Positions 1 to 64,000 of a stretch of 64,000 nt of DNA are shown piece by piece; positions within the stretch are counted from its first letter, which is position 1, and each line of letters opens with the position of its first letter. This stretch comes from Flavobacteriales bacterium (GTDB taxonomy: Bacteria > Bacteroidota > Bacteroidia > Flavobacteriales_D > JAUILH01). The translations under genes were made by a program, and so were the position numbers. The notes below the pieces were generated by a model that saw only the letters and a program-made list of their open reading frames with translations, did not search any database and was not told where the DNA came from. The stretch spans positions 475,652 to 539,651 of the forward strand of contig CAXRGQ010000006.1 in the NCBI GenBank assembly GCA_964230215.1. The letters are read 5' to 3'.

Positions 1-209
1 AAGTACCCCCTCCTTTAAAGTCTCAAGTTCCTTTTTCGCATTAAGCTTAGCCTTGCTTTGAGCGAATGACTCTGATGCATGGAGTATTATTAAAAGAAGA
101 ATTATGTTGGCTGGAATTCGTAACACTGCCAGATGATACGTAAATAATTCTACTTAGTTACTCCAACTATTTACGTTCTGCACTCACAAATATGCTGTAA
201 TTTTAAGGC

Positions 210-2225
210 ATGGATTTCAAAATTGAGTCGGAGTATAAGCCTACCGGGGATCAACCCAAGGCTATTGACGAGCTTGTAGAAGGTTTAAAAAATGGTGAGG
301 TAGCACAAACCTTACTCGGAGCTACCGGGACAGGGAAGACATTTACTGTGGCGAATGTGGTTGAGCGTGTTCAAAGACCTACCTTGGTTTTATCTCATAA
401 CAAAACACTGGCGGCTCAGTTATATGCCGAATTCAAATCCTTTTTTCCTGAAAACGCGGTCGAGTATTTCGTGTCTTATTACGATTACTATCAACCAGAA
501 GCTTACTTGCCAGTCACAGATACCTTTATCGAGAAAGATTTATCCATCAACGACGAAATAGAAAAACTGAGGCTACGAACCACCTCTGCCCTGTTGTCTG
601 GTCGCAGGGATGTCTTGGTAGTAGCGAGTGTTTCGTGTATCTATGGTATCGGAAATCCGGAGGAGTTTAACAAAGGAATTATCAATATAAAGGTCGGAGA
701 AGAAATTGCTCGCAACCAGTTTTTGAGACGTTTGGTTGAGAATTTATATTCAAGAAGCCACAATGATTTTGAGCGAGGGAATTTCAGAGTTAAAGGAGAC
801 ACCGTTGATATATTTCTAGCCTATGCAGACTATGCTATACGCGTTTATTTTTGGGGTGATGAAATTGAAAAAATCGAATCATTTGACCCTAAACCAGGCG
901 GCGTTAAGTTAGATACGTTTACTGATTACAATATTTTTCCGGCGAATATATTCGTGACATCCCAAGAGACTATCAATAGCGCAATCGGGAAGATTGAGGT
1001 TGATTTGGGGAATAGAATTGAACAATTTGAGAGCGAGAAAAAATTTCTTGAGGCACAGCGTATCAAAGAGCGCGTGTCCATGGATTTGGAAATGATTCGA
1101 GAGCTCGGTTATTGCAGTGGTATAGAGAACTACTCGAGATACTTTGATAAACGACAGCCGGGCACACGACCTTTCTGTTTACTAGATTATTTTCCGGATG
1201 ACTTTTTGCTGGTTGTGGATGAAAGTCACGTGACCCTTCCTCAAATAAAAGCAATGTATGGAGGCGACCGATCTCGTAAAGTGAATTTGGTGGAATATGG
1301 CTTTAGATTACCAGCGGCCATTGACAACAGACCATTGAAGTTCGAGGAATTTATGCAGATTGTTAATCAGCGAATTTATGTCAGTGCTACGCCTGCAGAC
1401 TTTGAATTAGAGGAAAGCGGTGGCGTTGTTGTTGAGCAGATAATACGTCCTACAGGATTACTTGACCCAGAGATTGAAATTCGACCTACTGCCAATCAAA
1501 TTGATGATTTAATGGAGGAAGTGCTCCTTAGAATAGAGAAGAATGAGCGTACATTGGTTACAACTCTCACAAAACGAATGGCAGAAGAGCTATCAAAATA
1601 CCTGATCAAAATGGGTATTAAGACGCGTTATATTCACTCAGAAGTTGATACTTTGGAGCGTGTAGAAATTCTTCAAGAACTGAGAAACGGTCGCTTTGAT
1701 GTACTCGTAGGTGTTAACTTATTGAGAGAGGGATTAGACTTACCGGAAGTAAGTTTTGTGGCAATTTTAGATGCGGATAAGGAAGGATTCTTGCGTTCTG
1801 AAAGAAGTTTAGTTCAAACCGTGGGTCGTGCTGCAAGGAATATCAACGGTAAGGTAATCATGTATGCTGATAAGATGACGGATGCTATGCAACGTACGAT
1901 TGATGAGACAAACAGACGAAGAAGTCTTCAGATGGCGCATAACGAAGATCATGGATTAGAACCGAAACAGATTATCAAAAAACTGAGCAATCCCCTATCA
2001 GAAGTTCGAGGGAAAGAAGATACGTACGAACAAACAAATGGTCCAGCCATTGCAGCCGACCCAGTTATTCAGTATATGAGTATAGATCAAATAGAACGAT
2101 CCATTCTGAACACACAGGACATGATGAAGAAGGCTGCAAAAGATCTCGATTTTATTGAAGCTGCTCGTTTAAGAGACGAGATGTATGCGCTTGAATCACT
2201 ACTCAAACAGAAGAAAGGAAAATAA
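210..2225 (+). CDS. uvrB: Excinuclease ABC subunit B (UvrB)
   Basis: 671-aa ORF. Walker A GATGTGKT, DExH-like VVDESH, helicase motif [11 protein letters not shown] and a C-terminal UVR motif ([14 protein letters not shown]). Confidence 0.97.
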
Positions 2226-2278
2226 TATGTACTTTAGCTTGGCATGATTATTTCGATAATAACAGAAAACGCAGGGAA

Positions 2279-2758
2279 ATGAAAACACAAATTATAGGAT
2301 TAGCTTTAATAGGCATTTTAGGGATGAGCGCTTCATGTAAGTCAAAGAAGGCAGCAAATGATGATTCAAAGAAAACAACTGAGGTGAAAGACGATACAAA
2401 GAAAGTTCAAGAGGTACAGATTGTTGAGAATATTGATCACAAAGGCTGGGACCCAATCGAAATTGAAAAGGCAACAGTAGAGGGCGACATTCTTAAGCTA
2501 AAAGTTAATTACAGTGGAGGTTGTGAAGAGCATAAAATCGAACTGCATGCGACTAAAATGTACAAGAAAAGTTTACCACCACAATTAAGCGTTTTCTTAG
2601 CACATGATGCCAACGGAGACGCATGTAGAAAACTTGAAATGCGTGAGTTGATGTTTAATATAGAAGAAATCGCCTACCCAGGGGGAGGCGAATTAATTCT
2701 TCTTATTAGTGACGGTAAGAGTGACCCGGTGCGTGTTTCATACACCAAAGCCAAATAA
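2279..2758 (+). CDS. Hypothetical lipoprotein
   Basis: 159-aa ORF with a lipoprotein signal peptide (lipobox GMSAS-C) followed by a Lys-rich linker. No family recognised by eye. Confidence 0.6.
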   Translation: MKTQIIGLALIGILGMSASCKSKKAANDDSKKTTEVKDDTKKVQEVQIVENIDHKGWDPIEIEKATVEGDILKLKVNYSGGCEEHKIELHATKMYKKSLPPQLSVFLAHDANGDACRKLEMRELMFNIEEIAYPGGGELILLISDGKSDPVRVSYTKAK

Positions 2759-3214
2759 TTAGTTGATTACGTAGGCGGTTTGACGCTTAACTTCATCCAA
2801 AACAAAAGACACATCAATTGAATTAATATTCTCAATTGCCGATATTTTTTCGGTGATAAATCGAGCGTATTCATCCATGTCTCGTAATGCGATTTTTATA
2901 ACGTAATCAGCATTCCCAGCTATTTGATAACACTCCATTACCTCATTAAGACGCGATACACTGTTCTTAAAGTTTAATAGGTGACCTTTCGAATGCTTGT
3001 CCAGTTTTACACTGAGATATGCAATTAGATTTCGGTCCACTTTTTTGTTATCTACCAAAGCCACATAGTTCTGAATATAGCCTTGTTTTTCAAGCTTTTT
3101 AACACGCTCAAATACAGGTGTAGTTGATAAACCCATTTCTTTCGCTAACTCCTTATTTGTAACTCTAGCATTCTGCTGAAGGATGTTCAATATCTTCTTG
3201 TCCGTTCTGTCCAT
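2759..3214 (-). CDS. Lrp/AsnC family transcriptional regulator
   Basis: 151 aa. N-terminal HTH (ILNILQQNARVTNKELAKEMGLSTTPVFERVKKLEKQGYI) and a C-terminal RAM-type ligand domain, with the length typical of the family. Confidence 0.9.
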   Translation of the reverse strand: MDRTDKKILNILQQNARVTNKELAKEMGLSTTPVFERVKKLEKQGYIQNYVALVDNKKVDRNLIAYLSVKLDKHSKGHLLNFKNSVSRLNEVMECYQIAGNADYVIKIALRDMDEYARFITEKISAIENINSIDVSFVLDEVKRQTAYVIN

Positions 3215-3340
3215 TGCTTTCTTGTTTATTCAAACATAGAAAGAAGTTCTGCTTCATCAACGCACAGGCAGAATGGGTTTCTAACGATGGATTGTTGAAT
3301 CTAAAGCAATAATTACCTACATCCATGACAAACAAGGCAT

Positions 3341-3940
3341 TTACGGGGTCTTCATTTCGATTAACTTGGTACAAAGCTTACCAAGCACATCCTTTCTATG
3401 GCTAGAGATTAGTACAATCTTTGATTGATTTGCTCGAGTTTGAGTGGTAATAAGCTCACATACCAGACTAATCTGATCATCCCCAATAGCAGAAAAGGGC
3501 TCATCTAACAACAACAAACTCTTATCACTAAATAGGCATGTTAAAATGGCCACCCTCTGTCTTTGTCCCTGCGATAAATTTTTGATTTTCTCCTTCATTA
3601 AAGATTGAATGCCCAAGTCATGGATGGCGTCTTTTCTTGCGTTTGAATCATTTGTAAACAAATCTAACACCTGCTCTACAGACAGATTTTTGGGCAAATA
3701 CGCATCTTGGAACACAATAGCAATGGCTTTCTCCTTTTGATAAGATTGAATTGTCTTACCGTTTATGATTGATTGATTTGGCTCCGCATCTTCCAAGCCT
3801 GCCAGCACCTTTAACACAGTGGTTTTACCAACGCCAGAAGGTCCGTACAAGCCAATCAGACGACTTTGACCGGGATCGCTCTGTAAAACGATTTTGCTCG
3901 TTCTGCTGCGCGAACGATATGTCTTCTGTACATCAATCAT
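3341..3940 (-). CDS. modC: ABC transporter ATP-binding protein, ModC-like (short form without TOBE domain)
   Basis: 199 aa. Walker A GPSGVGKT, signature LSQGQRQRV and Walker B LLLLDEP. It is the last gene of a modA-modB-modC arrangement and overlaps modB by 8 nt. Confidence 0.75.
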   Translation of the reverse strand: MIDVQKTYRSRSRTSKIVLQSDPGQSRLIGLYGPSGVGKTTVLKVLAGLEDAEPNQSIINGKTIQSYQKEKAIAIVFQDAYLPKNLSVEQVLDLFTNDSNARKDAIHDLGIQSLMKEKIKNLSQGQRQRVAILTCLFSDKSLLLLDEPFSAIGDDQISLVCELITTQTRANQSKIVLISSHRKDVLGKLCTKLIEMKTP

Positions 3941-4586
3941 TGTTTCGGTACTGAATTAGTTTGACGATAACAACGAGTGATACACTCAGGGCAAGTAGAA
4001 TCAGTGCATACATATTAGCAGTGTCATAATCCATTAACATCATACTATCATAAATTGCTACGGATGCTGTACGTGTTTCAGGCATGTTACCGCCTACCAT
4101 AAGTATTACGCCAAAAGCCCCCATTGCGTGCGCAAAGCTCATAATAAAACCACTAAGCATAAATGGTTTGAGGTATGGAAGAAATATGTATTTCACTTTC
4201 TGTTTTAAACTAAAGCTATTGAGTTTAATCAGGTTGAAAGCATTTTCCGGAATGGATTTCCAACCGTCTATTAGTGCGCGTATCATGAAAGGGAAACTAT
4301 AAATAACAGTTGCCAATAGAATTCCACCGAAAGAAAACACGGGCGACCAGCCGAAATTGGATTGAAGAAACTCCCCTAAAGCAGAATTAGGACTTAAATA
4401 ATAGATAATGTAATAGCCAAGCACGGTAGGCGGCAAGATTAGTGGTAAGATGGCGAGAATATCTAAACCTAATCGCATCCATCTACGTCTGCTAGCTAAC
4501 CACACTAATGGCAAACATACGACCAAGAGGATTAGGGCCGTTAAAAATGCTAATTTCAGGCTTATATAGATTGCTGACCACTCCAC
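3933..4586 (-). CDS. modB: Molybdate ABC transporter permease
   Basis: 217-aa polytopic membrane protein with the ModB/CysTW-like motif LPLILPPTVLGYY. It lies between the modA-like and ATPase genes. Confidence 0.85.
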   Translation of the reverse strand: MEWSAIYISLKLAFLTALILLVVCLPLVWLASRRRWMRLGLDILAILPLILPPTVLGYYIIYYLSPNSALGEFLQSNFGWSPVFSFGGILLATVIYSFPFMIRALIDGWKSIPENAFNLIKLNSFSLKQKVKYIFLPYLKPFMLSGFIMSFAHAMGAFGVILMVGGNMPETRTASVAIYDSMMLMDYDTANMYALILLALSVSLVVIVKLIQYRNND

Positions 4587-5342
4587 CTATACAAGATAAT
4601 TATACTTTTTGAGAATTTCTTTGGCTGATGCACTCCTTAAAAACTTTAAAAATGCCTTTGCCTCTTCTGCATGCACAGCGCCATTAATTATTAACGCTGA
4701 CTGCTCTAATTGAAGCTCTTTACCAATAATTGTAACGAAATAATCATCCAGCTTATTCGTCAAAGAATTTGCTGTAAACAATGCATCCCCATTCCCTGCT
4801 AAGTACATGGTATTTGCTTTTGACACATCATCTGCAATCAACAATTTATTGGACACTTTAGTCCAAATACCCACCTCTTCTAAGTATGATTTAGCGGCCA
4901 TTCCGAAAGGTGCTTTCCGCCAATCGGGGATTACTATTGTTCTACATTCATCCGACAGCAAATAATCAACTATTGTAGCCCTATCCAAGTTATATTTTGA
5001 TACCAAAACGACTTGCCCTTTAGCAAATTCCAGTACATCCTGAACTTTCTCCTCTTTAAACAGTTGTCCCGTATAGTCAGGATTCGCAGATATCATAATA
5101 TCTATTGGAGCTCCGTTTTTTACTTGCTGATACAGCAGACCAGTTGCACCGTAACTTAGATTTAGTTTTGTTCCCGTTTCCTTTGTGAAAGCGTCAGCTA
5201 GCTCATCCATGGCAGGTGCAAGATTGGATGCACATGCTATCGTAAGTTCATTATTAGAATGCGAACAAGAGGTTAATGATAGAAGGAAGACAAAAAGGCC
5301 CAATCCATTAGTCACTATGCACGTCATCCAAAATCTGCTCAT
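4587..5342 (-). CDS. modA: Molybdate-binding periplasmic lipoprotein
   Basis: 251 aa. Lipobox LSLTS-C and ModA-like motifs (ASNLAPAMDEL, SYGATGLLYQQVKNGAPIDIMISAN). The true start may be the second Met (5327). Confidence 0.85.
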   Translation of the reverse strand: MSRFWMTCIVTNGLGLFVFLLSLTSCSHSNNELTIACASNLAPAMDELADAFTKETGTKLNLSYGATGLLYQQVKNGAPIDIMISANPDYTGQLFKEEKVQDVLEFAKGQVVLVSKYNLDRATIVDYLLSDECRTIVIPDWRKAPFGMAAKSYLEEVGIWTKVSNKLLIADDVSKANTMYLAGNGDALFTANSLTNKLDDYFVTIIGKELQLEQSALIINGAVHAEEAKAFLKFLRSASAKEILKKYNYLV

Positions 5343-6090
5343 CTCTACTTGGCCATCTTTTTGTCAAATCTAAACCTTTTAGATAATACAGATACCAACC
5401 TAGGGAAAACACTGCAAATGCACTAATTATATGCCATAAGAAATGAGTCCCTTGAGGCATTAAATCTGGAAATGGATTGTCATGCGGATAGTCCAGTGAG
5501 CGGAATATCACAGCCCCTATTAAAAACAGAGCCGTCAAAGCCATTAAATGCCATTTATAAAAATGGGTTCTGTACATTATGATTCCTATTGGAGCTCCAA
5601 GAAGACTTAAACCATTGAGTGTATAAATAAAATTAGCACCCGCGTCCCTGTCTATATGTAGTACACCTGCGTTAGCCAATCCGAAAAATCCAAAAATTAA
5701 TCCAAAAGCAATTGGTATGATTAGTATACCTTTTTTCCAACTCCCCGTAACACGTGTCCAAAAGTAGACACCCAATATAAGCATCATAATCGCTGCGGGC
5801 AATGCATCCAGCATCAGCCAAAAATTACTTGCTCTAAATGCATGATACAATGTAGATCCTAGTCCATTAAGAAACAACAGAGGTAATAGAGCTGTAATAA
5901 TCATGTGCTCTTTATACTGACCACGTAATTTCCACACCCAATAAAACACTGGAACTAAAAAGAAAAGTGATGAAAATGCATTCCATGGTTCTTTTATAAA
6001 CCAATCTGCATGAAACTCATGATAGTTAGGCCCTCTGTCCAAAACAGCTGGATGCCTGTGCAAGAGGGTTGTAATTAGCTCAAATCCCAT
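5308..6090 (-). CDS. Polytopic membrane protein, alkaline-ceramidase-like family
   Basis: 260 aa with about 7 TM segments. Ceramidase-family-like motifs read by eye are EPWNAFSSLFF near the N-terminus and STLYHAF...MLDALP. The assignment is tentative. Confidence 0.5.
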   Translation of the reverse strand: MGFELITTLLHRHPAVLDRGPNYHEFHADWFIKEPWNAFSSLFFLVPVFYWVWKLRGQYKEHMIITALLPLLFLNGLGSTLYHAFRASNFWLMLDALPAAIMMLILGVYFWTRVTGSWKKGILIIPIAFGLIFGFFGLANAGVLHIDRDAGANFIYTLNGLSLLGAPIGIIMYRTHFYKWHLMALTALFLIGAVIFRSLDYPHDNPFPDLMPQGTHFLWHIISAFAVFSLGWYLYYLKGLDLTKRWPSRDEQILDDVHSD

Positions 6091-7400
6091 TAGTCGACTA
6101 CAGTTCCGTACAAATCAAAGTGCTCCGCCTTGTCTATTTTCACATTAGCAAAATCACCAATTCGCACATATTGATCATTTTTCACTCTAATTTCGTTGTC
6201 TACCTCAGGCGAATCGTATTCAGTTCTTCCAATGAAGTATCCATTTTCCATCTTATCAAACAATACTTTAAACGTTTTGTTCACCTTCTCTTGATTCATT
6301 TCAAACGATATGCCCGACTGTAAATCCATTAATGAAGACGCACGAGACTGCTTAATATTGTCTGGAACATCATCTTCAAAATTATAGGCGTGGGTATTTT
6401 CTTCGTGAGAGTAAGTAAAACAGCCCATTCGGTCGAACCTCATCTCCTCCACCCAATCGTACATTTCTTGAAAGTCCTCCTCCGTTTCACCTGGGTAACC
6501 AGCTATTAGTGTTGTACGAATAGCAATCTCTGGAATCTTATCCCTGATATCGTGAATCAACTGCGTTGTTTTTTCACGATTAATGCCCCTTCTCATCGCC
6601 TTTAACATTCTTGACGATCCATGCTGCAATGGGATATCCAAGTAATTACAAATATTATCGCGTTCTTTCATTACGTCTATTACATCCATAGGAAATCCAG
6701 ATGGGTAGGCATAATGAAGGCGAATCCAATCCAATCCATTGACATCTGATAGTTTTCTGAGCAAATCTGCTAGCGTTCGCTTGCCATAAATGTCTAATCC
6801 ATAATAGGTCAAGTCCTGGGCAATCAGAATGAGCTCTTTAGTTCCTTGAGCTACCAAAGACTCGGCATTCTTGATTAATTGCTCTTCTGGGGTAGATTTA
6901 TGTTTTCCACGCATCAAAGGTATCGCACAAAACGAACATGGTCTGTCACAACCTTCAGCAATTTTAAAATAGGAATAATGGGAGGGTGTCGTCAATAAAC
7001 GTTCACCAATTAATTCCTTCTTATAGTCAGCTTTAAGTGTCTTTAATAAACGTGGTAAATCTCTTGTACCGAAATAACCATCAACATTCGGAATTTCCTT
7101 TTCCAAATCTTCTTTATAGCGCTGTGACAGACATCCTGTAACGTAGACTTTATCGACAAGTCCGGCTTCTTTGGCATCTGCAAAATGCAGAATACTGTTG
7201 ATAGATTCCTCTTTTGCGTTGTCAATAAATCCGCAGGTATTAATTATTACAATGGACGAATCTTCAGTCTGACTTTCATGCTCCACCTCATAGTTGTTTG
7301 CCTTGAGCTGAGCCATCATTAATTCCGAATCAAAAATGTTTTTAGAACACCCAAGGGTGACAACATTCACTTTATTTTTCTTTAAGGTTTTAGTCTTCAC
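6090..7400 (-). CDS. rimO: Ribosomal protein S12 methylthiotransferase RimO
   Basis: 436 aa. N-terminal MTTase domain (VNVVTLGCSKN), radical-SAM CxxxCxxC (CDRPCSFC) and a C-terminal TRAM-like domain. Confidence 0.92.
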   Translation of the reverse strand: MKTKTLKKNKVNVVTLGCSKNIFDSELMMAQLKANNYEVEHESQTEDSSIVIINTCGFIDNAKEESINSILHFADAKEAGLVDKVYVTGCLSQRYKEDLEKEIPNVDGYFGTRDLPRLLKTLKADYKKELIGERLLTTPSHYSYFKIAEGCDRPCSFCAIPLMRGKHKSTPEEQLIKNAESLVAQGTKELILIAQDLTYYGLDIYGKRTLADLLRKLSDVNGLDWIRLHYAYPSGFPMDVIDVMKERDNICNYLDIPLQHGSSRMLKAMRRGINREKTTQLIHDIRDKIPEIAIRTTLIAGYPGETEEDFQEMYDWVEEMRFDRMGCFTYSHEENTHAYNFEDDVPDNIKQSRASSLMDLQSGISFEMNQEKVNKTFKVLFDKMENGYFIGRTEYDSPEVDNEIRVKNDQYVRIGDFANVKIDKAEHFDLYGTVVD

Positions 7401-7941
7401 TTCCTGGTATGTAATCGTTAAACATTTGTTCTATAACTTCCTCTGGCAAAACTTGGATGTAGTTGTAGTCATAATAGCCATAAATGCGCTCTAATCTTAT
7501 TCTGCCAACTCTATCTGTTTCCATTAAAACTGACATTGGAAACGGAATGATATACCAATCTTCACCGTTATCACTAGCAAACGCGTAGGGAATAACATCT
7601 CTTCTTTTAAAGAAAATCACTCCTTTGCCAAATCTAAAGTCTGCTAAAGCATATTGTGTCCCATTATGCTCGTATGGTCCATATACTTTAAGAACCTCTT
7701 TTAAAATAATCCGTCTTCCTCTTCTATAATTCACAAAGTTTGCGGCTATTTCTCTTTTAGGAATCGAATCAAATACTGAAGGATATACTAAGTCCAGCAT
7801 TGCATCTACATCCTCATTATTGACGGCCACAACGTAATCTGACATTATATCCTCTAGCTTTCCTTCCAAGGAATCGTCCTTACATGACGTTACTAAAGAT
7901 ATACTAAGAAGTAGCAGCGATATACGTATAAAACGCATCAT
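7390..7941 (-). CDS. Hypothetical lipoprotein
   Basis: 183 aa with lipobox LVTS-C. It is tightly packed between ftsY and rimO, with 4-nt and 11-nt overlaps. Confidence 0.6.
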   Translation of the reverse strand: MMRFIRISLLLLSISLVTSCKDDSLEGKLEDIMSDYVVAVNNEDVDAMLDLVYPSVFDSIPKREIAANFVNYRRGRRIILKEVLKVYGPYEHNGTQYALADFRFGKGVIFFKRRDVIPYAFASDNGEDWYIIPFPMSVLMETDRVGRIRLERIYGYYDYNYIQVLPEEVIEQMFNDYIPGSED

Positions 7942-8891
7942 TTTTTGAAAAGAGAATCTACAAATTCACGTTTATTAAAGACTTGTAAGTCTTCCATGCC
8001 TTCACCTATTCCAATATATTTTACAGGTACTTTTAATTGATCTGAAATTCCAATTACAACGCCACCCTTTGCTGTTCCATCAAGCTTAGTAATAGCTAAG
8101 GCATTGATTTCAGTAGCCAGAGAGAACTGCTTAGCCTGCTCATAGGCATTCTGCCCGGTTGAGCCATCTAAAACTAAAAGAATTTCGTGTGGAGCTTCAG
8201 GTACAACTTTCTGCATTACGCGCTTAATCTTGGTAAGCTCATTCATTAAATTGACCTTATTGTGCAAACGACCCGCCGTATCAACAATCACAACATCTGC
8301 ATTCTTTGCCACAGCAGATTGTAATGTATCGAAAGCTACAGACGCTGGATCAGCGTTCATTCCTTGCTCAATTATAGGAACATCCACTCGCTCACTCCAT
8401 ATTTTCAATTGATCCACAGCAGCTGCTCTAAATGTATCAGAGGCGCCTAAAATCACCGATTTACCTTGTTTTTTGAATTGATAGGCCAGTTTTCCAATAG
8501 TGGTTGTCTTTCCAACACCATTTACCCCCACTACCATAATAACATAAGGACCATTTACTTTTGGCACACTTACTTCAGATAAATCTTCAGTATTATTTTC
8601 CTCTAGTAGAGAAGCTATTTCTTCGCGTAAAATGGAGTCAAGTTCAGAAGTGCCCACATATTTATCGCGAGCAACGCGCTCTTCGATACGTTCAATTATT
8701 TTCAATGTTGTGCTAACACCAACATCTGATGTAACTAGAATTTCTTCAAGATCATCAAGAACTTCATCATCAACCTTTGACTTACCCGCTATCGTACGAC
8801 TAAGTTTTGAGAAGAAACTAGACTTGGTTTTCTCAAGACCTTTATCTAAGTTTTCCTTTTTCTCTTTGTTGAAGAAGCCAAATAATCCCAT
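7938..8891 (-). CDS. ftsY: Signal recognition particle receptor FtsY
   Basis: 317 aa. SRP-GTPase motifs GVNGVGKTTTIGKLA, DTAGR and TKLDG. Confidence 0.95.
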   Translation of the reverse strand: MGLFGFFNKEKKENLDKGLEKTKSSFFSKLSRTIAGKSKVDDEVLDDLEEILVTSDVGVSTTLKIIERIEERVARDKYVGTSELDSILREEIASLLEENNTEDLSEVSVPKVNGPYVIMVVGVNGVGKTTTIGKLAYQFKKQGKSVILGASDTFRAAAVDQLKIWSERVDVPIIEQGMNADPASVAFDTLQSAVAKNADVVIVDTAGRLHNKVNLMNELTKIKRVMQKVVPEAPHEILLVLDGSTGQNAYEQAKQFSLATEINALAITKLDGTAKGGVVIGISDQLKVPVKYIGIGEGMEDLQVFNKREFVDSLFKK

Positions 8892-8911
8892 TTTCCCTGT
8901 TTATAAATGCT

Positions 8912-8953
8912 AAAAAACCCTGACATTATGCTCTCTCTGCATAATCGTCAGGG
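8912..8953 (-). terminator. Rho-independent terminator after the rpmG-DUF4295 genes
   Basis: On the minus strand the sequence reads CCCTGACGATTATGC-AGAGAGA-GCATAATGTCAGGG followed by TTTTTT. This is a 14-15 bp stem (one mismatch) with a U-tract, immediately downstream of the DUF4295 stop codon. Confidence 0.75.
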
Positions 8954-8975
8954 TCAAATATACTTTAAAGAAGTC

Positions 8976-9131
8976 TTATTTCTTCTCGAAAAACTCTTTT
9001 ACTTTATCATTGTGCACCATTTCTTCTTTGAATGTGTATGCACCTGATTTTGGTGATTTAACCATTTTAATACACTTTGTGTACTGCTTACCACCACCTG
9101 TCTGTAAAGTTGCTACCGTCTTCTTAGCCAT
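8976..9131 (-). CDS. DUF4295-family small protein (conserved partner of L33 in Bacteroidota)
   Basis: Not in the supplied ORF track because it is under 60 aa. My own translation is MAKKTVATLQTGGGKQYTKCIKMVKSPKSGAYTFKEEMVHNDKVKEFFEKK, 51 aa. It starts 6 nt downstream of rpmG and is followed by a terminator. Confidence 0.8.
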   Translation of the reverse strand: MAKKTVATLQTGGGKQYTKCIKMVKSPKSGAYTFKEEMVHNDKVKEFFEKK

Positions 9132-9137
9132 AACTTA

Positions 9138-9320
9138 TTATTTTATCTCACGATGAATCGTGTACCTTCTTAGAATTGGGTTGTACTTTCTCAACTCCAT
9201 TCTATCTGGTGTGTTCTTTCTATTCTTTGTTGTAATGTATCTTGAAGTACCTGGTTGACCAGACTCTTTGTGCTCTGTGCACTCCAAAATAACCTGTACT
9301 CTATTTCCTTTCTTTGCCAT
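9138..9320 (-). CDS. rpmG: 50S ribosomal protein L33
   Basis: 60 aa reading [21 protein letters not shown]...[33 protein letters not shown], a typical L33. Confidence 0.95.
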
Positions 9321-9342
9321 TGTCTTTTATCTAAACGGAGCG

Positions 9343-9377
9343 CAAAGATAATAATTTGCTTTTAATACAAACAATTT
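9343..9377 (-). promoter_or_regulatory. Candidate Bacteroidota sigma-A promoter for rpmG
   Basis: The minus strand reads TTGTTTG-17 nt-TATCTTTG, which matches the -33 TTTG / -7 TAnnTTTG pattern. It sits about 22 nt upstream of the rpmG ATG. Confidence 0.35.
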
Positions 9378-9439
9378 TGCGCACTTTTTTCTCTGCAAAT
9401 CTACAAGTTCCGTTTGAATCATTCAAGTATCTTTGTTTT

Positions 9440-10084
9440 ATGACCAAGCAAGAGAAAGTTGAATATGTTATTAATGAGTTAGAACGACTTTATCCAGAGA
9501 CGCCTGTCCCTCTAGATCATAAGGACCCGTACACTTTGTTAATAGCGGTATTGCTATCGGCACAATGTACAGATGCGAGGGTTAATCAGATTACCCCAAT
9601 TCTATTTAAACGCGCCGACAATCCCTACGATATGATTAAGCTTGAGGTAGAAGATATACGCGAGATTATTAAACCTTGTGGACTTTCACCGAGAAAATCT
9701 AAAGCAATATATGAACTATCTCACATGATTATCGATAAGCATAATGGCGTTGTGCCAGATAATTTTGAAGATCTTGAAGCCATGCCTGGAGTTGGTCATA
9801 AAACAGCTTCTGTAGTGATGGCACAAGCCTTTAATGTACCAGCATTTCCAGTCGATACACATATTCATCGATTACTATACAAATGGGGATTCACGAACGG
9901 AAAAAATGTGGAGCAAACGGAAAAAGATGCAAAACGGCTCTTTCCGAAAGAAATATGGAATAAGCTTCATCTTCAAATTATCTTTTACGGGCGCGAATAT
10001 TCTCCTGCTCGCAGTCCAAAATATGATGTGGACTTTATAACACGGACTATTGGAAGAAAATCTGAGATTGAGAAATTGAAATGA
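9440..10084 (+). CDS. nth: Endonuclease III-like HhH-GPD DNA glycosylase lacking the Fe-S cluster cysteines
   Basis: HhH-GPD motif with catalytic Lys (MPGVGHKTASVVM) and Asp (PVDTHIHRL). I trimmed the start to the internal ATG at 9440 because the 28-aa upstream extension overlaps the rpmG promoter. There are no Cys residues in the C-terminal 130 aa. Confidence 0.85.
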   Translation: MTKQEKVEYVINELERLYPETPVPLDHKDPYTLLIAVLLSAQCTDARVNQITPILFKRADNPYDMIKLEVEDIREIIKPCGLSPRKSKAIYELSHMIIDKHNGVVPDNFEDLEAMPGVGHKTASVVMAQAFNVPAFPVDTHIHRLLYKWGFTNGKNVEQTEKDAKRLFPKEIWNKLHLQIIFYGREYSPARSPKYDVDFITRTIGRKSEIEKLK

Positions 10085-10122
10085 TTACACTTATTTGATA
10101 CATTTACGCTCCCAAAAGTTAA

Positions 10123-10983
10123 ATGAGCAGCCTAGTTTTAAATATCGGTGGAGTTCCAGAACACTTTAATCTACCATGGCATTTATGCATGGAAGAAGGA
10201 AGATTTGATTCGATTGGAGTTAAAGTGAATTGGACAGACTTTCCTGGCGGAACGGGAGCAATGACGCGTGAACTTAGACATGGATCCTTAGATGTGGCAC
10301 TTGTTCTCACTGAGGGTATGATCGCCGATATCTGCCTTGGCAATAAATCAAAAATTGTTTGCTTTTATACGGATTCGCCCTTAATATGGGGTGTTCACAC
10401 AACGGCATACAATAAGTTTGAAGTTGTAAAAGATGTAATTCCTCCCATTTTCGCCATTAGTAGATGGGGCTCTGGCTCTCATTTAATGGCCTATGTCTTT
10501 GCGAAAAATCAAGGCTGGAATCCAAAAACAGCTATTAGCTTTAAAGTGGTGAGTAATTTAGATGGCGCCCGTGAATCTTTGGGGAACAAGACGTCTAATT
10601 TATTTATGTGGGAACGTTTTACCACGAAACCATTCGTTGATTCGGGCGAACTAAAACACCTTACAAACCAAGCAACTCCATGGCCTTGTTTTGTTGTGGC
10701 TGCTAGAAATAAGGTCTTGAGAGATCATCAAGACAAGTTGAATGAAGTAATTCAGATTGTGTTGGATAGGGCTCAAGCTTTAAAACAAGACCCACAAGCT
10801 ACTCAGATAATAGCGGAAAGATATAAACTGAAGCAGGAAGATGTTGCTATTTGGCTAAACAGCACCGAATGGGCAAAATCAATGGACACAAAAAACGACA
10901 TAGTTGAGGAATGCCTAAACACGCTTGAAGAGCTTGAAATCGTAAAGAATCCCTTACCATTAGACAAAATTATAGCCTACTAA
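10123..10983 (+). CDS. Cytoplasmic periplasmic-binding-protein-type-2 fold protein (NMT1/THI5- or SsuA-like)
   Basis: 286 aa without a signal peptide. The family assignment rests on a by-eye resemblance (VPEHFNLPW, GGTGAMTRELRHGSLDVALVLTEG) and the function is uncertain. Confidence 0.5.
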   Translation: MSSLVLNIGGVPEHFNLPWHLCMEEGRFDSIGVKVNWTDFPGGTGAMTRELRHGSLDVALVLTEGMIADICLGNKSKIVCFYTDSPLIWGVHTTAYNKFEVVKDVIPPIFAISRWGSGSHLMAYVFAKNQGWNPKTAISFKVVSNLDGARESLGNKTSNLFMWERFTTKPFVDSGELKHLTNQATPWPCFVVAARNKVLRDHQDKLNEVIQIVLDRAQALKQDPQATQIIAERYKLKQEDVAIWLNSTEWAKSMDTKNDIVEECLNTLEELEIVKNPLPLDKIIAY

Positions 10984-10987
10984 AAAA

Positions 10988-11017
10988 GCGCCAGACTTAG
11001 TCTGGCGCTTTTATTTT
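10988..11017. terminator. Bidirectional rho-independent terminator
   Basis: GCGCCAGAC-TTA-GTCTGGCGC flanked by an A-run upstream and TTTTATTTT downstream. It lies between convergent genes ending at 10983 (+) and 11016 (-). Confidence 0.8.
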
Positions 11018-11216
11018 AATTTAAGGTCATTAATTGTTTTCCGATTGTCTTAGTTTCTCTGACCGAAAGTGATTTCGAGTAATTTAAAATGTTTTGCACA
11101 ACACTCGCTTTTGGCGATTTATCATCTGCCTTTGGAAATACCTGGCTTCTGATGTCAGCTTCATTTTGAGAAAATTCGGAAAGTTGTTTTAGAGTAGATG
11201 TTTTAATCATAGGCAC
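11016..11216 (-). CDS. Small hypothetical protein downstream of the ECF sigma factor
   Basis: 66-aa ORF lying 47 nt downstream of the sigma gene on the same strand, ending at the terminator. No TM segment or recognisable anti-sigma motif. Confidence 0.35.
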   Translation of the reverse strand: MPMIKTSTLKQLSEFSQNEADIRSQVFPKADDKSPKASVVQNILNYSKSLSVRETKTIGKQLMTLN

Positions 11217-11263
11217 GTTTAAGATTTATACTGCCTAACGCTAATTCATCTTCTCATATTGTT

Positions 11264-11863
11264 CTAATAGGTCATAATTTTTTGGTGATCTTCAATTAAC
11301 TTCCTCAAATTGATAAGTGCATAACGCATCCTTCCTAGAGCTGTATTGATACTCACGCCGGTTTTCTCACTTATTTCTTTAAAGCTTAAATCTTGATAAT
11401 GACGCATCACAACCACTTCTTTTTGCTCTTCTGGAAGATATTCCACTAGCTTTTTTACATCATCATACACTTGCATCATCACCATTTCGTCCTCAACCGT
11501 CTGCTCGTTCATGTTGAGTACTGAGAAAATATCAAAATCTTCATCTTCTCCCCCAACATACATACCCACTTTAGGCATTTTCTTCTCTTTTCTGAAATGG
11601 TCGATAATCAAGTTGTGAGCAATTCGCATAACCCAGGGAAGAAATTTACCTTCCTCGTTATACTTGCCTTTCTTGAGCGTTTGAATAACTTTTATGAATG
11701 TATCCTGGAAAACGTCATTCGCAATATCAGCGTCACGCACCATCATGTAGATATAGTTATATACCTTATCCTGGTGTCTTCTCAATAAATATTCAAAGGA
11801 TTGTTCGCTTCCTGCGATATATCGCCTAACCAGTTCTTTGTCTGTTAACTGTTTTAAGTCCAT
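11264..11863 (-). CDS. RNA polymerase sigma-70 family (ECF-type) sigma factor
   Basis: 199 aa. Region 2 (DVFQDTFIKV...PWVMRIAHNLIIDHFRK) and region 4 HTH (SFKEISEKTGVSINTALGRMRYAL). Confidence 0.9.
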   Translation of the reverse strand: MDLKQLTDKELVRRYIAGSEQSFEYLLRRHQDKVYNYIYMMVRDADIANDVFQDTFIKVIQTLKKGKYNEEGKFLPWVMRIAHNLIIDHFRKEKKMPKVGMYVGGEDEDFDIFSVLNMNEQTVEDEMVMMQVYDDVKKLVEYLPEEQKEVVVMRHYQDLSFKEISEKTGVSINTALGRMRYALINLRKLIEDHQKIMTY

Positions 11864-12077
11864 AGCACTTTACCTTAAATTAAAAATTCAATAATCTATT
11901 AGTGTAAAGTGGTATCTATAGGCAATAAGTTTTTTGTTTCTATTAGTAGAACGCCTGAGCATATTAAAATGTTACACCTCCATCGTTCTTATCCCAAATA
12001 TAGGTAAATTCGCACGTACACAACAAAACTAAGGCAGTTTTAACAGTGTTTAACATTTTAACGGTGGTTTTCATTGA

Positions 12078-14852
12078 GTGAACGGTAAGGATTACATAAG
12101 CATTAGAGGTGCAAGAATGCACAACTTAAAGAATATTGATGTTGATATTCCCAAAAACAAGCTAGTAGTGATAACTGGACTGAGCGGATCGGGTAAGTCA
12201 TCATTAGCCTTTGATACACTTTTTGCTGAGGGACAAAGACGGTATGTTGAGAGCTTATCCTCATACGCGAGACAATTCCTTGGTCGTTTGGACAAGCCAG
12301 ACGTAGACATGATCAAAGGCATTTCGCCTGCTATTGCAATTGAGCAGAAGGTGAGTTCAAGCAATCCAAGGTCAACTGTTGGCACAAGTACTGAAATTTA
12401 CGATTACATGCGTTTATTGTATGCTCGTATTGGTGTGACTTATTCTCCTATAAGCGGAAATGAGGTTAAACGTCATACGAGTACAGATATCCTTAACCAT
12501 ATTCACACAAAACAAGACGGCGAAAAACTCGTTTTACTAGCACCATTTATTATCCCTAAAGGAAGAAGCTTTAAAAAGCAAGTCGAAATTCTTGGTCAAC
12601 AAGGCTTCACTAGGTTCTGGCAAAATGGTGAGATGATTGACTTTGAGGATGCAAAAGCCACAGAAAAAGATGCTTATGAATTGTTAATAGACAGAATCGT
12701 CGTAAAAAAAGACGATGAGGACAATGATTCCAGAATTCTAGACTCCATTCAGACAGCATTTTATGAAGGTCATGGCGAATGCATTGTTGAAGATTTAGAA
12801 GGCAATAAAACATCATTTAGCAACAAATATGAGCTCGATGGGATGTTATTCGAAGAGCCAAGTGATAACTTCTTTAGTTTCAACAGCCCCATGGGTGCAT
12901 GCCCAACTTGTGAAGGATTCGGTAGTGTAATTGGCATTGATCAGGATTTAGTGATACCCGATAAGTCCATTTCAATTTATGATGATGCTATTGTATGTTG
13001 GAAGGGAGAAAAGATGTCCAAATGGAAGCGCGAACTTATCTATGCTGCAGACGAATCTGGAATCCCCATTCACAAGCCCTATCACGAATTAACCGCCGAA
13101 CAAAAAGAACTGGTATGGACAGGAAATAAGGACTTTAAAGGCTTAAATAAGTTCTTTAAATACCTTGAAAGCAAACTGTACAAGATACAGTATCGCGTGA
13201 TGCTAAGCAGGTATCGTGGAAAGACAGCCTGTGAGGATTGTAAGGGAGCGCGGATTCGGAAAGATGCATCCTATGTTAAAATAGACGGAAAATCCATTCA
13301 CGAATTACTAGTTATTCCAATTGATGAATGCGCACATTTTTTCAATCATCTCAAACTCACCGATCAGCAAAATAAAATTGCAAAGAGGTTATTAGTTGAG
13401 ATCAAATCCAGATTAGGATACCTAATGGATGTAGGCCTCCCCTATCTCACCTTAAACCGACCATCATCAACCTTGTCTGGAGGTGAATCTCAGCGCATCA
13501 ACCTAGCCACTTCACTTGGGAGCTCATTAATCGGATCTATGTATATATTGGATGAACCAAGTATAGGTTTACACCCAAAAGACGGTGCGCGTCTAATTAA
13601 GGTCTTGCGCAGTCTTCAAGATATCGGAAATACAGTAATAGTGGTTGAGCATGATGATCACATGATGAAAGCCTCAGATTACATCCTGGATATGGGCCCT
13701 ATGGCAGGTAGACTTGGTGGAGAGTTAGTGTTTGCTGGTGACCACCAGGCCTTAAAAAAAGCCAAAAACAGTATTACCGCCGATTATTTGACGGGTAAAA
13801 AAGAAATAAGCATTCCTGAAACGCGCAGAAGCTCAAAATATGCGGTCGAGTTAAAAGGTGCACGTGAAAACAATCTGAAAAACGTAGATGTTAGCTTTCC
13901 ATTAAACACCATTACTGCTGTAACGGGCGTGAGTGGTTCGGGCAAATCAACCTTAGTTCGCAAAATACTCTATCCAGCACTTAAAAAGTACTTAAAAGAA
14001 AGTGCAGGAAGGGCAGGTGAACATACAGCCTTACTAGGCGATTTAAAGCATATTGATGGCGTTGAAATGGTAGATCAGAACCCTATTGGTAAATCATCGC
14101 GTTCCAACCCAGCTACCTATGTTAAAGCCTACGACGATATTCGGTCTCTTTACACCCAGCAACAATTGTCAAAAATCAACGGATACAAACCATCTCACTT
14201 TTCCTTGAATGTTTCTGGCGGAAGATGTGATGCTTGTGAAGGACTTGGTCAAGTGGTGGTGTCCATGCAGTTTATGGCTGATGTATACCTAAAATGTGAG
14301 GCTTGCAACGGCATGCGTTTTAAGGAAGATATTTTGGAAGTGAAGTTTAAGGACAAGCATATCGTTGATATTCTTAATATGACTGTTGATGAGGCTGTTG
14401 AGTTTTTTGGAGCCGTTAACTCGCGCGCATGCCAGAAAATTGTTGAGAAAATTCAGTGCTTACAAGATGTTGGTCTAGGGTACATTCAATTAGGTCAATC
14501 CTCTAACACATTGAGTGGCGGAGAAGCACAGCGTGTAAAACTGGCTTCATTCTTAAGCAAAGGAAACTCCTTGGGACGACAGTTATTTATATTTGACGAA
14601 CCCACTACAGGCTTACACGTTCATGATATCAGACATCTTCTAGCAGCCTTTAATAGCCTTGTAGACAATGGACACACAGTAATTGTGATTGAACATCATG
14701 GAGATATAATTAAAAATGCAGATTGGGTAATCGATTTAGGTCCAGAAGGCGGTATTAATGGAGGTAATGTGATTTTTGAAGGTACCCCAGAAAAGCTGAT
14801 TAAATGTAAAGAGTCTGCGACTGGTGAATTCCTTAAAGAAGATATGGCCTAA
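12078..14852 (+). CDS. uvrA: Excinuclease ABC subunit A (UvrA)
   Basis: 924 aa with a GTG start. Two ABC modules (GLSGSGKSS and GVSGSGKST; LSGGE signature twice) and Zn-finger Cys pairs ([28 protein letters not shown]). Confidence 0.95.
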
Positions 14853-14872
14853 TATTGGTATATTTAGCTTTA

Positions 14873-15730
14873 ATGAGAGGAATCCTATCAATTTGTGTCG
14901 TTGTTCTCTGCTCAGTTTCGTATGCACAAGTCGAGCTGAAGCGAATTGGGTATTTAGATAAAAAACTGAACGAATCATCTGGTATTGTCTACGAGAACTC
15001 AAACAGCTTATGGACTATCAATGATGGCGGAAACTCTGCGACACTTTATAACATAGATAGTACTGGGAAAATAATTCGCGAAATAGATATTCCTGATTCA
15101 AAAAACCGAGATTGGGAATCCATAACCCTAGGAAATAATGGTTATCTGTATATCGGGGATTTTGGAAATAACAATAATTCTCGAGAAGACCTAGTAATCT
15201 ATCGCATCAAGTTTTATGAGATTTTAGGTAACGATAAGTTAGATGTGGACAAGATTGAATTCTCCTATGACGATCAAGATGACTTTCCACCCAAAGACAG
15301 TGAAATGAAGTTTGATTGTGAGGCAATGGTAGCCATGAATGACAGTATATTTCTTATCACAAAAAACAGAAGTAAACCCTACGATGGCAAGGTGCATATC
15401 TATGGATTACGAGGAGATAAAGGGAAGCATAAAGCACGTAAGCTATCAACATACGACACACACTCAAAGTCAATGTATTATTCGTGGATAACAGATGCTT
15501 GTTTTTATAATAATGACTTGCTTCTATTATCTCACAATAGGTTTTACCGCATTAAAAATTTTAAACTGGATCCTTACAATACACCAAAGCTAATTGAGTA
15601 TAAATTGAATCATTTCAGCCAGAAAGAGGCCATCTGTGCTGGAGGAAATGGCGAATTGTATGTTACGGATGAAAAAGTTGGGCCATTTGATGCGAAACTA
15701 TACAGAATCAAGCTTACATTTGAGGAATAG
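14873..15730 (+). CDS. Secreted hypothetical protein (possible beta-propeller)
   Basis: Signal peptide MRGILSICVVVLCSVSYAQ. I trimmed the start from the TTG at 14855 to the ATG at 14873. Repeated G/N/D-rich strand motifs are present, and no family could be assigned confidently. Confidence 0.55.
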   Translation: MRGILSICVVVLCSVSYAQVELKRIGYLDKKLNESSGIVYENSNSLWTINDGGNSATLYNIDSTGKIIREIDIPDSKNRDWESITLGNNGYLYIGDFGNNNNSREDLVIYRIKFYEILGNDKLDVDKIEFSYDDQDDFPPKDSEMKFDCEAMVAMNDSIFLITKNRSKPYDGKVHIYGLRGDKGKHKARKLSTYDTHSKSMYYSWITDACFYNNDLLLLSHNRFYRIKNFKLDPYNTPKLIEYKLNHFSQKEAICAGGNGELYVTDEKVGPFDAKLYRIKLTFEE

Positions 15731-15732
15731 AA

Positions 15733-18700
15733 TTGAAATTTCTACTATACATATCATTGATATTTAGCTACATAAATAGTGTAGCCCAGCAATATAATTT
15801 CCGGGAGTATAGCGTAGCGGAAGGATTACCAAGAAGTAGCACGTATGCCCTAACCCAGGACGATAAAGGTTATTTATGGATTGCTCTTGAAGGTGGGGGA
15901 GTTTCTAGGTTTGATGGCTATACTTTTAAACATTATGATCGACAAGCGGGATTACCTTCACAATATGTAAGAGCTGTATTTCAAGACTCAAAGGGGAATA
16001 TGTGGTTCGGCACATACGAAGGACTTTGCAAATTATCTGAGGATGGAAGTCTAAAAGTATTTACCACAGAAGACGGACTAATTCATAACTATGTGCGCAC
16101 CATTGCTGAGGATAAAGACGGTAAACTTTGGATAGGCACGAATGGAGGTGCAAGTATCTATGACGGTCAAAGCTTCACGCATTTAGTTCCCGGAGAAGAT
16201 TTACTGCATAAGAAGGTTCGAATTATACTGAGAGACTCGAAGAACCGGATGTTGGTGGGAACTGATGGCGGAATAACTGTATTTGATGGCGAAAAGAGGG
16301 ATGAGTGGACCTTACTGAATCTACTTCCAGACAACACAGTGCTCGAGATTCATGAAGACTCGGATGACAATATATGGATAGGTACAAAAATGGGCGCTGT
16401 AATGCTTGGCATGTCGGATACCATTTATTTAGATGAGTCAGATGGGCTTATCACTAACCGAATTCGTGCTATTGAAGAAGATAAGTTTGGACATATTTGG
16501 TTCGGCACAAGAGAAGGCGTTAGCGAGTGGGACGGGTCACGTTTTGTAAACTACACTGAGCGCAATGGCATTAGTCATAATCGCATAAGAGACATACTAC
16601 GTGATCGTCAGGGAAATCTTTGGTTTGCGACCTACTTTGGTGGTTTGAGTCGCTTATCGGGAGATGATTTTGTAGCATTCACGGTTGAAGAAGGCTTACT
16701 CAATAATCAGGTTTTTTCAATCTCAGAAGACAGGAAAGGCGGCATTATCATGGGTACGTTTGATGGGGTTACCACTTTGATATTGGATGACATGAGGATA
16801 GATTCGTCGCATAACATCACGTTGGAAGATGGATTAAGTGGCGATCGCATTTACACCGTCCACAAAGATGAGAAAGGTTATTTCTGGTATGGAACTAATT
16901 TCGGAATCAGCATATGCAGGAATGACACGGTTTGGTCGCTATCAGTTTTAGAAGGAATTCCGGGAGAAGATGTTTTTAGCATTATTGAAGATGCCGAAGG
17001 ATCCTACTGGATAGGTACATCCGATGGATTTTGTCACCTTGATTTTAATGCGCCAAGCGATTTTAAACTCGAGAAATTTGATGCCATACAAGAGCAAATC
17101 GAATCAGAGGAAGTAGCCACTATTTGTAAGGATGCTCTAGGCAACATTTGGTTTGGTTATAGAGATGGTGGACTTTATGTCTTAACAAATGAAGGCCAGC
17201 TAGTTCACCCAAGAATTAGTGAAGAAGTGAATAACATAATCAATTTAAGCTATTCGGATGGCTACATTTGGGTCGGAACAGAAGCAAGCGGATTATATAA
17301 GATTAAGAGTGTCCTTAAGGGAGATGAAGTGCTTGAATCTTATCATTACACAAAAGAAGATGGATTAAGTTCCAATCATATTTTTGCCTTCATTAGAGAT
17401 GCACAAGGCTTTTACTGGTTGGGTCACGAAAACGGTTTAGATAGACTTAAGTTTGATAGAGATCATAAAATAGTATTTAAAAAACGCTATGGTAAAAACG
17501 AAGGCCTTGTTGGGCTAGAGATCCACGAAAACTCAGCATACATAGATGCTAAGGACAATCTGTGGTTCGGAACTGTTAATGGCGGTGTATACATCTCTAC
17601 CAACAATAGCGCTCTAAACACGCTGAGTCCTCAATTACATATAACTAAACTTACCGTTTTACCTAAGGCTAATTTATGGGGTAAGGTGGATGACGTTGAG
17701 CATCAATACCTCAACCACAACCTACCAAAAGAGTTAGAGCTTGATTACGACCATAATTCTCTAAACTTTGAATTTGTTGCCATCAATCTAAGCTCTCCTG
17801 AGGCTACAACTTACAATTGGATGCTAGAGGGATGGGATATGGATTGGCAGACCAGCAAAACTCGTCGCAGTGTGAAATACACCAACTTGCCACCGGGCGA
17901 ATATACCTTGAGAATAATGGCTGCAAACGAGAATGATATATGGTCAGAAGAGCAACGAATCAAATTCACTATTCGCTCTCCTTTCTGGGAAAAATCTTGG
18001 TTCATTGCACTCTCTATTGTGTTGTTGATAGGTATATTCTTCGTCATAATGCAATTACGAAACAGGAAGTTGCGACAAGATAAGATCAAACTTGAAAAGC
18101 AGATTAATGACGCAACACTTGAGTTACGCAAGGAGAAAGAGATCATTGAAAAACAGAGCAAAGAAATCGAGATTCAGAAAGATACTTTAGCGGAAACAAA
18201 TAAGTCCATGACGGATAGTATCAACTATGCTCAAAGGATTCAGAAAGCTATTATGCGCCCTAGCTCTGACCAGAATCAACACTTAAAAGGCAAGCATACT
18301 ATTTTTTATCGACCGAAAGACATTGTATCTGGTGACTTTTATTGGACTTATAACCGAGATGAACATTCGCTAATCGCAGCGGCAGATTGCACAGGGCATG
18401 GTGTACCGGGTGCATTTATGAGCATGATTGGCATAAGTTATCTTGAACAAATAGTTCACGACTATCCGGACATATTGCCTGCCGAATTATTAGGTAAACT
18501 TAGAAGCAAAGTTATTGATGCTTTAGCGAATGATAGCGCAGACAAGACAAAAGACGGGATGGACTTGGCAATGTGTAAAATCAATTGGTCTAAGATGACC
18601 TGTGATTTCGCTGGTGCCAACAACCCACTGTATTTGATTCGCAACAAAGAACTAACCGAATACAAAGGCGATAAAATGCCAATTGGCGAGCACGACTTAA

Positions 18701-18957
18701 AAGACACACCATTCACGAATCATACGATAGAGCTCAAAGAAGGAGACATACTTTATGTATTTAGCGATGGTTTTGCCGATCAATTTGGTGGAGAGCGTGG
18801 TAAAAAATACCTCTACAAACGCTTTAAGACCTTGCTTGAAGACTTATCCGTTCTGCCTCTTGAAGAGCAGAAAGCCAAGTTAATCGAAGAGTTTGATGCA
18901 TGGAAAGGCAATCAAGAGCAAATTGATGATATACTCGTAATTGGAATAAAGATTTGA
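15733..18957 (+). CDS. Sensor protein: periplasmic two-component-regulator propeller repeats + Y_Y_Y domain + TM + coiled coil + PP2C/SpoIIE phosphatase
   Basis: 1074 aa with a TTG start. There are many repeats of the D..G.lWiGT..Gl type, a single TM (WFIALSIVLLIGIFFVIMQL), a coiled coil, and a C-terminal SpoIIE-like domain (SGDFYW, ADCTGHGVPGAFMS, SDGFADQFGG). Confidence 0.85.
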   Translation: MKFLLYISLIFSYINSVAQQYNFREYSVAEGLPRSSTYALTQDDKGYLWIALEGGGVSRFDGYTFKHYDRQAGLPSQYVRAVFQDSKGNMWFGTYEGLCKLSEDGSLKVFTTEDGLIHNYVRTIAEDKDGKLWIGTNGGASIYDGQSFTHLVPGEDLLHKKVRIILRDSKNRMLVGTDGGITVFDGEKRDEWTLLNLLPDNTVLEIHEDSDDNIWIGTKMGAVMLGMSDTIYLDESDGLITNRIRAIEEDKFGHIWFGTREGVSEWDGSRFVNYTERNGISHNRIRDILRDRQGNLWFATYFGGLSRLSGDDFVAFTVEEGLLNNQVFSISEDRKGGIIMGTFDGVTTLILDDMRIDSSHNITLEDGLSGDRIYTVHKDEKGYFWYGTNFGISICRNDTVWSLSVLEGIPGEDVFSIIEDAEGSYWIGTSDGFCHLDFNAPSDFKLEKFDAIQEQIESEEVATICKDALGNIWFGYRDGGLYVLTNEGQLVHPRISEEVNNIINLSYSDGYIWVGTEASGLYKIKSVLKGDEVLESYHYTKEDGLSSNHIFAFIRDAQGFYWLGHENGLDRLKFDRDHKIVFKKRYGKNEGLVGLEIHENSAYIDAKDNLWFGTVNGGVYISTNNSALNTLSPQLHITKLTVLPKANLWGKVDDVEHQYLNHNLPKELELDYDHNSLNFEFVAINLSSPEATTYNWMLEGWDMDWQTSKTRRSVKYTNLPPGEYTLRIMAANENDIWSEEQRIKFTIRSPFWEKSWFIALSIVLLIGIFFVIMQLRNRKLRQDKIKLEKQINDATLELRKEKEIIEKQSKEIEIQKDTLAETNKSMTDSINYAQRIQKAIMRPSSDQNQHLKGKHTIFYRPKDIVSGDFYWTYNRDEHSLIAAADCTGHGVPGAFMSMIGISYLEQIVHDYPDILPAELLGKLRSKVIDALANDSADKTKDGMDLAMCKINWSKMTCDFAGANNPLYLIRNKELTEYKGDKMPIGEHDLKDTPFTNHTIELKEGDILYVFSDGFADQFGGERGKKYLYKRFKTLLEDLSVLPLEEQKAKLIEEFDAWKGNQEQIDDILVIGIKI

Positions 18958-18958
18958 C

Positions 18959-19612
18959 ATGAAGGCGGTGATTTTTGATATGGATGGGATTCTGATTGAC
19001 TCGGAGCCTTTATGGAGACAAGCTGAGATTAAAGTTTTCAAAACTGTGGGTATTGAACTTACGGAGGAAGACTGTATCCAGACACTTGGCTATCGAATTG
19101 ATGAGGTAGAAGACTATTGGTATAACAGGCAGCCATGGCTAAACCGAGAGAAGGGACGGGTAGCAGAAGCTATTGTAGATGAGATGGTCTTTCAAATTAA
19201 AACACAAGGAAAGGCAATGATTGGTGTTGAAGATGCCTTAGAACTATTTACCAACTTAGGCTATAAAATAGGGCTGGCTTCTTCATCGAGCATGCGATTA
19301 ATTGATACCGTGTTAGACACCCTTAAGATTAGGAGTTTCTTCCATGCCATTCATTCGGCCGAACATGAAGCGTATGGAAAACCCCACCCAGCAGTATTTA
19401 TAAGTTGTATGCGTTCACTTGATATTCAAGCTAAGAATTGTGTGATAATTGAGGACTCACCATCAGGAATTATAGCTGCAAGAGCAAGTAAAGCACGGGT
19501 TATTGCTGTTCCAGAGCCTCACAATAGAAACAAGCCCGAAATGGGGATTGCCCATGCTCAGTTGGACAGTTTAGCATTTTTGGAGGGTAGCCTTATTGCG
19601 TCATTGTTTTGA
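18959..19612 (+). CDS. HAD-superfamily sugar phosphatase (YniC/beta-phosphoglucomutase-like)
   Basis: 217 aa. HAD motif I FDMDGILIDSE, motif II LASSS and motif IV IEDSPSG. Confidence 0.85.
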   Translation: MKAVIFDMDGILIDSEPLWRQAEIKVFKTVGIELTEEDCIQTLGYRIDEVEDYWYNRQPWLNREKGRVAEAIVDEMVFQIKTQGKAMIGVEDALELFTNLGYKIGLASSSSMRLIDTVLDTLKIRSFFHAIHSAEHEAYGKPHPAVFISCMRSLDIQAKNCVIIEDSPSGIIAARASKARVIAVPEPHNRNKPEMGIAHAQLDSLAFLEGSLIASLF

Positions 19613-20699
19613 AAAGCTCATAGTGCGATTCAGCCACGGCACTCCAAGTAAAACGAGATTTATATTTTCTGTAAGAGCTTTCACCTAAGGCTTTTTTCTG
19701 TTCACTACCGAGATTATGAAGACCTTTCAGTGCATTTTTTAATTCTTCTACACTATTACGGTTGATTAAATAACCATTGGTATCATCCACAAGTTCAGCC
19801 GTTGCCCCCACATCAGAGACTATAATTGCTTGTGATCTACTCATGGCTTCTAAAACAACTGTCGGCATACCTTCAAAAAGTGTTGGAAACACAAATGCAT
19901 CTGCGGAAGCATAAAGTTTATCCAAGTCTTCATCAGAAATGAAGCCCCAATATTTAATATTTTCAAAGTTGTACTTGAGCTTGTATTCCTCATATAAGGG
20001 CCCTTTACCTGCCAAATCGAAAAAGAAAGCGTCTTTTAGTCCTTCTTCGTTTAATTCATTTATAGCCTGCAATAGAATATGAATTCCTTTATTATGTGCA
20101 AACCTAGCAACAAACATACATTTTAGCGGCTCATTCGATTCGGGATATACCCTATCCAGCTTTGCTCGAGCGGCTGTGGCATTAGGTAGCACAATTATTT
20201 TGTCCTTGCTTACTACTGTACCAAGAATGTCGCTGAGTTTTCCACCTAGCGAAACAACATATTTTGATTTTCTAAAAATTTTCTTGAATACAGATTTAAA
20301 AGGAATGGCTACTAATTTATCCTTTTTTCCAAGTGCCTGAAATGGCTCCAAACCATGTGGATTAACAACCAGTCTATCACTCCAGTGCTTTGCTTTAGAC
20401 CAAACTGAAAGGCCTTGTGAGTATACAATGTCAGGTTCTAGATAGAGTAATGTATTGTGCACTCTTTTAGAATACTTCTTGCATTCTTTTAAATAGTTTT
20501 TGTCAGGATTAATTCCCTTAACATTGTGTTCCACCACATTCTGAATCCCTGCAAAAACAGTCTCATCATGCGGGTGAATAACGTGAATCTCTAGATCTTG
20601 ATATTCTGCCAAACTTTCTATGAGCAATCGCGAATGACGCTGCATTCCGCCTACTGCGTGTGGGAAAATACCATCTGTACAAAAAGCGAGTTTAATCAC
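19593..20699 (-). CDS. Glycosyltransferase family 4
   Basis: 368 aa. GT-B/GT4 E-x7-E region FPTLFEGMPTVVLEAMSRSQAIIVSDVG. Confidence 0.88.
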   Translation of the reverse strand: MIKLAFCTDGIFPHAVGGMQRHSRLLIESLAEYQDLEIHVIHPHDETVFAGIQNVVEHNVKGINPDKNYLKECKKYSKRVHNTLLYLEPDIVYSQGLSVWSKAKHWSDRLVVNPHGLEPFQALGKKDKLVAIPFKSVFKKIFRKSKYVVSLGGKLSDILGTVVSKDKIIVLPNATAARAKLDRVYPESNEPLKCMFVARFAHNKGIHILLQAINELNEEGLKDAFFFDLAGKGPLYEEYKLKYNFENIKYWGFISDEDLDKLYASADAFVFPTLFEGMPTVVLEAMSRSQAIIVSDVGATAELVDDTNGYLINRNSVEELKNALKGLHNLGSEQKKALGESSYRKYKSRFTWSAVAESHYELFKTMTQ

Positions 20700-21606
20700 G
20701 TTGTATTAGCGTTTTTATACCATCATCGATTGACCATTGGGGTTCCCAGCCTGTTTTCTCTTTGAGTTTGGACACATCCGCGAGTAAATGCATTCTATCC
20801 GTTTTACGAACGCGTTTTGGATCAACTTCAATTTTAATTGCTTCTCCTAATTGTCGTTCAAATGATTCCACTATTTCACGAACAGAGTATTCTATTCCCC
20901 TACCTAAGTTAAAGGTATCTATACCTCCGATATCTGTACTCATCAGCAAATCAAGTGCCCTAGCCATATCGTATGTATGAATAAAGTCTCGTTTAGGATC
21001 TAAGTTTCCGAGATTGATCGTTCGTTTTCCTGCGTTTACTTGGTCTTGAATTTCTGGAATTAGGTGTGGATTAGTCTCATTAGGTCCGAATGCATTGAAA
21101 AATCTACAAATAACCGTTTCAATTCCTGTTTTTAGGTGGAACTCATTGCACAATCGTTCGCCTGTCAATTTTGTTAGCCCATAGATATCGAGAGGACCCG
21201 TTGCATGTTGCTCACTTACCGCATCATCATAGATAGGGTACACTGCAGCGGTTGAAGCAAAAAACACTTTTTTCACTGAATCAGACGCCGCACAAGCATC
21301 AAGAATATTCATTGTTCCCTGAATGTTGATATCTGATGCTAAGTAGGGATGTTCGTTACAATAAGGAATAAAGTGCACAGCGGCTAGGTGCATTACCCAT
21401 TCGGGTTGTATACTTTGAATAATATCGTCTATCCGCTTTTTATCTCGAATATCAACATTGTAAAAACGATCATCAGGTATTTGATTTATGAACGATCTTG
21501 TACCGAATGATAAATCATCAATAACATAAATCTCGTGTGTATCATTCAGGTGCTTAATAAGTGCTGACCCGATAAATCCTGCTCCTCCTGTGATTAGTGT
21601 TTTCAT
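20692..21606 (-). CDS. NAD-dependent sugar epimerase/dehydratase (extended SDR)
   Basis: 304 aa. Rossmann motif TGGAGFIGS and catalytic YGLTK. Confidence 0.88.
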   Translation of the reverse strand: MKTLITGGAGFIGSALIKHLNDTHEIYVIDDLSFGTRSFINQIPDDRFYNVDIRDKKRIDDIIQSIQPEWVMHLAAVHFIPYCNEHPYLASDINIQGTMNILDACAASDSVKKVFFASTAAVYPIYDDAVSEQHATGPLDIYGLTKLTGERLCNEFHLKTGIETVICRFFNAFGPNETNPHLIPEIQDQVNAGKRTINLGNLDPKRDFIHTYDMARALDLLMSTDIGGIDTFNLGRGIEYSVREIVESFERQLGEAIKIEVDPKRVRKTDRMHLLADVSKLKEKTGWEPQWSIDDGIKTLIQRD

Positions 21607-21672
21607 TTAGCCACTAAACTAAGTATTTTCGAGATAATTACTAATACTTTTCATATTATTGCCGCTCAAATT

Positions 21673-23181
21673 ATGATAAATAGATTAAGACATATACTTC
21701 AATTTATCTATTCTAACAAACTGGTATTTATTACCATTATAGTGGTGACCAGAGCACTATTGCTTGGTTTCTTTATCAGCGAGCACCATGAGAATCGGCC
21801 AGATATGATGGTTAATAGCCTGGTCTGTAAGCAATACGATTATGATTACCTACTGCGTGCTGCTGATAACTATTTCGACGGAGAAGGCTATCATTATTTA
21901 GAAGGGCAGGTTTTTATGGGAAGGATGCCGGGATATAGCGCACCGTATATGCTTTTCAGATTTATTGTTGGCAAGGATACAGCAATAACCCTACTAATCC
22001 TATTGCAAATAGCAATGTCTACTTGGGCAATTTTTGTGTTCTCACGACTTAGCTTTCACTTTCTTAAAAGTAAATCATTAGCAGTTATATGCACAGCTTT
22101 GCTTTGTCTCAGTGGTTTTTTATTTGTTTTTGATTATCATACTTGGAGTGAAAGTCTGTCTATTTCCACGTTTATCCTGTCGTGCTATTATTTCTTCAAA
22201 TATCGAGAGAATGGAAAGCATAGTACGCTTTTTAAATCAGGTGTATTTATATGTTGGACAATATTTTTAAGACCTTTCATCGGTATTTTATTGCCATTAA
22301 TTGGATTATACTTCCTAGCCAATCGAACCCAAGCAATTAAGCATAGAGTCTTTACAGCATTAATTTTCTTTTCGTCATTTTTAGTGTTCGAATCAATGTG
22401 GATTATCAGAAACTATAAGATTTCCGGCGAATTTATTCCAGTTCAATCTGATTTGAGAACTAGTTATGGTAAGGACTTTTGCGAAGGATGGATAAACATA
22501 AGAAGTTTAGTATGGGCTTGGGGAGGACAAGCAACGCATAATGAAAAAGGTGGTTTAGGTTGGTATATGAGAAATGCGACTGATGAAGAAGTTTCACAAT
22601 ATAAGCTGCCTGAACACATCACTATGAATGTTTCTTATACAAAAGATTCAATCTTGCATCTAAGGAATCTAATGAGAACATATGATACTACCACAAATAT
22701 TGCAGAGGCAGAATCAATAAATGCTTTAATTGCCAGCACAGCAGAAAGATATAAGTCACAATTTGTGTCAGGTAATAAATTTTACTTTTATGTAAAAAGT
22801 CCAGTTAAAGCTTTTCAACGCTTAGCTATTCATTCGGCAACAATGTATTTCCCATTGCCAGGATATAAGGACTGCAATGTCTTTGAAAAGTTTTTCAAAT
22901 TATTCAACACATTCCTATACTATTTTATTCTATTGATTGGCACGGTCACCACTGTTCTAACAATCAAAACGAAACAGTCTGAATTGCGTTTTTTGTCGCG
23001 ATTCAACATAGCATACATTGTGTTAATACTTTGGGTACTAATATACTATGTTGACATACAGGGTCCTAGATACATGATTTCGATTCTACCCTTGCTAATT
23101 ATACCCGCCGTGAATGGAGTTCATCGAGTATATCAAGCTTTATCGAACAAATCTAGCAGGGTTACCCACGTACAATCCTGA
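21673..23181 (+). CDS. Polytopic membrane protein, GT-C fold (ArnT/PMT/GtrC-like) candidate
   Basis: 502 aa with about 10 or more TM helices. An acidic first loop (YDYDYLLRAADNYFDGEGY) follows TM1, and there is a large loop in the C-terminal half. The call rests on architecture and on the adjacent GtrB-like gene. Confidence 0.5.
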   Translation: MINRLRHILQFIYSNKLVFITIIVVTRALLLGFFISEHHENRPDMMVNSLVCKQYDYDYLLRAADNYFDGEGYHYLEGQVFMGRMPGYSAPYMLFRFIVGKDTAITLLILLQIAMSTWAIFVFSRLSFHFLKSKSLAVICTALLCLSGFLFVFDYHTWSESLSISTFILSCYYFFKYRENGKHSTLFKSGVFICWTIFLRPFIGILLPLIGLYFLANRTQAIKHRVFTALIFFSSFLVFESMWIIRNYKISGEFIPVQSDLRTSYGKDFCEGWINIRSLVWAWGGQATHNEKGGLGWYMRNATDEEVSQYKLPEHITMNVSYTKDSILHLRNLMRTYDTTTNIAEAESINALIASTAERYKSQFVSGNKFYFYVKSPVKAFQRLAIHSATMYFPLPGYKDCNVFEKFFKLFNTFLYYFILLIGTVTTVLTIKTKQSELRFLSRFNIAYIVLILWVLIYYVDIQGPRYMISILPLLIIPAVNGVHRVYQALSNKSSRVTHVQS

Positions 23182-23757
23182 TTTTTCTATTGATCTAATA
23201 ACGACCGTTCCAGCACCTATTTGACTTCCACTCTGAATATGTACATTGTCGATAACTGAAGCATTTAACCCAACAATACAGGCAGAACCAATTTTCACAA
23301 ATCCCGCAATTGCGACCGCTGGAGATATAAAAGTGTTACTTCCAATTTCTGTATCATGTGCCACAACAACGCCAACATTGAGCAAATTATTACCTGACAA
23401 TACTACACCCGAATCAATTGTACAACCTGGATATATAACCGTACCGGAGCCAATTTGAGCATTATTGTCAACATAACTGGAAGGGTGAATTATTGTTGCA
23501 AATGGCACTAAATCGCTTAATTCATTATACAGCTTTGACCTAAACTCCATATGCTTATATCCAATTCCAATCAATATTTCGTCAAACAGGTCTTCATTGT
23601 AGTACTTAACGATATCAGCAGTTTTACCAAGGATTGACTCTCCAACGGGTTGATAATCATCAAAAAAACCAACAAATGTATTCTCTGTTTCAATTACCAG
23701 TTTTCTAATTTGAGCACCCAGATCACCCGATCCTATTATTGCAATTCTACTCATCAA
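23140..23757 (-). CDS. Sugar N-/O-acyltransferase, NeuD/PglD-type left-handed beta-helix
   Basis: 205 aa. N-terminal Rossmann-like IAIIGSGDLG followed by hexapeptide repeats (IGSGTVIYPGCTIDSGVVL...). Its 3' end overlaps the convergent gene by 42 nt. Confidence 0.85.
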   Translation of the reverse strand: MMSRIAIIGSGDLGAQIRKLVIETENTFVGFFDDYQPVGESILGKTADIVKYYNEDLFDEILIGIGYKHMEFRSKLYNELSDLVPFATIIHPSSYVDNNAQIGSGTVIYPGCTIDSGVVLSGNNLLNVGVVVAHDTEIGSNTFISPAVAIAGFVKIGSACIVGLNASVIDNVHIQSGSQIGAGTVVIRSIEKSGLYVGNPARFVR

Positions 23758-24685
23758 TATTAGTTTTATCTTTTATTGAAAACAGCGGTCTCTTCTTAGT
23801 TTCCTTGTAAATCTTTCCCACATACTTGGCAATTATTCCTAGGAAAGTCAATTGCACCCCTAAACCAAGTACAATAGCACTTATTATTGAAGGCCATCCC
23901 AGTTGAAAATCAATAAAGAACAAACTTAAAAGTAGTATAGTTAAGAGGGAAATAATACTGAGAAATATTAGCACTATTCCAGCCCTGATGGTCATCTTAA
24001 GGGGTATTTCAGAAAAGTCAAATATGGCATCAAATGCTAATTTCAATTTTCTTCTAAAATTAAATTTACTTCTGCCAGCGTAGCGAGCTTGTTGTTCTAC
24101 TTCCAGAGTAGTTGATTTCATTCCAATATGAATAAAAATGCCTTCAATAAATCGATTCTGTTCCCCATATTCCAGAAACTTATCTGCAAATTTTCGATTG
24201 AACACTCGCATCACCGCTAAACCTTTTGGTATGTTTAAGCCCGTAAATCTATTTAACACTGACCAAAATATCTTAGAGTATATCTTGTTAACAAATGTAT
24301 CCTCTTTAGACTTTCGAACTCCATAAACAATGTCATACCCCTCTTTAATCTTTCGGTATAAATTAGGAATTTCAGCCGGTGGGTCTTGTAGATCTGGGTC
24401 CATGTATAACAAAAACTTGCCGCGTGCATGTGTTATACCAGTAGTAACAGCGACCGCCTTCCCTTGATTATAGGATAGCTCTATTAATTTAATCTGCTTA
24501 TTATCACGCGCAAACGATTTTATTATCGAACATGTATCATCTAGACTTCCATCATCGACAAATACATACTCGTAGCTAATTTCCATATTATCACAGACAG
24601 CTTTCGTTTCCTCAATAAACTTGGCTATACATTCCTGTTCATAGTATACAGGTACAACTAGCGATAGATCAACGTTTCCTGTCAT
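23747..24685 (-). CDS. Polyprenyl-phosphate glycosyltransferase (GT2, GtrB/ArnC/DPM1-like)
   Basis: 312 aa. GT2 motifs LSLVVPVYYE, VDDGSLDDT and DPDLQDPP, plus two C-terminal TM helices characteristic of GtrB/ArnC. Confidence 0.85.
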   Translation of the reverse strand: MTGNVDLSLVVPVYYEQECIAKFIEETKAVCDNMEISYEYVFVDDGSLDDTCSIIKSFARDNKQIKLIELSYNQGKAVAVTTGITHARGKFLLYMDPDLQDPPAEIPNLYRKIKEGYDIVYGVRKSKEDTFVNKIYSKIFWSVLNRFTGLNIPKGLAVMRVFNRKFADKFLEYGEQNRFIEGIFIHIGMKSTTLEVEQQARYAGRSKFNFRRKLKLAFDAIFDFSEIPLKMTIRAGIVLIFLSIISLLTILLLSLFFIDFQLGWPSIISAIVLGLGVQLTFLGIIAKYVGKIYKETKKRPLFSIKDKTNIDE

Positions 24686-24689
24686 TCTA

Positions 24690-25328
24690 CTAAATATAAT
24701 TTGTTAATTCCTCCAAACTAGAAATCCTGTTCACATTTGTATTGGCCGAACCAGGTGTCCTATCAACTATCAATGCCTTAATGCCCAATTTCTTTGCAGG
24801 TATGTAATCTAACCTAATAGAATCCCCTATATACAGAATTTCCTCAGCATTTACTCCGGATTTGTCTATGGCATGTTCATATATCCTAAGACTAGGTTTA
24901 GCCGTACCAAATTCCTTTGATCCTATTATATTATCGAATTTCACATTAATGTGCTCGCCAAGTTTTGCGTAAATAGTCTCATCCCAGTTACTAATAATAC
25001 CCATAGGCAAACCAATTTCATTTAAATGATGAACATCTGAAAATGCCTCCCAGCTCAAATACGAACAAGCCTTAAATATGTCATTTAGAATCTCATCTTT
25101 TGGATTAACACCTAAAGCTATTAAATATTGATAATTAAACTCTTGATAGAATTCGCGGCTTGTCTTATCAGGGAATTGAATAATTTCAGACAACAGCTTA
25201 TGCGTATGCATAAGCGTAGATGCATCAATATTAATTGAATATTCCTTTAACACCCTATCAATGCTCACAAACAAGTCGGGCTTATACAATAGAGTATTTG
25301 CAACATCAAAGTAAATGTATCTAATCAA
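24690..25328 (-). CDS. HAD-superfamily hydrolase
   Basis: 212 aa. Motif I YFDVANTL, motif III lysine (GTAKP) and motif IV IGDSIRLD. Confidence 0.75.
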   Translation of the reverse strand: MIRYIYFDVANTLLYKPDLFVSIDRVLKEYSINIDASTLMHTHKLLSEIIQFPDKTSREFYQEFNYQYLIALGVNPKDEILNDIFKACSYLSWEAFSDVHHLNEIGLPMGIISNWDETIYAKLGEHINVKFDNIIGSKEFGTAKPSLRIYEHAIDKSGVNAEEILYIGDSIRLDYIPAKKLGIKALIVDRTPGSANTNVNRISSLEELTNYI

Positions 25329-26293
25329 AATATATAATTTTCTGTGTTTCTATTGACATCTGCAAAATCTATGGTATCTCCATAACTAATTATATCATAC
25401 AGCATACGCGTAGCAAGTCCCAATTTAATCTCTTTAGGTGTTGGTTTTTCATTCAACAAATACTCTTGAATAATCCATTTAATGTCCTCAAATCCGAATC
25501 TAGACCTAATCGAATTAGTTCCAGAGATACGACAATTTATCTCAAATGGCACTATTCTACCTTCTTCAATCATGTATTGTATATTACATGATCCTTTGAA
25601 TTGCATGCAATTCGATAATCTATCTATGTATTTACTTACAAGTGGATCAAAATCTTTAATCACCTTGCACATTACAGTAGCACCATTTTCAAGTCTGCGC
25701 TCAAATGTGATGAATGACAATATATTACGATCTCTATCCACATAAAATGAACTTGTATACTCTTTACCCGAATAAAGTTTTTGAATTACGTATGTATCGT
25801 CTAAATCATCAATGCTATTTGGGTTAATCATAAGTCCCCGTGAGCCTCTTCCCTTTCTAGGTTTGGCTATAAAATCAGTAAAATCAGATTGATATTCACT
25901 TGGCAGCATAGACTCAGCAAATTCTACTCCGCATGCGCTGAGTGATTTATATGTAAGATATTTATCATTACATTTTCGAATTGTGTCATTGGGGTTAGTA
26001 ACCGTGATATCCGATAATTTACTTCCAGATAATATCTCTGATTCTAGGTCGGTTGATGGCAAAATAAGTGACACATCATATTTAGAACAAATGTCTGACA
26101 TTACATTTATGTAGCTCGGATCATCTCCATATGGCACTTCACACACCAAATCACATAAATGCGCAGATGTAACGGGTAGAACCGAATTGGTTCCTACAAT
26201 TTTGATGGACTTACTAAAATCTAAAATATTTCTTAGAATTCCCTGCCCTACATTTCCACCAATTCCAGTTACCAGTATTGTTTTATCACCCAT
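25325..26293 (-). CDS. ATP-grasp domain ligase
   Basis: 322 aa. N-terminal Rossmann-like VTGIGGNVGQG, a central FIAKPRKGRGSRG loop and a C-terminal FEINCRISG, typical of carbamoyl-phosphate-synthase-like ATP-grasp enzymes found in glycan loci. Confidence 0.75.
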   Translation of the reverse strand: MGDKTILVTGIGGNVGQGILRNILDFSKSIKIVGTNSVLPVTSAHLCDLVCEVPYGDDPSYINVMSDICSKYDVSLILPSTDLESEILSGSKLSDITVTNPNDTIRKCNDKYLTYKSLSACGVEFAESMLPSEYQSDFTDFIAKPRKGRGSRGLMINPNSIDDLDDTYVIQKLYSGKEYTSSFYVDRDRNILSFITFERRLENGATVMCKVIKDFDPLVSKYIDRLSNCMQFKGSCNIQYMIEEGRIVPFEINCRISGTNSIRSRFGFEDIKWIIQEYLLNEKPTPKEIKLGLATRMLYDIISYGDTIDFADVNRNTENYIF

Positions 26294-27116
26294 TTGCTCT
26301 TAACTTTGCTTTTACATACTGTTCTAAATTGTCAATATAGTCAAAATCTAAAATTTCAAAGATTTTTGATGCGTCCACTTCAATACTATAAGATTCATCT
26401 GAGCCTTTATTTGTCAGTTTAATAGAAGGGTCTGCCTCTAAAATCCAATCTGCTATCTCCTTATTTGAATATGAGACTAGACCAGTCAATGGATAGGAAA
26501 AATTAGAATCAATCTCCGTTGACTTAGCAATTACTTCCGCCACATTTTCTATATCAATGTAATATTGTCGTCGATTACCGCTACCAAATAAGATGATTTC
26601 ACCAGAACTGGCTTGATCTATAATCCTATTAACAAATCCAGAAGTTACATTCTCACCATAAAACGCCCCCAGACGGATAATAGCGTGACTATTTAGCTGT
26701 CCCACGATTAACTCTGCGCACATCTTGCTTAAAGCATATGCATTGGATGGCATTGGACACGATGAGGCAGATATTCTATTCTGTGCACCATATACGCTAA
26801 TAGAAGACACCAAAATTGTTCTTGCGCGCTCATACATATTTGTTAGCTCTGAGACGAGCTTACAGTTTGATTCGTACAGTTTATCGCAGTCAGCGTTAAA
26901 GTCTTGCCACGGGATGTAGGCTGCAATATGAATAACTATATCCATCTCCACTTCCAGCTTACGTAAATCAGACAAGGTCAAGTACGTAATTTTATTCCTC
27001 AAATTGTCTGTACTCCTATTCACCAGCCCATACAATTTAGTATTATCTCTCTGGCGTAGAATTGCAATTGTCAGTTGTGCAAGTTCACTATTGGCTCCAG
27101 TTACTAATATATTCAT
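26286..27116 (-). CDS. NAD(P)-dependent SDR (sugar reductase/epimerase-like)
   Basis: 276 aa. ILVTGANSELA glycine-rich motif and YALSK catalytic motif. Confidence 0.8.
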   Translation of the reverse strand: MNILVTGANSELAQLTIAILRQRDNTKLYGLVNRSTDNLRNKITYLTLSDLRKLEVEMDIVIHIAAYIPWQDFNADCDKLYESNCKLVSELTNMYERARTILVSSISVYGAQNRISASSCPMPSNAYALSKMCAELIVGQLNSHAIIRLGAFYGENVTSGFVNRIIDQASSGEIILFGSGNRRQYYIDIENVAEVIAKSTEIDSNFSYPLTGLVSYSNKEIADWILEADPSIKLTNKGSDESYSIEVDASKIFEILDFDYIDNLEQYVKAKLRANG

Positions 27117-27127
27117 CGACCGATTAG

Positions 27128-28255
27128 TTATAATGCTGAATACTTCTTTCCCTTTAATTTTAAGAAATATGATTCAATGTATTTATACGATAGTTTGCTA
27201 ATTACATAGGTTAGCACCAGGGTAGTTATATATGCAATAATATTGAATACAACTAGATTCGACCCGAAATCCATGTAATTATTAAGTACTCCAATAGTTA
27301 GAAACATTACAATGGGGTGAAACATATATACTCCATATGAAACTTCCCCAACTGATGATAAGAATCTCGATCTCAAATTGAATTTAAAATCGTCCTCTAT
27401 AATAAATAGCAATAAAAATGTAAACAATACAGCTAAAATAAGCGGGTGTGATTTGATTACAAGAAAAACTAGCGTAGACAAAAATGCTAATACATAAGCA
27501 ACACTAGATTTAGTCAATCTATATTTATGATCGAGCTTATTAAACTTATAAAGTGCTCCAAGTGCTCCAAATGACATGTAATGAATAGGAAAAAGATGAA
27601 TTACATCCAAAAAGTTTTGTGACGCGTTGGTGTCAATATATGATAAGAGTTTCGGTATTAATGGATAAACCAAAGCAGTAAATAACAAAACTACAATAAT
27701 CGTCCTTTGGTTCACTTTTTGAATAAGCCATGGCCAAATTGCGTAAAACTGTTCCTCTACACCAATTGACCATCCTTGCGTAATGCCAGTGATAAGTTTG
27801 TTATAGTATACTGCCACATTGGGAAGAAAAAAAACATACAATGCCAGCACAGCTATCGATAATTCTGAGACATCAAAAACAACCCAGCTAAAAAACCACT
27901 GATGTTCTATTTGAAAAAGATTAATTAGCGCGGGAAACAATGTTAATGAAAGTATCAAAACCACATAATACAGTGGCCAAATTCTTAATACTCGGCGCAT
28001 ATAGAACTTCTTTATGTCTATCCTGTCAAACTTTAATTTTTCAGCCAAAAGCAAGTAGGTAATTAGGAAGCCACTCAAGACAAAAAACATATGAACCCCA
28101 TTCTTTCCCAAATCTCTAAAAAACTGTCCTAGAGTGCCCTCAAACATGCTAGACATGCCTGCCCTGTATTTGTATTGTTCAACATGATGGAACACTACGG
28201 ATGTTGCAGCGATTGCTCTTAATTCTGAAATACCTTTAAATCTAATCCCAGCCAT
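27128..28255 (-). CDS. Membrane acyltransferase family 3 (O-acetyltransferase)
   Basis: 375 aa with about 10 TM helices. N-terminal motif LRAIAATSVVFHH and GVHMFFVLSGFLI. Confidence 0.88.
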   Translation of the reverse strand: MAGIRFKGISELRAIAATSVVFHHVEQYKYRAGMSSMFEGTLGQFFRDLGKNGVHMFFVLSGFLITYLLLAEKLKFDRIDIKKFYMRRVLRIWPLYYVVLILSLTLFPALINLFQIEHQWFFSWVVFDVSELSIAVLALYVFFLPNVAVYYNKLITGITQGWSIGVEEQFYAIWPWLIQKVNQRTIIVVLLFTALVYPLIPKLLSYIDTNASQNFLDVIHLFPIHYMSFGALGALYKFNKLDHKYRLTKSSVAYVLAFLSTLVFLVIKSHPLILAVLFTFLLLFIIEDDFKFNLRSRFLSSVGEVSYGVYMFHPIVMFLTIGVLNNYMDFGSNLVVFNIIAYITTLVLTYVISKLSYKYIESYFLKLKGKKYSAL

Positions 28256-28443
28256 GGCAGCTTTGCAGATGCTAACTTTAATTTACAAGGTTATCTCCTC
28301 GCAATTTCGCGACAAAATACGTAAATTTCGTCCAATTAACATGCCTCAATTAAAATTATACCTATCCTTACAATTAGGTTTTAATTTGATAAAATAATGG
28401 ATATTGAATTAGGCGTAATTAGAATTATTTCAGCTGGGTTATC

Positions 28444-29568
28444 ATGATACATTTTAATAAACCTTATAGAACTGGCAATGAAATTGGCTATATCAAGGAC
28501 GCCGTTGATAATCAATTGCAGATTTCAGGAAATGGGCACTACACAAAAAAGTGTCAGTCATTTATTGAAAATAGATATGCCGTAAAAAAGTGTCTATTAA
28601 CTAATTCATGTACGGACGCTTTGGAAATGTGCGCCATACTTATTGGTATTTCCCCTGGTGATGAGGTAATTATGCCCTCTTATACATTTACGAGTACAGC
28701 CAATGCTTTTATTTTAAGAGGCGCAAAAGTCGTGTTTTGCGACAGCATGGTGGAAAATCCAAATATTAATCATCATGCCCTTGAAACATTAATCACAGAT
28801 AAGACAAAAGCAATCATTGCCGTTCATTATGCTGGGATTGCCTGCGATATGGACAGTATTGTTGATGTTGCAAAAAGACATGGTCTATACGTTGTAGAGG
28901 ATGCTGCACAAGCAATTGAATCTACATACAAGGGGAAACAATTAGGAACAATTGGTCATCTTGGTACATTCTCATTCCACGAAACCAAAAATATTCAATG
29001 TGGAGAGGGGGGCATGCTGATGATAAATGACCCTGCTTTCATAAACAGGAGTGAAATTCTCTGGGAAAAAGGCACCAACAGAGCTGCATTTTGGCGTGGT
29101 GAAGTGGATAAATACGGATGGGTAGATATTGGTTCATCTTACCTGCCATCTGAATTGAATGCGGCCTATTTATGGGCTCAGTTTGAACGATTAGAAGACA
29201 TTCAAAGTAAGCGTATAGAGCTTTGGAATAGATATAATTCCAATCTAAAGAATTTAGACTCAAAAATTAGCAATCCAGACGTACCCGGTTATGCTAGTGT
29301 TAATGCTCACATGTACTATATTGTTTGCAGTTCTTTGGAAGACAGGCAAAACCTAATTAGTCATCTGAAATCAAACGACATTCATAGTGTATTTCATTAC
29401 CAATCCTTGCATGCTAGTCCATATTTCGAAGACAAACATGATGGTCGTGAGCTGTTTATGAGCGACAAATACTCAAATCAATTGCTAAGATTGCCGTTGT
29501 ATTATGACCTTAGTATCGAAGATGTCGATAACATCTCTGAGCTTATTCAGGCATACTATGCAAACTAA
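28444..29568 (+). CDS. wecE: dTDP-4-amino-4,6-dideoxygalactose (Fuc4N) transaminase
   Basis: 374 aa. From memory it is nearly collinear with E. coli WecE: EVIMPSYTFTSTANAF, VHYAGIACDMD, VVEDAAQA, PLP-lysine FSFHETKN, EKGTNRAAFWRGEVDKYGWVDIGSSYLPSELNAAYLWAQ. Confidence 0.9.
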   Translation: MIHFNKPYRTGNEIGYIKDAVDNQLQISGNGHYTKKCQSFIENRYAVKKCLLTNSCTDALEMCAILIGISPGDEVIMPSYTFTSTANAFILRGAKVVFCDSMVENPNINHHALETLITDKTKAIIAVHYAGIACDMDSIVDVAKRHGLYVVEDAAQAIESTYKGKQLGTIGHLGTFSFHETKNIQCGEGGMLMINDPAFINRSEILWEKGTNRAAFWRGEVDKYGWVDIGSSYLPSELNAAYLWAQFERLEDIQSKRIELWNRYNSNLKNLDSKISNPDVPGYASVNAHMYYIVCSSLEDRQNLISHLKSNDIHSVFHYQSLHASPYFEDKHDGRELFMSDKYSNQLLRLPLYYDLSIEDVDNISELIQAYYAN

Positions 29569-30449
29569 ATTCGGTTAAGTAGAAACTGGCAATACAGTGG
29601 AAGGTAATTTTTATAAAAACGGATGTTCCTTTTCACTGATGAGGCGATATATCCAAATTCTTTCATTTCACGCCTACAACAATGTTCAATTATCTGAAGC
29701 TCACAATCAGGCCTAGATAGTTTTTGATGATACTTACCAATATGTTTGGCACTAATGGGTTTAAGCGAATTAGAGGAGGTGTGATTTCCCTCTTCTACTA
29801 TATCACTGGTATCCATTGAAACTTGATGTTTGTTGAATTCAATCTCAAGGTAATCACATAGTTGCGCTAAAGCTAAATCACTATCTGCTACCAAATTTTC
29901 ATATTGCAATACGTAGGAAGATTCCCTTTTGATAGCCCTAATACCATTCCTCCAGACACGCGAATTCACAATGACATTTGATGTGCTCCATGCGCACGTT
30001 TTTAAACTGGCAACAACATCTCGGGGATCTCGAATTAGATAAATCAGTTTAGCTGATGGGTAATATTGAATGATTTGATTGGTGTAAAATATATGGGGAG
30101 GCGATTTTTCAATTATATAGACATCTTTAATATCTAGTTTAAGTACGTTTCTCACGTAATAACTTGCGCTTAACTCCAGAATATCTGGTAACTCTGAAGC
30201 ATCACTAAGCAAGAGTTTTTTTAATTCTTTATGATCAATTGGCCACTTCTGTACTGTATAATAGTTTACCCAGGCTTCAATGACAGCAGGCGTAATTCGC
30301 TTTATTTTGTTGTTGGACAAGAACGCGAAAAAGTGTGTTTCAGGTAAAGCAACAACATTTTTTAGTTTTGACAGTGTTAGTCTTAGCAGAGTTGATCCAC
30401 TCCTTGGCGAAGACAGAATGAAAGCTTTTATACATCTATTTGCATGCAC
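29565..30449 (-). CDS. Sulfotransferase
   Basis: 294 aa. 5'-PSB loop ILSSPRSGSTLL and 3'-PB motif YLIRDPRDVVASL. Confidence 0.85.
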   Translation of the reverse strand: MHANRCIKAFILSSPRSGSTLLRLTLSKLKNVVALPETHFFAFLSNNKIKRITPAVIEAWVNYYTVQKWPIDHKELKKLLLSDASELPDILELSASYYVRNVLKLDIKDVYIIEKSPPHIFYTNQIIQYYPSAKLIYLIRDPRDVVASLKTCAWSTSNVIVNSRVWRNGIRAIKRESSYVLQYENLVADSDLALAQLCDYLEIEFNKHQVSMDTSDIVEEGNHTSSNSLKPISAKHIGKYHQKLSRPDCELQIIEHCCRREMKEFGYIASSVKRNIRFYKNYLPLYCQFLLNRI

Positions 30450-30509
30450 AAAAACAAATATGCAAACTTTTAAGCATAGATAAATGATTTAAGAAAACTA
30501 TATTTAGAC

Positions 30510-31634
30510 ATGCAAAAAGTGATAGTTGGCACCAATCAACTCAGTTATTTGGAGCAAAGGAACTTTGCCGGACTTGATTACAATGGGCAAATTGCTCATA
30601 AAAAAATCCACGATTTATATAAGATATATAACTTCATTCTCTTTAAGACCACCAACAAGATCAACCCTAATTATCAGTTCAGTTTTCGTGATTTTGGTTT
30701 AAACAATGTAGACATCTATCACTTTTTCTCTAGCATATATTATGGAAAAAAACCTTGGATTGTCACATCTTCGACACCCTTACCTAGATGGACCAAGAAT
30801 CACAAGAAAGGTCTCGATCGGTTAGTGCACCCCAGTTGTAAGAAAATCATCCTTCTAAGTAAGAACTGTTATGATAAGCAACAAGAGTTGTTATCTAATT
30901 ACCCGGAATACTCTCGCGCAATCAATGAGAAAACTACTATCATAAGTCCATCGCAAGATTTACTCGTTTCCAATTACCAAGAGAAAGTATTAAATACCAA
31001 AAATCTTGTTTTCACTGTAGTTGGGCATCAGATATTAATCAAGGGAGGTTTAGAAATTGTAAGGTGTTTCAATCGTCTTCATAGTGAAGCCATTTCTTCT
31101 ATACAGCTAAACATAGTTTCGGCTTTACATCCATCTAATTATTTGGATTACGATGACTCACGAAAGGATATCAATTTTATTAAAAAGAGTATTAATGACA
31201 ATCCTTTGATCAATCATTTTCCATCACTCCCAAACCATGAGGTGATCAAACTATTAAAGTCTACTCATGTTGCACTGCTGCCTTCATACGGAGACACTTT
31301 TGGATATTCTGTCCTTGAATCTCAAGCGTGTGGATGTCCCGTTATTTCAACCAACATTTCCGCATTAGAGGAAATTAATAACGATAGTATTGGTTGGATA
31401 ATTCCAGTACCTTTAAAAGAAGGTAAAAGAGCTAATATTGTCGATAAAACGAGTAGAGTGGCATTTTCCGAGATTCTAGAAAATGGTTTATATAAAACAA
31501 TAAAGTCTATTATTGACACACCTCACATCATAGAAGATAAGGGAACCTTGTCATTAAAGAACATCCAAGAAAATCATTCACCAAGCGATAGATCAATTCT
31601 CCTCAAAAATATCTATCTTTCGGCTTTAAAATAG
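30510..31634 (+). CDS. Glycosyltransferase family 4
   Basis: 374 aa. E-x7-E region LPSYGDTFGYSVLESQACGCPVISTN. Confidence 0.82.
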   Translation: MQKVIVGTNQLSYLEQRNFAGLDYNGQIAHKKIHDLYKIYNFILFKTTNKINPNYQFSFRDFGLNNVDIYHFFSSIYYGKKPWIVTSSTPLPRWTKNHKKGLDRLVHPSCKKIILLSKNCYDKQQELLSNYPEYSRAINEKTTIISPSQDLLVSNYQEKVLNTKNLVFTVVGHQILIKGGLEIVRCFNRLHSEAISSIQLNIVSALHPSNYLDYDDSRKDINFIKKSINDNPLINHFPSLPNHEVIKLLKSTHVALLPSYGDTFGYSVLESQACGCPVISTNISALEEINNDSIGWIIPVPLKEGKRANIVDKTSRVAFSEILENGLYKTIKSIIDTPHIIEDKGTLSLKNIQENHSPSDRSILLKNIYLSALK

Positions 31635-31641
31635 AATTATA

Positions 31642-32559
31642 ATGGCAAAGATATTGGTTACTGGCGGGGCCGGATTTATTGGAAGTCACTTAGTTGACAA
31701 ACTTGTTGAGGGAGGTCATGAGGTGATAGTATGCGACATATTGCTAAGAGGCAACAAAATTCCTGCAGAAACCATGAAAAAAATAGACTTTCACAAAATT
31801 GATGTGAAGTCAAAAAATGAAATTATTGACTTAGTAAAAGGATGTGATTTCATCTACCATTTTGCTGCAGTTCTCGGGGTGGATGTAGTAGCAGACAATC
31901 CTGTTGAAACAATGGATACAGAGGTGATAGGTATGAGAAATATCGTGGAGGCGGCTCAAATTCATGGTGTCAAAAAAATCATTTACGCCTCAACTAGTGG
32001 TATTTATGGTCATTCAGCGATAACAGAAAGTGTTAAGGAGGATATTATTGTAGATCCAAGGACCAGTTACGCAATTGCAAAAAGATACAACGAAATTTAT
32101 CTGGGTGCAATGCATGAAGAAAAGGGTCTAAACAGTGTATCGTTAAGATTCTTTAATGTCTATGGTAAAAGACAGGATAACAGAATGGTAATTCCAAGAT
32201 TTATCGAACAAGCCAACAGTGGTAAAGACATTACTGTATTTGGTGATGGAAATCAAACAAGAGATTTTACTTATATCGATGACACTATTAAGGCTTGTTT
32301 AGCATTCCTTGACAACGTGAACGGCTGCGAGATTTTGAATATTGCTAATGAAACAGAATTTACTATTGGCGAGCTTGCAAAAACTATAAAGGATATTACT
32401 TCTTCGTCATCCAGCATAAAGCACATTGACGCGCCTAAGAAAAGATATGACTATGAAGTTGAGAGACGCGTAGGAAGCTCAGAAAAGTTGTTCAACGCTA
32501 TTGGCTATAAGCCCGATACAAATCTAAGGGATGGCTTAAGATTGTTACTCGAAGAATAA
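31642..32559 (+). CDS. NAD-dependent sugar epimerase/dehydratase
   Basis: 305 aa. VTGGAGFIGSHL and catalytic YAIAK. Confidence 0.88.
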   Translation: MAKILVTGGAGFIGSHLVDKLVEGGHEVIVCDILLRGNKIPAETMKKIDFHKIDVKSKNEIIDLVKGCDFIYHFAAVLGVDVVADNPVETMDTEVIGMRNIVEAAQIHGVKKIIYASTSGIYGHSAITESVKEDIIVDPRTSYAIAKRYNEIYLGAMHEEKGLNSVSLRFFNVYGKRQDNRMVIPRFIEQANSGKDITVFGDGNQTRDFTYIDDTIKACLAFLDNVNGCEILNIANETEFTIGELAKTIKDITSSSSSIKHIDAPKKRYDYEVERRVGSSEKLFNAIGYKPDTNLRDGLRLLLEE

Positions 32560-33726
32560 GCTATCATAAAACTCTTTTGATTTATCACTGGTAAGATTAT
32601 TACCGACAAAGTCAAACGCTTTTTTCCCAATCTCTGCACGTTTGTTTTCGTCTGTGATTAAGTCTTGTAAGACTGCTACTAGACTTTCGTAATTTTCCCA
32701 TTCAAATAACTCGATATTTTCACCATTATCAAAAATATCCTTGATGGTTGGTGTATCTGGTGCAATCGATGGTATTTTTATCATTGAATACTCAAAAACT
32801 TTTGTTGGTATTCCGTACCAATTTGATCCAGGCATAACGCCTATGTGTAAAATCGACTTGTAGTGATTAAGCCGTTCACCGTCTACAAAACCAGTAAATA
32901 TGATTGCTTTATTCGATTTCAAACTGTTGGCTAGCTGCTTATCCTTAATAAATGTTTCACCACTACCAATAAGATAGAGCTTAAGGTTTGGGTTTTTTGC
33001 ATATATTTCATCAAACGCACGAATTAATAAGTCGACCCTATGCCAATGCATAAATGACCCAATAAACCCAATATTTATTACATCCTGTTCTATTGTCCTA
33101 CTCATGGGCGTCAACCTTGAATAATCAAGACTCTGAAATATGCTTATTCTCCCCTTAGCTCCTAGTCCCATCAGATAGTCCTTTACCGGGTTAGAATAAC
33201 AGATGATTCTATCGGCATTGGATATAGCACGTTTCTGAGCAAGCTCCATTTTGGATTTTTCAGGCACGCTAATCCCCCATATATCTTCATATTGTTCAAC
33301 CACAGGGCTATCATAATATAAAACGTACTCTGCATTATAATATTTGGCTAATGCAGGACCACATGAACTTCCAAGCTTGTACAGTTCAAATACATAATCA
33401 ATCTTATTAAACCCTCTACCTTCCAAATCCTTCCTCAGATTATCACTATTTTTAAGTAATCGTCGCATTTTTAATCTTTCCTTGATTCTTTTTGGAATCA
33501 TTGAGGTTATCATGGCTTTAATCCCCATTGAACTTGGCGGATCTGATGCTTTCTTGGAACTACTCACATCTAATTCAATTCCATTAACGAGGATATTATG
33601 ATTATCCGAAAGATTAATCAAAACACTTAGCAAAATAGAGTCAATAGCAGATCTCCGATTATATATGTTATAATTGATTTCGTTGCAAATAAATAGTATC
33701 GTTTTCGGTCTTTTATTCTCCATCAT
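32545..33726 (-). CDS. Glycosyltransferase (GT-B, GT4-like)
   Basis: 393 aa. The C-terminal half carries GSGE...FTGFV and PTKVFEYSMIKIPSIAPD, a degenerate E-x7-E motif. Confidence 0.7.
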   Translation of the reverse strand: MMENKRPKTILFICNEINYNIYNRRSAIDSILLSVLINLSDNHNILVNGIELDVSSSKKASDPPSSMGIKAMITSMIPKRIKERLKMRRLLKNSDNLRKDLEGRGFNKIDYVFELYKLGSSCGPALAKYYNAEYVLYYDSPVVEQYEDIWGISVPEKSKMELAQKRAISNADRIICYSNPVKDYLMGLGAKGRISIFQSLDYSRLTPMSRTIEQDVINIGFIGSFMHWHRVDLLIRAFDEIYAKNPNLKLYLIGSGETFIKDKQLANSLKSNKAIIFTGFVDGERLNHYKSILHIGVMPGSNWYGIPTKVFEYSMIKIPSIAPDTPTIKDIFDNGENIELFEWENYESLVAVLQDLITDENKRAEIGKKAFDFVGNNLTSDKSKEFYDSLFFE

Positions 33727-34778
33727 TTGTAGGCAAATCGGTTCTTGATTTTATTTATCGGCTTCTCAATTAAAAACCACGACACACTTGCGATGACTAT
33801 TGTGGCTAACACCTTGGTAATTGCACCAGTATAACCTGCTATTGGCAATTCTAAATCAATGGTCTGAAGTACCTTGTTAATCGGCGTTATTATATGTATG
33901 GCCAGAAAATGATATACATATAGACCATAACTGATTTTTCCAAGATAAGTTAGTATCGATGAGCCTGCTATTTTACCAACAAAGCCACTAAATCCAGTCA
34001 CAAACTTTGAAACGATTATCGTTACAAATATCAGATGAATAATAAAGTAAACACCTCTGTCAATCTTAATCCCATAATAAAACTCTGCAAATGCAATAAA
34101 GAGAATACTTAGCAATACATATCCTAAATATTTACTCAGTTTACTTATATAATCAGACTTATATAATTCGAAATATCCCAACAATCCTCCCATGCCAAGA
34201 TAAGCCAGACTGTTAATGGTTCGAGCAGCTAAAAATCCTTTATCCAAATAGTCGAATAGATATTTACCCGCAACCCCAAGTAAGAAAACGAATAGAATTG
34301 TTTTCACCAGCTTATTTTTAGCAAGTGAAACACCGAATATTATTAATGGCCAGATGAGATAGAATTGCTCTTCCACCGCCAAACTCCAAAAATGCGGGGT
34401 AACTCCAGAAAAGTCACCATCAAATCCCATTTTAAAATTTGATATATAAAACAAATCATACCAAAAATATGACCGATAATCGCTAGGATTAATGAGAATT
34501 AGATAGAAGATTGATAAGTAATAGATGGGGAAAATCCTAAAAAACCTTCGAATGTAAAAGGTTTTGAGATTTAGTTTAATCGGCTTATTATTGGTTTTAT
34601 TCAGCAGTAAAATGCGCGTAATTAGAAAACCACTAATTACAAAAAATATTTCAACGCCGGTAAAATGATGAAATACTGTTGTAAACAAATTATCTCCCCC
34701 CATAATCGGTAGGTGGTGAAAAATCACAATGAATACCGAAACTGCCCTAAGCGCATCAATATGTGGAAAATACTTCAC
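33723..34778 (-). CDS. Membrane acyltransferase family 3
   Basis: 351 aa and polytopic. IDALRAVSVFIVIFHH and FFVISGFLITR. Confidence 0.88.
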   Translation of the reverse strand: MKYFPHIDALRAVSVFIVIFHHLPIMGGDNLFTTVFHHFTGVEIFFVISGFLITRILLLNKTNNKPIKLNLKTFYIRRFFRIFPIYYLSIFYLILINPSDYRSYFWYDLFYISNFKMGFDGDFSGVTPHFWSLAVEEQFYLIWPLIIFGVSLAKNKLVKTILFVFLLGVAGKYLFDYLDKGFLAARTINSLAYLGMGGLLGYFELYKSDYISKLSKYLGYVLLSILFIAFAEFYYGIKIDRGVYFIIHLIFVTIIVSKFVTGFSGFVGKIAGSSILTYLGKISYGLYVYHFLAIHIITPINKVLQTIDLELPIAGYTGAITKVLATIVIASVSWFLIEKPINKIKNRFAYK

Positions 34779-34792
34779 CTTATTCTAATCCT

Positions 34793-35710
34793 CTATTTTG
34801 ATCGCCATTGATCTATTCTTAATAACAATTTTAACCCAAACAAATTACCAAGCTTATTTTTCTTTGAACTTAAGAAAAAATCAATTGGTTTATCTACCCA
34901 AGTAAATATTGAACATGCGGCCTTCGATATGTCCTGCTTGCCATGGACAGCTGCATTGTAGATAATCCGTGCAATGTAAGCGGCAACTCTACTATTGTAC
35001 GAAGGGTTTGACTTAATATCTATGCATAGTGAGTTTAAAATCTCGATTTGAACATTGCTTACTTTAAGCCAATTAGAAGACACAGAATTCTCAGTTCGTC
35101 TAATTTTAAACCCATTTCCAGAAACATATTTGAAGTTATACCCCATTAAAACTAACCTCAAATTAAACTCCCAATCCTGCGCGCAACTTAAATTCTCATT
35201 ATACCGATTCTCTGATATTACAGACCTCCTATACAATGGATTTATCGTGCTAATCACGCTCGTTATGGCAACTTCCAACGCATTGTTTTCAATCTTTTCA
35301 AATGTTTTCTTATTGATTTTATTAGCTAAATCAACTGAGAACGTCTCATAATCTGACACAACAATATCAACATCTTGACCAAAGCCACTTAATTGTTTCT
35401 CTATTTTATTCAATTCCAATATATCGTCTGCATCTAAAAATTGAATGTATTGTCCGCTAGATTTATCAAATCCAAGATTTCTAGCAGCACTTGCCCCCGC
35501 ATTTGGGATGTGATGAACAACTATATTTTCATGCTTCTTTGAATACTTATTTAGTATCTCCTCTGTTCCGTCATTAGAGCCATCATTAATGCAAATTATC
35601 TCAATATTATTATGCGACTGGTGCAAAGCAGATTCAATGCATTCTGAAACGTACAATTCGCAATTATAGCATGGTATTATTATAGAAACCAAGTCAGCCA
35701 TTTTTGTCAA
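34793..35710 (-). CDS. Glycosyltransferase family 2
   Basis: 305 aa. VSIIIPCYNCELYV, INDGSNDGT and LDADD. Confidence 0.88.
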   Translation of the reverse strand: MTKMADLVSIIIPCYNCELYVSECIESALHQSHNNIEIICINDGSNDGTEEILNKYSKKHENIVVHHIPNAGASAARNLGFDKSSGQYIQFLDADDILELNKIEKQLSGFGQDVDIVVSDYETFSVDLANKINKKTFEKIENNALEVAITSVISTINPLYRRSVISENRYNENLSCAQDWEFNLRLVLMGYNFKYVSGNGFKIRRTENSVSSNWLKVSNVQIEILNSLCIDIKSNPSYNSRVAAYIARIIYNAAVHGKQDISKAACSIFTWVDKPIDFFLSSKKNKLGNLFGLKLLLRIDQWRSK

Positions 35711-36656
35711 GATTTAAAAATGCAGCCCCACTTTCTATAGCTTGATTACGATGATTTACTATTACTGATTGTAAGGATTTAATGGACTTTCGAATTCTAT
35801 TATATTGATAACAGTGCTTCCAGTTCAGTTTTACGCAAGTGCTTACCACCTTTCTGTTTAAATCTGTTAGAACACTATTTTTTATATCCTCATACCCCAA
35901 ATTTGGGTTTAACAGTTTCACCTTAATTTGAACCTCAAATTTTTTAATCCTCTTCATGGCCTCTTCTGACATAGACTGAGTTGGTCTGCTTATCTCACTT
36001 GCATTGTGTCTTGCATGTGCAACACGAGATGAAGGCACTAAACCAAGTTTAAAGCTGTGATAATGCAGCCTATCGATATAATTATCGTCCTCGCCATACA
36101 TAAAAAATAATGGGTCAAATCCTCCTATAATGGAAATAGCTTTTCGGGATATCATCCAAGCCGCAGCATTTAAAAAACGCGCTTCATATACATTTTTAAG
36201 CTCTCCAGTCTCCAGATCATCTTGGTAATTCTGTGTATAGTCAGCCTTCAAATATCTTGCAAATTGGTACTCCACCTCCGTCCAATTCTCATTAAACTGC
36301 ACTGGTGCAACAATTCCATAATTCGAATTACTCTCGAGCACATCAATAAGACTATTTAAACTAGATTCTTCAACCCAAGCGTCTTGATTTAGCAAAAAAA
36401 CATAATCTGCACCGTTATTATAGGCCATTTCAATACCAATATTATTGGCACGTCCAAATCCCAAATTTTGCTCGCTTTCAATCAGTTTAACTTGAGGGAA
36501 TTCGTTTTTGATTATGGACACAGTGTCATCGCTTGAAGCGTTATCAATCACAACAACCGTAGTAGAAATATTACTTATTGCCAAACTTCCTAAACACTCT
36601 CTAATGTATCGCTCATTATTGAATGTAACTATGATAGTCCAAATACTCTTATCCAT
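35694..36656 (-). CDS. Glycosyltransferase family 2 (rhamnosyltransferase-like)
   Basis: 320 aa. TIIVTFNNERYI, IDNASSDDT and MYGEDDNY. Confidence 0.85.
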   Translation of the reverse strand: MDKSIWTIIVTFNNERYIRECLGSLAISNISTTVVVIDNASSDDTVSIIKNEFPQVKLIESEQNLGFGRANNIGIEMAYNNGADYVFLLNQDAWVEESSLNSLIDVLESNSNYGIVAPVQFNENWTEVEYQFARYLKADYTQNYQDDLETGELKNVYEARFLNAAAWMISRKAISIIGGFDPLFFMYGEDDNYIDRLHYHSFKLGLVPSSRVAHARHNASEISRPTQSMSEEAMKRIKKFEVQIKVKLLNPNLGYEDIKNSVLTDLNRKVVSTCVKLNWKHCYQYNRIRKSIKSLQSVIVNHRNQAIESGAAFLNLDKNG

Positions 36657-36695
36657 TGTCCACTGTTATCATATATGACAAATATACGTATTGCG

Positions 36696-37574
36696 TTACT
36701 CACCCAAATAATGCTCCATACCTGCAGCTTTTAAAGTTGCTTTGATTTCATCATAGTTAGACAATACATCCCTCGGAGATCCAGATATTTTCTTTAGAGG
36801 TGTGCTCAAATCAGCTCTAGGAATACCCAAAAACTCGAGAACAGGATTGGCACTTTCTGCCGCTTTATCCCGGAAATCCTCGTAATACACCTTTAAATAA
36901 TTATCTCCACTATAACACCGTTCCCATTTTCTATCCTCTATTAACTGATTGTTGATATTCTCAACTAAAAATGATGGATTAATCTCTATTCTATCGTCTA
37001 CTACTTTATCTTCGGTATGCCATGAATTTCTCGCTTTAGCTAACTTTCTTGAGATAATTCTTTCCAGCTTATTTTTGCGTATTAGATGAATAATTTTCAC
37101 TTCTTTTTGCTTTAGATAATTCATCAAAAAATTATTCTGCAATTCGTAATACATGATGTTAAAACCAATGCATTTTTCAATCTCGAAATTCACATTTGGC
37201 ACATACTCTTCCCACGATTCAATTTTTGTCCAAGGTGCTGAATGTTTGGGGTTATTGAATAAGTCATCCATAAACTCGGACAATAGCCGAGTGACAAAAC
37301 CATTATTGGCATGCACAAGAGAATTGTGAAACTGCATTTTTCGATACAACAGCAGCTTTATTAATCTAGAATTTCCGTGATAATCCATCCAACGATATTT
37401 CGAATGATATTTTGGATGCTTGGCAACAAATTGACTAATGGCATCTTTAGCCCCCGACTCCTTCAAGAAAACCTCATCATGGCAGCGAATATCTGGATGA
37501 CTATTTAACAAAAGCCTAAATGCTGTAGACCCAGTTCTCTGGGTTGACAATAATATAAATTTTTGTTTAGCCAT
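36696..37574 (-). CDS. Sulfotransferase (Stf0-like)
   Basis: 292 aa. PSB loop ILLSTQRTGSTAF and IIHLIRKNKLERIISRKLA. Confidence 0.8.
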   Translation of the reverse strand: MAKQKFILLSTQRTGSTAFRLLLNSHPDIRCHDEVFLKESGAKDAISQFVAKHPKYHSKYRWMDYHGNSRLIKLLLYRKMQFHNSLVHANNGFVTRLLSEFMDDLFNNPKHSAPWTKIESWEEYVPNVNFEIEKCIGFNIMYYELQNNFLMNYLKQKEVKIIHLIRKNKLERIISRKLAKARNSWHTEDKVVDDRIEINPSFLVENINNQLIEDRKWERCYSGDNYLKVYYEDFRDKAAESANPVLEFLGIPRADLSTPLKKISGSPRDVLSNYDEIKATLKAAGMEHYLGE

Positions 37575-38671
37575 TATAGTTCACTTTCAAATGCAACTAG
37601 TTCATTATATAATGTGGATTGGGATACCTCCATAGAGTAATTCATAGCTTTATTATGGAGACTTCTACTATCGAATAAAATCTCACCCCTCATCACCTTA
37701 ATTATTAATTCACTCAATCCATGATGATCATCTTTCGCTGAAGTTATTAAATCTTCCGTCAACGTCTCTTGGGGTCCTCCACATCTTGTTGATACAACCG
37801 GAATACCGCGATAAGCGGCCTCCAACACGCTTATACCAAAAGACTCATTCTTAGAGGTACACAGATACCCATCCGCATCATTAATATAATCATGGTAACA
37901 TTCATCTTGCCATCCAACAAAACGTATACTACCTTCGAGATCACCACTTTTCTCCGTAAGCACTTGTTTGCCAATAGGACTTTCCAAATCGCCTCCAATC
38001 CATGTGAAGGTCGTTTCAGGAAACTCCTTTAAGACCTCCTTTGCCACTTCAACAAACAGAATTGGATTCTTGTTAGCGTCCATATTACCAACGGTTATCC
38101 AATGCCAACAATCAACTCTTTCGCTCGTTTTAGGTGTGATTTTGCTGAAATCAATTGGTGGATATAGGACTTTTGTCAACCCTTTCCCAAACTTTTGAAT
38201 ATCATGCGAACACTTATTTGAACTACAGTAAATCTTTTGAGCACTACTTACCGCATTGTAAACATTTGTTTTTCCAATTTTTAATAAGCGCTCTTCTAGT
38301 TCGTGACAATATGCTATGTATGGTGCATTAACCTTATTAACGACATTAAAAAACCGCATCATCACAAACGTATTGATAAACCAAAAATCCGGTTTCTCCT
38401 TATCATGAATTCTCCACAAAATATCTTCACGCATATCTTTTCTCTTGAGCTTTGATATCAACCTCCACTTCCATCTTTGCGATATCTCATGCAGATAATA
38501 TGTTTTTATGCTTTGTGGCACCTTAGCTTGTAAGCTCCCTTTAAACCCAGATACTAGGATAATTTTAAATCTATTTTGAATATTTATGCTTTTCAGCAGA
38601 TTTACTAGGCACACCTCTGCTCCATTAGAATCCAGGTAGGGCGTACAGATTAGTATAGTTTTCCTACTCAT
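37574..38671 (-). CDS. Glycosyltransferase family 4
   Basis: 365 aa. E-x7-E region TSKNESFGISVLEAAYRGIPVVSTRCGG. Confidence 0.85.
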   Translation of the reverse strand: MSRKTILICTPYLDSNGAEVCLVNLLKSINIQNRFKIILVSGFKGSLQAKVPQSIKTYYLHEISQRWKWRLISKLKRKDMREDILWRIHDKEKPDFWFINTFVMMRFFNVVNKVNAPYIAYCHELEERLLKIGKTNVYNAVSSAQKIYCSSNKCSHDIQKFGKGLTKVLYPPIDFSKITPKTSERVDCWHWITVGNMDANKNPILFVEVAKEVLKEFPETTFTWIGGDLESPIGKQVLTEKSGDLEGSIRFVGWQDECYHDYINDADGYLCTSKNESFGISVLEAAYRGIPVVSTRCGGPQETLTEDLITSAKDDHHGLSELIIKVMRGEILFDSRSLHNKAMNYSMEVSQSTLYNELVAFESEL

Positions 38672-39633
38672 TTATTGAAAAATATTTTCGGAATTAATCT
38701 CTGACGTGTGACCATTTTATTTAACTCCCTCTTGTCCAGCTTTTCAAGTTGATTAACATCTATCTGGTCCACATATTCTTTAAACTCTTTAAACTGCCTT
38801 TGGGCATAAGTGTTGACTGCTCGCTTAAAAAAGAACTTAGCTATAAAACGGTCTACAATAGATGAATTGTAAAGTTCAGATGAAATATTGAAGGCTTGGC
38901 TATTACCTGTCTCTCTGAACAGCTTTACTTCTTTCCAGAACTGATCTTTATGCAATTCAAATGCATTGATATCCTGCCCAGTCTTTGATGCGTCATGCAT
39001 TCTAAATCTTGAAAATACGGTATCTACCTCAATGATTGAATCATTCGCATGCGTCAATAAAAACCTAAAGTACCATTCGTAGTCCATAATATAATGGAGT
39101 GATTCATTCAAATAACCCATTTTTTTTATGGCTGTGCTCGAATAATATGTTGACGGTTGTTTTATAACAATATTATTCAATGTATCTGTAAGGGTTTCTC
39201 TTTTGGCTTTCTTGTCATACAGCCAATTTTCAGTGCCAATCACATTAATACTGCCAATGATGCAATCTGGTTGTTCATTTTCCAGATAGATAGCACCAAT
39301 CTCATTTAAAGCTCCATTTTCTACAATGTCATCACTATTAATCCAATTAAACAAATCACCAGAAGCCATGCGTAAGCCTTTATTGATTGCGTTGCTCTGT
39401 CCACCATCTTTCTTTGATTCCCAGTAATGGATGTGCTTCTCGTATTTCTTAATTATATCGACGGTTTCATCCGTGCTTCCACCATCCATTATGATATATT
39501 CCAGGTTTGGATAATTCTGATCTAGAATAGAATTAATCGTCTCTTCGATGAAAGCTCCTTGATTGTATGAAGGGGTTACAATTGTTATTTTCGGCAGTGT
39601 TTGCATTATTGCAAAATTAGAAAGAATGTGCAA
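38668..39633 (-). CDS. Glycosyltransferase family 2
   Basis: 321 aa. ITIVTPSYNQGAFIEETINSIL, MDGGSTDET and NSDD. Confidence 0.88.
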   Translation of the reverse strand: MHILSNFAIMQTLPKITIVTPSYNQGAFIEETINSILDQNYPNLEYIIMDGGSTDETVDIIKKYEKHIHYWESKKDGGQSNAINKGLRMASGDLFNWINSDDIVENGALNEIGAIYLENEQPDCIIGSINVIGTENWLYDKKAKRETLTDTLNNIVIKQPSTYYSSTAIKKMGYLNESLHYIMDYEWYFRFLLTHANDSIIEVDTVFSRFRMHDASKTGQDINAFELHKDQFWKEVKLFRETGNSQAFNISSELYNSSIVDRFIAKFFFKRAVNTYAQRQFKEFKEYVDQIDVNQLEKLDKRELNKMVTRQRLIPKIFFNK

Positions 39634-39697
39634 TCCCGACCTACATTATTAATTTTTGGTGTATTATCGTATATAAAAATGATTTTTTTGCAGGTAA

Positions 39698-40720
39698 ATG
39701 AGCAATACAGGGAAAGCTGAAATAAGGAAATTAAACACAATTCGTGGCATTGCTGCTTTGATAGTTCTGGTCTCGCATTATTCAAATGATGTAAAGCTAT
39801 TCGATGGGTATCTGGGAAATGGATCAGGTCAAATTGGTGTGATGTTGTTTTTTATACTTAGCGGTTTTCTAATGGCTCACCTTTACATCAACAGACCCTG
39901 GAATGCAGATCAGTCAAAAAACTTTCTGGTGGCAAGGGTGGCACGTGTATTGCCCCTTTTTTACCTTGTTGTATTACTGTCCTATCTCCTAACACAGTTT
40001 ACCAATTTTAGATTTATGTATCCGATTGACGGATTGTCTGATTTTTTATCCCATACCTTATTACTTTCCGGAAAATCTATACTCTGGACAATTCCAGCCG
40101 AAATTCACTTTTACCTAATATTTGTTTTTCTTTGGTTGCTTTATTTCAAGCACAAACTTGCATTCTATATAAGCATTACAATAATCACTTTACTTGCACT
40201 ATTTTTTAGGCTTGACACTTACAACTACGCTTTAGGTTCATTAGACCTAAAACTCTCCATTCTATGGGCAATACCTTACTTTCTGATTGGATGTTTTTTT
40301 GGGATCATTTATACACGTGTAGAATTCAAAAAACACGGTGTATTTGTACTTGCCCTGCCTGCATTAATGATAATCTACCCAAATATATTTGTGGATATAT
40401 TTGGTATGAATCACACAATGTGGAACTCTCCATTAATTTTTGCTTTCTTGTCTGTAGTGTTTTTTGCTGTGGTATTCCTGACGCCAGACTCCAATAGGTT
40501 TTTAGCAAATAAAATTGGTGATTTCTTAGGTAAAATAAGCTACTCATTATATTTATGGCACTTGCCAATTTTAATAATATTATACCCTTACGCTAAAAGC
40601 AATCCATTAATTTTCTTTTTCATTTTTCTGGCAATTTCTCTTGTTGCATCCTACTTGTCATTTAAACTTTTTGAATCACCATGCAGAAAGTATTTGAAGC
40701 GCCTAATTGATAAGAGGTAA
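39698..40720 (+). CDS. Membrane acyltransferase family 3
   Basis: 340 aa and polytopic. LNTIRGIAALIVLVSHY and MLFFILSGFLM. Confidence 0.88.
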   Translation: MSNTGKAEIRKLNTIRGIAALIVLVSHYSNDVKLFDGYLGNGSGQIGVMLFFILSGFLMAHLYINRPWNADQSKNFLVARVARVLPLFYLVVLLSYLLTQFTNFRFMYPIDGLSDFLSHTLLLSGKSILWTIPAEIHFYLIFVFLWLLYFKHKLAFYISITIITLLALFFRLDTYNYALGSLDLKLSILWAIPYFLIGCFFGIIYTRVEFKKHGVFVLALPALMIIYPNIFVDIFGMNHTMWNSPLIFAFLSVVFFAVVFLTPDSNRFLANKIGDFLGKISYSLYLWHLPILIILYPYAKSNPLIFFFIFLAISLVASYLSFKLFESPCRKYLKRLIDKR

Positions 40721-40777
40721 GACACCTGTTCCACTGCTATGTTCACCACATCTAATAATTCATTAAATTTGTGTAAG

Positions 40778-41665
40778 ATGAAAAAATGGGTGTTTCATAT
40801 GTCTTGGCTGATGATGTGTTGTTTGCACTGCTCTGCTCAAATAACAATTTTGGGCAACACCAATGTTGTTCTTCATAGCGGCACACAGCTCAAAACGGGA
40901 TCTCTAACGGACACAATCTATGTTAATGCGGGCGCAAATTTCGTAAACGATGGCATTGTTGAATTGGATTCACTAGGATATATATCAGACGAACAAAGCC
41001 CTATTACAGGAATGGGACTTGAACATTATAGAAAAGACCTATTAAACTCGGTTTCATCAGTTAATCCAGGTGGACTGGGATTCATCTTCAACTCTAATAC
41101 ACAGGATTCTATTGGGATTAGCCGTTATCACTCATCTTTTTCAATTGGAGGCGGATCGTCAGTTAACAGATATTATTCAGTTAATAGGGGTAATCCAACT
41201 TCCCAGACTATTTCATTCGATTCACACAGCAGCGAATTAAATGGAAATATAGGTGCTGATCTAATTTTGGCAAGTTCTTTTGATAATGGGGTGACATGGG
41301 AGTTCACGCTTGGCACCACCGATCAAATTAACACACGACTGGATGGAGTGTTGGTTGATTCGTTTGCCATCCATACTTTAATCGACTACAGTGTTGTTGC
41401 AAATGTAGCGGATGAAACTAAGACTCTAGAACTTGATTTTTATCCAAATCCAGTTAATGCCGGGGGTGAAATGATTGTGGTTACAAACGATCATGAAAAA
41501 TGCCTGCTCATTATAAGTGATATGCAAGGACGTATAGTTTATACAACAAAGCTTAGCGCAGCGATTACGCATTTATCACTTTACAATGAAATAGCTCCTG
41601 GACTTTACAATGTAACAGTTTTCGATGATAGTAGCTCTAATTCAAAAAAGCTAGTGGTTAAATAA
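40778..41665 (+). CDS. Secreted protein with T9SS (Por) C-terminal sorting domain
   Basis: Signal peptide MKKWVFHMSWLMMCCLHCSAQ, with the start trimmed from 40739. The C-terminal roughly 80 aa match the T9SS CTD pattern (LDFYPNPVNAGGEMIVV ... GLYNVTVFDDSSSNSKKLVVK). Confidence 0.8.
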   Translation: MKKWVFHMSWLMMCCLHCSAQITILGNTNVVLHSGTQLKTGSLTDTIYVNAGANFVNDGIVELDSLGYISDEQSPITGMGLEHYRKDLLNSVSSVNPGGLGFIFNSNTQDSIGISRYHSSFSIGGGSSVNRYYSVNRGNPTSQTISFDSHSSELNGNIGADLILASSFDNGVTWEFTLGTTDQINTRLDGVLVDSFAIHTLIDYSVVANVADETKTLELDFYPNPVNAGGEMIVVTNDHEKCLLIISDMQGRIVYTTKLSAAITHLSLYNEIAPGLYNVTVFDDSSSNSKKLVVK

Positions 41666-41667
41666 AT

Positions 41668-42465
41668 ATGAATTATCGTCATTACATATTGTTCTTGCTG
41701 CTCATTCTAACTTTAGCTTATCCAGTTAGGGGGCAAGTAGAAGTGGCAGATACTATAAAACTAACCTCCACGCAAAGTTCGTCACGGATTATTACAGGAG
41801 TGGCAAAGCCTTCAAATGAGCTGAACGCTGCAAATGCTGATGGCATTATAAACAACCACCATAAATTTGCCTTAGCTTCAGGCACACCAGATTCGATAGA
41901 TTTGTCCTTGTCACCAAGTATCTCCACATATCTTCCAGGATCACAGGTTATGTTTTTCGCACCATCAAGCAATACAGATAGCGTATTAGTGAATGTTGAT
42001 GGGCTAGGTTTTGTGCCTCTTAACAAGGGATATGGCGTGAAATTAGACTCAGGAGACCTTAAAGCAGGTCTGGTTGTAAACGCCATTTATGATGGAACTC
42101 AATTTATCATATTGTCTGAGTTGAATAAGTCATGCCCATCAGGTTACACGAGCGTAAATGATTATTACTGCATCCATATAGATGAACAAGCAGATAGCGT
42201 TGATTATTGGCAGGCAATTGTGGCTTGCGCTGACGAAAACGCACGTTTGTGCACATGGAGTGAATGGTACAATGCATGCAGAAAATTAGGGACCTCATTG
42301 AATAACATGATAGATAATTGGGAATTTGTTGACGGTGCACAGAATTATCTTGCTGCATCCCCCACTAAAACTAGAGCAAAATTGGCCGGTGAATTTGCAT
42401 GCGAAGAGGGTTCTGGTGGAAATCCAACTGTTCCCAGAGCTTATAGGTGTTGTTATACAAAATGA
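41668..42465 (+). CDS. Secreted Cys-rich protein, paralog 1 (C-terminal C-type-lectin/FGE-like domain)
   Basis: 265 aa with a signal peptide (LTLAYPVRGQ). It shares the IYDGTQF motif and an 8-Cys C-terminal domain CPSGY..VN..YCI...W.A..C...LCTWSEWYNAC...RCCYTK with the next two genes. It begins 2 nt after the upstream stop codon. Confidence 0.85.
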   Translation: MNYRHYILFLLLILTLAYPVRGQVEVADTIKLTSTQSSSRIITGVAKPSNELNAANADGIINNHHKFALASGTPDSIDLSLSPSISTYLPGSQVMFFAPSSNTDSVLVNVDGLGFVPLNKGYGVKLDSGDLKAGLVVNAIYDGTQFIILSELNKSCPSGYTSVNDYYCIHIDEQADSVDYWQAIVACADENARLCTWSEWYNACRKLGTSLNNMIDNWEFVDGAQNYLAASPTKTRAKLAGEFACEEGSGGNPTVPRAYRCCYTK

Positions 42466-43241
42466 AAGCTTTATTAACCATATCTGTATTTTTAACTCTG
42501 TCGAATGTGTCCGGGCAGTTAACGGTGGATAAATCCATAAACTTTACCGCAACTGATTCTAGTAAAAATCAGGTTGTTGGGCACGATGAACCATTTCAAT
42601 TAGACCATGCTGTCAATGTCAACTCGGCGGTTAAAAGTGTGCTTAACTTTAGTAATTCAGTGAGCTATGCTAACAACATAATAAATGTAAACAGAAATAT
42701 TCCTGAACAAAACTATCAGACTGGTATGTCCATTGCTTTCATATCAAATTTTTCTTGTGATGATAGCGTCCAAATTACAATAGATGGAGGTGATACCGCC
42801 TTCATAACTAAAAGCATCACAGAATTATTGGACACAAACAATATAGCTGTCAATCAGTATGTAGAATTAATCTACGATGGAACTAATTTCCAATTATTAA
42901 ACAATACACAAGCTTGTCCATCTGGATTTGTTCAAGTAAATAATAACTATTGTATTCAAATGAACGAATACGGCCCCATGACCATTTATGACGCAATGGC
43001 ATTTTGTGATACGCTAGGAGGTCAATTATGCTCCCTATCCGATTGGTATTATGCATGCCAAAAAACCGATTTAAACCTCCAAGACATGACAAACAATTGG
43101 GAATGGATAAATCATGGAATGGACCATACTAGTGACGCCGCAACAGTTGGAAACGGCGTATGCGAGAGCATCCTTACACAGCAATCTGAGCTATGGCAAG
43201 GAGGAAATACTGCAATTTTTAGATGTTGTTATTACAGATGA
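42462..43241 (+). CDS. Secreted Cys-rich protein, paralog 2
   Basis: Signal peptide MKALLTISVFLTLSNVSGQ. The start ATG overlaps the upstream TGA (ATGA). The C-terminal domain has the same Cys pattern and ends in FRCCYYR. Confidence 0.85.
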   Translation: MKALLTISVFLTLSNVSGQLTVDKSINFTATDSSKNQVVGHDEPFQLDHAVNVNSAVKSVLNFSNSVSYANNIINVNRNIPEQNYQTGMSIAFISNFSCDDSVQITIDGGDTAFITKSITELLDTNNIAVNQYVELIYDGTNFQLLNNTQACPSGFVQVNNNYCIQMNEYGPMTIYDAMAFCDTLGGQLCSLSDWYYACQKTDLNLQDMTNNWEWINHGMDHTSDAATVGNGVCESILTQQSELWQGGNTAIFRCCYYR

Positions 43242-44002
43242 AACAATTGTCAACCATATTACTGATTTTATGCGCTCAATTTTCAATTGCCCAATTTGAG
43301 CTGAATAATGAAATCAATCTTACTGGTTCGACTGAATCGGATCGTCAAGTCTCTAATCTCGGACCTGCGTACGATACCACAAACATAGTTAGTGCGTTAG
43401 ACATTCAATCTAATAGATTGATATATTGTTCAGCAATTGGAAATGACTCGATTCTAGTTAATACTCAGGTGAGCTACAATGCATATCTCCCGGGGAGCGT
43501 ATTGTTAGTTAGAATTGACAGTAATAATGCCGCCTCTCCTGTTATTAATGTGAACGGACTAGGCTACAAAATAATTTTAAAGAACTATGCCGACAGCCTG
43601 CAATCCAATGACTTAATCAAGGGTCAGTTGGTATACCTAATTTATGACGGCGCTAATTTTCAACTGATAAATTGGTTAGAAAACTTTTGTCCTTCAGGAT
43701 TTACAAAGGTTAATAATTCTTATTGTATAGAAGCCGATGAGAATAATGCAAGTAATCTATGGGATGCCATTATTAACTGCAAAAGCAAAAACGCAAAAAT
43801 GTGTACTTGGGCAGAATGGTACTATGCCTGTCAAAAAACTGGACTAGGCCTTCTAAACATGACCAACAATTTTGAGTGGCTAAACTGCCCGATAAACAAT
43901 CCAAATCAAGCTCTAATAATTGGTAATGGTGACTGTTTAACAGGTACTGCTAGTCACGCAACTACCACATCCTACAATTTCCGCTGTTGCTATGCGAAAT
44001 AA
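43238..44002 (+). CDS. Secreted Cys-rich protein, paralog 3
   Basis: Signal peptide MKQLSTILLILCAQFSIAQ. It has an ATGA start/stop overlap with paralog 2. The C-terminal domain has the same Cys pattern and ends in FRCCYAK. Confidence 0.85.
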   Translation: MKQLSTILLILCAQFSIAQFELNNEINLTGSTESDRQVSNLGPAYDTTNIVSALDIQSNRLIYCSAIGNDSILVNTQVSYNAYLPGSVLLVRIDSNNAASPVINVNGLGYKIILKNYADSLQSNDLIKGQLVYLIYDGANFQLINWLENFCPSGFTKVNNSYCIEADENNASNLWDAIINCKSKNAKMCTWAEWYYACQKTGLGLLNMTNNFEWLNCPINNPNQALIIGNGDCLTGTASHATTTSYNFRCCYAK

Positions 44003-45284
44003 AATATTAGCAGCCCTCGTTATCATATGTTTTTCTGCTCCTCATATTAAGTCACAGAGCGACATTACCTGCTATTCTCCTAGCCAATCGCCAATTATCT
44101 TGCTTTCATACTACGGGTTGTCACATGACACAATAGCGTGTTACCAGCCTGATAAGGACGGAGTCGTCAACGTACCTCAAGAATTAGCTGAAGGGTTTTA
44201 TACAATTTCTCAAAACTCATTAAGTCGGGATTTTATTTTTACACCTAAAGAAAAACTCTCTATCTACTTTAATGATTCAACAATCGATTTGTCCTATTCT
44301 TTGGAAAATAATCTACTAGATACGGTTAGGCACAAATACCTCTCCTATAAGACAAGAAAAGATAACTTGTTGTTAATTAAACGCAATGCCCAGGATAATG
44401 AAATTCATGCGACAAGAATTGATAGCATTATTGGCAAATTGCAACACGACTTTAATCATGAACTTAATGAGCTTAAGTTAAAGTACCCTAGCTCATATGC
44501 AATTATTAGTACCTGCACATATATTGAGAAACTCACAAGTAATAGTAAATCATCTTATTTCTACAACTTAGTAATTGACAAAAAGTATTTGAATTCCACC
44601 CTGTACCCTAATATCTTTATGAACTACTTTAAGGAACATACAGCATATGATGAAAGTGGATTTAAATCAAGCATTGACACCATTCTGTACTATACCAGTT
44701 CTGATCAGTCCGTATATAATTATGCGTTAAAATTTATTCTTGAACTATTCGATAAGGTCGGACCTAAAATAATTTATGATTACATAATAGATAATTACTT
44801 ATTAAATGGTGGCTGCAACGAAGGAACAGAACTGGTAGATAAAGCTATATTAGAGGGTTACCTTAGCCTAAGAATCGGAAACAAACCGGATAATATAGAT
44901 ATTCTCGGCAAGGATCTATACTCTATTTGTAGCGCAAAAGACCATAACATTATTGTCTTTTGGTCATCTCATTGTTCATTTTGTAAGGAAGCTTTACCAG
45001 AACTATTAAGACTTCAATCAAAGACGGATAACATCAATATCATAGCGTTTTCATTAGATACAGATTTAAGTAACAATTACTATTTAAATGTACTTAACAA
45101 TTACCCGTGGACACATGTCTGTGATAAGAAATCATGGGATTCACCATATGTTAATCACTTCAAGATAAACAAAACGCCAAGCATCTTTTATTTGGATAGA
45201 TCGAGTACGATACTTGGTAAAAACTTAAGCACTATAGAACTAGAAAAACTTATAAAAGCTAGGCAAAATTCGACAGATCAATAA
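43992..45284 (+). CDS. TlpA/ResA-like thioredoxin-fold thiol-disulfide oxidoreductase with long N-terminal extension
   Basis: 430 aa with a signal peptide (FSAPHIKSQ). The C-terminal thioredoxin fold has a CxxC active site (IIVFWSSHCSFCKEALPEL) and a cis-Pro region (NKTPSIFYLD). It overlaps paralog 3 by 11 nt. Confidence 0.8.
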   Translation: MRNKILAALVIICFSAPHIKSQSDITCYSPSQSPIILLSYYGLSHDTIACYQPDKDGVVNVPQELAEGFYTISQNSLSRDFIFTPKEKLSIYFNDSTIDLSYSLENNLLDTVRHKYLSYKTRKDNLLLIKRNAQDNEIHATRIDSIIGKLQHDFNHELNELKLKYPSSYAIISTCTYIEKLTSNSKSSYFYNLVIDKKYLNSTLYPNIFMNYFKEHTAYDESGFKSSIDTILYYTSSDQSVYNYALKFILELFDKVGPKIIYDYIIDNYLLNGGCNEGTELVDKAILEGYLSLRIGNKPDNIDILGKDLYSICSAKDHNIIVFWSSHCSFCKEALPELLRLQSKTDNINIIAFSLDTDLSNNYYLNVLNNYPWTHVCDKKSWDSPYVNHFKINKTPSIFYLDRSSTILGKNLSTIELEKLIKARQNSTDQ

Positions 45285-46407
45285 ATTTTCTTGCAAAACT
45301 GCTAATTGCCTTATCATAAGCTCCAACAGCGTCATAGTCAACAGAAAAATTCTCATTTTGCATAAGCACCATCAACTCATCGGCATTTTTTGGATCGAAA
45401 TGCGTACAGTTCTTGTCAACCTGCTCCAAATGAACAGGAATATTTGAAACAATTATGTGCTTTCCAAGTGCCTTTGCATCCTCAACTACTGTACTCCATC
45501 CTTCAAATAGCGAGGGTTGAATAATTGCTTTGGCATTCTGCATGATACACAATTGCTCAAGTCTATCCATAAATCCTAAAAAGATAACATTGTCACCTAA
45601 ACCATTTTCATTTACAAATGCTTTTAATTTGTTCACATAATCTACGTTTCTAAAATCTTTTTCCTTTCCAGAGAATAACAGCAATGGAACTTTGCCTCCG
45701 GCCTGCTTAATTAATCTCATGGCTTCAAGAACGACCAAATGATTTTTATGCGCCCAGAACTGATTTGGCGTGAAAAAATAGTCGTTATTAATTCCGTATC
45801 TCTCCTTAAGCTCATTAAAACTAACTGCCGAAAAATCAGGGTGTGTTACAGCAAATTCTAACACGGTGGTATTTGCCTTCGCATCTGGGTATAGCTCTTT
45901 AAAATGTGATTGAGCATCCTTACTACTAAGAACAACCAAATCATAGTCTTTAGCCACCATTATTTGGTGTTTTTTGCGTCTCGCAATAATCTCATCCGTA
46001 AACAAATGTGGTAAATAGGCTTCTTGAAAATCTGGTATCCATACGATCTTCTTTAAACCTTTGGATTTCACATGTTTTGAGTACATAGGGTACAAAAAAT
46101 CTATGTTTACATTCACATTTGAGTTATAGGCTAGGTTTTTTCCAGCAACTAATCTATACACCCTATTTACCATGCGAAACATAAGATTTGGCACGGCAGG
46201 AAATTGGATGAATTCCAGATACGGATAATCGGTTCCATCCTTGACATTGTTATAATTCTCTGTATTATTGGTAAGAATTATGAAAACAGGCTTTTCCTTG
46301 TCATCCAAGGTCTTGCACGCCTTAATAATATTTAATACGTAATAGGTTCCAGCTATCCAATCTTCTTTATAGCTATATATTAATCCAATCCTTTTTCTTG
46401 ACACCAT
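45259..46407 (-). CDS. Glycosyltransferase (GT-B, GT4/GT1-like)
   Basis: 382 aa. C-terminal QPSLFEGWSTVVEDAKALGKHIIVSNIPVHLEQ (E-x7-E). Confidence 0.8.
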   Translation of the reverse strand: MVSRKRIGLIYSYKEDWIAGTYYVLNIIKACKTLDDKEKPVFIILTNNTENYNNVKDGTDYPYLEFIQFPAVPNLMFRMVNRVYRLVAGKNLAYNSNVNVNIDFLYPMYSKHVKSKGLKKIVWIPDFQEAYLPHLFTDEIIARRKKHQIMVAKDYDLVVLSSKDAQSHFKELYPDAKANTTVLEFAVTHPDFSAVSFNELKERYGINNDYFFTPNQFWAHKNHLVVLEAMRLIKQAGGKVPLLLFSGKEKDFRNVDYVNKLKAFVNENGLGDNVIFLGFMDRLEQLCIMQNAKAIIQPSLFEGWSTVVEDAKALGKHIIVSNIPVHLEQVDKNCTHFDPKNADELMVLMQNENFSVDYDAVGAYDKAISSFARKFIDLSNFA

Positions 46408-47282
46408 TGATAAAACTTATTTAAGCCATCTATCATGGCAACCTTTGGAGTAAACCCAATTTTCTGAATCTGATTTACGTCTGCTTTCCAGTTACTCGGA
46501 TCACCTTTCCTGGTTTCACCGCTAAACTCAAACTGCACGCCGTCTGAAACTAGACCGTAGAACATATCCACCACATCACTTATTTTCATTTCAGTTCCTG
46601 AAGCAGCATTAATTGCCTGACCTTCAAACTTACACTTATTAATACACAAATCAATGATTGATATCAGATCATCTATATAAATATAGTCCCTTGATTCATC
46701 GCCCGTTCCAAACAATTTAATTGGTCCATCTGTTGCAATGTATTTCTGATAAAGATCCCAAAACAATTGCTTTTTCAAGCCTTCTCCATAAGCAGAAAAA
46801 ACCCTTAAACTGAGCGTTTTAATATTGAAATTCTCGTAGAACTCCGTGCATATCTGCTCTGCCATAAGCTTATGTTTACCGTAGGGCGATATAGGCTTTA
46901 ATTGTGAATCTTCATGGATAGGCAATTGAATTGGATTACCATATACAGCGGCACTAGACATGTTAATAAACTTACAATCGGGATTATACCTTCTGATGGC
47001 GTCCAATTGCATAAATACGTTGTGTGTATTTAATAAAAAATCTCTGTCTGGATGCTTTATACTATCGGGTACACTAGCTGCTCCGGAACAGTTGATGCAA
47101 ATATCGAATGACTGATCTCTAAACAAATCTCTGTAGTCAGCACTGCTCGCATCAAGTAGAATGTAATTACTGGCCGTGTAGTCCACAATAACGTCAGCTC
47201 CCCATACATCATACTTATTTGAGAAGTAACTCACACAATGTGCCCCAATAAAACCTTTTGATCCAATTACTAATACCTTCAT
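46380..47282 (-). CDS. NAD-dependent sugar epimerase/dehydratase
   Basis: 300 aa. VLVIGSKGFIGAH and catalytic YGKHK. Confidence 0.85.
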   Translation of the reverse strand: MKVLVIGSKGFIGAHCVSYFSNKYDVWGADVIVDYTASNYILLDASSADYRDLFRDQSFDICINCSGAASVPDSIKHPDRDFLLNTHNVFMQLDAIRRYNPDCKFINMSSAAVYGNPIQLPIHEDSQLKPISPYGKHKLMAEQICTEFYENFNIKTLSLRVFSAYGEGLKKQLFWDLYQKYIATDGPIKLFGTGDESRDYIYIDDLISIIDLCINKCKFEGQAINAASGTEMKISDVVDMFYGLVSDGVQFEFSGETRKGDPSNWKADVNQIQKIGFTPKVAMIDGLNKFYQWCQEKGLD

Positions 47283-48145
47283 TTTTTTATACCAATATAT
47301 GTATACATTCTCCCAGGTATTTTTGCTTCATTATATGCATCACTACTATTGAAATTAATCTTTTTTCGATATAGCCTTTGTATTAATCCTATGTTTGCCA
47401 AGATACCAAGCCTGCGTTTTAAATGATTAATCATGGCCTTTTCTTTAGACTCACCAAGTTGAATGTATTCTTCCTTGGTAATTGGATAATAATTGATGAC
47501 TGAATCAAAATGTTTTAACTCTTTTTGAACTTCAATGTTTGCAGAAGTCATTGCATTGCGATATTCAGTTGCAGTATACGCATTCTCACCACCATAGAAT
47601 TTATGCAATGGATGCATCTCTAAAAACCATTCTTTATCCTCCTTGTTGTATATAACATGATCCCTTACCGTTAAGAGAAGACCACCAGGCTTTAATACCC
47701 TGGCACACTCTAAAATAAATTTATTTAAATCATTTGCATGATGCATAGCCTGTCTGACATAAACTACATCAAACACACTATTATCAAATTTTATTTCCTC
47801 CGCAAATGATTCATATATTTTAAGGTTGTCTAAACTATGTTGTTGCTTAAGTTTTCTTATCGCTCCTGCTCCAATGGTATCGCTTGGGTCAGGTTCAACC
47901 GCATGAACCTCAAATCCAGAATTTGCAAATGCCACAGAGCTAATTCCATTACCGGCTCCAATATCCAATATTAATTTTGCCTTAGGTGCATAAAGTTTAA
48001 TCAGTTCTAATGTTGCTTCAAACTCCTCACCATCACCAAATCGCTGCACATTGAGGTCTAAATCCTTTTCAAAATATGCTTTTTCGACTAGATCCTTGTA
48101 AGACGGCTCATTTCTAATAAATTCGATTGTTTCTTCCCAAGTCAT
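47279..48145 (-). CDS. Class I SAM-dependent methyltransferase
   Basis: 288 aa. Motif I ILDIGAGNGISS and post-I acidic residue VHAVEPD. Confidence 0.85.
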   Translation of the reverse strand: MTWEETIEFIRNEPSYKDLVEKAYFEKDLDLNVQRFGDGEEFEATLELIKLYAPKAKLILDIGAGNGISSVAFANSGFEVHAVEPDPSDTIGAGAIRKLKQQHSLDNLKIYESFAEEIKFDNSVFDVVYVRQAMHHANDLNKFILECARVLKPGGLLLTVRDHVIYNKEDKEWFLEMHPLHKFYGGENAYTATEYRNAMTSANIEVQKELKHFDSVINYYPITKEEYIQLGESKEKAMINHLKRRLGILANIGLIQRLYRKKINFNSSDAYNEAKIPGRMYTYIGIKK

Positions 48146-48756
48146 TGTATGATTTTCTTTACCTCTTTTGCAGGATTACCAGCATAGACACTATCAGCAG
48201 GAACATCCGTAACCACAACACTTCCGGCCGCGATTACCGCTCTTTCTCCAATAACTACCCCTTTCATTATAACAACGTCAAATCCTATCCAAGCCTTATC
48301 ACCTATAATTATCGGTTTAGACTCAACTTTATCCCAATTCTTATACTTGCCAATGGCACCCTCAACTATACCCTTCTTCCAATCCTTTACATCATTCTTC
48401 CGTTCTTCCCAATAAATTGAATGTGCGTTATTATCCATAAACGTGCATCCCCAGGATATTAAAACATCATCACCGACTGTAATACTGTTAATACATATAA
48501 ATTTACATCCCCCACCAACGAATGTCCTACTTCCAATCTTAACTACGCCTTCGTCATTTTCAAATATATAGCTACCAGAAACTACACTATCATCACCAAT
48601 TACAAGTCTTATGGCTTCATTTTTACTTCTATTCGACAGTTTAATTGAATCAGTTAATGAGCTATCGCCTGATTGTATGTATAATTGCTTTGAAACAGTG
48701 TTATCTGGCTTACCACTGCCTAATAGTTTTCTATATACCTTTTTTAATAACCCCAT
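48142..48756 (-). CDS. Hexapeptide-repeat (LbH) acetyltransferase
   Basis: 204 aa. Hexapeptide repeats and the C-terminal motif VPADSVYAGNPAKEVKK, typical of WbbJ/maltose-O-acetyltransferase-like enzymes. Confidence 0.85.
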   Translation of the reverse strand: MGLLKKVYRKLLGSGKPDNTVSKQLYIQSGDSSLTDSIKLSNRSKNEAIRLVIGDDSVVSGSYIFENDEGVVKIGSRTFVGGGCKFICINSITVGDDVLISWGCTFMDNNAHSIYWEERKNDVKDWKKGIVEGAIGKYKNWDKVESKPIIIGDKAWIGFDVVIMKGVVIGERAVIAAGSVVVTDVPADSVYAGNPAKEVKKIIQ

Positions 48757-49685
48757 TTAACATTCAAATCAATCTTAATAATCTCAGACAATCTATTGAT
48801 ATCGCTTTTATATTTAATCATCAAGGTATCATACGTCTCTTTGTTGATTTTGAGTTTTCCATCATCAACAATATTGTTTTCAAGAATTTTATTGGCATAA
48901 GCTCTGCCAATCGCGTTCGACATTAGACGATTAAATCCTCTTTTAATTCCATACGCATAATATTGTTTTCGAGCACTCTTGATACTGACAGATTTATTGA
49001 CCTCCTCAAGCTTAAACTCTCGTTCATCAACTCCTATAAAACTACAAATAGAATTCAATACTTCATTCTGGTTTTGTTTAAAATCTTCATAAAGGTAAAC
49101 TTTCACATTTTCTGCTCCCATGGCCTTATAAAAACGCTCAACTTGATCTGCGTACAGACCAGAATTAAAATACAGGTAGTTATTCTTAAAACTGTGGTCC
49201 TGCTTGGATAGTGAAATTTTTCCAGATATTCTATCATCCTCGACCTGTAACGCTTCTTCAAACGTCTCTGCTTTTTCATAACCACTCATTACCATCCAAT
49301 TATATAATGAAAATGCCCTTTTAGCAGGATTTCTTAACATAATAATTATCTTGGCAGCCGGTGCCTCTCTTTTTATAATTTGAGCACTATTTGGGCTAGA
49401 TAAGTAGGCATGACACACCTCTCCTATCATTTGATTCTCTGTTGCCTCTAGAAAATGTTCTAAATATTTGTCTTTATCATTAATACCGTAGATATCCGAA
49501 TAATAGCCTAATTCTTTAAAGCGAATATCACTTGTTACAAAGATCTGTGGGTGATTCTGAAAGTACTTCCATAATGCTGTAGTCCCACTTTTTGCAGCTC
49601 CAACAACCAGAAAATCAGGATTTCTCATAGACGACATTATAATTAAATAATTCAAGTTGCGCTTTTGAAACGGCATTGAATTCAT
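48744..49685 (-). CDS. Sulfotransferase (heparan-sulfate-sulfotransferase-like, Sulfotransfer_1 type)
   Basis: PSB loop FLVVGAAKSGTTALWKYF and 3'-PB IIIMLRNPAKRAFSLY. The real start is probably an internal Met at 49637 or 49628, which would reduce the 71-nt overlap with the upstream gene. Confidence 0.82.
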   Translation of the reverse strand: MNSMPFQKRNLNYLIIMSSMRNPDFLVVGAAKSGTTALWKYFQNHPQIFVTSDIRFKELGYYSDIYGINDKDKYLEHFLEATENQMIGEVCHAYLSSPNSAQIIKREAPAAKIIIMLRNPAKRAFSLYNWMVMSGYEKAETFEEALQVEDDRISGKISLSKQDHSFKNNYLYFNSGLYADQVERFYKAMGAENVKVYLYEDFKQNQNEVLNSICSFIGVDEREFKLEEVNKSVSIKSARKQYYAYGIKRGFNRLMSNAIGRAYANKILENNIVDDGKLKINKETYDTLMIKYKSDINRLSEIIKIDLNVKWGY

Positions 49686-50460
49686 CTATGTATTCCTTAT
49701 TTGGAAACAACTTTTGGCTTCCTGATACGCCCTTATCAATAAATCCCTTACCCTTGGCAAAACCATTTTCAGATCTCATTTTCATCCAATCTGTTCTACT
49801 TTCCAGCGATTTCATATGCTCAATTGAGGTCAAGTCAGCAACTTTTTTCATTTCTTCATCTGATCTTTTAATTTCTAAGAAATCACAAATCCTTTTAATA
49901 ACTTCAATCTTCTTGTCAATTATGTCTTCAAATTTCAGGACCATAAATTTATCCAGATTTGTTCTTTGAACCATCCATTCATTTACATGGTTATGCCAAT
50001 ATGTACCCATTATCTGGGTCTTACACGCTAACGCTCCATTTAAATCAAACTTATGTCCCATTTTCTCCATCATCACAGAATACGAAATTAGAGCATCCCG
50101 ACCATCTCTCACTAAATATATAACCTTTCTGTGATGATGTTTTGGTAATTCATGTGACTTAAAAAAACAAGTGTCATTTACTCTAAAATAGTACTTGTTA
50201 GCATATACATCTGGACATATTAGATTGACTAACGATCGACCAGCCTGCTCATTTATGCCATAATATAAGTGCGCTATAATATGCTGCATTAATGTGTTCC
50301 CGGACTTAGGAAACCCCACAATAAAGACATCCTTTTCTGAGAACTTCCCCATCTTTTCAACACCACCAGGAAATGAAGCATTAATCTTTATCGATAGCTT
50401 CTCTTGCTCAACAGATTGACCGCTGTCTCCAGATAAAGATCGTATTATCCGTTTAATCAT
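49615..50460 (-). CDS. Sulfotransferase (aryl/cytosolic-type Sulfotransfer_1)
   Basis: 281 aa. PSB loop FIVGFPKSGNTLMQH and 3'-PB VIYLVRDGRDALISY. Confidence 0.82.
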   Translation of the reverse strand: MIKRIIRSLSGDSGQSVEQEKLSIKINASFPGGVEKMGKFSEKDVFIVGFPKSGNTLMQHIIAHLYYGINEQAGRSLVNLICPDVYANKYYFRVNDTCFFKSHELPKHHHRKVIYLVRDGRDALISYSVMMEKMGHKFDLNGALACKTQIMGTYWHNHVNEWMVQRTNLDKFMVLKFEDIIDKKIEVIKRICDFLEIKRSDEEMKKVADLTSIEHMKSLESRTDWMKMRSENGFAKGKGFIDKGVSGSQKLFPNKEYIDEFNAVSKAQLELFNYNVVYEKS

Positions 50461-51739
50461 ACTTATTAATTTCCCACCTAACTTCAGGTGCTGTTATTCC
50501 GGCTAACAAAACATTCTGTCTGGTGCCAGAGCTAGTCATTTTTTCAAGATTAATCTCCAATACATTGCTAATTTTAAACAGTTGTTTAACATTCGGAACA
50601 CCGGCCTGCAATTGAACTATATAAGATCCTTGATTGAAGAAGTTTTTAGGCAAGATTGCACTAATTGAATACTCTCCGATTGGCTTAACAATATCATCAA
50701 CATCATGACTACTAGTGACAAATAACACCACTTGATTTCTATCCATCACAGTAATGTTAAACCTCATATCTCTTATTTCAGAGAGTATTTTATAGTCTAC
50801 CCTAATTTCAATTTCATGATGTGTTGAAAATGTTTCATTAATCTTACCCTCATGATTACGCGCACTAACTTGAACAATTTGCAATTCATTGGTTGTAGCT
50901 TCCTTAGGAATAAAAATTCCTTCTCTACCTGTGTTAGTGTTTTCTTGGTTCAAATAATAATCAATTGCCTTATCTGTATCTCCAGTAAAAACCAATCTTC
51001 CATTATTAAGCACACAGCAGCGTGTACAAAGATTTCTAATACTGGACATATTGTGGCTAACAAAAAGCACTGTTCTGCCCTCTGAAGAGCTCACGTCCTT
51101 CATTTTACCGATGGCCTTTTTCTGAAATTCAGCATCTCCAACTGCCAAAACCTCATCTACAATTAAAATTTCAGGTTCTAAAAATGCAGCCACGGCAAAC
51201 CCCAAGCGCACTCGCATTCCTGAAGAAAATCTTTTCACAGGTGTATCGACATATTTCAAACAGCCCGCAAAATCAACAATTTCGTCAAATTTACTCGCAA
51301 TCTCTTGCTTATTCATTCCCATTATTGCACCGTTCAAATAAATATTTTCCCGTGCGGTCATATCGGGATGCATCCCCGTTCCAACTTCTAATAATGATGC
51401 AATTCTTCCATTTGCCTTGATAGCCCCTTTTGTTGGAGATGTAATTTGCGAAATCAATTTTAACAAAGTGGATTTACCGGCACCATTTCTACCAATAATT
51501 CCTACAACTTCTCCTTGCTTAACCTCCAAGTTTATATCGTTTAAAACCAGAGCATAACCGCTATCTGACTTTTTCGTTCTATCATTCTCTTCACCTACCA
51601 GACTAAACGGGTCCTCTTTGCCTCTAATTCTAGCCCACCATCGGTTGAGATCACTTGATATTGTCCCCGTTCCAATTTCTCCTAGTTTATACTGTTTGTA
51701 TAAATGCTCTATTTTCAATGCAACTTTAGTCATAGACAA
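50453..51739 (-). CDS. wzt: O-polysaccharide/teichoic-type ABC exporter ATP-binding protein with C-terminal extension (Wzt)
   Basis: 428 aa. Walker A GRNGAGKST, signature FSSGMRVRL and Walker B ILIVDEV. About 170 extra C-terminal residues resemble the beta-sandwich Wzt_C glycan-cap-binding domain. Confidence 0.88.
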   Translation of the reverse strand: MSMTKVALKIEHLYKQYKLGEIGTGTISSDLNRWWARIRGKEDPFSLVGEENDRTKKSDSGYALVLNDINLEVKQGEVVGIIGRNGAGKSTLLKLISQITSPTKGAIKANGRIASLLEVGTGMHPDMTARENIYLNGAIMGMNKQEIASKFDEIVDFAGCLKYVDTPVKRFSSGMRVRLGFAVAAFLEPEILIVDEVLAVGDAEFQKKAIGKMKDVSSSEGRTVLFVSHNMSSIRNLCTRCCVLNNGRLVFTGDTDKAIDYYLNQENTNTGREGIFIPKEATTNELQIVQVSARNHEGKINETFSTHHEIEIRVDYKILSEIRDMRFNITVMDRNQVVLFVTSSHDVDDIVKPIGEYSISAILPKNFFNQGSYIVQLQAGVPNVKQLFKISNVLEINLEKMTSSGTRQNVLLAGITAPEVRWEINKYD

Positions 51740-51746
51740 ATCATGA

Positions 51747-52592
51747 TTATACAGTATCTACAAAGTTTTTCTCGGTTCTACTGAAAACAATGACACCCAA
51801 AAGTAAAATAACGAATGCACATATAGAGGCATAAGCAATTCCTTGAAAAGAGAACTCTCCTTTTGCAAGAAACGCGTATTTAAAGGTCTCAACGATATGT
51901 GCCATTGGATTCAAGCTAATAATCGTTTTTAATTTCCCCTCTACCATGCTCATCGGATAAATAATTGGTGTTGCATACATAAGAAGTTGCACACCAAACT
52001 GCAATAAGAACTTTAAATCCCTGTACTTTGTAGTTAGAGATGTAAATATCAATCCAAAGCCAAGGCCCAGCGCAGCCATAAGAACCACCAAATAAGGAAC
52101 AACTATAACCGATTCATTTAAATACACCTCACCACCATTAATCGCATAATACGCATACACTGCCGCGAAGAGTAAAAATTGTATCCCAAACTTTATAAGC
52201 CCTGACATTACCACAGACAAGGGCACAATTAGTCTTGGAAAATATACCTTACCAAACATATCCTGATTTTTACCAAAGGTATCTGAGGTCTGGATGAAAC
52301 ATTCTGAAAAATAATTCCAGATAATAATACCACACAAATAAAACAATGGTTTTGGAATGCCATCAGATGGTAATCCTGCAATATTCCCAAATATGACTAT
52401 ATACACCGCCATGGTCATTATTGGCTGTACCACATACCAAATGGGGCCCAGAATCGTTTGTTTATAAACGGTGATTATGTCTCGTTTAACAAATAAAAAA
52501 AGTAAATCCTTGTACCTGTATACTTCTTTGAAATTAACATCAAAGACTTTCTTTTTAGGCTCTATGATTATATCCCACTTATTTTTCTCCAT
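51747..52592 (-). CDS. wzm: ABC-2 type polysaccharide export permease (Wzm)
   Basis: 281 aa with 6 TM segments. The N-terminal motif RDIITVYKQTILGPIWYVVQP is typical of the ABC-2/Wzm family, and the gene lies directly upstream of wzt. Confidence 0.88.
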   Translation of the reverse strand: MEKNKWDIIIEPKKKVFDVNFKEVYRYKDLLFLFVKRDIITVYKQTILGPIWYVVQPIMTMAVYIVIFGNIAGLPSDGIPKPLFYLCGIIIWNYFSECFIQTSDTFGKNQDMFGKVYFPRLIVPLSVVMSGLIKFGIQFLLFAAVYAYYAINGGEVYLNESVIVVPYLVVLMAALGLGFGLIFTSLTTKYRDLKFLLQFGVQLLMYATPIIYPMSMVEGKLKTIISLNPMAHIVETFKYAFLAKGEFSFQGIAYASICAFVILLLGVIVFSRTEKNFVDTV

Positions 52593-52780
52593 CCTATCAG
52601 AGTCCTTTTTCTTGGTGACACAAAGGTAATGATTTCTTATACCCTAAAACCAAGAAGCAATAATAACTAATTTATAGCTCATCTATAGTTAATTTGGTGC
52701 TCACTCGTCTCACGCAAATTGCAGTTTACTGCTTTAATTCTGATGTTAGTCAAATATAATCCAGTTTTCATGTATGTTTT

Positions 52781-52811
52781 TTTGTGGTCAGGTATATATG
52801 ACCTATATTTG
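52781..52811 (+). promoter_or_regulatory. Candidate Bacteroidota sigma-A promoter
   Basis: TTTG (52781-52784), 19 nt, then TATATTTG (52804-52811). This matches -33 TTTG / -7 TAnnTTTG and sits 50 nt upstream of the ATG at 52861. Confidence 0.4.
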
Positions 52812-52860
52812 ATTATCGTGACAATAAACTGCTTTTACAGAATTATATAATTCAAACACT

Positions 52861-55581
52861 ATGAAAAATTCTACTTACTCAATTCATTTTTTCTCAACCA
52901 TCGCACTACTGTGTGTTTCGCTGTTTGCAAATGCAGGTACGTTTACCAGTCATACATCAGGTAACTGGAATGCAGGTGCTGCCGTTTGGACAATTGTTGG
53001 TGATGCTGATGGAATTCCTGATGCAGATGATGATATAATTATTACATCCGGCACAACCGTTATATGGGGCCAGACCACAACGCAATTTTGCAGAGACTTG
53101 ACTGTGAATGCAGGTGGAGTACTTCAGGGAAAAAACAACTTTAGTAGAACCTTAAGAATTCATGGGAATCATGTGAACAATGGAACTGAAACCTTGGCAG
53201 GGACAATATTTTACATGGGGAGTGGAACTACCATTTCTGGTTCAGGAACATTTTCAACATTATATAATTGGGCTTTCTTAACAGATAGAACTTTGTTAGC
53301 TGGAGCAACCGTATCCAAAGGAAGATGGATTAGACTGTATAACGGTGCTGACTTCACAAACCGCGGCACACTTACTTGTCAAAGTTCAGTTATTGCTTAC
53401 AACGCAGCCAGTGTCTTTACGAATGAAAACAACTTAACTATAAGAGCGTCTAATTTTATGACAACAGGTACGTTTAATTCTCACTTTGTTGGAAATACGG
53501 TTACGCTGCACTGGAATCCAGCAATCACAGGAAATGAAAACATTCCCAATCCATCTGCAGGATACTATAATGTAATAGTCAATGCTTCTTCATCACACTA
53601 CAAGTTTACTGCAGATATGATTATTGCCAATGATCTTACTATAAACAACACATCTCCTGTTTTAAATTTTGATGTATTCGATTTGAATATTGGTGGAGAT
53701 TGGACGAACAACGGTGGGTCATTGACAAGTGCAGGAAGTAGCACTATCACCTTTGATGGGAGTGGAACACAAGTTATATCACATGGTACAAATCCACAGC
53801 AAGGATTGTTTACCACCATAATTGATATCAACTCGACTTTGCAATTAAATACAGATTTAAATATAAATGGAGATTTCACAGTGCTTGGAGCTATGGATGC
53901 TACTGCAGCTAACCACAACGTAACAGTAAATGGTGATGTAAATATCACTGGTACCTTGGACATGCAAAATGGAGAGTTCACTTTCAATGGGTCGTCAGCT
54001 CAAACAATGGATGCTAGTGGAACGATTAACTTTTATGATTTAACAATTCAGAACTCAAGTACTGGTGTAACCCTAAATACTGGAACTTATACTATCGATA
54101 ATAATGTTGTAGTAAATGATGGAGGATTAAACACGAATGGTAATGGATTTACATTATTAGCGAATGGCACACAATCTGCTCGAATTAGATTCATCAACGC
54201 TGGTACATCTATTACTGGAAATGTTACGCTGCAAAGAAACCTTCCAGCAGGAAGCGCAGATTACAGAGACTTATCTAATCCATTTACTGGTGGCATTGAT
54301 TTCAGTCAATGGGATGATGACTTAATTATTAGTGGAACTGGATTCCCTGATGGATGCGCATACGGCGGTGGATGTTTTGCCTCTATTAAGACTTTTGATG
54401 CTTTTTCGCAAACGTATAGTGACGTAACTAACGTAACCGATCCTATGGAGAACTCTATTGGGTATGAAGCTTTCCTTGGTGATGATTTGAACACTTTTAG
54501 CGGTGTACAACTTGATGTAACTGGGACAGTAAATGGTGCTGCTGGTTTCTTACAAAATGTGAGAGCCGGTTGGAATTTGGTAGGAAACCCTTACGCATGT
54601 GAAATTGATTGGCACAGTATGTCATTAGGTGCTGGTGTGGGTGATTTCTTTTACATCTATGATAGCGGAACAGGGAATTTTGAATATTATGAGGTAACTG
54701 GTCCTGGCACAGGAACAGCGTCTGGTAACATTAACACTAATGGTATTATCGCATCAATGCAAGGATTTTGGGTTAATACTAACTCTAATACCAATTTAGT
54801 ATTCGGTCAATCATCAAAAACTGAAGCCAGTGTAGATTTTGTAAGAAGTACTGGTACAATTGATAGAGACCAATTGGCTATCACAATCAAAAATAATGAC
54901 AACGATTATAGCTGTAAGTCTACTGTTAGATTTGATGCGTTAGCAATTGATAACACAGATGATTATGATGTTCCAATGTTTAGAGGACCTGAGCGACCAA
55001 CGGTTCGCAAAAGCCCGTTGCTTTTCTTCAGAAATAGTGATGGTACTGACGTAAGACTCAATGCGCTTAATTACGATTATGCTATCAGCAAAACTATTGA
55101 TGTATGGATGAATACTGAAATAGATGGAAGGTTTACAATTTCAGCTAATGACGTTGATGTATTTGGGACTTATAAGTGTGTGTTCCTAAATGACAAGTTT
55201 ACTGGAGAATCGGTGAACCTAAGAAAATCTGATTATACTTTTACACAACTTGCAAGCACTGAAGATTTGGATCGTTTTGAAATACTATTGTCAAATGAAT
55301 CCAATTGTGATATTGAAGAAATTGCTTCTTTAGATGATAATTCACTTGATTATGTAATTGGTTATTCCGAAGAATTCGTTAGAGTTACATTGTTTGAAGA
55401 TCAATCTTCAATTACCACTACGAGTATTAAAGTATTCAATATGCTTGGCGAACTTGTTGAAGTTGCTACATTCTCAGGAAATACATTCGATATTAATAAA
55501 TCTAACTTGAGTCCTGGTATGTATATTGTTCAAATGAATAATGGCTTAGCTGAATCTTCTGCCAAGTTTGTAATTAAGTAG
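52861..55581 (+). CDS. Large secreted protein with T9SS C-terminal sorting domain (adhesin-like, probable beta-helix repeats)
   Basis: 906 aa with a signal peptide (LLCVSLFANAG). The body is Thr/Asn/Gly-rich and repetitive. The C-terminal CTD reads IKVFNMLGELVEV...LSPGMYIVQMNNGLAESSAKFVIK. Confidence 0.82.
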   Translation: MKNSTYSIHFFSTIALLCVSLFANAGTFTSHTSGNWNAGAAVWTIVGDADGIPDADDDIIITSGTTVIWGQTTTQFCRDLTVNAGGVLQGKNNFSRTLRIHGNHVNNGTETLAGTIFYMGSGTTISGSGTFSTLYNWAFLTDRTLLAGATVSKGRWIRLYNGADFTNRGTLTCQSSVIAYNAASVFTNENNLTIRASNFMTTGTFNSHFVGNTVTLHWNPAITGNENIPNPSAGYYNVIVNASSSHYKFTADMIIANDLTINNTSPVLNFDVFDLNIGGDWTNNGGSLTSAGSSTITFDGSGTQVISHGTNPQQGLFTTIIDINSTLQLNTDLNINGDFTVLGAMDATAANHNVTVNGDVNITGTLDMQNGEFTFNGSSAQTMDASGTINFYDLTIQNSSTGVTLNTGTYTIDNNVVVNDGGLNTNGNGFTLLANGTQSARIRFINAGTSITGNVTLQRNLPAGSADYRDLSNPFTGGIDFSQWDDDLIISGTGFPDGCAYGGGCFASIKTFDAFSQTYSDVTNVTDPMENSIGYEAFLGDDLNTFSGVQLDVTGTVNGAAGFLQNVRAGWNLVGNPYACEIDWHSMSLGAGVGDFFYIYDSGTGNFEYYEVTGPGTGTASGNINTNGIIASMQGFWVNTNSNTNLVFGQSSKTEASVDFVRSTGTIDRDQLAITIKNNDNDYSCKSTVRFDALAIDNTDDYDVPMFRGPERPTVRKSPLLFFRNSDGTDVRLNALNYDYAISKTIDVWMNTEIDGRFTISANDVDVFGTYKCVFLNDKFTGESVNLRKSDYTFTQLASTEDLDRFEILLSNESNCDIEEIASLDDNSLDYVIGYSEEFVRVTLFEDQSSITTTSIKVFNMLGELVEVATFSGNTFDINKSNLSPGMYIVQMNNGLAESSAKFVIK

Positions 55582-55603
55582 ACTCACGACATAACTTATA
55601 ATG

Positions 55604-55636
55604 AATGAGCCACCGGATGATATCCGGTGGCTCATT
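55604..55636. terminator. Strong hairpin between convergent genes (probable bidirectional terminator)
   Basis: AATGAGCCACCGGA-TGATA-TCCGGTGGCTCATT is a perfect 14-bp stem. It begins 23 nt after the 906-aa gene's stop codon, and there is no clear U-tract. Confidence 0.6.
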
Positions 55637-55881
55637 AGTTAATTAACCACTAACTACTCGCACCTTAACAGTTATAGTAACCATTATTTATCGTTTTACG
55701 CAACGAAACTGAATACCCAGCTTATAATCTTATTTAACAGAAATTCGGCCAGGCTATTTAAGTATAATGCTTAGATGATTCAAACTCTTACTATAGCTAT
55801 CAATTATCATAATCCATTACGCTCATAAATCATGTCTCACGATTATATAGTCATGATCGGTAGATTTAGTGTTGTTAGGGA

Positions 55882-58266
55882 TTAATCATCACTGTAATCG
55901 CCGTAGCCATAACCATAGCCATAACCATAGCCATAACCATATCCGTAGCCATACTTACCATAGTATTTTTGCCACCTTGAGACCTTTACCCCATTTAGGA
56001 CAATTCCACAATTCTTGAGTTTGTTTTTGCTTACCAAAGTTTCAACAAAAGCAATTTCTTTTTTTCTCGTGTTATTGGTATTAAAAACAAAAATATTTGC
56101 ATCAACTTTGTTCATTAAAGATATTGCATCTGATATTAGACCGACGGGAGGCGTGTCAACAATAACATAGTCATAATTGTCGCTACCATAAGCAATCAAT
56201 TCATCTATTTTATCATTCATGATTAATTCAGATGGATTAGGAGGCACAGGACCACAAAAAACAACATCTAAATTAGGTTCATCTGAACTTATTATAATTT
56301 CATCTAAACTACTTTTCCCGATAATAAACGTGCTGATTCCAATATCAACTTTTTCTTTGAAAGCTCTGTAAATTCTAGGCTTATGCATGTCCAGCTCAAT
56401 AAGCAACACCTTCTTATTAGCCCTTGCAATGATTGTAGCCAAATTAAGTGCACAAAACGTTTTTCCTTCCCCTGGAGCAACAGAAGTAATTAATATCGTC
56501 TTCTTGTTAGATTTATCGCTTCTGGATGCTCCAAAATATTGCAGATTTGTTCGAATAGACCGGAATGACTCTGATAATTGAGACTTAGAGTCAGAAGACA
56601 TTAACTGATAATCTAATGCTGATTTATCAGTATTTTTAAATACCTGACCTATTACAGGTAAGCTGGTCACATCTGATAACTCTCCGAGATTTGATATTTT
56701 TCTGTAAAATGTTTCCCTCACAAAAGCGATTACTGCAGCAATAATAAATCCAGCACCTATGAAAATCATCAAAAATTTATTTCTATTTGGTGCCATTTGT
56801 CCTGCTGAACGCGCTCGCTCAATCACTTTAGTTTCAGGAATAATACCTGCCTTTGCTATTACCGTACTTGCCCTTTTTTCCAACAAATACATGTAAAGCT
56901 TATGATTGACATCCAGCTTTCGCGTAATATTTAACAAGCCTCTCTGCTTTAGGGGCATCCTAGAAAGGTTAGCTTCTATTTTTCCAATTTCCTGTGAAAC
57001 AGTATTCAATCTTGACTCAAGTGCTTTTTTGGTATTTATTATGTATTCAAGTACGTTGTCCTTTAAATCAGATATTTGAACATTAATCTGTAAGATTTTG
57101 GTAGATGAGTCTGTAAACGACCTTTTTGCTTCAATTCTTTTATTTTGCAAATCATAGAACTCCGATATCCGAGTAGACAAAAACTCATCATCAGAATTGA
57201 TATAAACGGAGCTAGGTAGAAGTATGTCAGAGGTTGGGACTATGTTCAATATGTAGCTTTCTAACGTCCGTAAATCATTAATTTTAAGTCTAACCAATCG
57301 CGACTCATCTTGATACTTTATTAGATTATCGAAATGAATAGCTTCTTCACGATCTAAATCAAGGATTGACTTGTTTTCTTTATAAATATCCAGAGTATCC
57401 TCAATCTCATTTAGTACACCTATCACCTCATTTAGCTGTTTATCGATATAATGTAAAGTACTATCGTTCCTCTCAATTTTGGACTCCAATGTATAATCAA
57501 TGTATACTTTAGATAACTCATCTAGAAACTGCACCCCTCTTTGTGGAATTTCATCCAAAACAAGCAACTCTAGTATATTGGTGTACTCAACGTTGGTTAC
57601 CGTTAGGTTGGACAAATACTTTCCAACAAGATCTGCCTTTGATCTTATCTGTATGTAATAATCAACTTTTTTATGTGTTTCAAGACGGTCACTTGTAAAG
57701 TCATTAGTTTTCTTTGGAATTACCTCAAAATATTTAAGATTGTTCACCGTCTCGAACAATGCATATTCCTCAATTTTATTACCACCTATTTCATAGCTGA
57801 GTTTTATTTTGTCCTCATCTATTATTTTAACGTCTATCTTTTTTCCATATATCGCCTTGTTGACGACATTTACGTCTAATTTATATGGCAAGCCTACCCA
57901 TACCTCCTGACTTTTAACTCTACCTTCAATGTAATATGCTACCTCAAAATCAAGACGATCTAATGCCCTCTCTATTAAATCCCGTGATTTTATTACACGG
58001 CTTTGATTTTGCATATCCGAATAAATGTCGCCATATCCAATTGACCGATAAATGTTGTTTTGATAATCGTAGACATCCGATGACTTTACCAATATCTGAG
58101 TCTTTGCACCATAAATATCCACCATTTGATATGTGTAGAGATATCCTAGCAGACCGGCAAACAAGGGAATTGTACAAAGTAGCCATAAATTCCTGATTAA
58201 AGTCCTAAAAAGAACAGCCAAATCCTTGGCCGACAATATATTGTTATCCTGCTTATCCTTCATCAC
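55882..58266 (-). CDS. wzc: Polysaccharide co-polymerase / tyrosine autokinase (Wzc-type, PCP2a)
   Basis: 794 aa. It has an N-terminal TM, a periplasmic coiled-coil Wzz/GNVR-like region and a second TM (FLMIFIGAGFIIAAVIAFV). The BY-kinase domain carries Walker A SVAPGEGKT, Walker A' LLIELDMHKP and Walker B YVIVDTPP. The tail is Tyr-rich: YYGKYGYGYGYGYGYGYGYGYGDYSDD. Confidence 0.9.
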   Translation of the reverse strand: MMKDKQDNNILSAKDLAVLFRTLIRNLWLLCTIPLFAGLLGYLYTYQMVDIYGAKTQILVKSSDVYDYQNNIYRSIGYGDIYSDMQNQSRVIKSRDLIERALDRLDFEVAYYIEGRVKSQEVWVGLPYKLDVNVVNKAIYGKKIDVKIIDEDKIKLSYEIGGNKIEEYALFETVNNLKYFEVIPKKTNDFTSDRLETHKKVDYYIQIRSKADLVGKYLSNLTVTNVEYTNILELLVLDEIPQRGVQFLDELSKVYIDYTLESKIERNDSTLHYIDKQLNEVIGVLNEIEDTLDIYKENKSILDLDREEAIHFDNLIKYQDESRLVRLKINDLRTLESYILNIVPTSDILLPSSVYINSDDEFLSTRISEFYDLQNKRIEAKRSFTDSSTKILQINVQISDLKDNVLEYIINTKKALESRLNTVSQEIGKIEANLSRMPLKQRGLLNITRKLDVNHKLYMYLLEKRASTVIAKAGIIPETKVIERARSAGQMAPNRNKFLMIFIGAGFIIAAVIAFVRETFYRKISNLGELSDVTSLPVIGQVFKNTDKSALDYQLMSSDSKSQLSESFRSIRTNLQYFGASRSDKSNKKTILITSVAPGEGKTFCALNLATIIARANKKVLLIELDMHKPRIYRAFKEKVDIGISTFIIGKSSLDEIIISSDEPNLDVVFCGPVPPNPSELIMNDKIDELIAYGSDNYDYVIVDTPPVGLISDAISLMNKVDANIFVFNTNNTRKKEIAFVETLVSKNKLKNCGIVLNGVKVSRWQKYYGKYGYGYGYGYGYGYGYGYGDYSDD
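55900..55953 (-). repeat. In-frame tandem repeat encoding (YG)9 in the wzc 3' end
   Basis: The 54-nt tract contains three perfect consecutive copies of GCCATAACCATA (plus strand), flanked by degenerate copies (GCCGTAGCCATA upstream as part of the tract, TCCGTAGCCATA downstream). Confidence 0.9.
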
Positions 58267-58397
58267 GCGGGTTGCAAACCTACAAAAATAAGTCGTTTAC
58301 TAGGTTTGTCCTATTTTTGTTGCACTTTATGATGAAAATATTACTTCTGATGGATAAAATGAGGTGGTGATATGATATATTTATATATTTGTACTCA

Positions 58398-58640
58398 ATG
58401 AAGTGGATTAAATTAATCGGAATTGTAGTTGTACTTGTTGTAAGTACACAATTACTTCAGGCTCAGCCAGCCGGAGGAGGACCAGGTGGACCACCCGCTG
58501 GAGGACCGCCACCTTGTTGGCCACCACCCTGCGTTCCAGTAGACGGTGGACTAGGCTTCTTAATAGCTGCAGGTGTGGCTTTAGGAGGAAAAAAACTTTA
58601 CGACCTTAGAAAAAATAACAATAACGAAAAGTTGAGCTAG
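58398..58640 (+). CDS. Small secreted Pro/Gly-rich protein with C-terminal exosortase-type sorting signal (candidate XrtF substrate)
   Basis: 80 aa from the ATG at 58398 (the track starts at the TTG at 58389). The parts are signal peptide MKWIKLIGIVVVLVVSTQLLQA, QPAGGGPGGPPAGGPPPCWPPPC, motif VPVDGG, hydrophobic LGFLIAAGVALGG and basic tail KKLYDLRK. A terminator hairpin follows. Confidence 0.75.
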   Translation: MKWIKLIGIVVVLVVSTQLLQAQPAGGGPGGPPAGGPPPCWPPPCVPVDGGLGFLIAAGVALGGKKLYDLRKNNNNEKLS

Positions 58641-58655
58641 TCTCAACTTTTTTTT
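58629..58655 (+). terminator. Rho-independent terminator/attenuator between the small gene and xrtF
   Basis: AAGTTGAG-CTAGT-CTCAACTT followed by TTTTTT. The stop codon TAG lies in the loop, and the xrtF ATG is 3 nt after the T-tract. Confidence 0.7.
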
Positions 58656-58658
58656 CGC

Positions 58659-59222
58659 ATGAAAGATTTTTTGAAGAATAATCCCCTTGCTAAGTTTTTA
58701 CTTATAGCCTTAGGTGCTTATATCGCATGGATTATTCTTTATGAAGGCGTATTTGAATCATTAGGCTGGAAAATTAAACTGGACTTTTGGGTGTCTCAAG
58801 TTCTATCTGACACCAGCGCTGTGCTTCTTGATATATTCGGTTTTGATCCAACCCAACGCACTGAAGGTGATTTTGTGGTAATAGGACTGCCAGATCCTTC
58901 TGGGTTTGGTGTGCATATAGGTCCCGATTGTAACGGGGTGAGCTTATTTGCTTTATTCCTTGTATATGTGCTCGCGTTCCCTGGCCCAAGCAAAAAGAAA
59001 CTTTGGTTTATCCCTCTCGGAATTCTTAGCATACATTTATTAAATACAATACGTATTGCTTCATTGGCATATATTGCACGTTATTACCCTGCATACCTAG
59101 ATTTAAACCACACCTACACCTTTCAGATACTGGTGTATGGGTATGTATTTTTCCTATGGTATGTGTGGACCAACAAATTGAGCGGATTAACCCATGACAA
59201 AAACACCTCTGAGGAAATATAG
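58659..59222 (+). CDS. xrtF: Exosortase family protein XrtF
   Basis: 187-aa polytopic membrane protein. The exosortase catalytic-triad context is present: Cys in GPDCNGVS, Arg in LLNTIRIASL and His in DLNHTYTF. Size and lineage fit the Bacteroidota XrtF subfamily. Confidence 0.85.
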   Translation: MKDFLKNNPLAKFLLIALGAYIAWIILYEGVFESLGWKIKLDFWVSQVLSDTSAVLLDIFGFDPTQRTEGDFVVIGLPDPSGFGVHIGPDCNGVSLFALFLVYVLAFPGPSKKKLWFIPLGILSIHLLNTIRIASLAYIARYYPAYLDLNHTYTFQILVYGYVFFLWYVWTNKLSGLTHDKNTSEEI

Positions 59223-59694
59223 ATGGGTTAGTGTCATCCTATTGGCCGCCCTTATACTGATGTCTGGTTATAAACGGGATCGTGTGTTCTATTATCTAGA
59301 TGCTCGTATTCAATATGAAGAGGGAAATTATCACAGAGATTTAGCTAAAGAGTATCTACCAGATTCTGAATTTAAAACCATTTATAATCAAGATTTGGAT
59401 GGACTTTATAAAGAGAAGTGGATACAAACAGGGAAATTCACGGTTATCTATTTTTTGATTGCTTTTTTAGGCTTAATATTATTTGAAACCGATAAGTCTT
59501 TCTTTAAATACCTACTATATCTGTATCTAGCACTCACTTTAATAGGTTTTCTCGCATATGGTCTCGATTATGTCATCTCAATGAATAATCTAGGCTATAC
59601 TATTGCCATGTTCCTTATGCACATTCTACAATCTCCTCTGCCTCTTTTTATTTTCCTTCCTGCCCAAGTTCTTCTCACTTATAAAAAGAAATAA
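59194..59694 (+). CDS. Exosortase F system-associated membrane protein
   Basis: 166 aa with 4 TM segments. It overlaps xrtF by 29 nt. This is the position and architecture of the conserved XrtF-partner family in Flavobacteriia. Confidence 0.75.
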   Translation: MTKTPLRKYRWVSVILLAALILMSGYKRDRVFYYLDARIQYEEGNYHRDLAKEYLPDSEFKTIYNQDLDGLYKEKWIQTGKFTVIYFLIAFLGLILFETDKSFFKYLLYLYLALTLIGFLAYGLDYVISMNNLGYTIAMFLMHILQSPLPLFIFLPAQVLLTYKKK

Positions 59695-59751
59695 ACATTT
59701 CTTAGGCAACTGAATTTAAGTTTATAGCTTTGCCGCATCATTTTAAAAGCT

Positions 59752-61023
59752 ATGGTTAGAGACACTACTATTTTCGACTTAATTGAGCAAGAAAAGTCAC
59801 GTCAACTGAATGGAATTGAGCTAATTGCATCCGAAAACTTTGTGAGTCCGCAGGTAATGGAAGCTATGGGATCTGTACTTACAAATAAGTATGCAGAAGG
59901 GCTTCCGGGTAAACGCTATTATGGAGGATGTGAAGTGGTTGATAAAGTTGAAAATTTAGCCATTGATAGACTAAAAGAATTGTTTGGTGCTGCATGGGCA
60001 AATGTTCAACCACATTCGGGTGCACAAGCAAATGCAGCGGTTATGCTGGCATGTTTAAACCCTGGTGATGCCATATTAGGTTTTGATTTATCGCATGGCG
60101 GACATTTAACACATGGTTCGTCTGTAAACTTTAGTGGAAAACTATACGAGCCACATTTTTACGGTGTTGAAGAAGACACTGGCATGATTGATTACGACAA
60201 GTTGCACGACACTGCAAAACAAGTAATGCCGAAAATGATTATATGTGGAGCATCTGCATATTCGAGAGATTGGGACTACGAGCGCCTAAGAGAGATTGCC
60301 GATGAAGTAGGCGCAATTCTGCTTGCAGATATTTCACACCCAGCAGGTTTAATTGCAAGCGGTCTACTAAATAATCCTCTTCCTCACTGTCATGTAGTTA
60401 CAACAACTACGCATAAAACACTAAGAGGTCCAAGAGGTGGCGTTATTATGATGGGGAATGATATGGCCAATCCATGGGGTATAACTACGCCAAAAGGTAC
60501 GGTTAGAATGCTATCATCTCTGCTTGACTCAGGTGTATTCCCAGGCACGCAAGGAGGTCCTTTAGAACATGTTATTGCAGCAAAGGCAGTTGCTTTTGGA
60601 GAAGCACTTAGTAATGATTACAAGTCTTACTGTAAACAAGTTATAGCAAACGCACAAGCTATGGCAGATACTCTAGTGGCGAAAGGGTATAAGATTATTT
60701 CAGGTGGTACAGATAATCATTCTATGCTGATCGATCTTAGAAACAAAAACATATCTGGTAAAGATGCTGAAAATGCTCTGGTTAAGGCTGAAATTACCGT
60801 GAATAAGAACATGGTTCCATTTGATGATAAATCTCCTTTTGTTACAAGCGGAATTAGAATTGGTACGCCAGCTATAACTACTAGAGGTCTCAAAGAAGAG
60901 GATTGCAAGAAAGTAGTTGAGTTGATGGACCGTGTTTTAACTAACCACGACAATGAGCAAGTGATTTCAGAAGTTAAAAATGAGGTACATGCCTTAATGA
61001 ATGGATTACCGTTGTTCGCTTAA
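59752..61023 (+). CDS. glyA: Serine hydroxymethyltransferase
   Basis: 423 aa. [20 protein letters not shown] and PLP-lysine motif [15 protein letters not shown]. Confidence 0.97.
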
Positions 61024-61025
61024 AT

Positions 61026-62048
61026 TTAGCTTTGCATCCATTTGTAAACATCTACTTTATTTTCTTTACCCTTTAGCTCAAGAGCGCCCACATGCTCAAA
61101 TTGTGACTTTGTAGATGTAATGTTATTATATACATCTTCGCTAACTAGCAGATTTGCATTGTGTTGATTGCACATACCCTGAATACGTGCACTTGTGTTG
61201 AGGGTATCACCACTAAAGTCAACGTTCTTTTTTAAATAACCAATAACAGCCCCTATACATTCTCCAGTGTGAATTCCTGATTTAAACAGAGGCTCAAACC
61301 CATACTTTTTCATGAAGTAATCCTTCTTCTTGGCTAAAATTTGATTTATGGCAATGTGCAAATTTGTGCAGTTATCATCTTTAAATCCATCCTCAAAGCG
61401 CCACGTAAAAATTACTTCATCGCCAATATATTTTAGAATGCTTGCCTTGTGTTTTAGAGCTGGTCCAGTCATATAATAGAGAGATTCATTTACAAATTCA
61501 TAAAACATTTTATCGTCCATCTTCTCTGCAATCGCCGTACTATCCTTCATATCAATAAACATAAATACTCTATTCTCTTTTCTCGGCTTACTATACCTTC
61601 CACTAATAAAACTGGCGAATGTCCCCTGCCCCATTATTATCTCGGTGGTGTAGATAAAAAGAACAAAGAATGATAGAACCGCATATCGATATATTTGTAG
61701 GACGTATCCTTTATCCATCATCATATCAGTAAAATAGGAGAATCTAAAACTCTGCATCAGGTTTTTTCCGTCAACAAAATAGGCCTCAATCGAAACGCCC
61801 ATAATTATGAGCAGGTTAATTCCCAAGAGAATAATAAAGTACTCAATATAAATTGGTAATGATTTTAACCTCTGTGTCACCACAAACTCTTTCACAAAGA
61901 TGCTCCCAGCGCCCACCACAAAAGCCGATAATGCCTCCCACCACAAGAATGATCTGCCTTCATAAATAAGAAGCATCAGATACAATACGGCTCCTATCAA
62001 ACCATATCGTAAAATGCCTTTTAACTTGTATAATGTATATCTAAACAT
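61026..62048 (-). CDS. Membrane-anchored class III adenylate/guanylate cyclase
   Basis: 340 aa with about 5 N-terminal TM segments. The cyclase domain shows VFMFIDMKDSTAI (metal Asp), KYIGDEVIF, GIHTGECIGAVIG and FSGDTLNTSARIQG. Confidence 0.85.
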   Translation of the reverse strand: MFRYTLYKLKGILRYGLIGAVLYLMLLIYEGRSFLWWEALSAFVVGAGSIFVKEFVVTQRLKSLPIYIEYFIILLGINLLIIMGVSIEAYFVDGKNLMQSFRFSYFTDMMMDKGYVLQIYRYAVLSFFVLFIYTTEIIMGQGTFASFISGRYSKPRKENRVFMFIDMKDSTAIAEKMDDKMFYEFVNESLYYMTGPALKHKASILKYIGDEVIFTWRFEDGFKDDNCTNLHIAINQILAKKKDYFMKKYGFEPLFKSGIHTGECIGAVIGYLKKNVDFSGDTLNTSARIQGMCNQHNANLLVSEDVYNNITSTKSQFEHVGALELKGKENKVDVYKWMQS

Positions 62049-62100
62049 ATTGACTTAGCGACTGTAATATTACTTAGATTTGCAAGACTATCGGAAGGAA

Positions 62101-63087
62101 ATGCCTGCTTTTTTAAGACTATACGTATTAGATATGATCCTTGTTTGGGGAGCTTACGGCGTATACTATCTCTACCCATTTGCGCATCTTGGATCACTTC
62201 AACAAAAAGAATTTGGCATAGAGATATTGCTTTACCTAACCATCGCTTATAGCATAATCGCTCTTTATACTTTGTACCATAAGGCAGCTCAAGATGAGTC
62301 AACAAAAGCTTATCGGATTCTGGAAGCATTGCTCTCAAAAAAGTCCGTTAAAGGTGTAAAAAACGATCTTCTTTTTATGGGAGTTAAGTTCTTTTTTATT
62401 CCTCTTATGGTGCCATCAACTATTGCTTACGGCGAATCAGTTTGGACGATGATGCAGAACTTTAATGCGGCTAAGTTGAGTTTTATTCAGCTTTTTAATT
62501 CACAGATTTTCCCCATAATCGTTCAGCTAGTCATGGTTATTTCATTGGCCTACTATAGCTTTGGCTACCTCATTGAGTCGAAGAAATTAGGTAGTACGGT
62601 GCGCTCTGTAGAACCTAGTCTTTTTGGCTGGCTTGTTTGCATAGTATGTTATGTCCCATTTTATACCTTCTTGGCAAAATACGTTCCTATGTACACCCAT
62701 GATTTAGCCTATTTCTATAATGATACCGTCACTTTTATAGTTAGACTCGTTCTTATTGTCGCTATGTCATATAAAATTTGGGCAATATCTGTTTTGGGTG
62801 CTAAATGCTCTAACCTTACCAATAGAGGTATCGTAACTGCGGGTCCCTACAAACATGTTCGACATCCACATTATGTCGCTAAGCTGAGTGTATGGTGGAT
62901 TACACTTATACCGGCAATAAACAATGAATCCATTGGCACTAGCTGGGAGCCACTATTGTATATGTTATTATGGACACTGATTTACGGCTTAAGAGCGTAT
63001 ACTGAAGAACAGCACTTATTGAGTGATAAAGATTACCAGTCGTACTACAATAAGGTAAAATATCGTTTTATCCCTGGGCTCTATTAA
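62101..63087 (+). CDS. Isoprenylcysteine carboxyl methyltransferase (ICMT)/phospholipid methyltransferase-family membrane protein
   Basis: Polytopic membrane protein. The C-terminal motif is LVTAGPYKHVRHPHYVAKL...EEQHLL. The track starts at the TTG at 62080, but the ATG at 62101, preceded by GGAAGGAA, is preferred. Confidence 0.75.
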   Translation: MPAFLRLYVLDMILVWGAYGVYYLYPFAHLGSLQQKEFGIEILLYLTIAYSIIALYTLYHKAAQDESTKAYRILEALLSKKSVKGVKNDLLFMGVKFFFIPLMVPSTIAYGESVWTMMQNFNAAKLSFIQLFNSQIFPIIVQLVMVISLAYYSFGYLIESKKLGSTVRSVEPSLFGWLVCIVCYVPFYTFLAKYVPMYTHDLAYFYNDTVTFIVRLVLIVAMSYKIWAISVLGAKCSNLTNRGIVTAGPYKHVRHPHYVAKLSVWWITLIPAINNESIGTSWEPLLYMLLWTLIYGLRAYTEEQHLLSDKDYQSYYNKVKYRFIPGLY

Positions 63088-63159
63088 GACTGTAATTTTT
63101 GCGGCATTTACATGCAATTTCTGTATGTGTTGCGTACATTTATAGAAAATTTTATAGTT

Positions 63160-64000
63160 ATGATAAAGGCAAACAATCCAAATTTAAAATCATGGGTAAA
63201 TGTAGACGCAGCATCTGATTTCCCAATCCAAAACTTACCATTCGGAATTTATTCAACACTTAATAAATCTGCTAGAGTTGGTGTAGCTATTGGTGATATG
63301 ATTTTGGATTTAGCCGAATTACATGCATTAGGATATTTATCCGATCTAGGCTTTACATCTACTGACTTTTCATCATCTACTCTCAACTCAATGATGATGC
63401 ACGGTAAGCAAGCAACTAGAAACCTAAGAAACAGATTATCGGATCTTTTGGAAGAAGGGAATAAGGAATTACAGGGAAATAACGACCATGTATCAAGAGT
63501 TCTCGACCTACAAGCAGATGCTACTATGCACATGCCTGTAAAGGTTGGTGATTACACTGATTTCTATTCAAGTGAGCAGCATGCCTATAATGTTGGATGT
63601 ATGTTTAGAGACCCTAACAACGCCTTACTTCCGAATTGGAAACATATACCAGTTGGTTACCATGGTAGAGCATCATCTATTGTTATTAGCGGAACGCCTA
63701 TTCACCGTCCAAAAGGTCAACAAAAACCAAATGATGACGAACCACCGGTTTTCGGTCCTTGTAAGCTATTGGATTTCGAATTGGAAATGGCTTTTGTTAC
63801 TTATGAGGGGAAACCTCTAGGTGAATCAATATCGACCAAAGAAGCAGATGACTACATTTTTGGAATGTGCATTTTTAATGACTGGTCTGCAAGAGACATA
63901 CAGAAGTGGGAATATGTTCCACTAGGTCCATTTTTAGCGAAAAATTTTGCTTCTAGTGTGTCACCATGGATTGTAACATTGGATGCTCTAGAACCATTTA
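63160..64000 (+). CDS. fahA: Fumarylacetoacetase (3'-truncated by window end)
   Basis: Absent from the track because no stop codon falls in the window. My own translation from the ATG at 63160 is MIKANNPNLKSWVNVDAASDFPIQNLPFGIY...VGDYTDFYSSEQHAYNVGCMFRDPNNALLPNWKHIPVGYHGRASSIVISGTP...FELEMAF...FNDWSARDIQKWEYVPLGPFLAKNF, which is the canonical FAH N-terminal and catalytic domains. Confidence 0.88.
   Translation, partial: MIKANNPNLKSWVNVDAASDFPIQNLPFGIYSTLNKSARVGVAIGDMILDLAELHALGYLSDLGFTSTDFSSSTLNSMMMHGKQATRNLRNRLSDLLEEGNKELQGNNDHVSRVLDLQADATMHMPVKVGDYTDFYSSEQHAYNVGCMFRDPNNALLPNWKHIPVGYHGRASSIVISGTPIHRPKGQQKPNDDEPPVFGPCKLLDFELEMAFVTYEGKPLGESISTKEADDYIFGMCIFNDWSARDIQKWEYVPLGPFLAKNFASSVSPWIVTLDALEPF

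Follow-up and report, generated by a model that had tools for sequence, protein, structure and literature searches.

The mosaic adhesive trimer (MAT) fibres of Bdellovibrio bacteriovorus resemble phage fibres and are encoded in the chromosome; they carry a Sec signal peptide and, as in Bd2740 (PDB 8oks), a C-terminal, Ca-independent tip with a C-type-lectin fold; in Bd2740 the CTLD tip is trimeric and sits on a fibre displayed at the cell surface, which has a signal peptide and a surface anchor that is still unknown (PMC10769870). The C-lectin receptor-binding proteins of the Mtd/DGR type, such as Mtd of Bordetella phage BPP-1, likewise place a trimerising C-lectin tip after a beta-sandwich and vary most at the surface of that C-terminal tip, and the gp47 fibre of Pseudomonas phage Pa193 (PDB 9b45) is trimeric and grips a single baseplate loop at 3:1 (PMC11456595), and so gives an example of one loop of a partner protein being held by three fibre chains. 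As for the thioredoxin fold, the TrbB/TraF-type proteins and the DsbC-type isomerases are CxxC proteins encoded with Cys-rich, secreted, putative clients. The TlpA-like DUF4369/DUF5106 thioredoxin proteins of the Bacteroidota, whose members in the PDB carry generic names ('thioredoxin-like protein', 'possible thiol-disulfide isomerase', 'thiol-disulfide oxidoreductase'), have to our knowledge no assigned substrates. Finally, RemA of Flavobacterium johnsoniae is a mobile surface lectin that depends on the T9SS and interacts with polysaccharide of the cell itself; its CTD and its SUEL-type lectin domain are parts of one large protein.

The window (the whole stretch of 64,000 nucleotides that was analysed) holds at 40778-45284, on the + strand, a five-gene operon of uncultured Flavobacteriales which, from its sequence, appears to be a so far undescribed module for recognition at the cell surface. 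The tight packing claimed in the preliminary description could be re-derived from the ORF coordinates: G1 (40778-41665) encodes a T9SS cargo protein of 295 aa, and its stop is separated by 2 nt (AT) from the start of P1 (41668-42465, 265 aa), the first of three paralogs; P2 (42462-43241, 259 aa) and P3 (43238-44002, 254 aa), in positions 2 and 3, each begin in an ATGA overlap with the gene before them (42462-42465 and 43238-43241); and G5 (43992-45284), for a thioredoxin-fold protein of 430 aa, overlaps P3 by 11 nt. The start of G1 is ambiguous (40739, 40778 or 40799), with the best signal peptide from 40778, and for both P2 and P3 a longer ORF also exists, with its start 15 nt further upstream.

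The module sits, as had been stated, among glycan genes. On one side, 57 nt upstream of G1, lies an Acyl_transf_3 gene (39698-40720, + strand; Pfam), which may be co-transcribed with the module and is not a conserved part of it, the other loci having different genes upstream of G1; on the other, a GT1 glycosyltransferase gene (45259-46407, - strand; Pfam), convergent with G5 and overlapping its 3' end by 26 nt, is the first of the downstream block of glycan genes. Homologs of this GT1 gene are found near the module in two other loci (L007, L013), and in L022 the module is adjoined by a GT1/epimerase/methyltransferase/hexapeptide-transferase block of the same Pfam families as in the window. All five products had been credited with signal peptides, and a reading of their sequences agrees, since a signal-peptide-like hydrophobic N-terminal segment followed by Gln is present in 5/5 (the junctions being CSA/Q, VRG/Q, VSG/Q, SIA/Q and IKS/Q); this post-signal Gln column is kept in all full-length homologs.

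P1-P3 are true paralogs (29-36% identity), predicted to be Sec-exported proteins of about 250 aa, and none of them matched a Pfam family. Eight Cys are invariant across 27 family members, enough for four disulfides, where four or more per paralog had been proposed for a Cys-rich trio. In each, the signal peptide is followed by a tail-fibre "bead" domain (Pa193 gp47-like) and by a C-type-lectin-like tip, with a neck motif before the bead in P1; the tips lie on the + strand at residues 156-265 of P1 (42133-42462, 8 Cys), 152-259 of P2 (42915-43238) and 151-254 of P3 (43688-43999). Residues 22-142 of P1 match phrog_28171 (E 2e-6), and the profile of the family matches residues 231-324 of gp47 (E 6e-6), the shaft bead with which the N-domain of the paralogs aligns; this one bead domain is all that they have in common with gp47, a virion protein of 962 aa. 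The same profile matches the Bd2740 tip (E 2e-4) with identical Cys spacing. With the AF2 model of P3 (pLDDT 82.5, above 90 in the C-domain), Foldseek returned the Pa193 tail fibre (9b45_2, E 2e-5), the Bd2740 tip (8oks, TM 0.69-0.72) and also animal CTLDs, and against BFVD the model gave tail-fibre matches with E down to 5e-12. Judged from these profiles and models, the bead domain is of phage tail-fibre ancestry and the tips share homology with the trimeric tip of the Bd2740 fibre; neither relationship, nor the strict copy number in threes given below, appears in the preliminary description.

That description's expectation of a shared, secreted, disulfide-type fold holds, in that structure prediction for P3 gave a C-type-lectin-like C-domain and not unrelated folds, and its term "lectin-like" is apt for the fold and describes the fold only. 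No Pfam match to Lectin_C was obtained in the paralog tip, which, as read from the short stretch after a WIGL-like motif, is without the canonical long-loop Ca2+/sugar-binding region, and sugar binding by the tips stays putative, since the related Mtd binds protein. The most indels and the highest entropy of the family are found at residues 221-248, in the distal CTLD loops, which coincide with the variable region of the Mtd-type C-lectin receptor-binding proteins. The MAT fibres measure 600-1100 aa and have a long shaft, and their many genes stand singly at scattered places without a T9SS or thioredoxin partner; the paralogs, by contrast, have about 250 aa, one bead domain and the eight invariant Cys, and their genes are grouped in threes of fixed order in the glycan loci of Flavobacteriales, along with a gene for a T9SS cargo protein and often one for a Trx protein. 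Unlike the Mtd-type systems, the module has no Mtd_N, template/variable repeat or reverse transcriptase, and its paralogs are cellular and disulfide-rich, with a signal peptide.

The T9SS-CTD noted on the first gene was recovered above the cut-off (TIGR04183, type A, 37.2 bits against 23) at residues 222-295 of G1 (41441-41662), behind a signal peptide (residues 1-20) and a conserved N-domain (residues 21 to about 210). In the AF2 model (pLDDT 91) the CTD superposes with those of NucA and mirolase (TM 0.75-0.81), and the N-domain is formed by beta-solenoid-like turns of short strands and a beta-sandwich, to which the PDB offered no specific match. Among 1.84e9 proteins, the N-domain family amounts to 176 cluster representatives (E<=1e-3), and the domain also occurs in T9SS and other secreted proteins without paralogs nearby (L025, L026, L030), an occurrence that we count against the explanation favored below. 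As opposed to RemA, the lectin-like proteins are here separate from the CTD-bearing protein and of a different fold.

The last gene encodes, as proposed, a predicted periplasmic CxxC protein of the thioredoxin fold: behind a signal peptide (residues 1-21) and a DUF4369/DUF5106-type N-part, the Trx domain of G5 (residues about 314-410, 44931-45221) matches Thioredoxin_8 (48.2 bits, cut-off 27) and carries the CSFC active site at residues 328-331 (44973-44984, + strand). The N-terminal extension of about 300 aa is indeed present but is not novel, being of a type common in Bacteroidota (DUF5106 was matched in 4/8 homologs and DUF4369 in 2/8), and both by sequence profile (PDB 3hcz, 3fw2, 3fkf and 4yod, E 1e-23 to 4e-13) and by domain content G5 belongs to the TlpA-like proteins of that phylum, from which its subfamily differs in being rare (3 matches among 5.8e9 proteins) and tied to the lectin triplet. 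Its best NCBIfam match is TrbB (E 3.7e-7), although at 30 bits it is far under the family cut-off of 132, the N-part is different, and conjugation genes are absent here. The CxxC and the cis-Pro are invariant across eight G5 homologs; the dipeptides within the CxxC of the family are SF, AH, GH, PF, DH, SH, PY and NF, so that Pro, which ResA and TlpA have at the third CxxC position, occurs there in none, and an aromatic residue or His precedes the second Cys, as in DsbA, DsbC and PDI. The idea of a dedicated thioredoxin-like partner stands in part, because G5 is linked to the paralogs in 10/16 loci and absent from 6/16, and is thus a frequent, not obligatory, partner; in a Marinilabiliaceae MAG (L020), it adjoins a distant fibre of 576 aa with the same tip.

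A search with the paralog profile recovered 11 Flavobacteriales genome loci, and in all about 20 independent loci of Flavobacteriales or metagenomes contain the module, which is more than chance would give; all of its hosts are uncultured MAGs. Where the contig reaches, the order is a G1-like T9SS protein, present in every locus with upstream sequence, three or six paralogs, and often a G5-like thioredoxin protein, which in L022 is relocated between G1 and P1 with the linkage kept. When loci were picked solely by similarity to the G1 N-domain, the paralogs were present in 6/6 of those with a gene of G1 architecture; the paralog homologs are therefore linked and not scattered, as both directions of search return them with G1 in glycan loci. 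The association with glycan genes that had been suggested is general, with glycosyltransferase or epimerase genes in every locus with enough flank, but its narrower form is not: among the flanks compared with the genes of the window, sulfotransferase homologs are confined to those of the window, L009 and L010 (in the last, G1 is separated from the paralogs by a sulfotransferase-like gene), and no Wzm/Wzt homologs were seen within the +/-10 kb flanks of the other loci. The searchable literature returned no description of this module, in line with the earlier opinion that the gene combination is not a recognised system.

The number of paralogs is three in 12 loci and six in 3, with no other number in the 15/15 complete loci. 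Neighbor-joining gave position-specific clades (bootstrap 66-95%), P1 grouping with L006/L007/L021 in a position-1 clade (81%) and P2 in a position-2 clade (86%), and in the six-copy loci the copies pair 1~4, 2~5 and 3~6, which indicates that the whole triplet was duplicated as one unit. Only 5 residues are fixed by position in the window's clade, where permutation reached 5 at most, and the signal is clearer in the other clade (14 residues, permutation maximum 6). Orthologs of the paralogs are only about 30-60% identical across loci, yet the synteny is stable.

We tentatively propose that the module could be a trimeric, probably heterotrimeric, mini-fibre adhesin, folded oxidatively with the aid of G5 and displayed through T9SS-anchored G1. 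P1, P2 and P3 would join in one trimer, most likely 1:1:1, which we infer from the paralog genes, seen in no arrangement but the ordered triplet or its duplicate; G5 would be specialised in oxidising or isomerising the 12 disulfides of each trimer, in a role resembling that of TrbB in F-type conjugation systems; and G1, exported by the T9SS and fixed by its CTD to the surface glycan, would offer, in one copy, the dock to which the three neck segments attach, at 3:1 as in the phage fibre on its baseplate. Against this count the absence of G5 from 6/16 loci and the few fixed residues in the window's clade. The latter would suit a situation in which every paralog makes a homotrimeric mini-fibre, specific for a ligand of its own, and is merely co-expressed with the others, like the multiple MAT fibres of Bdellovibrio, as would the homotrimeric state of all known relatives (phage fibres, Bd2740) and the divergence of the paralogs above all in the distal tip loops; however, such a repertoire should gain and lose copies, while three or six are found in conserved order in every complete locus and the sole expansion seen is of an entire triplet, and we consider it unlikely, if a serious contender.

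A further point against the proposal is that P1-P3 have neither CTD nor lipobox, and hence no known route across the outer membrane, and we found no documented T9SS co-export of a CTD-less partner in the literature. This missing export signal would agree with a periplasmic function in which the paralogs bind the nascent local polysaccharide for export, chain-length control or attachment, G1 being a substrate or acceptor linked to the glycan; so would the constant location within glycan loci and the sulfotransferase-like gene inside the L010 module. Yet all homologs found for both domains belong to external fibres or receptor-binding proteins, and the flanking glycan genes vary by locus, with no Wzm/Wzt homolog in the other flanks compared, so that no specific pathway partner is conserved, which leaves this function rather improbable. 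It is very hard to believe that the tips are miniature FGE/SUMF1-like enzymes acting on sulfated glycan or sulfatases: P2 has a weak FGE-sulfatase match (E 0.024), to a family in the C-lectin fold superfamily, 2afy stands at Foldseek rank 50, and the window has several sulfotransferase genes, but the match falls short of the Pfam cut-off and spans only 46 residues, the tip has about 100 aa against the 255 positions of the Pfam model, fibre tips and CTLDs come first by sequence and by fold, and the compared flanks of most related loci hold no sulfotransferase homolog. Phage receptor-binding proteins typically have such a bead domain and C-lectin tip, and one bead-domain relative carries Mtd_N, as would be expected of a prophage or tailocin remnant without cellular role or of C-lectin variable proteins mutated by a DGR; this origin is largely refuted and scarcely credible, as the flanks have no phage genes, the GC of the module equals that of the locus (0.37 and 0.36), neither a template/variable repeat nor any other repeat is found at 38-48 kb of the window, the annotation of the module flanks (about 33-54 kb of the window) contains no reverse transcriptase, the Sec signal peptides of the products are followed by the Bacteroidota-type +1 Gln, and the synteny persists across such divergent orthologs.

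If the mini-fibre proposal is accepted, these Flavobacteriales would possess, in their cell envelope, a small recognition device descended from receptor-binding proteins of phages, in which the lectin-like tips would point outward and their variable distal loops would bind a putative ligand, possibly a glycan, which may be the cell's own (possibly sulfated) polysaccharide or a glycan on particles or other cells.

The five genes read on the + strand between 40778 and 45284 of the window form a conserved, rare operon, in which a T9SS cargo gene (G1) is followed by an ordered triplet of phage-fibre-like paralogs with C-lectin tips (P1, P2 and P3), often together with a CxxC thioredoxin-fold protein (G5), and which always lies in glycan loci. 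The open reading frames are packed as the preliminary description had it, each junction having been verified base by base: G1 (40778-41665) stops with TAA at 41665 and, after two bases (AT), P1 (41668-42465) opens with ATG at 41668; ATGA overlaps join P1 to P2 (42462-43241) at 42462-42465 and P2 to P3 (43238-44002) at 43238-43241; and the ATG of G5 (43992-45284) stands at 43992, 11 nt within P3, whose stop codon occupies 44000-44002. The signal peptides proposed for all five products can likewise be read from the sequence, as a hydrophobic, signal-peptide-like N-terminal segment followed by Gln, a column that the alignment keeps in every full-length homolog; since signal-peptidase-I substrates in Bacteroidota show a preference for Gln at +1, the module fits this rule. 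The start of G1 is ambiguous (40739, 40778 or 40799), with the best signal peptide from 40778, and public gene calls make it 288 or 295 aa; contig JBETKO010000024 of the MAG GCA_041260045.1 is identical to the window. At the other end, G5 (+) and a GT1 gene (-) are convergent and their 3′ ends overlap by 26 nt (45259-45284), which leaves no space for a terminator between them; ORF coordinates place similar convergent overlaps in the related loci L009, L010 and L013. A promoter and terminator scan, which used the sigma-70 consensus, not appropriate for Bacteroidota, gave the same counts as shuffled sequence.

The three tandem paralogs, correctly anticipated to be Cys-rich and lectin-like, are mutually 29–36% identical and belong to no Pfam or NCBIfam family, and a profile search among 5.8 billion proteins returned 42 relatives: 26 are full-length or nearly so (194–284 aa), while 16 share one domain only, mostly the N-terminal bead, and several of these are phage-like, with Gly_rich_2 or Mtd_N domains and tail-fibre PHROGs. 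Structure prediction and a Foldseek search, the check proposed beforehand, were run on P3 (AF2 model, pLDDT 82.5, with the C-domain above 90), and gave this secreted protein a C-domain, or tip, of C-type-lectin-like fold (CTLD). The bead of the model matches the tail fibre of Pseudomonas phage Pa193 and many uncultured-phage fibre proteins, and the tip matches that of the Bdellovibrio fibre Bd2740 as well as animal C-type lectin-like domains. The profile of the family also finds residues 231-324 of gp47, the Pa193 fibre, with an E of 6e-6, and the C-terminal tip of Bd2740 with an E of 1.9e-4, with conserved Cys spacing and a fold TM of 0.69–0.72. For gp47, a trimeric beaded fibre has been described in which three chains grip one baseplate-protein loop (PMC11456595); Bd2740, one of the mosaic adhesive trimer (MAT) fibres of Bdellovibrio bacteriovorus, is a surface-displayed fibre with a signal peptide and an unknown surface anchor, whose C-lectin tip, a trimer that binds no Ca, is similar to phage Mtd (PMC10769870). 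The tips of P1–P3 are homologous to the MAT tip. Membership of the MAT family would also call for a conserved β-rich N-terminal domain of ~130 aa after the signal peptide and a long trimeric shaft; P1–P3 have a single bead domain and no shaft, and thus would be at most miniature relatives of the MAT fibres. In other MAGs this tip is also found at the end of long fibre proteins that carry GNVGIGT repeats, among them the long-shaft relatives in L017 (748 aa) and L020 (576 aa), with further cases in Omnitrophota (L018) and Bdellovibrionales (L019).

As for the tip itself, membership of the CTLDs was judged by the fold, by a Cys of helix α1 paired to a Cys of β5 and by a WIGL-like core, and on this basis the tip of P3 belongs to them, with Foldseek matches to many CTLDs, NKR-P1, CD72, the mannose receptor and snake-venom lectins among them (probability 1.0), and a target-normalised TM of 0.5–0.7 for single-domain CTLDs. 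In the family alignment the C-domain keeps eight invariant Cys, enough for four disulfides and so in line with the earlier expectation of four or more. Pfam gives no Lectin_C match for P1–P3 at E ≤ 1, and the canonical Ca2+/carbohydrate motifs are EPN or QPD, plus WND; in the alignment only ~45 residues follow the WIGL-like NNWEW, so that, in our reading, the canonical long-loop region that binds Ca2+ and sugar is absent. In other words, the tips as modelled share the CTLD fold, which does not imply canonical sugar binding. The distal part of the tip (residues 221–248 of P3) is the most variable and indel-rich segment of the paralogs, and this fits a ligand-binding surface.

The linkage of these genes, for which the preliminary description had suggested a synteny search, was followed in both directions, and it holds across loci for G1 and the paralogs. 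A forward scan of 185,579 species, one genome each, with a paralog profile built from an 8-sequence subset of the alignment, gave 15 loci, 11 of which (L006–L016), in MAGs of Flavobacteriales or Bacteroidia, have the paralogs in tandem; by phmmer and hmmsearch a G1-like protein lies upstream wherever upstream sequence exists, L008 included, and a G5-like gene directly downstream of the paralogs in L006–L010 and L013. Conversely, when loci were picked solely by similarity to the N-domain of G1, paralogs were found in all six with the G1 architecture (L021, L022, L024, L027, L028 and L029), and exactly three follow in the four contigs of sufficient length. The idea of a dedicated redox partner stands only in part, G5 being present in 10 of 16 loci and absent from the other six. 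In L022/L023:6882-8246 the G5-type thioredoxin gene lies between G1 and the paralogs (order G1-G5-P-P-P), a linkage that therefore survived rearrangement, and the flank of L022 carries a hexapeptide-transferase, a methyltransferase, an epimerase and a GT1, the Pfam families of window 45259-48756, on the opposite side of the module. In L010, from a complete 5.9-Mb Flavobacteriales MAG chromosome, a sulfotransferase-like gene (7610-8440), homologous to window 36696-37574, is placed between G1 and the first paralog.

With split or fused genes counted as copies, the paralogs number three in twelve complete loci and six in three (L012, L014 and L015), and these are the only counts observed. They fall into position-specific clades with 66–95% support (neighbour-joining, 100 bootstraps), and where there are six copies, the first groups with the fourth, the second with the fifth and the third with the sixth, so the triplet was duplicated as one unit; the three visible copies of L016, which begins at a contig end, group with positions 4–6. 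Position-specific fixed residues number 14 in the other clade versus a permutation maximum of 6, and in the window's clade 5 versus a maximum of 5, which is weakly informative. Two paralog copies carry frameshifts in L012:7525-9207, a frameshift and a read-through occur in L014:10868-12339, and P1 and P2 are fused in L021:1370-2830, all of which could reflect faulty assembly or pseudogenes. Given that the relatives of both domains are trimeric, the triplet presumably gives the stoichiometry of a single trimer, which in the simplest case would be a heterotrimer.

The last product is, as proposed, a thioredoxin-fold CxxC protein (Thioredoxin_8, 48.2 bits against 27; active site CSFC), and the CxxC and the cis-Pro of a TP motif are invariant in eight G5 homologs. 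Among Bacteroidota proteins solved by structural genomics, its profile finds 4yod, 3hcz (1e-23), 3fw2 and 3fkf; it also finds ResA and TlpA in the PDB, and together with the signal peptide read from the sequence this gives G5 the fold and targeting of TlpA/ResA-like oxidoreductases. The N-terminal extension of ~300 aa is nothing new, as homologs match DUF5106 and DUF4369. ResA and TlpA reductases carry Pro at the third CxxC position; the dipeptides of the G5 family are SF, AH, GH, PF, DH, SH, PY and NF, none with Pro in that place, so the typical C-x-P-C site of reductases is missing from the family, and these dipeptides seem closer to those of oxidases and isomerases. Membership of TrbB (TIGR02738) is not supported (30 bits versus 132, and conjugation genes are absent from the annotated neighbours), so that the likeness to TrbB is an analogy only. 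A word-indexed search gave three matches for G5 and, for G1, G1 itself alone.

G1, of 295 aa, does end in the T9SS CTD attributed to it, a type-A sorting domain (TIGR04183, 37.2 bits versus a cut-off of 23; PF18962, 25.7 bits, just under its cut-off of 27), and the modelled CTD superposes on those of NucA and mirolase with a TM of 0.75–0.81. The AF2 model, built with 47 homologs (pLDDT 91), predicts solenoid-like turns of short strands, a β-sandwich and the CTD. The N-domain matches no Pfam family, and a fold search with it gave only generic β-sandwich matches, from which no function can be read; an exhaustive HMMER search found it in 176 cluster representatives, many sharing the ~295-aa architecture, and also in secreted proteins that have no paralogs around them (L025, L026 and L030). 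One of these, a 478-aa protein with a G1-like domain in L026:1-2156 (MAG GCA_016929055.1, unrelated), is encoded by a gene that starts inside the stop of a fibre gene whose product ends in a YadA-head repeat and Peptidase_S74, with an H_lectin gene nearby; the G1-like domain is thus associated a second time with a trimeric fibre. The window holds a second CTD protein, of 906 aa (52861-55581, +), whose sole recognisable domain is the T9SS CTD and which has close counterparts (E 0 to 3e-204) in L006:5499-8240 and L007:4746-7487. In L007 its gene immediately precedes G1, in L006 it follows G5 at a distance of ~1.5 kb, and in the window it is 7.5 kb from the module, past Wzm/Wzt; the protein is highly conserved and may be a further partner. 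It is also indirect evidence for a T9SS in the host, while T9SS core genes do not occur among the scanned ORFs of the window.

The glycan locus around the module extends over ~38 kb (about 19.6–58.3 kb of the window), is flanked by housekeeping genes, and contains GT1, GT2 and GT4 genes, epimerases, a DegT aminotransferase, several sulfotransferases, Wzm/Wzt and a Wzc-like protein. The position of the operon inside glycan-biosynthesis genes recurs, with an adjoining glycosyltransferase or epimerase, in all related loci with enough flank, the neighbours varying from a GT4 and epimerase pair in eight loci to GT1/GT2, epimerase or methyltransferase elsewhere; a constant neighbourhood of Wzm/Wzt or sulfotransferases, which had also been considered, is not general among them. 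In the window itself at least four sulfotransferase genes (29565-30449, 36696-37574, 48744-49685 and 49615-50460) and the ABC-transporter export pair Wzm/Wzt, with a Wzt_C domain (50453-52592), suggest a heavily sulfated polysaccharide made by an ABC-dependent pathway, which to our knowledge is unusual for O-antigen or capsule loci of Flavobacteriales. Just upstream of the locus, a 1074-aa protein (15733-18957, +) joins Reg_prop β-propeller repeats and Y_Y_Y to an output domain of the SpoIIE (PP2C) phosphatase type, where, as far as we know, a histidine-kinase/response-regulator module is more usual. In 11 related loci (L008–L015, L024, L027 and L028; e.g., L009:728-2723 and L024:950-3019) a CotH-kinase-family gene (~480–585 aa), in some copies with Fn3_assoc/CHB_HEX_C_1 domains, adjoins a gene for a membrane protein of ~135 aa; the two lie upstream of the module, read in the opposite direction, and in one clade are directly divergent from G1. 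No homolog of this pair lies within the 64-kb window, and literature searches gave nothing relevant on a connection between CotH and T9SS.

Among other explanations, the paralogs could be a phage remnant or the target of a diversity-generating retroelement (DGR), as a bead and a C-lectin tip of the phage receptor-binding type might lead one to think. An Mtd-type DGR variable protein was rejected, as there is no template/variable repeat (the sole repeat reported between 38 and 48 kb is one 27-nt pair of 74% identity, outside the module) and no reverse transcriptase among the annotated neighbours, and so was a prophage or tailocin, the flanks having no phage genes and the GC content of the module matching that of the host locus; this origin is thus extremely improbable. 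An FGE-like enzyme is scarcely more credible: the FGE-sulfatase match (PF03781) is confined to P2, where it reaches 14.8 bits versus 23.3 and covers 46 residues, and the tip domain is of the wrong size beside a model of ~255 positions. PADLOC gave no matches to a known defence system.

The remaining alternatives concern how the paralogs assemble and where they act. One is three independent homotrimers instead of one complex; the strict copy number predicts a heterotrimeric fibre, which would be unusual for tail-fibre folds, and we regard separate homotrimers as unlikely, if the most serious of the competitors. A periplasmic glycan-handling role is less probable still: the paralogs carry no export signal to take them across the outer membrane, on the one hand, and on the other they share their tip with a surface-displayed fibre.

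The reading we prefer, that of surface-exposed fibres, can be set out in steps of decreasing confidence. By analogy with their relatives, the paralogs would be trimeric binding proteins; G5 would help to form their disulfides, in the manner of TrbB for F-pilus assembly proteins; P1–P3 would form a heterotrimer; G1 would be their dock at the surface and their carrier through T9SS; and, least surely, the ligand would be a glycan. What weighs most against this reading is that the paralogs lack a signal for passage through the outer membrane, that literature searches gave no precedent for co-export or piggy-back of a partner by the T9SS, and that a third of the loci have no G5. Taken in its strongest form, an obligate 1:1:1 heterotrimeric lectin derived from a phage receptor-binding protein, folded in the periplasm with its own disulfide catalyst and carried to the surface on G1 through the T9SS translocon, this is a rather doubtful proposal; if true, heterotrimeric C1q or collagen-type recognition molecules would have a counterpart in bacteria, and the T9SS would for the first time be seen to export a protein piggy-back, the protein itself being the first tail-fibre-type adhesin that is heterotrimeric.

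The gene combination had not been recognised as a described system, and full-text literature searches indeed found no description of it. Each part is of a known kind; the novelty lies in how they are combined, in the miniature format of the fibre and in the triplet rule. The module offers a simple genetic system in which to see whether the T9SS can co-export partners without a CTD, and proposes the first specific set of substrates for one Bacteroidota TlpA-like protein with DUF4369/DUF5106, proteins for which we know of no assigned substrates; a literature search on DUF5106 gave nothing relevant. The adjoining T9SS cargo gene is a concrete candidate for the kind of anchor that is still missing for the MAT fibres. 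The hosts are uncultured Flavobacteriales, known solely as metagenome-assembled genomes, and the constant place of the module in polysaccharide loci, some with sulfotransferases, hints at a role in the organisation of the self-glycan, in aggregation or in attachment to particles. With this module, Bacteroidota would have made devices of the cell surface out of phage receptor-binding modules, something documented so far mainly for the predatory Bdellovibrio.

Follow-up and report, generated by a model that had tools for sequence, protein, structure and literature searches.

A probable PID-CTERM/exosortase X protein-sorting cassette at the end of a glycan locus in a Flavobacteriales genome

Three adjacent genes in the 64,000-nucleotide stretch of Flavobacteriales DNA analyzed here (the window) were assigned, with a probability of about 0.8, to the PID-CTERM/exosortase X (XrtX) protein-sorting system of Bacteroidota, which comprises a mini-substrate, a minimal exosortase, and an accessory membrane protein. 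The open reading frames (ORFs) were verified on the forward strand at 58398-58640 (mini-protein), 58659-59222 (exosortase), and 59194-59694 (partner), in that order, with a gap of 18 nt between mini-gene and exosortase gene and an overlap of 29 nt between exosortase and partner genes. An initial annotation had read them as an XrtF exosortase cassette with a co-located candidate substrate. An exosortase gene with an adjacent substrate gene is supported by hidden Markov models (HMMs) and by two-way synteny, but the family is probably another one. Going by profile scores, the XrtF label is wrong and the cassette would be better labeled PID-CTERM protein, exosortase X-like protein, and XrtX-associated protein. 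The pairing is already known to the databases, and the cassette is a new copy of a curated, unpublished system; searching the literature, no paper was found on PID-CTERM, on CWPPPC, or on XrtX or exosortase X as a PID-CTERM system.

The mini-gene (58398-58640, forward strand) encodes 80 aa plus a stop codon and is presumed to specify a dedicated XrtX substrate, based on its match to NF046080, its homologues, and purifying selection. Translation from the ATG at 58398 gives MKWIKLIGIVVVLVVSTQLLQA followed by QPAGGGPGGPPAGGPPPCWPPPCV-PVDGG-LGFLIAAGVALGG-KKLYDLRK-NNNNEKLS. Residues 1-22 (MKWIK / LIGIVVVLVV / STQLLQA; 58398-58463) were recognized by eye as a signal peptide with a hydrophobic segment at residues 4-16; a lipobox Cys is absent and cleavage by signal peptidase I is predicted after LQA. 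The exported Pro/Gly-rich segment QPAGGGPGGPPAGGPPPCWPPPCV (residues 23-46; 58464-58535) includes the Cys pair CWPPPC (residues 40-45; 58515-58532), which is conserved across the family and probably forms a disulfide. It is followed by the sorting motif P-V-D-G-G (residues 47-51; 58536-58550), which family conservation marks as the presumed exosortase recognition and cleavage site, by the Gly/Ala-rich transmembrane (TM) helix LGFLIAAGVALGG (residues 52-64; 58551-58589; hydropathy peak at residues 50-62), and by the cytoplasmic basic cluster KKLYDLRK (residues 65-72; 58590-58613), which has the commonest family form, KK-x-[YFL]-[DN].

The N-terminal signal peptide, read by eye, and the motif, helix, and basic cluster at the extreme C-terminus, seen in sequence, hydropathy, and family alignment, correspond to the architecture described for exosortase substrates (PMC12188702). 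The sequence reads exactly as the miniature substrate, with a mature part of about 24 aa, that had been proposed. A Pro-Glu-Pro motif is absent from the mini-protein, P-V-D-G-G being present instead. Against the PID_CTERM model NF046080, the protein scored 37.4 bits (cut-off 26) over residues 46-69, placing a curated sorting domain at its C-terminus; an earlier, hedged guess at a PID-CTERM-type signal was therefore right. A six-frame search of the 64-kb window by regular expression (P-x-D/E, a hydrophobic stretch, and basic residues within the last 50 residues) matched a single stop-to-stop frame, the one adjoining the exosortase gene.

More than 2,500 homologues of the mini-protein were found, the best 120 of which all measure 71-96 aa and all carry PF28310; some are already named 'PID-CTERM protein-sorting domain-containing protein' by NCBI. 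Family statistics were derived from 181 unique mini-protein sequences of 67-97 aa. The exported segment across the family is 37% Pro and 21% Gly, with a median length of 27 residues up to the PID-motif Asp, counted from the mature start. All 181 members have a Cys pair shortly before the motif (CWPPPC in 157); the motif itself reads PIDGG in 162 and PVDGG in 15, with P47, D49, and G51 invariant in the family alignment. The spacing between P-x-D-G-G and KK/RK, 13 residues in the window protein, is identical in 176/181. This uniformity of motif, helix, and KK tail contradicts the possibility, raised beforehand, that homologues with a conserved tripartite signal might be lacking.

Searching 1.84 billion representatives by phmmer with the tail only returned 53 genuine matches, every one of 117 aa or less. 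Longer matches of 381 and 220 aa were rejected as substrates; they lack the P-x-D motif and only their Gly/Ala-KK repeats were aligned. Larger cargo variants bearing the same tail include a 128-aa Cys-rich protein at one locus (L077) and proteins of 117 aa, and a few tail-bearing relatives miss the Cys pair; still larger PID-CTERM proteins whose tails diverge further might exist elsewhere in the genomes. An obligatory Wzc phosphorylation site at the tail Tyr (KK-x-Y-D) found no support: Tyr is common at this position, but some members have Phe, Leu, Val, or Met there.

Synteny was assessed in two sets, one of 80 genome loci with the exosortase (79 assessable for the mini-gene) and one of 120 metagenome loci found via a degenerate DNA pattern for the mini-gene motif (93 assessable). 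A small Pro/Gly-rich gene accompanies the exosortase gene, a point that the initial annotation had proposed to check. The mini-gene occurred in 76 of the 79 genome loci, 74 times immediately upstream of the exosortase gene and twice elsewhere in the cassette, leaving 3/79 exosortase loci without an adjacent mini-gene. Conversely, the exosortase gene lay directly downstream of the mini-gene in 83/93 metagenome loci, about 11% of mini-genes there being without a following exosortase. A phage origin for such mini-genes was rejected: the DNA pattern gave 0 matches in viral contigs, and one of them (L109) has an ordinary chromosomal setting that includes a class I Glu/Gln tRNA synthetase, a cytochrome c, and Fpg. 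Of the genome loci, 48/80 had a wzc homologue upstream or nearby, as had 81/120 of the metagenome loci. The suggested linkage to polysaccharide loci, echoing that of PEP-CTERM systems, is thereby supported; genetic linkage of PEP-CTERM/exosortase to exopolysaccharide (EPS) loci with a tyrosine autokinase or chain-length determinant has been described (PMC12188702).

The exosortase gene (58659-59222, forward strand) encodes a minimal XrtX-type enzyme of 187 aa, with matches to NF046081, TIGR04128, TIGR04178, and PF09721. The expected Cys/Arg/His context was found: the motifs GPDCNG, LLNTIRI, and LNHTYTF are present, and the catalytic candidates C91 (58929-58931), R132 (59052-59054), and H151 (59109-59111) were invariant in a 32-sequence alignment. 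Scores were 58.9 bits for the TIGR04178 signature (cut-off 23) and 31.8 bits for PF09721 (cut-off 25.7), so that the enzyme combines the signature domain of the superfamily with its conserved Cys/Arg/His. A confident AF2 model was obtained, with a pLDDT of 89.4 and a pTM of 0.81. Comparison of the exosortase profile with the PDB yielded nothing at E ≤ 1, and a Foldseek search of the model against the PDB nothing below E = 1.

Putative expression signals flank the mini-gene. A Bacteroidota-type -7 promoter box, TATATTTG (TAnnTTTG), was read from the sequence at 58384-58391 on the forward strand, 6 nt before the ATG. In the 150 nt preceding the mini-gene, a TAnnTTTG box occurred at 38/61 loci (2/61 control windows), mostly at a distance of 4-25 nt from the start codon, and it probably acts as promoter. 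At the other end of the gene, a hairpin of 11 bp with loop CUAGU, which includes the mini-gene stop codon, and a U-run occupy 58626-58655 (forward strand), ending 3 nt before the exosortase ATG. The hairpin was assessed by folding (-10.7 kcal/mol; z-score -2.9 against shuffles); the automatic terminator scan extended the stem into the U-run and missed the forward-strand hairpin. Similar hairpins plus T-run were seen at loci L001, L002, L043, L052, L064, and others, and a T-run of at least 5 in 19/63 genome loci scanned. Hairpin and U-run together are a candidate partial terminator.

Combining these elements, the following course of events is proposed. The mini-gene would be transcribed from its own Bacteroidota-type promoter, and the hairpin and U-run around the stop codon would end some transcripts before xrtX and the partner gene, giving more substrate than enzyme. 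The 80-aa precursor would be exported by Sec, cut after LQA22, and anchored in the inner membrane by the C-terminal Gly/Ala helix; KKLYDLRK would face the cytoplasm, and the periplasm would hold the 24-residue Pro/Gly segment and its probably disulfide-bonded CWPPPC loop. P-V-D-G-G would then be recognized at the periplasmic face by XrtX, whose C91, R132, and H151 are predicted by the positive-inside rule to lie at periplasmic helix ends. If archaeosortase A and the sortases are a guide, XrtX would remove the helix and basic tail via a Cys acyl-enzyme intermediate, after which the peptide of about 25 residues could be passed to an envelope acceptor (lipid or glycan) or released. The product may act in surface polysaccharide or matrix biology, a role suggested by the conserved neighborhood of Wzc and of a protein secreted by the type IX secretion system (T9SS), together with the biofilm and colonization phenotype of the related XrtF pair. 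That the mini-protein is no ordinary cargo, and that XrtX covalently joins this dedicated, disulfide-looped Pro/Gly peptide to a lipid or to a Wzc-handled polysaccharide, as a cap or anchor of surface glycans, is a more specific proposal and a doubtful one. If true, the cassette would represent the simplest natural system for exosortase chemistry in bacteria and, by homology, a pointer to XrtF substrates.

Instead of being cleaved, the mini-protein might dock its tail in the enzyme and serve the XrtX/partner complex or Wzc, either as a permanent single-pass membrane subunit or as a pseudo-substrate regulator. Such a role would suit a protein with a tiny exported part devoid of any recognizable functional domain, with stronger conservation in the tail, the helix length, and the juxtamembrane KK-x-Y-D than in that part, and with a gene kept at some loci without an adjacent exosortase. 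We consider it unlikely, however: the tripartite tail is the standard substrate signal of exosortases and archaeosortases (PMC12188702), the catalytic triad of the enzyme is invariant, a putative promoter of its own and a terminator-like hairpin, as the mini-gene has in the window, agree with substrate made in excess, and the larger cargo of 128 and 117 aa bears the same tail. Processing of the mini-protein by XrtX is the preferred reading, inferred from sequence.

The family label was decided on profile scores, on which the separation of XrtF from XrtX rests. Against NF046081 (exosortase X), the window enzyme scored 165.5 bits over its full length (E 9.7e-49), 4.5 bits short of the cut-off of 170; against TIGR04128 (XrtF), it scored 92.6 bits and passed the cut-off of 90 by 2.6 bits. 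By cut-offs alone its name would therefore be XrtF. Although this cut-off is passed, XrtF is not its best family, as exosortase X led the 14 exosortase/archaeosortase models by 73 bits. All tested homologues, including those named XrtF at the source, scored 165-208 on the XrtX model (172.6 and 165.5 for the nearest relatives, 170-208 for the others) and 78-102 on the XrtF model, with clear XrtX members at 85-102 there. Since all of them score alike on XrtF, the XrtF match of the window enzyme reflects a broad older model. One homologue is named 'exosortase X' by NCBI. NCBIfam lists the PID-CTERM domain (NF046080), exosortase X (NF046081), and the XrtX-associated protein (NF046082) consecutively, and the model names and consecutive accessions suggest that the curators treat these as one system. 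The proposed comparison with NCBIfam/TIGRFAM models thus produced passing scores for PID_CTERM and, narrowly, XrtF, with exosortase X as best family.

The partner gene (59194-59694, forward strand) is taken to encode an XrtX-associated multi-TM membrane protein of 166 aa, by its below-cut-off match to NF046082. That match was the sole meaningful one, near full length, with 39.3 bits and E 4.9e-10 (cut-off 75); eight partners from clear XrtX loci scored 37-73 bits, none reaching the cut-off. The XrtF-associated model TIGR04127 did not match the window partner at E ≤ 1, and a few partners from XrtX loci showed faint similarity to it (15-20 bits). The partner had been described as the overlapping four-TM protein of the XrtF system. 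The overlap is real, and 'four-TM' is roughly right, with three strong hydrophobic segments in the hydropathy scan and a weaker N-terminal one by eye, but the XrtF-type assignment was not supported. In most of the 80 genome loci, the next ORF after the exosortase has the size of a partner (about 150-200 aa); a tblastn search with the window partner found homology in 30 loci.

A classic XrtF system of the Fjoh_1448/Fjoh_1449 type, with the mini-gene as the first recognized XrtF substrate, would agree with the narrow pass on TIGR04128, with the name 'XrtF' given to many homologues in JGI and older NCBI annotations, and with the targets of XrtF being still unknown (PMC12188702). This is nonetheless very unlikely in view of the far higher XrtX scores of the enzyme and every tested homologue, the unmatched TIGR04127, and the substrate domain having a curated model of its own, numbered in the XrtX series. 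The background statement that XrtF lacks an obvious cognate signal holds for true XrtF and does not apply to the cassette, where a presumed substrate is adjacent. That the 80-aa ORF might be a chance reading frame between wzc and xrt, as its shortness, low complexity, and lack of a match in the local Pfam copy could suggest, has a negligible probability and is refuted by the conservation pattern: residues 24-69 differ from the nearest homologue (L001) by 23 synonymous codon changes and one amino-acid change (V46I), which means that the gene is translated and under purifying selection, its homologues number in the thousands with an above-cut-off match to NF046080, and its position is kept in all but three assessable genome loci.

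Among known systems, PID-CTERM/XrtX (NF046080 to NF046082, PF28310) is the best or only family for all three window components, and the cassette agrees with the 80 genome and 120 metagenome loci in its gene order, gene sizes, motifs, and taxonomic range (Flavobacteriales and other Bacteroidota). The window lineage, a Parvicellaceae MAG, and a Bacteroidia MAG (the two MAGs at 59-61% identity) occupy the margin of the family; the cassette differs in having PVD in place of PID, an enzyme just below the cut-off, and a partner far below it, as do many partners at clear XrtX loci. With the XrtF system (TIGR04128/TIGR04127), the cassette shares a minimal Bacteroidota exosortase of about 175-190 aa followed by a small multi-TM partner, whereas XrtF, unlike the window enzyme with its adjacent presumed substrate, has no known targets (PMC12188702). 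In Flavobacterium johnsoniae, biofilms and the colonization of surfaces depend on XrtF and its partner (Fjoh_1448-1449; PMC10936215).

The PEP-CTERM/exosortase A system (EpsH, XrtA; Proteobacteria and others) has substrate architecture and EPS-locus linkage in common with the cassette. The motif here is P-[IV]-D-G-G rather than P-E-P, and the 187-aa enzyme is a minimal core whereas XrtA is much larger. PEP-CTERM proteins are often numerous per genome, whereas a single substrate of about 75 aa was found beside the enzyme in the loci examined. PEP-CTERM proteins are described as highly divergent from one another (PMC12188702). Archaeosortase A (ArtA) of Haloferax volcanii, with its PGF-CTERM substrates, belongs to the same superfamily with the same Cys/Arg/His triad, and the window enzyme matched it weakly; ArtA is archaeal, however, and recognizes another motif on a large S-layer glycoprotein. 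To our knowledge, ArtA is the one superfamily member with biochemical evidence, C-terminal cleavage being coupled to lipid attachment, and this biochemistry served as basis for the mechanism proposed for XrtX. We know of no bacterial exosortase for which lipid transfer has been demonstrated, nor of any with a chemically defined product.

The value lies in the system rather than in this copy, the cassette itself being ordinary for annotation. With one adjacent substrate gene, an exported part of about 25 residues, and an invariant Cys pair by the presumed cut site, the processed product, with anything attached to it, should be unusually easy to detect by mass spectrometry. Placement by wzc and a T9SS-secreted protein offers a concrete surface polysaccharide or matrix hypothesis, and kinship with XrtF, the loss of which abolishes biofilm formation in F. 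johnsoniae, a lead on XrtF targets.

As described initially, the cassette is divergent from wzc and lies at the end of a glycan locus, which measures about 38.7 kb (about 19.6-58.3 kb) and holds genes for glycosyltransferases, acyltransferases, a DegT-family aminotransferase, two sulfotransferases, a methyltransferase, an epimerase, and a Wzm/Wzt-type ABC exporter. A 906-aa protein with a T9SS C-terminal sorting domain (Por_Secre_tail) is encoded at 52861-55581 on the forward strand. Homologues occur in 27/80 genome loci, mostly upstream on the same strand and ending just before the mini-gene; this protein is a recurrent neighbor, and its membership of the PID-CTERM/XrtX system is uncertain. 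The divergent gene (55882-58266, reverse strand) encodes a Wzc-type chain-length regulator/tyrosine autokinase with Wzz, GNVR, and AAA_31 (P-loop) domains, scoring 168.7 bits on TIGR01007 (cut-off 108) and matching tyrosine-autokinase models. Partial similarity of this Wzc to XrtA-associated kinase models was also observed.

The three open reading frames of the cassette were confirmed in the sequence where the initial annotation had placed them, all on the forward strand. The mini-gene (58398-58640) encodes an 80-aa mini-protein with a signal-peptide-like N-terminus (MKWIKLIGIVVVLVVSTQLLQA), a Pro/Gly-rich exported stretch of 24 residues with CWPPPCV at its end, and a tail in which the motif PVDGG is followed by a Gly/Ala-rich hydrophobic segment and KKLYDLRK; the architecture described for it earlier is thus present. 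The exosortase gene (58659-59222, 187 aa) starts 18 nt after the mini-gene and carries GPDCNG, NTIRI and NHTYTF. It is overlapped over 29 nt by the partner gene (59194-59694, 166 aa), the product of which showed three strong hydrophobic segments in a hydropathy scan and a fourth, weaker one at the N-terminus by eye. Following six-frame translation of the whole window, a regular expression for the motif-TM-basic tail matched a single frame, adjoining the exosortase gene.

Proteins were scored against NCBIfam models with curated cut-offs. The mini-protein matched the PID-CTERM protein-sorting domain (NF046080) with 37.4 bits (cut-off 26), and the exosortase matched the superfamily signature TIGR04178 with 58.9 bits (cut-off 23). 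The latter had been labelled XrtF, which proved wrong: exosortase X (XrtX; NF046081) was the best of 14 models with 165.5 bits (cut-off 170), versus 92.6 bits (cut-off 90) for XrtF (TIGR04128). Likewise, 14 homologues, some labelled 'XrtF' at the source, scored 165-208 bits on the XrtX model and 78-102 on the XrtF model. The partner scored 39.3 bits (E 4.9e-10; cut-off 75) on the model of the XrtX-associated membrane protein (NF046082) and did not match that of the XrtF-associated protein (TIGR04127, cut-off 35) at E <= 1; the four-segment topology proposed for it holds roughly, its assignment to the XrtF system does not. Eight partners from clear XrtX loci scored only 37-73 on NF046082. Together, the scores of these relatives show that the XrtF model is broad and the partner model narrow. 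They make the cassette a probable XrtX-type system, at the margin of that family, and not one of the classic XrtF kind. Its nearest relatives, in a Parvicellaceae (Flavobacteriales) MAG and a Bacteroidia MAG, show 59-61% identity.

C91, R132 and H151 of the exosortase were invariant in a 32-sequence alignment. An AlphaFold model built from this alignment was confident (pLDDT 89.4, pTM 0.81) and consisted of a helical membrane core and a small beta-hairpin. No exosortase relative was found among solved structures by sequence search or fold search.

The association between mini-gene and exosortase was examined in both directions. The exosortase query retrieved 410 relatives from genomes, and the best 80 of these 410 loci (L001 to L080) were inspected: a PID-type mini-gene lay directly upstream on the same strand in 74 and elsewhere in the cassette in 2, was lacking nearby in 3, and in 1 the locus was cut by the contig end. 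Conversely, a degenerate DNA pattern for CWPPPC[IV]P[IV]DGG retrieved at least 120 metagenome loci; among the matches listed, 93 had sufficient downstream sequence, with an exosortase directly downstream in 83 and ordinary chromosomal contexts in the remaining 10. The same pattern had no match in viral contigs. The proposal that the small upstream gene encodes the substrate is supported by this synteny and by the PID-CTERM score. Between the window and L001, the nearest homologue, residues 24-69 of the mini-gene differed by 23 synonymous codon changes and one amino acid, a pattern that marks it as a coding gene under selection. In L087, L117 and L167 (metagenome), the order is type IX secretion system (T9SS)-domain protein, mini-gene, glyA; exosortase and partner are absent from their usual place and the mini-gene is retained. 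In L084, L109 and L169, a divergent mini-protein (…PPCWPPPC[VI]PVDGGIFTFTLIAMLFGAKKIKDN) lies in a different, ordinary chromosomal neighbourhood, beside genes for a Cys-rich protein of 178 aa and for a small protein with a signal peptide, with a cytochrome c nearby; no exosortase was found in the locus DNA examined.

A profile search retrieved more than 2,500 relatives of the mini-protein, the best 120 of which were all 71-96 aa long and all carried Pfam PF28310; one is named 'PID-CTERM protein-sorting domain-containing protein' by NCBI. Family statistics were based on 181 unique sequences (67-97 aa, median 75). Pro accounts for 37% and Gly for 21% of their exported part. All 181 have a Cys pair immediately ahead of the motif (CWPPPC in 157, CIPPPC in 8, and C-x7-C in a PCDGPFGPVC subgroup). 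The motif reads PIDGG in 162 members and PVDGG in 15, and its distance to KK was identical in 176/181. In L057, L073 and L074, P-[VI]-N-G-G replaces P-I-D-G-G and the KK pair is lacking (…CIPVNGGMLYAVGAAILFGAYALIKSLRTR); because the L057 protein did not match the PID-CTERM model, annotation would miss such variants.

The tail alone, as a 35-residue query without the Cys loop, was searched with phmmer against 1.84 billion representatives (E <= 0.001), giving 55 matches, of which 53 are 36-117 aa long. The other two, the long proteins P0244 and P0279, were rejected as spurious; both are Lys-rich, and their repeated '…AGLAYGGKKLYDKYKK' segments resemble the tail in its helix and basic part but have no P-x-D motif. 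Larger or Cys-less variants are few, such as two 117-aa proteins and the 128-aa protein of L077. The latter (L077:3590-3973) is Cys-rich, has a VPIDGG tail and RRRK, and is encoded where the mini-gene usually stands, upstream of an XrtX-type enzyme; it scored only 20.9 bits on the PID-CTERM model, under the cut-off. As far as these searches reach, the PID-CTERM tail appears to sit on mini-proteins, usually encoded by a single gene beside the enzyme; more distant, large substrates could also exist.

A perfect Bacteroidota -7 box (TATATTTG, 58384-58391) ends 6 nt before the mini-gene ATG. In 38/61 loci (from L001 to L080), the 150 nt preceding the mini-gene contained a TAnnTTTG box, usually 4-25 nt ahead of the start codon, versus 2/61 control windows. 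This enrichment and placement argue for a dedicated promoter with a very short or absent 5' leader, and the placement favours ATG 58398 over TTG 58389 as start. Positions 58626-58655 comprise a hairpin with an 11-bp stem (-10.7 kcal/mol, z = -2.9), which holds the mini-gene stop codon in its loop, and after it a U-run that stops 3 nt short of the exosortase ATG. L001 and L002, the nearest relatives, share the hairpin but differ in its loop and at one position of its stem; a comparable hairpin and T-run occur in a minority of loci, the others having gaps of 0-16 nt or ATGA overlaps. The hairpin may be a partial terminator setting the substrate-to-enzyme ratio, and in this lineage the arrangement fits a substrate that is expressed at a high level while read-through to the enzyme genes is attenuated.

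Sec would export the precursor, and signal peptidase I would cleave it after LQA22. The C-terminal helix would then keep it in the inner membrane, its basic tail on the cytoplasmic side; in the periplasm, the Cys pair could form a disulfide. Archaeosortase A and sortases provide the analogy for recognition, cleavage and transfer. By this analogy, XrtX would recognise P-V-D-G-G with Cys/Arg/His at periplasmic helix ends, a topology predicted by the positive-inside rule from a KKK loop (residues 112-114) facing the cytoplasm, and would remove helix and tail via a thioacyl intermediate, the peptide of about 25 residues being released or passed to an acceptor. In Flavobacterium johnsoniae, deletion of either XrtF or Fjoh_1449 impairs colonisation and biofilm formation (PMC10936215); by analogy, the partner may be required for XrtX and the system may act in the surface matrix.

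The closest known system is the NCBIfam trio of PID-CTERM domain, XrtX and XrtX-associated protein, and the copy in the window stands at the fringe of this system; with these models in place, the initial claim of novelty fails. Literature searches yielded no paper mentioning PID-CTERM or the CWPPPC motif, and those for XrtX or exosortase X none on the PID-CTERM system, suggesting a system known to database curators yet unpublished and experimentally unstudied. The targets of XrtF are still unknown (PMC12188702). The interest belongs to the whole system, as one enzyme and one 25-residue substrate beside wzc offer a handle on unsolved exosortase chemistry.

Divergent and upstream of the cassette, as previously reported, lies wzc (55882-58266, reverse strand; Wzz, GNVR and P-loop domains). 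A wzc homologue was present upstream in 48 of the best 80 of 410 genome loci, directly divergent in about 28 of those, and in 81 of at least 120 metagenome loci among the matches listed. The cassette's association with a polysaccharide chain-length regulator/kinase is therefore conserved, and it resembles the one known between PEP-CTERM/XrtA and exopolysaccharide (EPS) loci (PMC12188702), a parallel already remarked on. The Wzc C-terminus (55882-55970) is a long Gly-Tyr repeat (YGYGYGYGYGYGYGYGYGDYSDD), with a similar tail in the homologues of L042, L059 and L062. Among the same best 80 loci, glyA followed the cassette in 38, and homologues of the window's 906-aa T9SS-sorting-domain protein occurred in 27 (L025, L027, L029, L039, L043, L063 and L067 among the loci with such a large neighbour), mostly ending just before the mini-gene; T9SS cargo and the XrtX system may be functionally linked. 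In the window, this protein (52861-55581) lies on the far side of wzc. Just beyond glyA, positions 61026-63087 encode a membrane-anchored class III nucleotide cyclase (reverse strand) and a membrane protein of the ICMT family (isoprenylcysteine carboxyl methyltransferase-like), neither of which was conserved beside the cassette at other loci (0/80, best 80 of 410).

Pfam scans substantiated the 38-kb glycan locus (about 19.6 to 58.3 kb), with glycosyltransferases, acyltransferases, a DegT-family aminotransferase, two sulfotransferases, a methyltransferase, an epimerase and a Wzm/Wzt-type ABC exporter. The two sulfotransferase genes are adjacent and lie beside the exporter (48744-52592), in the same locus as wzc. 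This content may point to a surface polysaccharide that is sulfated and to two routes of export within a single locus. A 502-aa ORF (21673-23181) and three consecutive ORFs of about 260 aa (41668-44002) had no Pfam match, the latter being followed by a gene for a thioredoxin-like protein (43992-45284).
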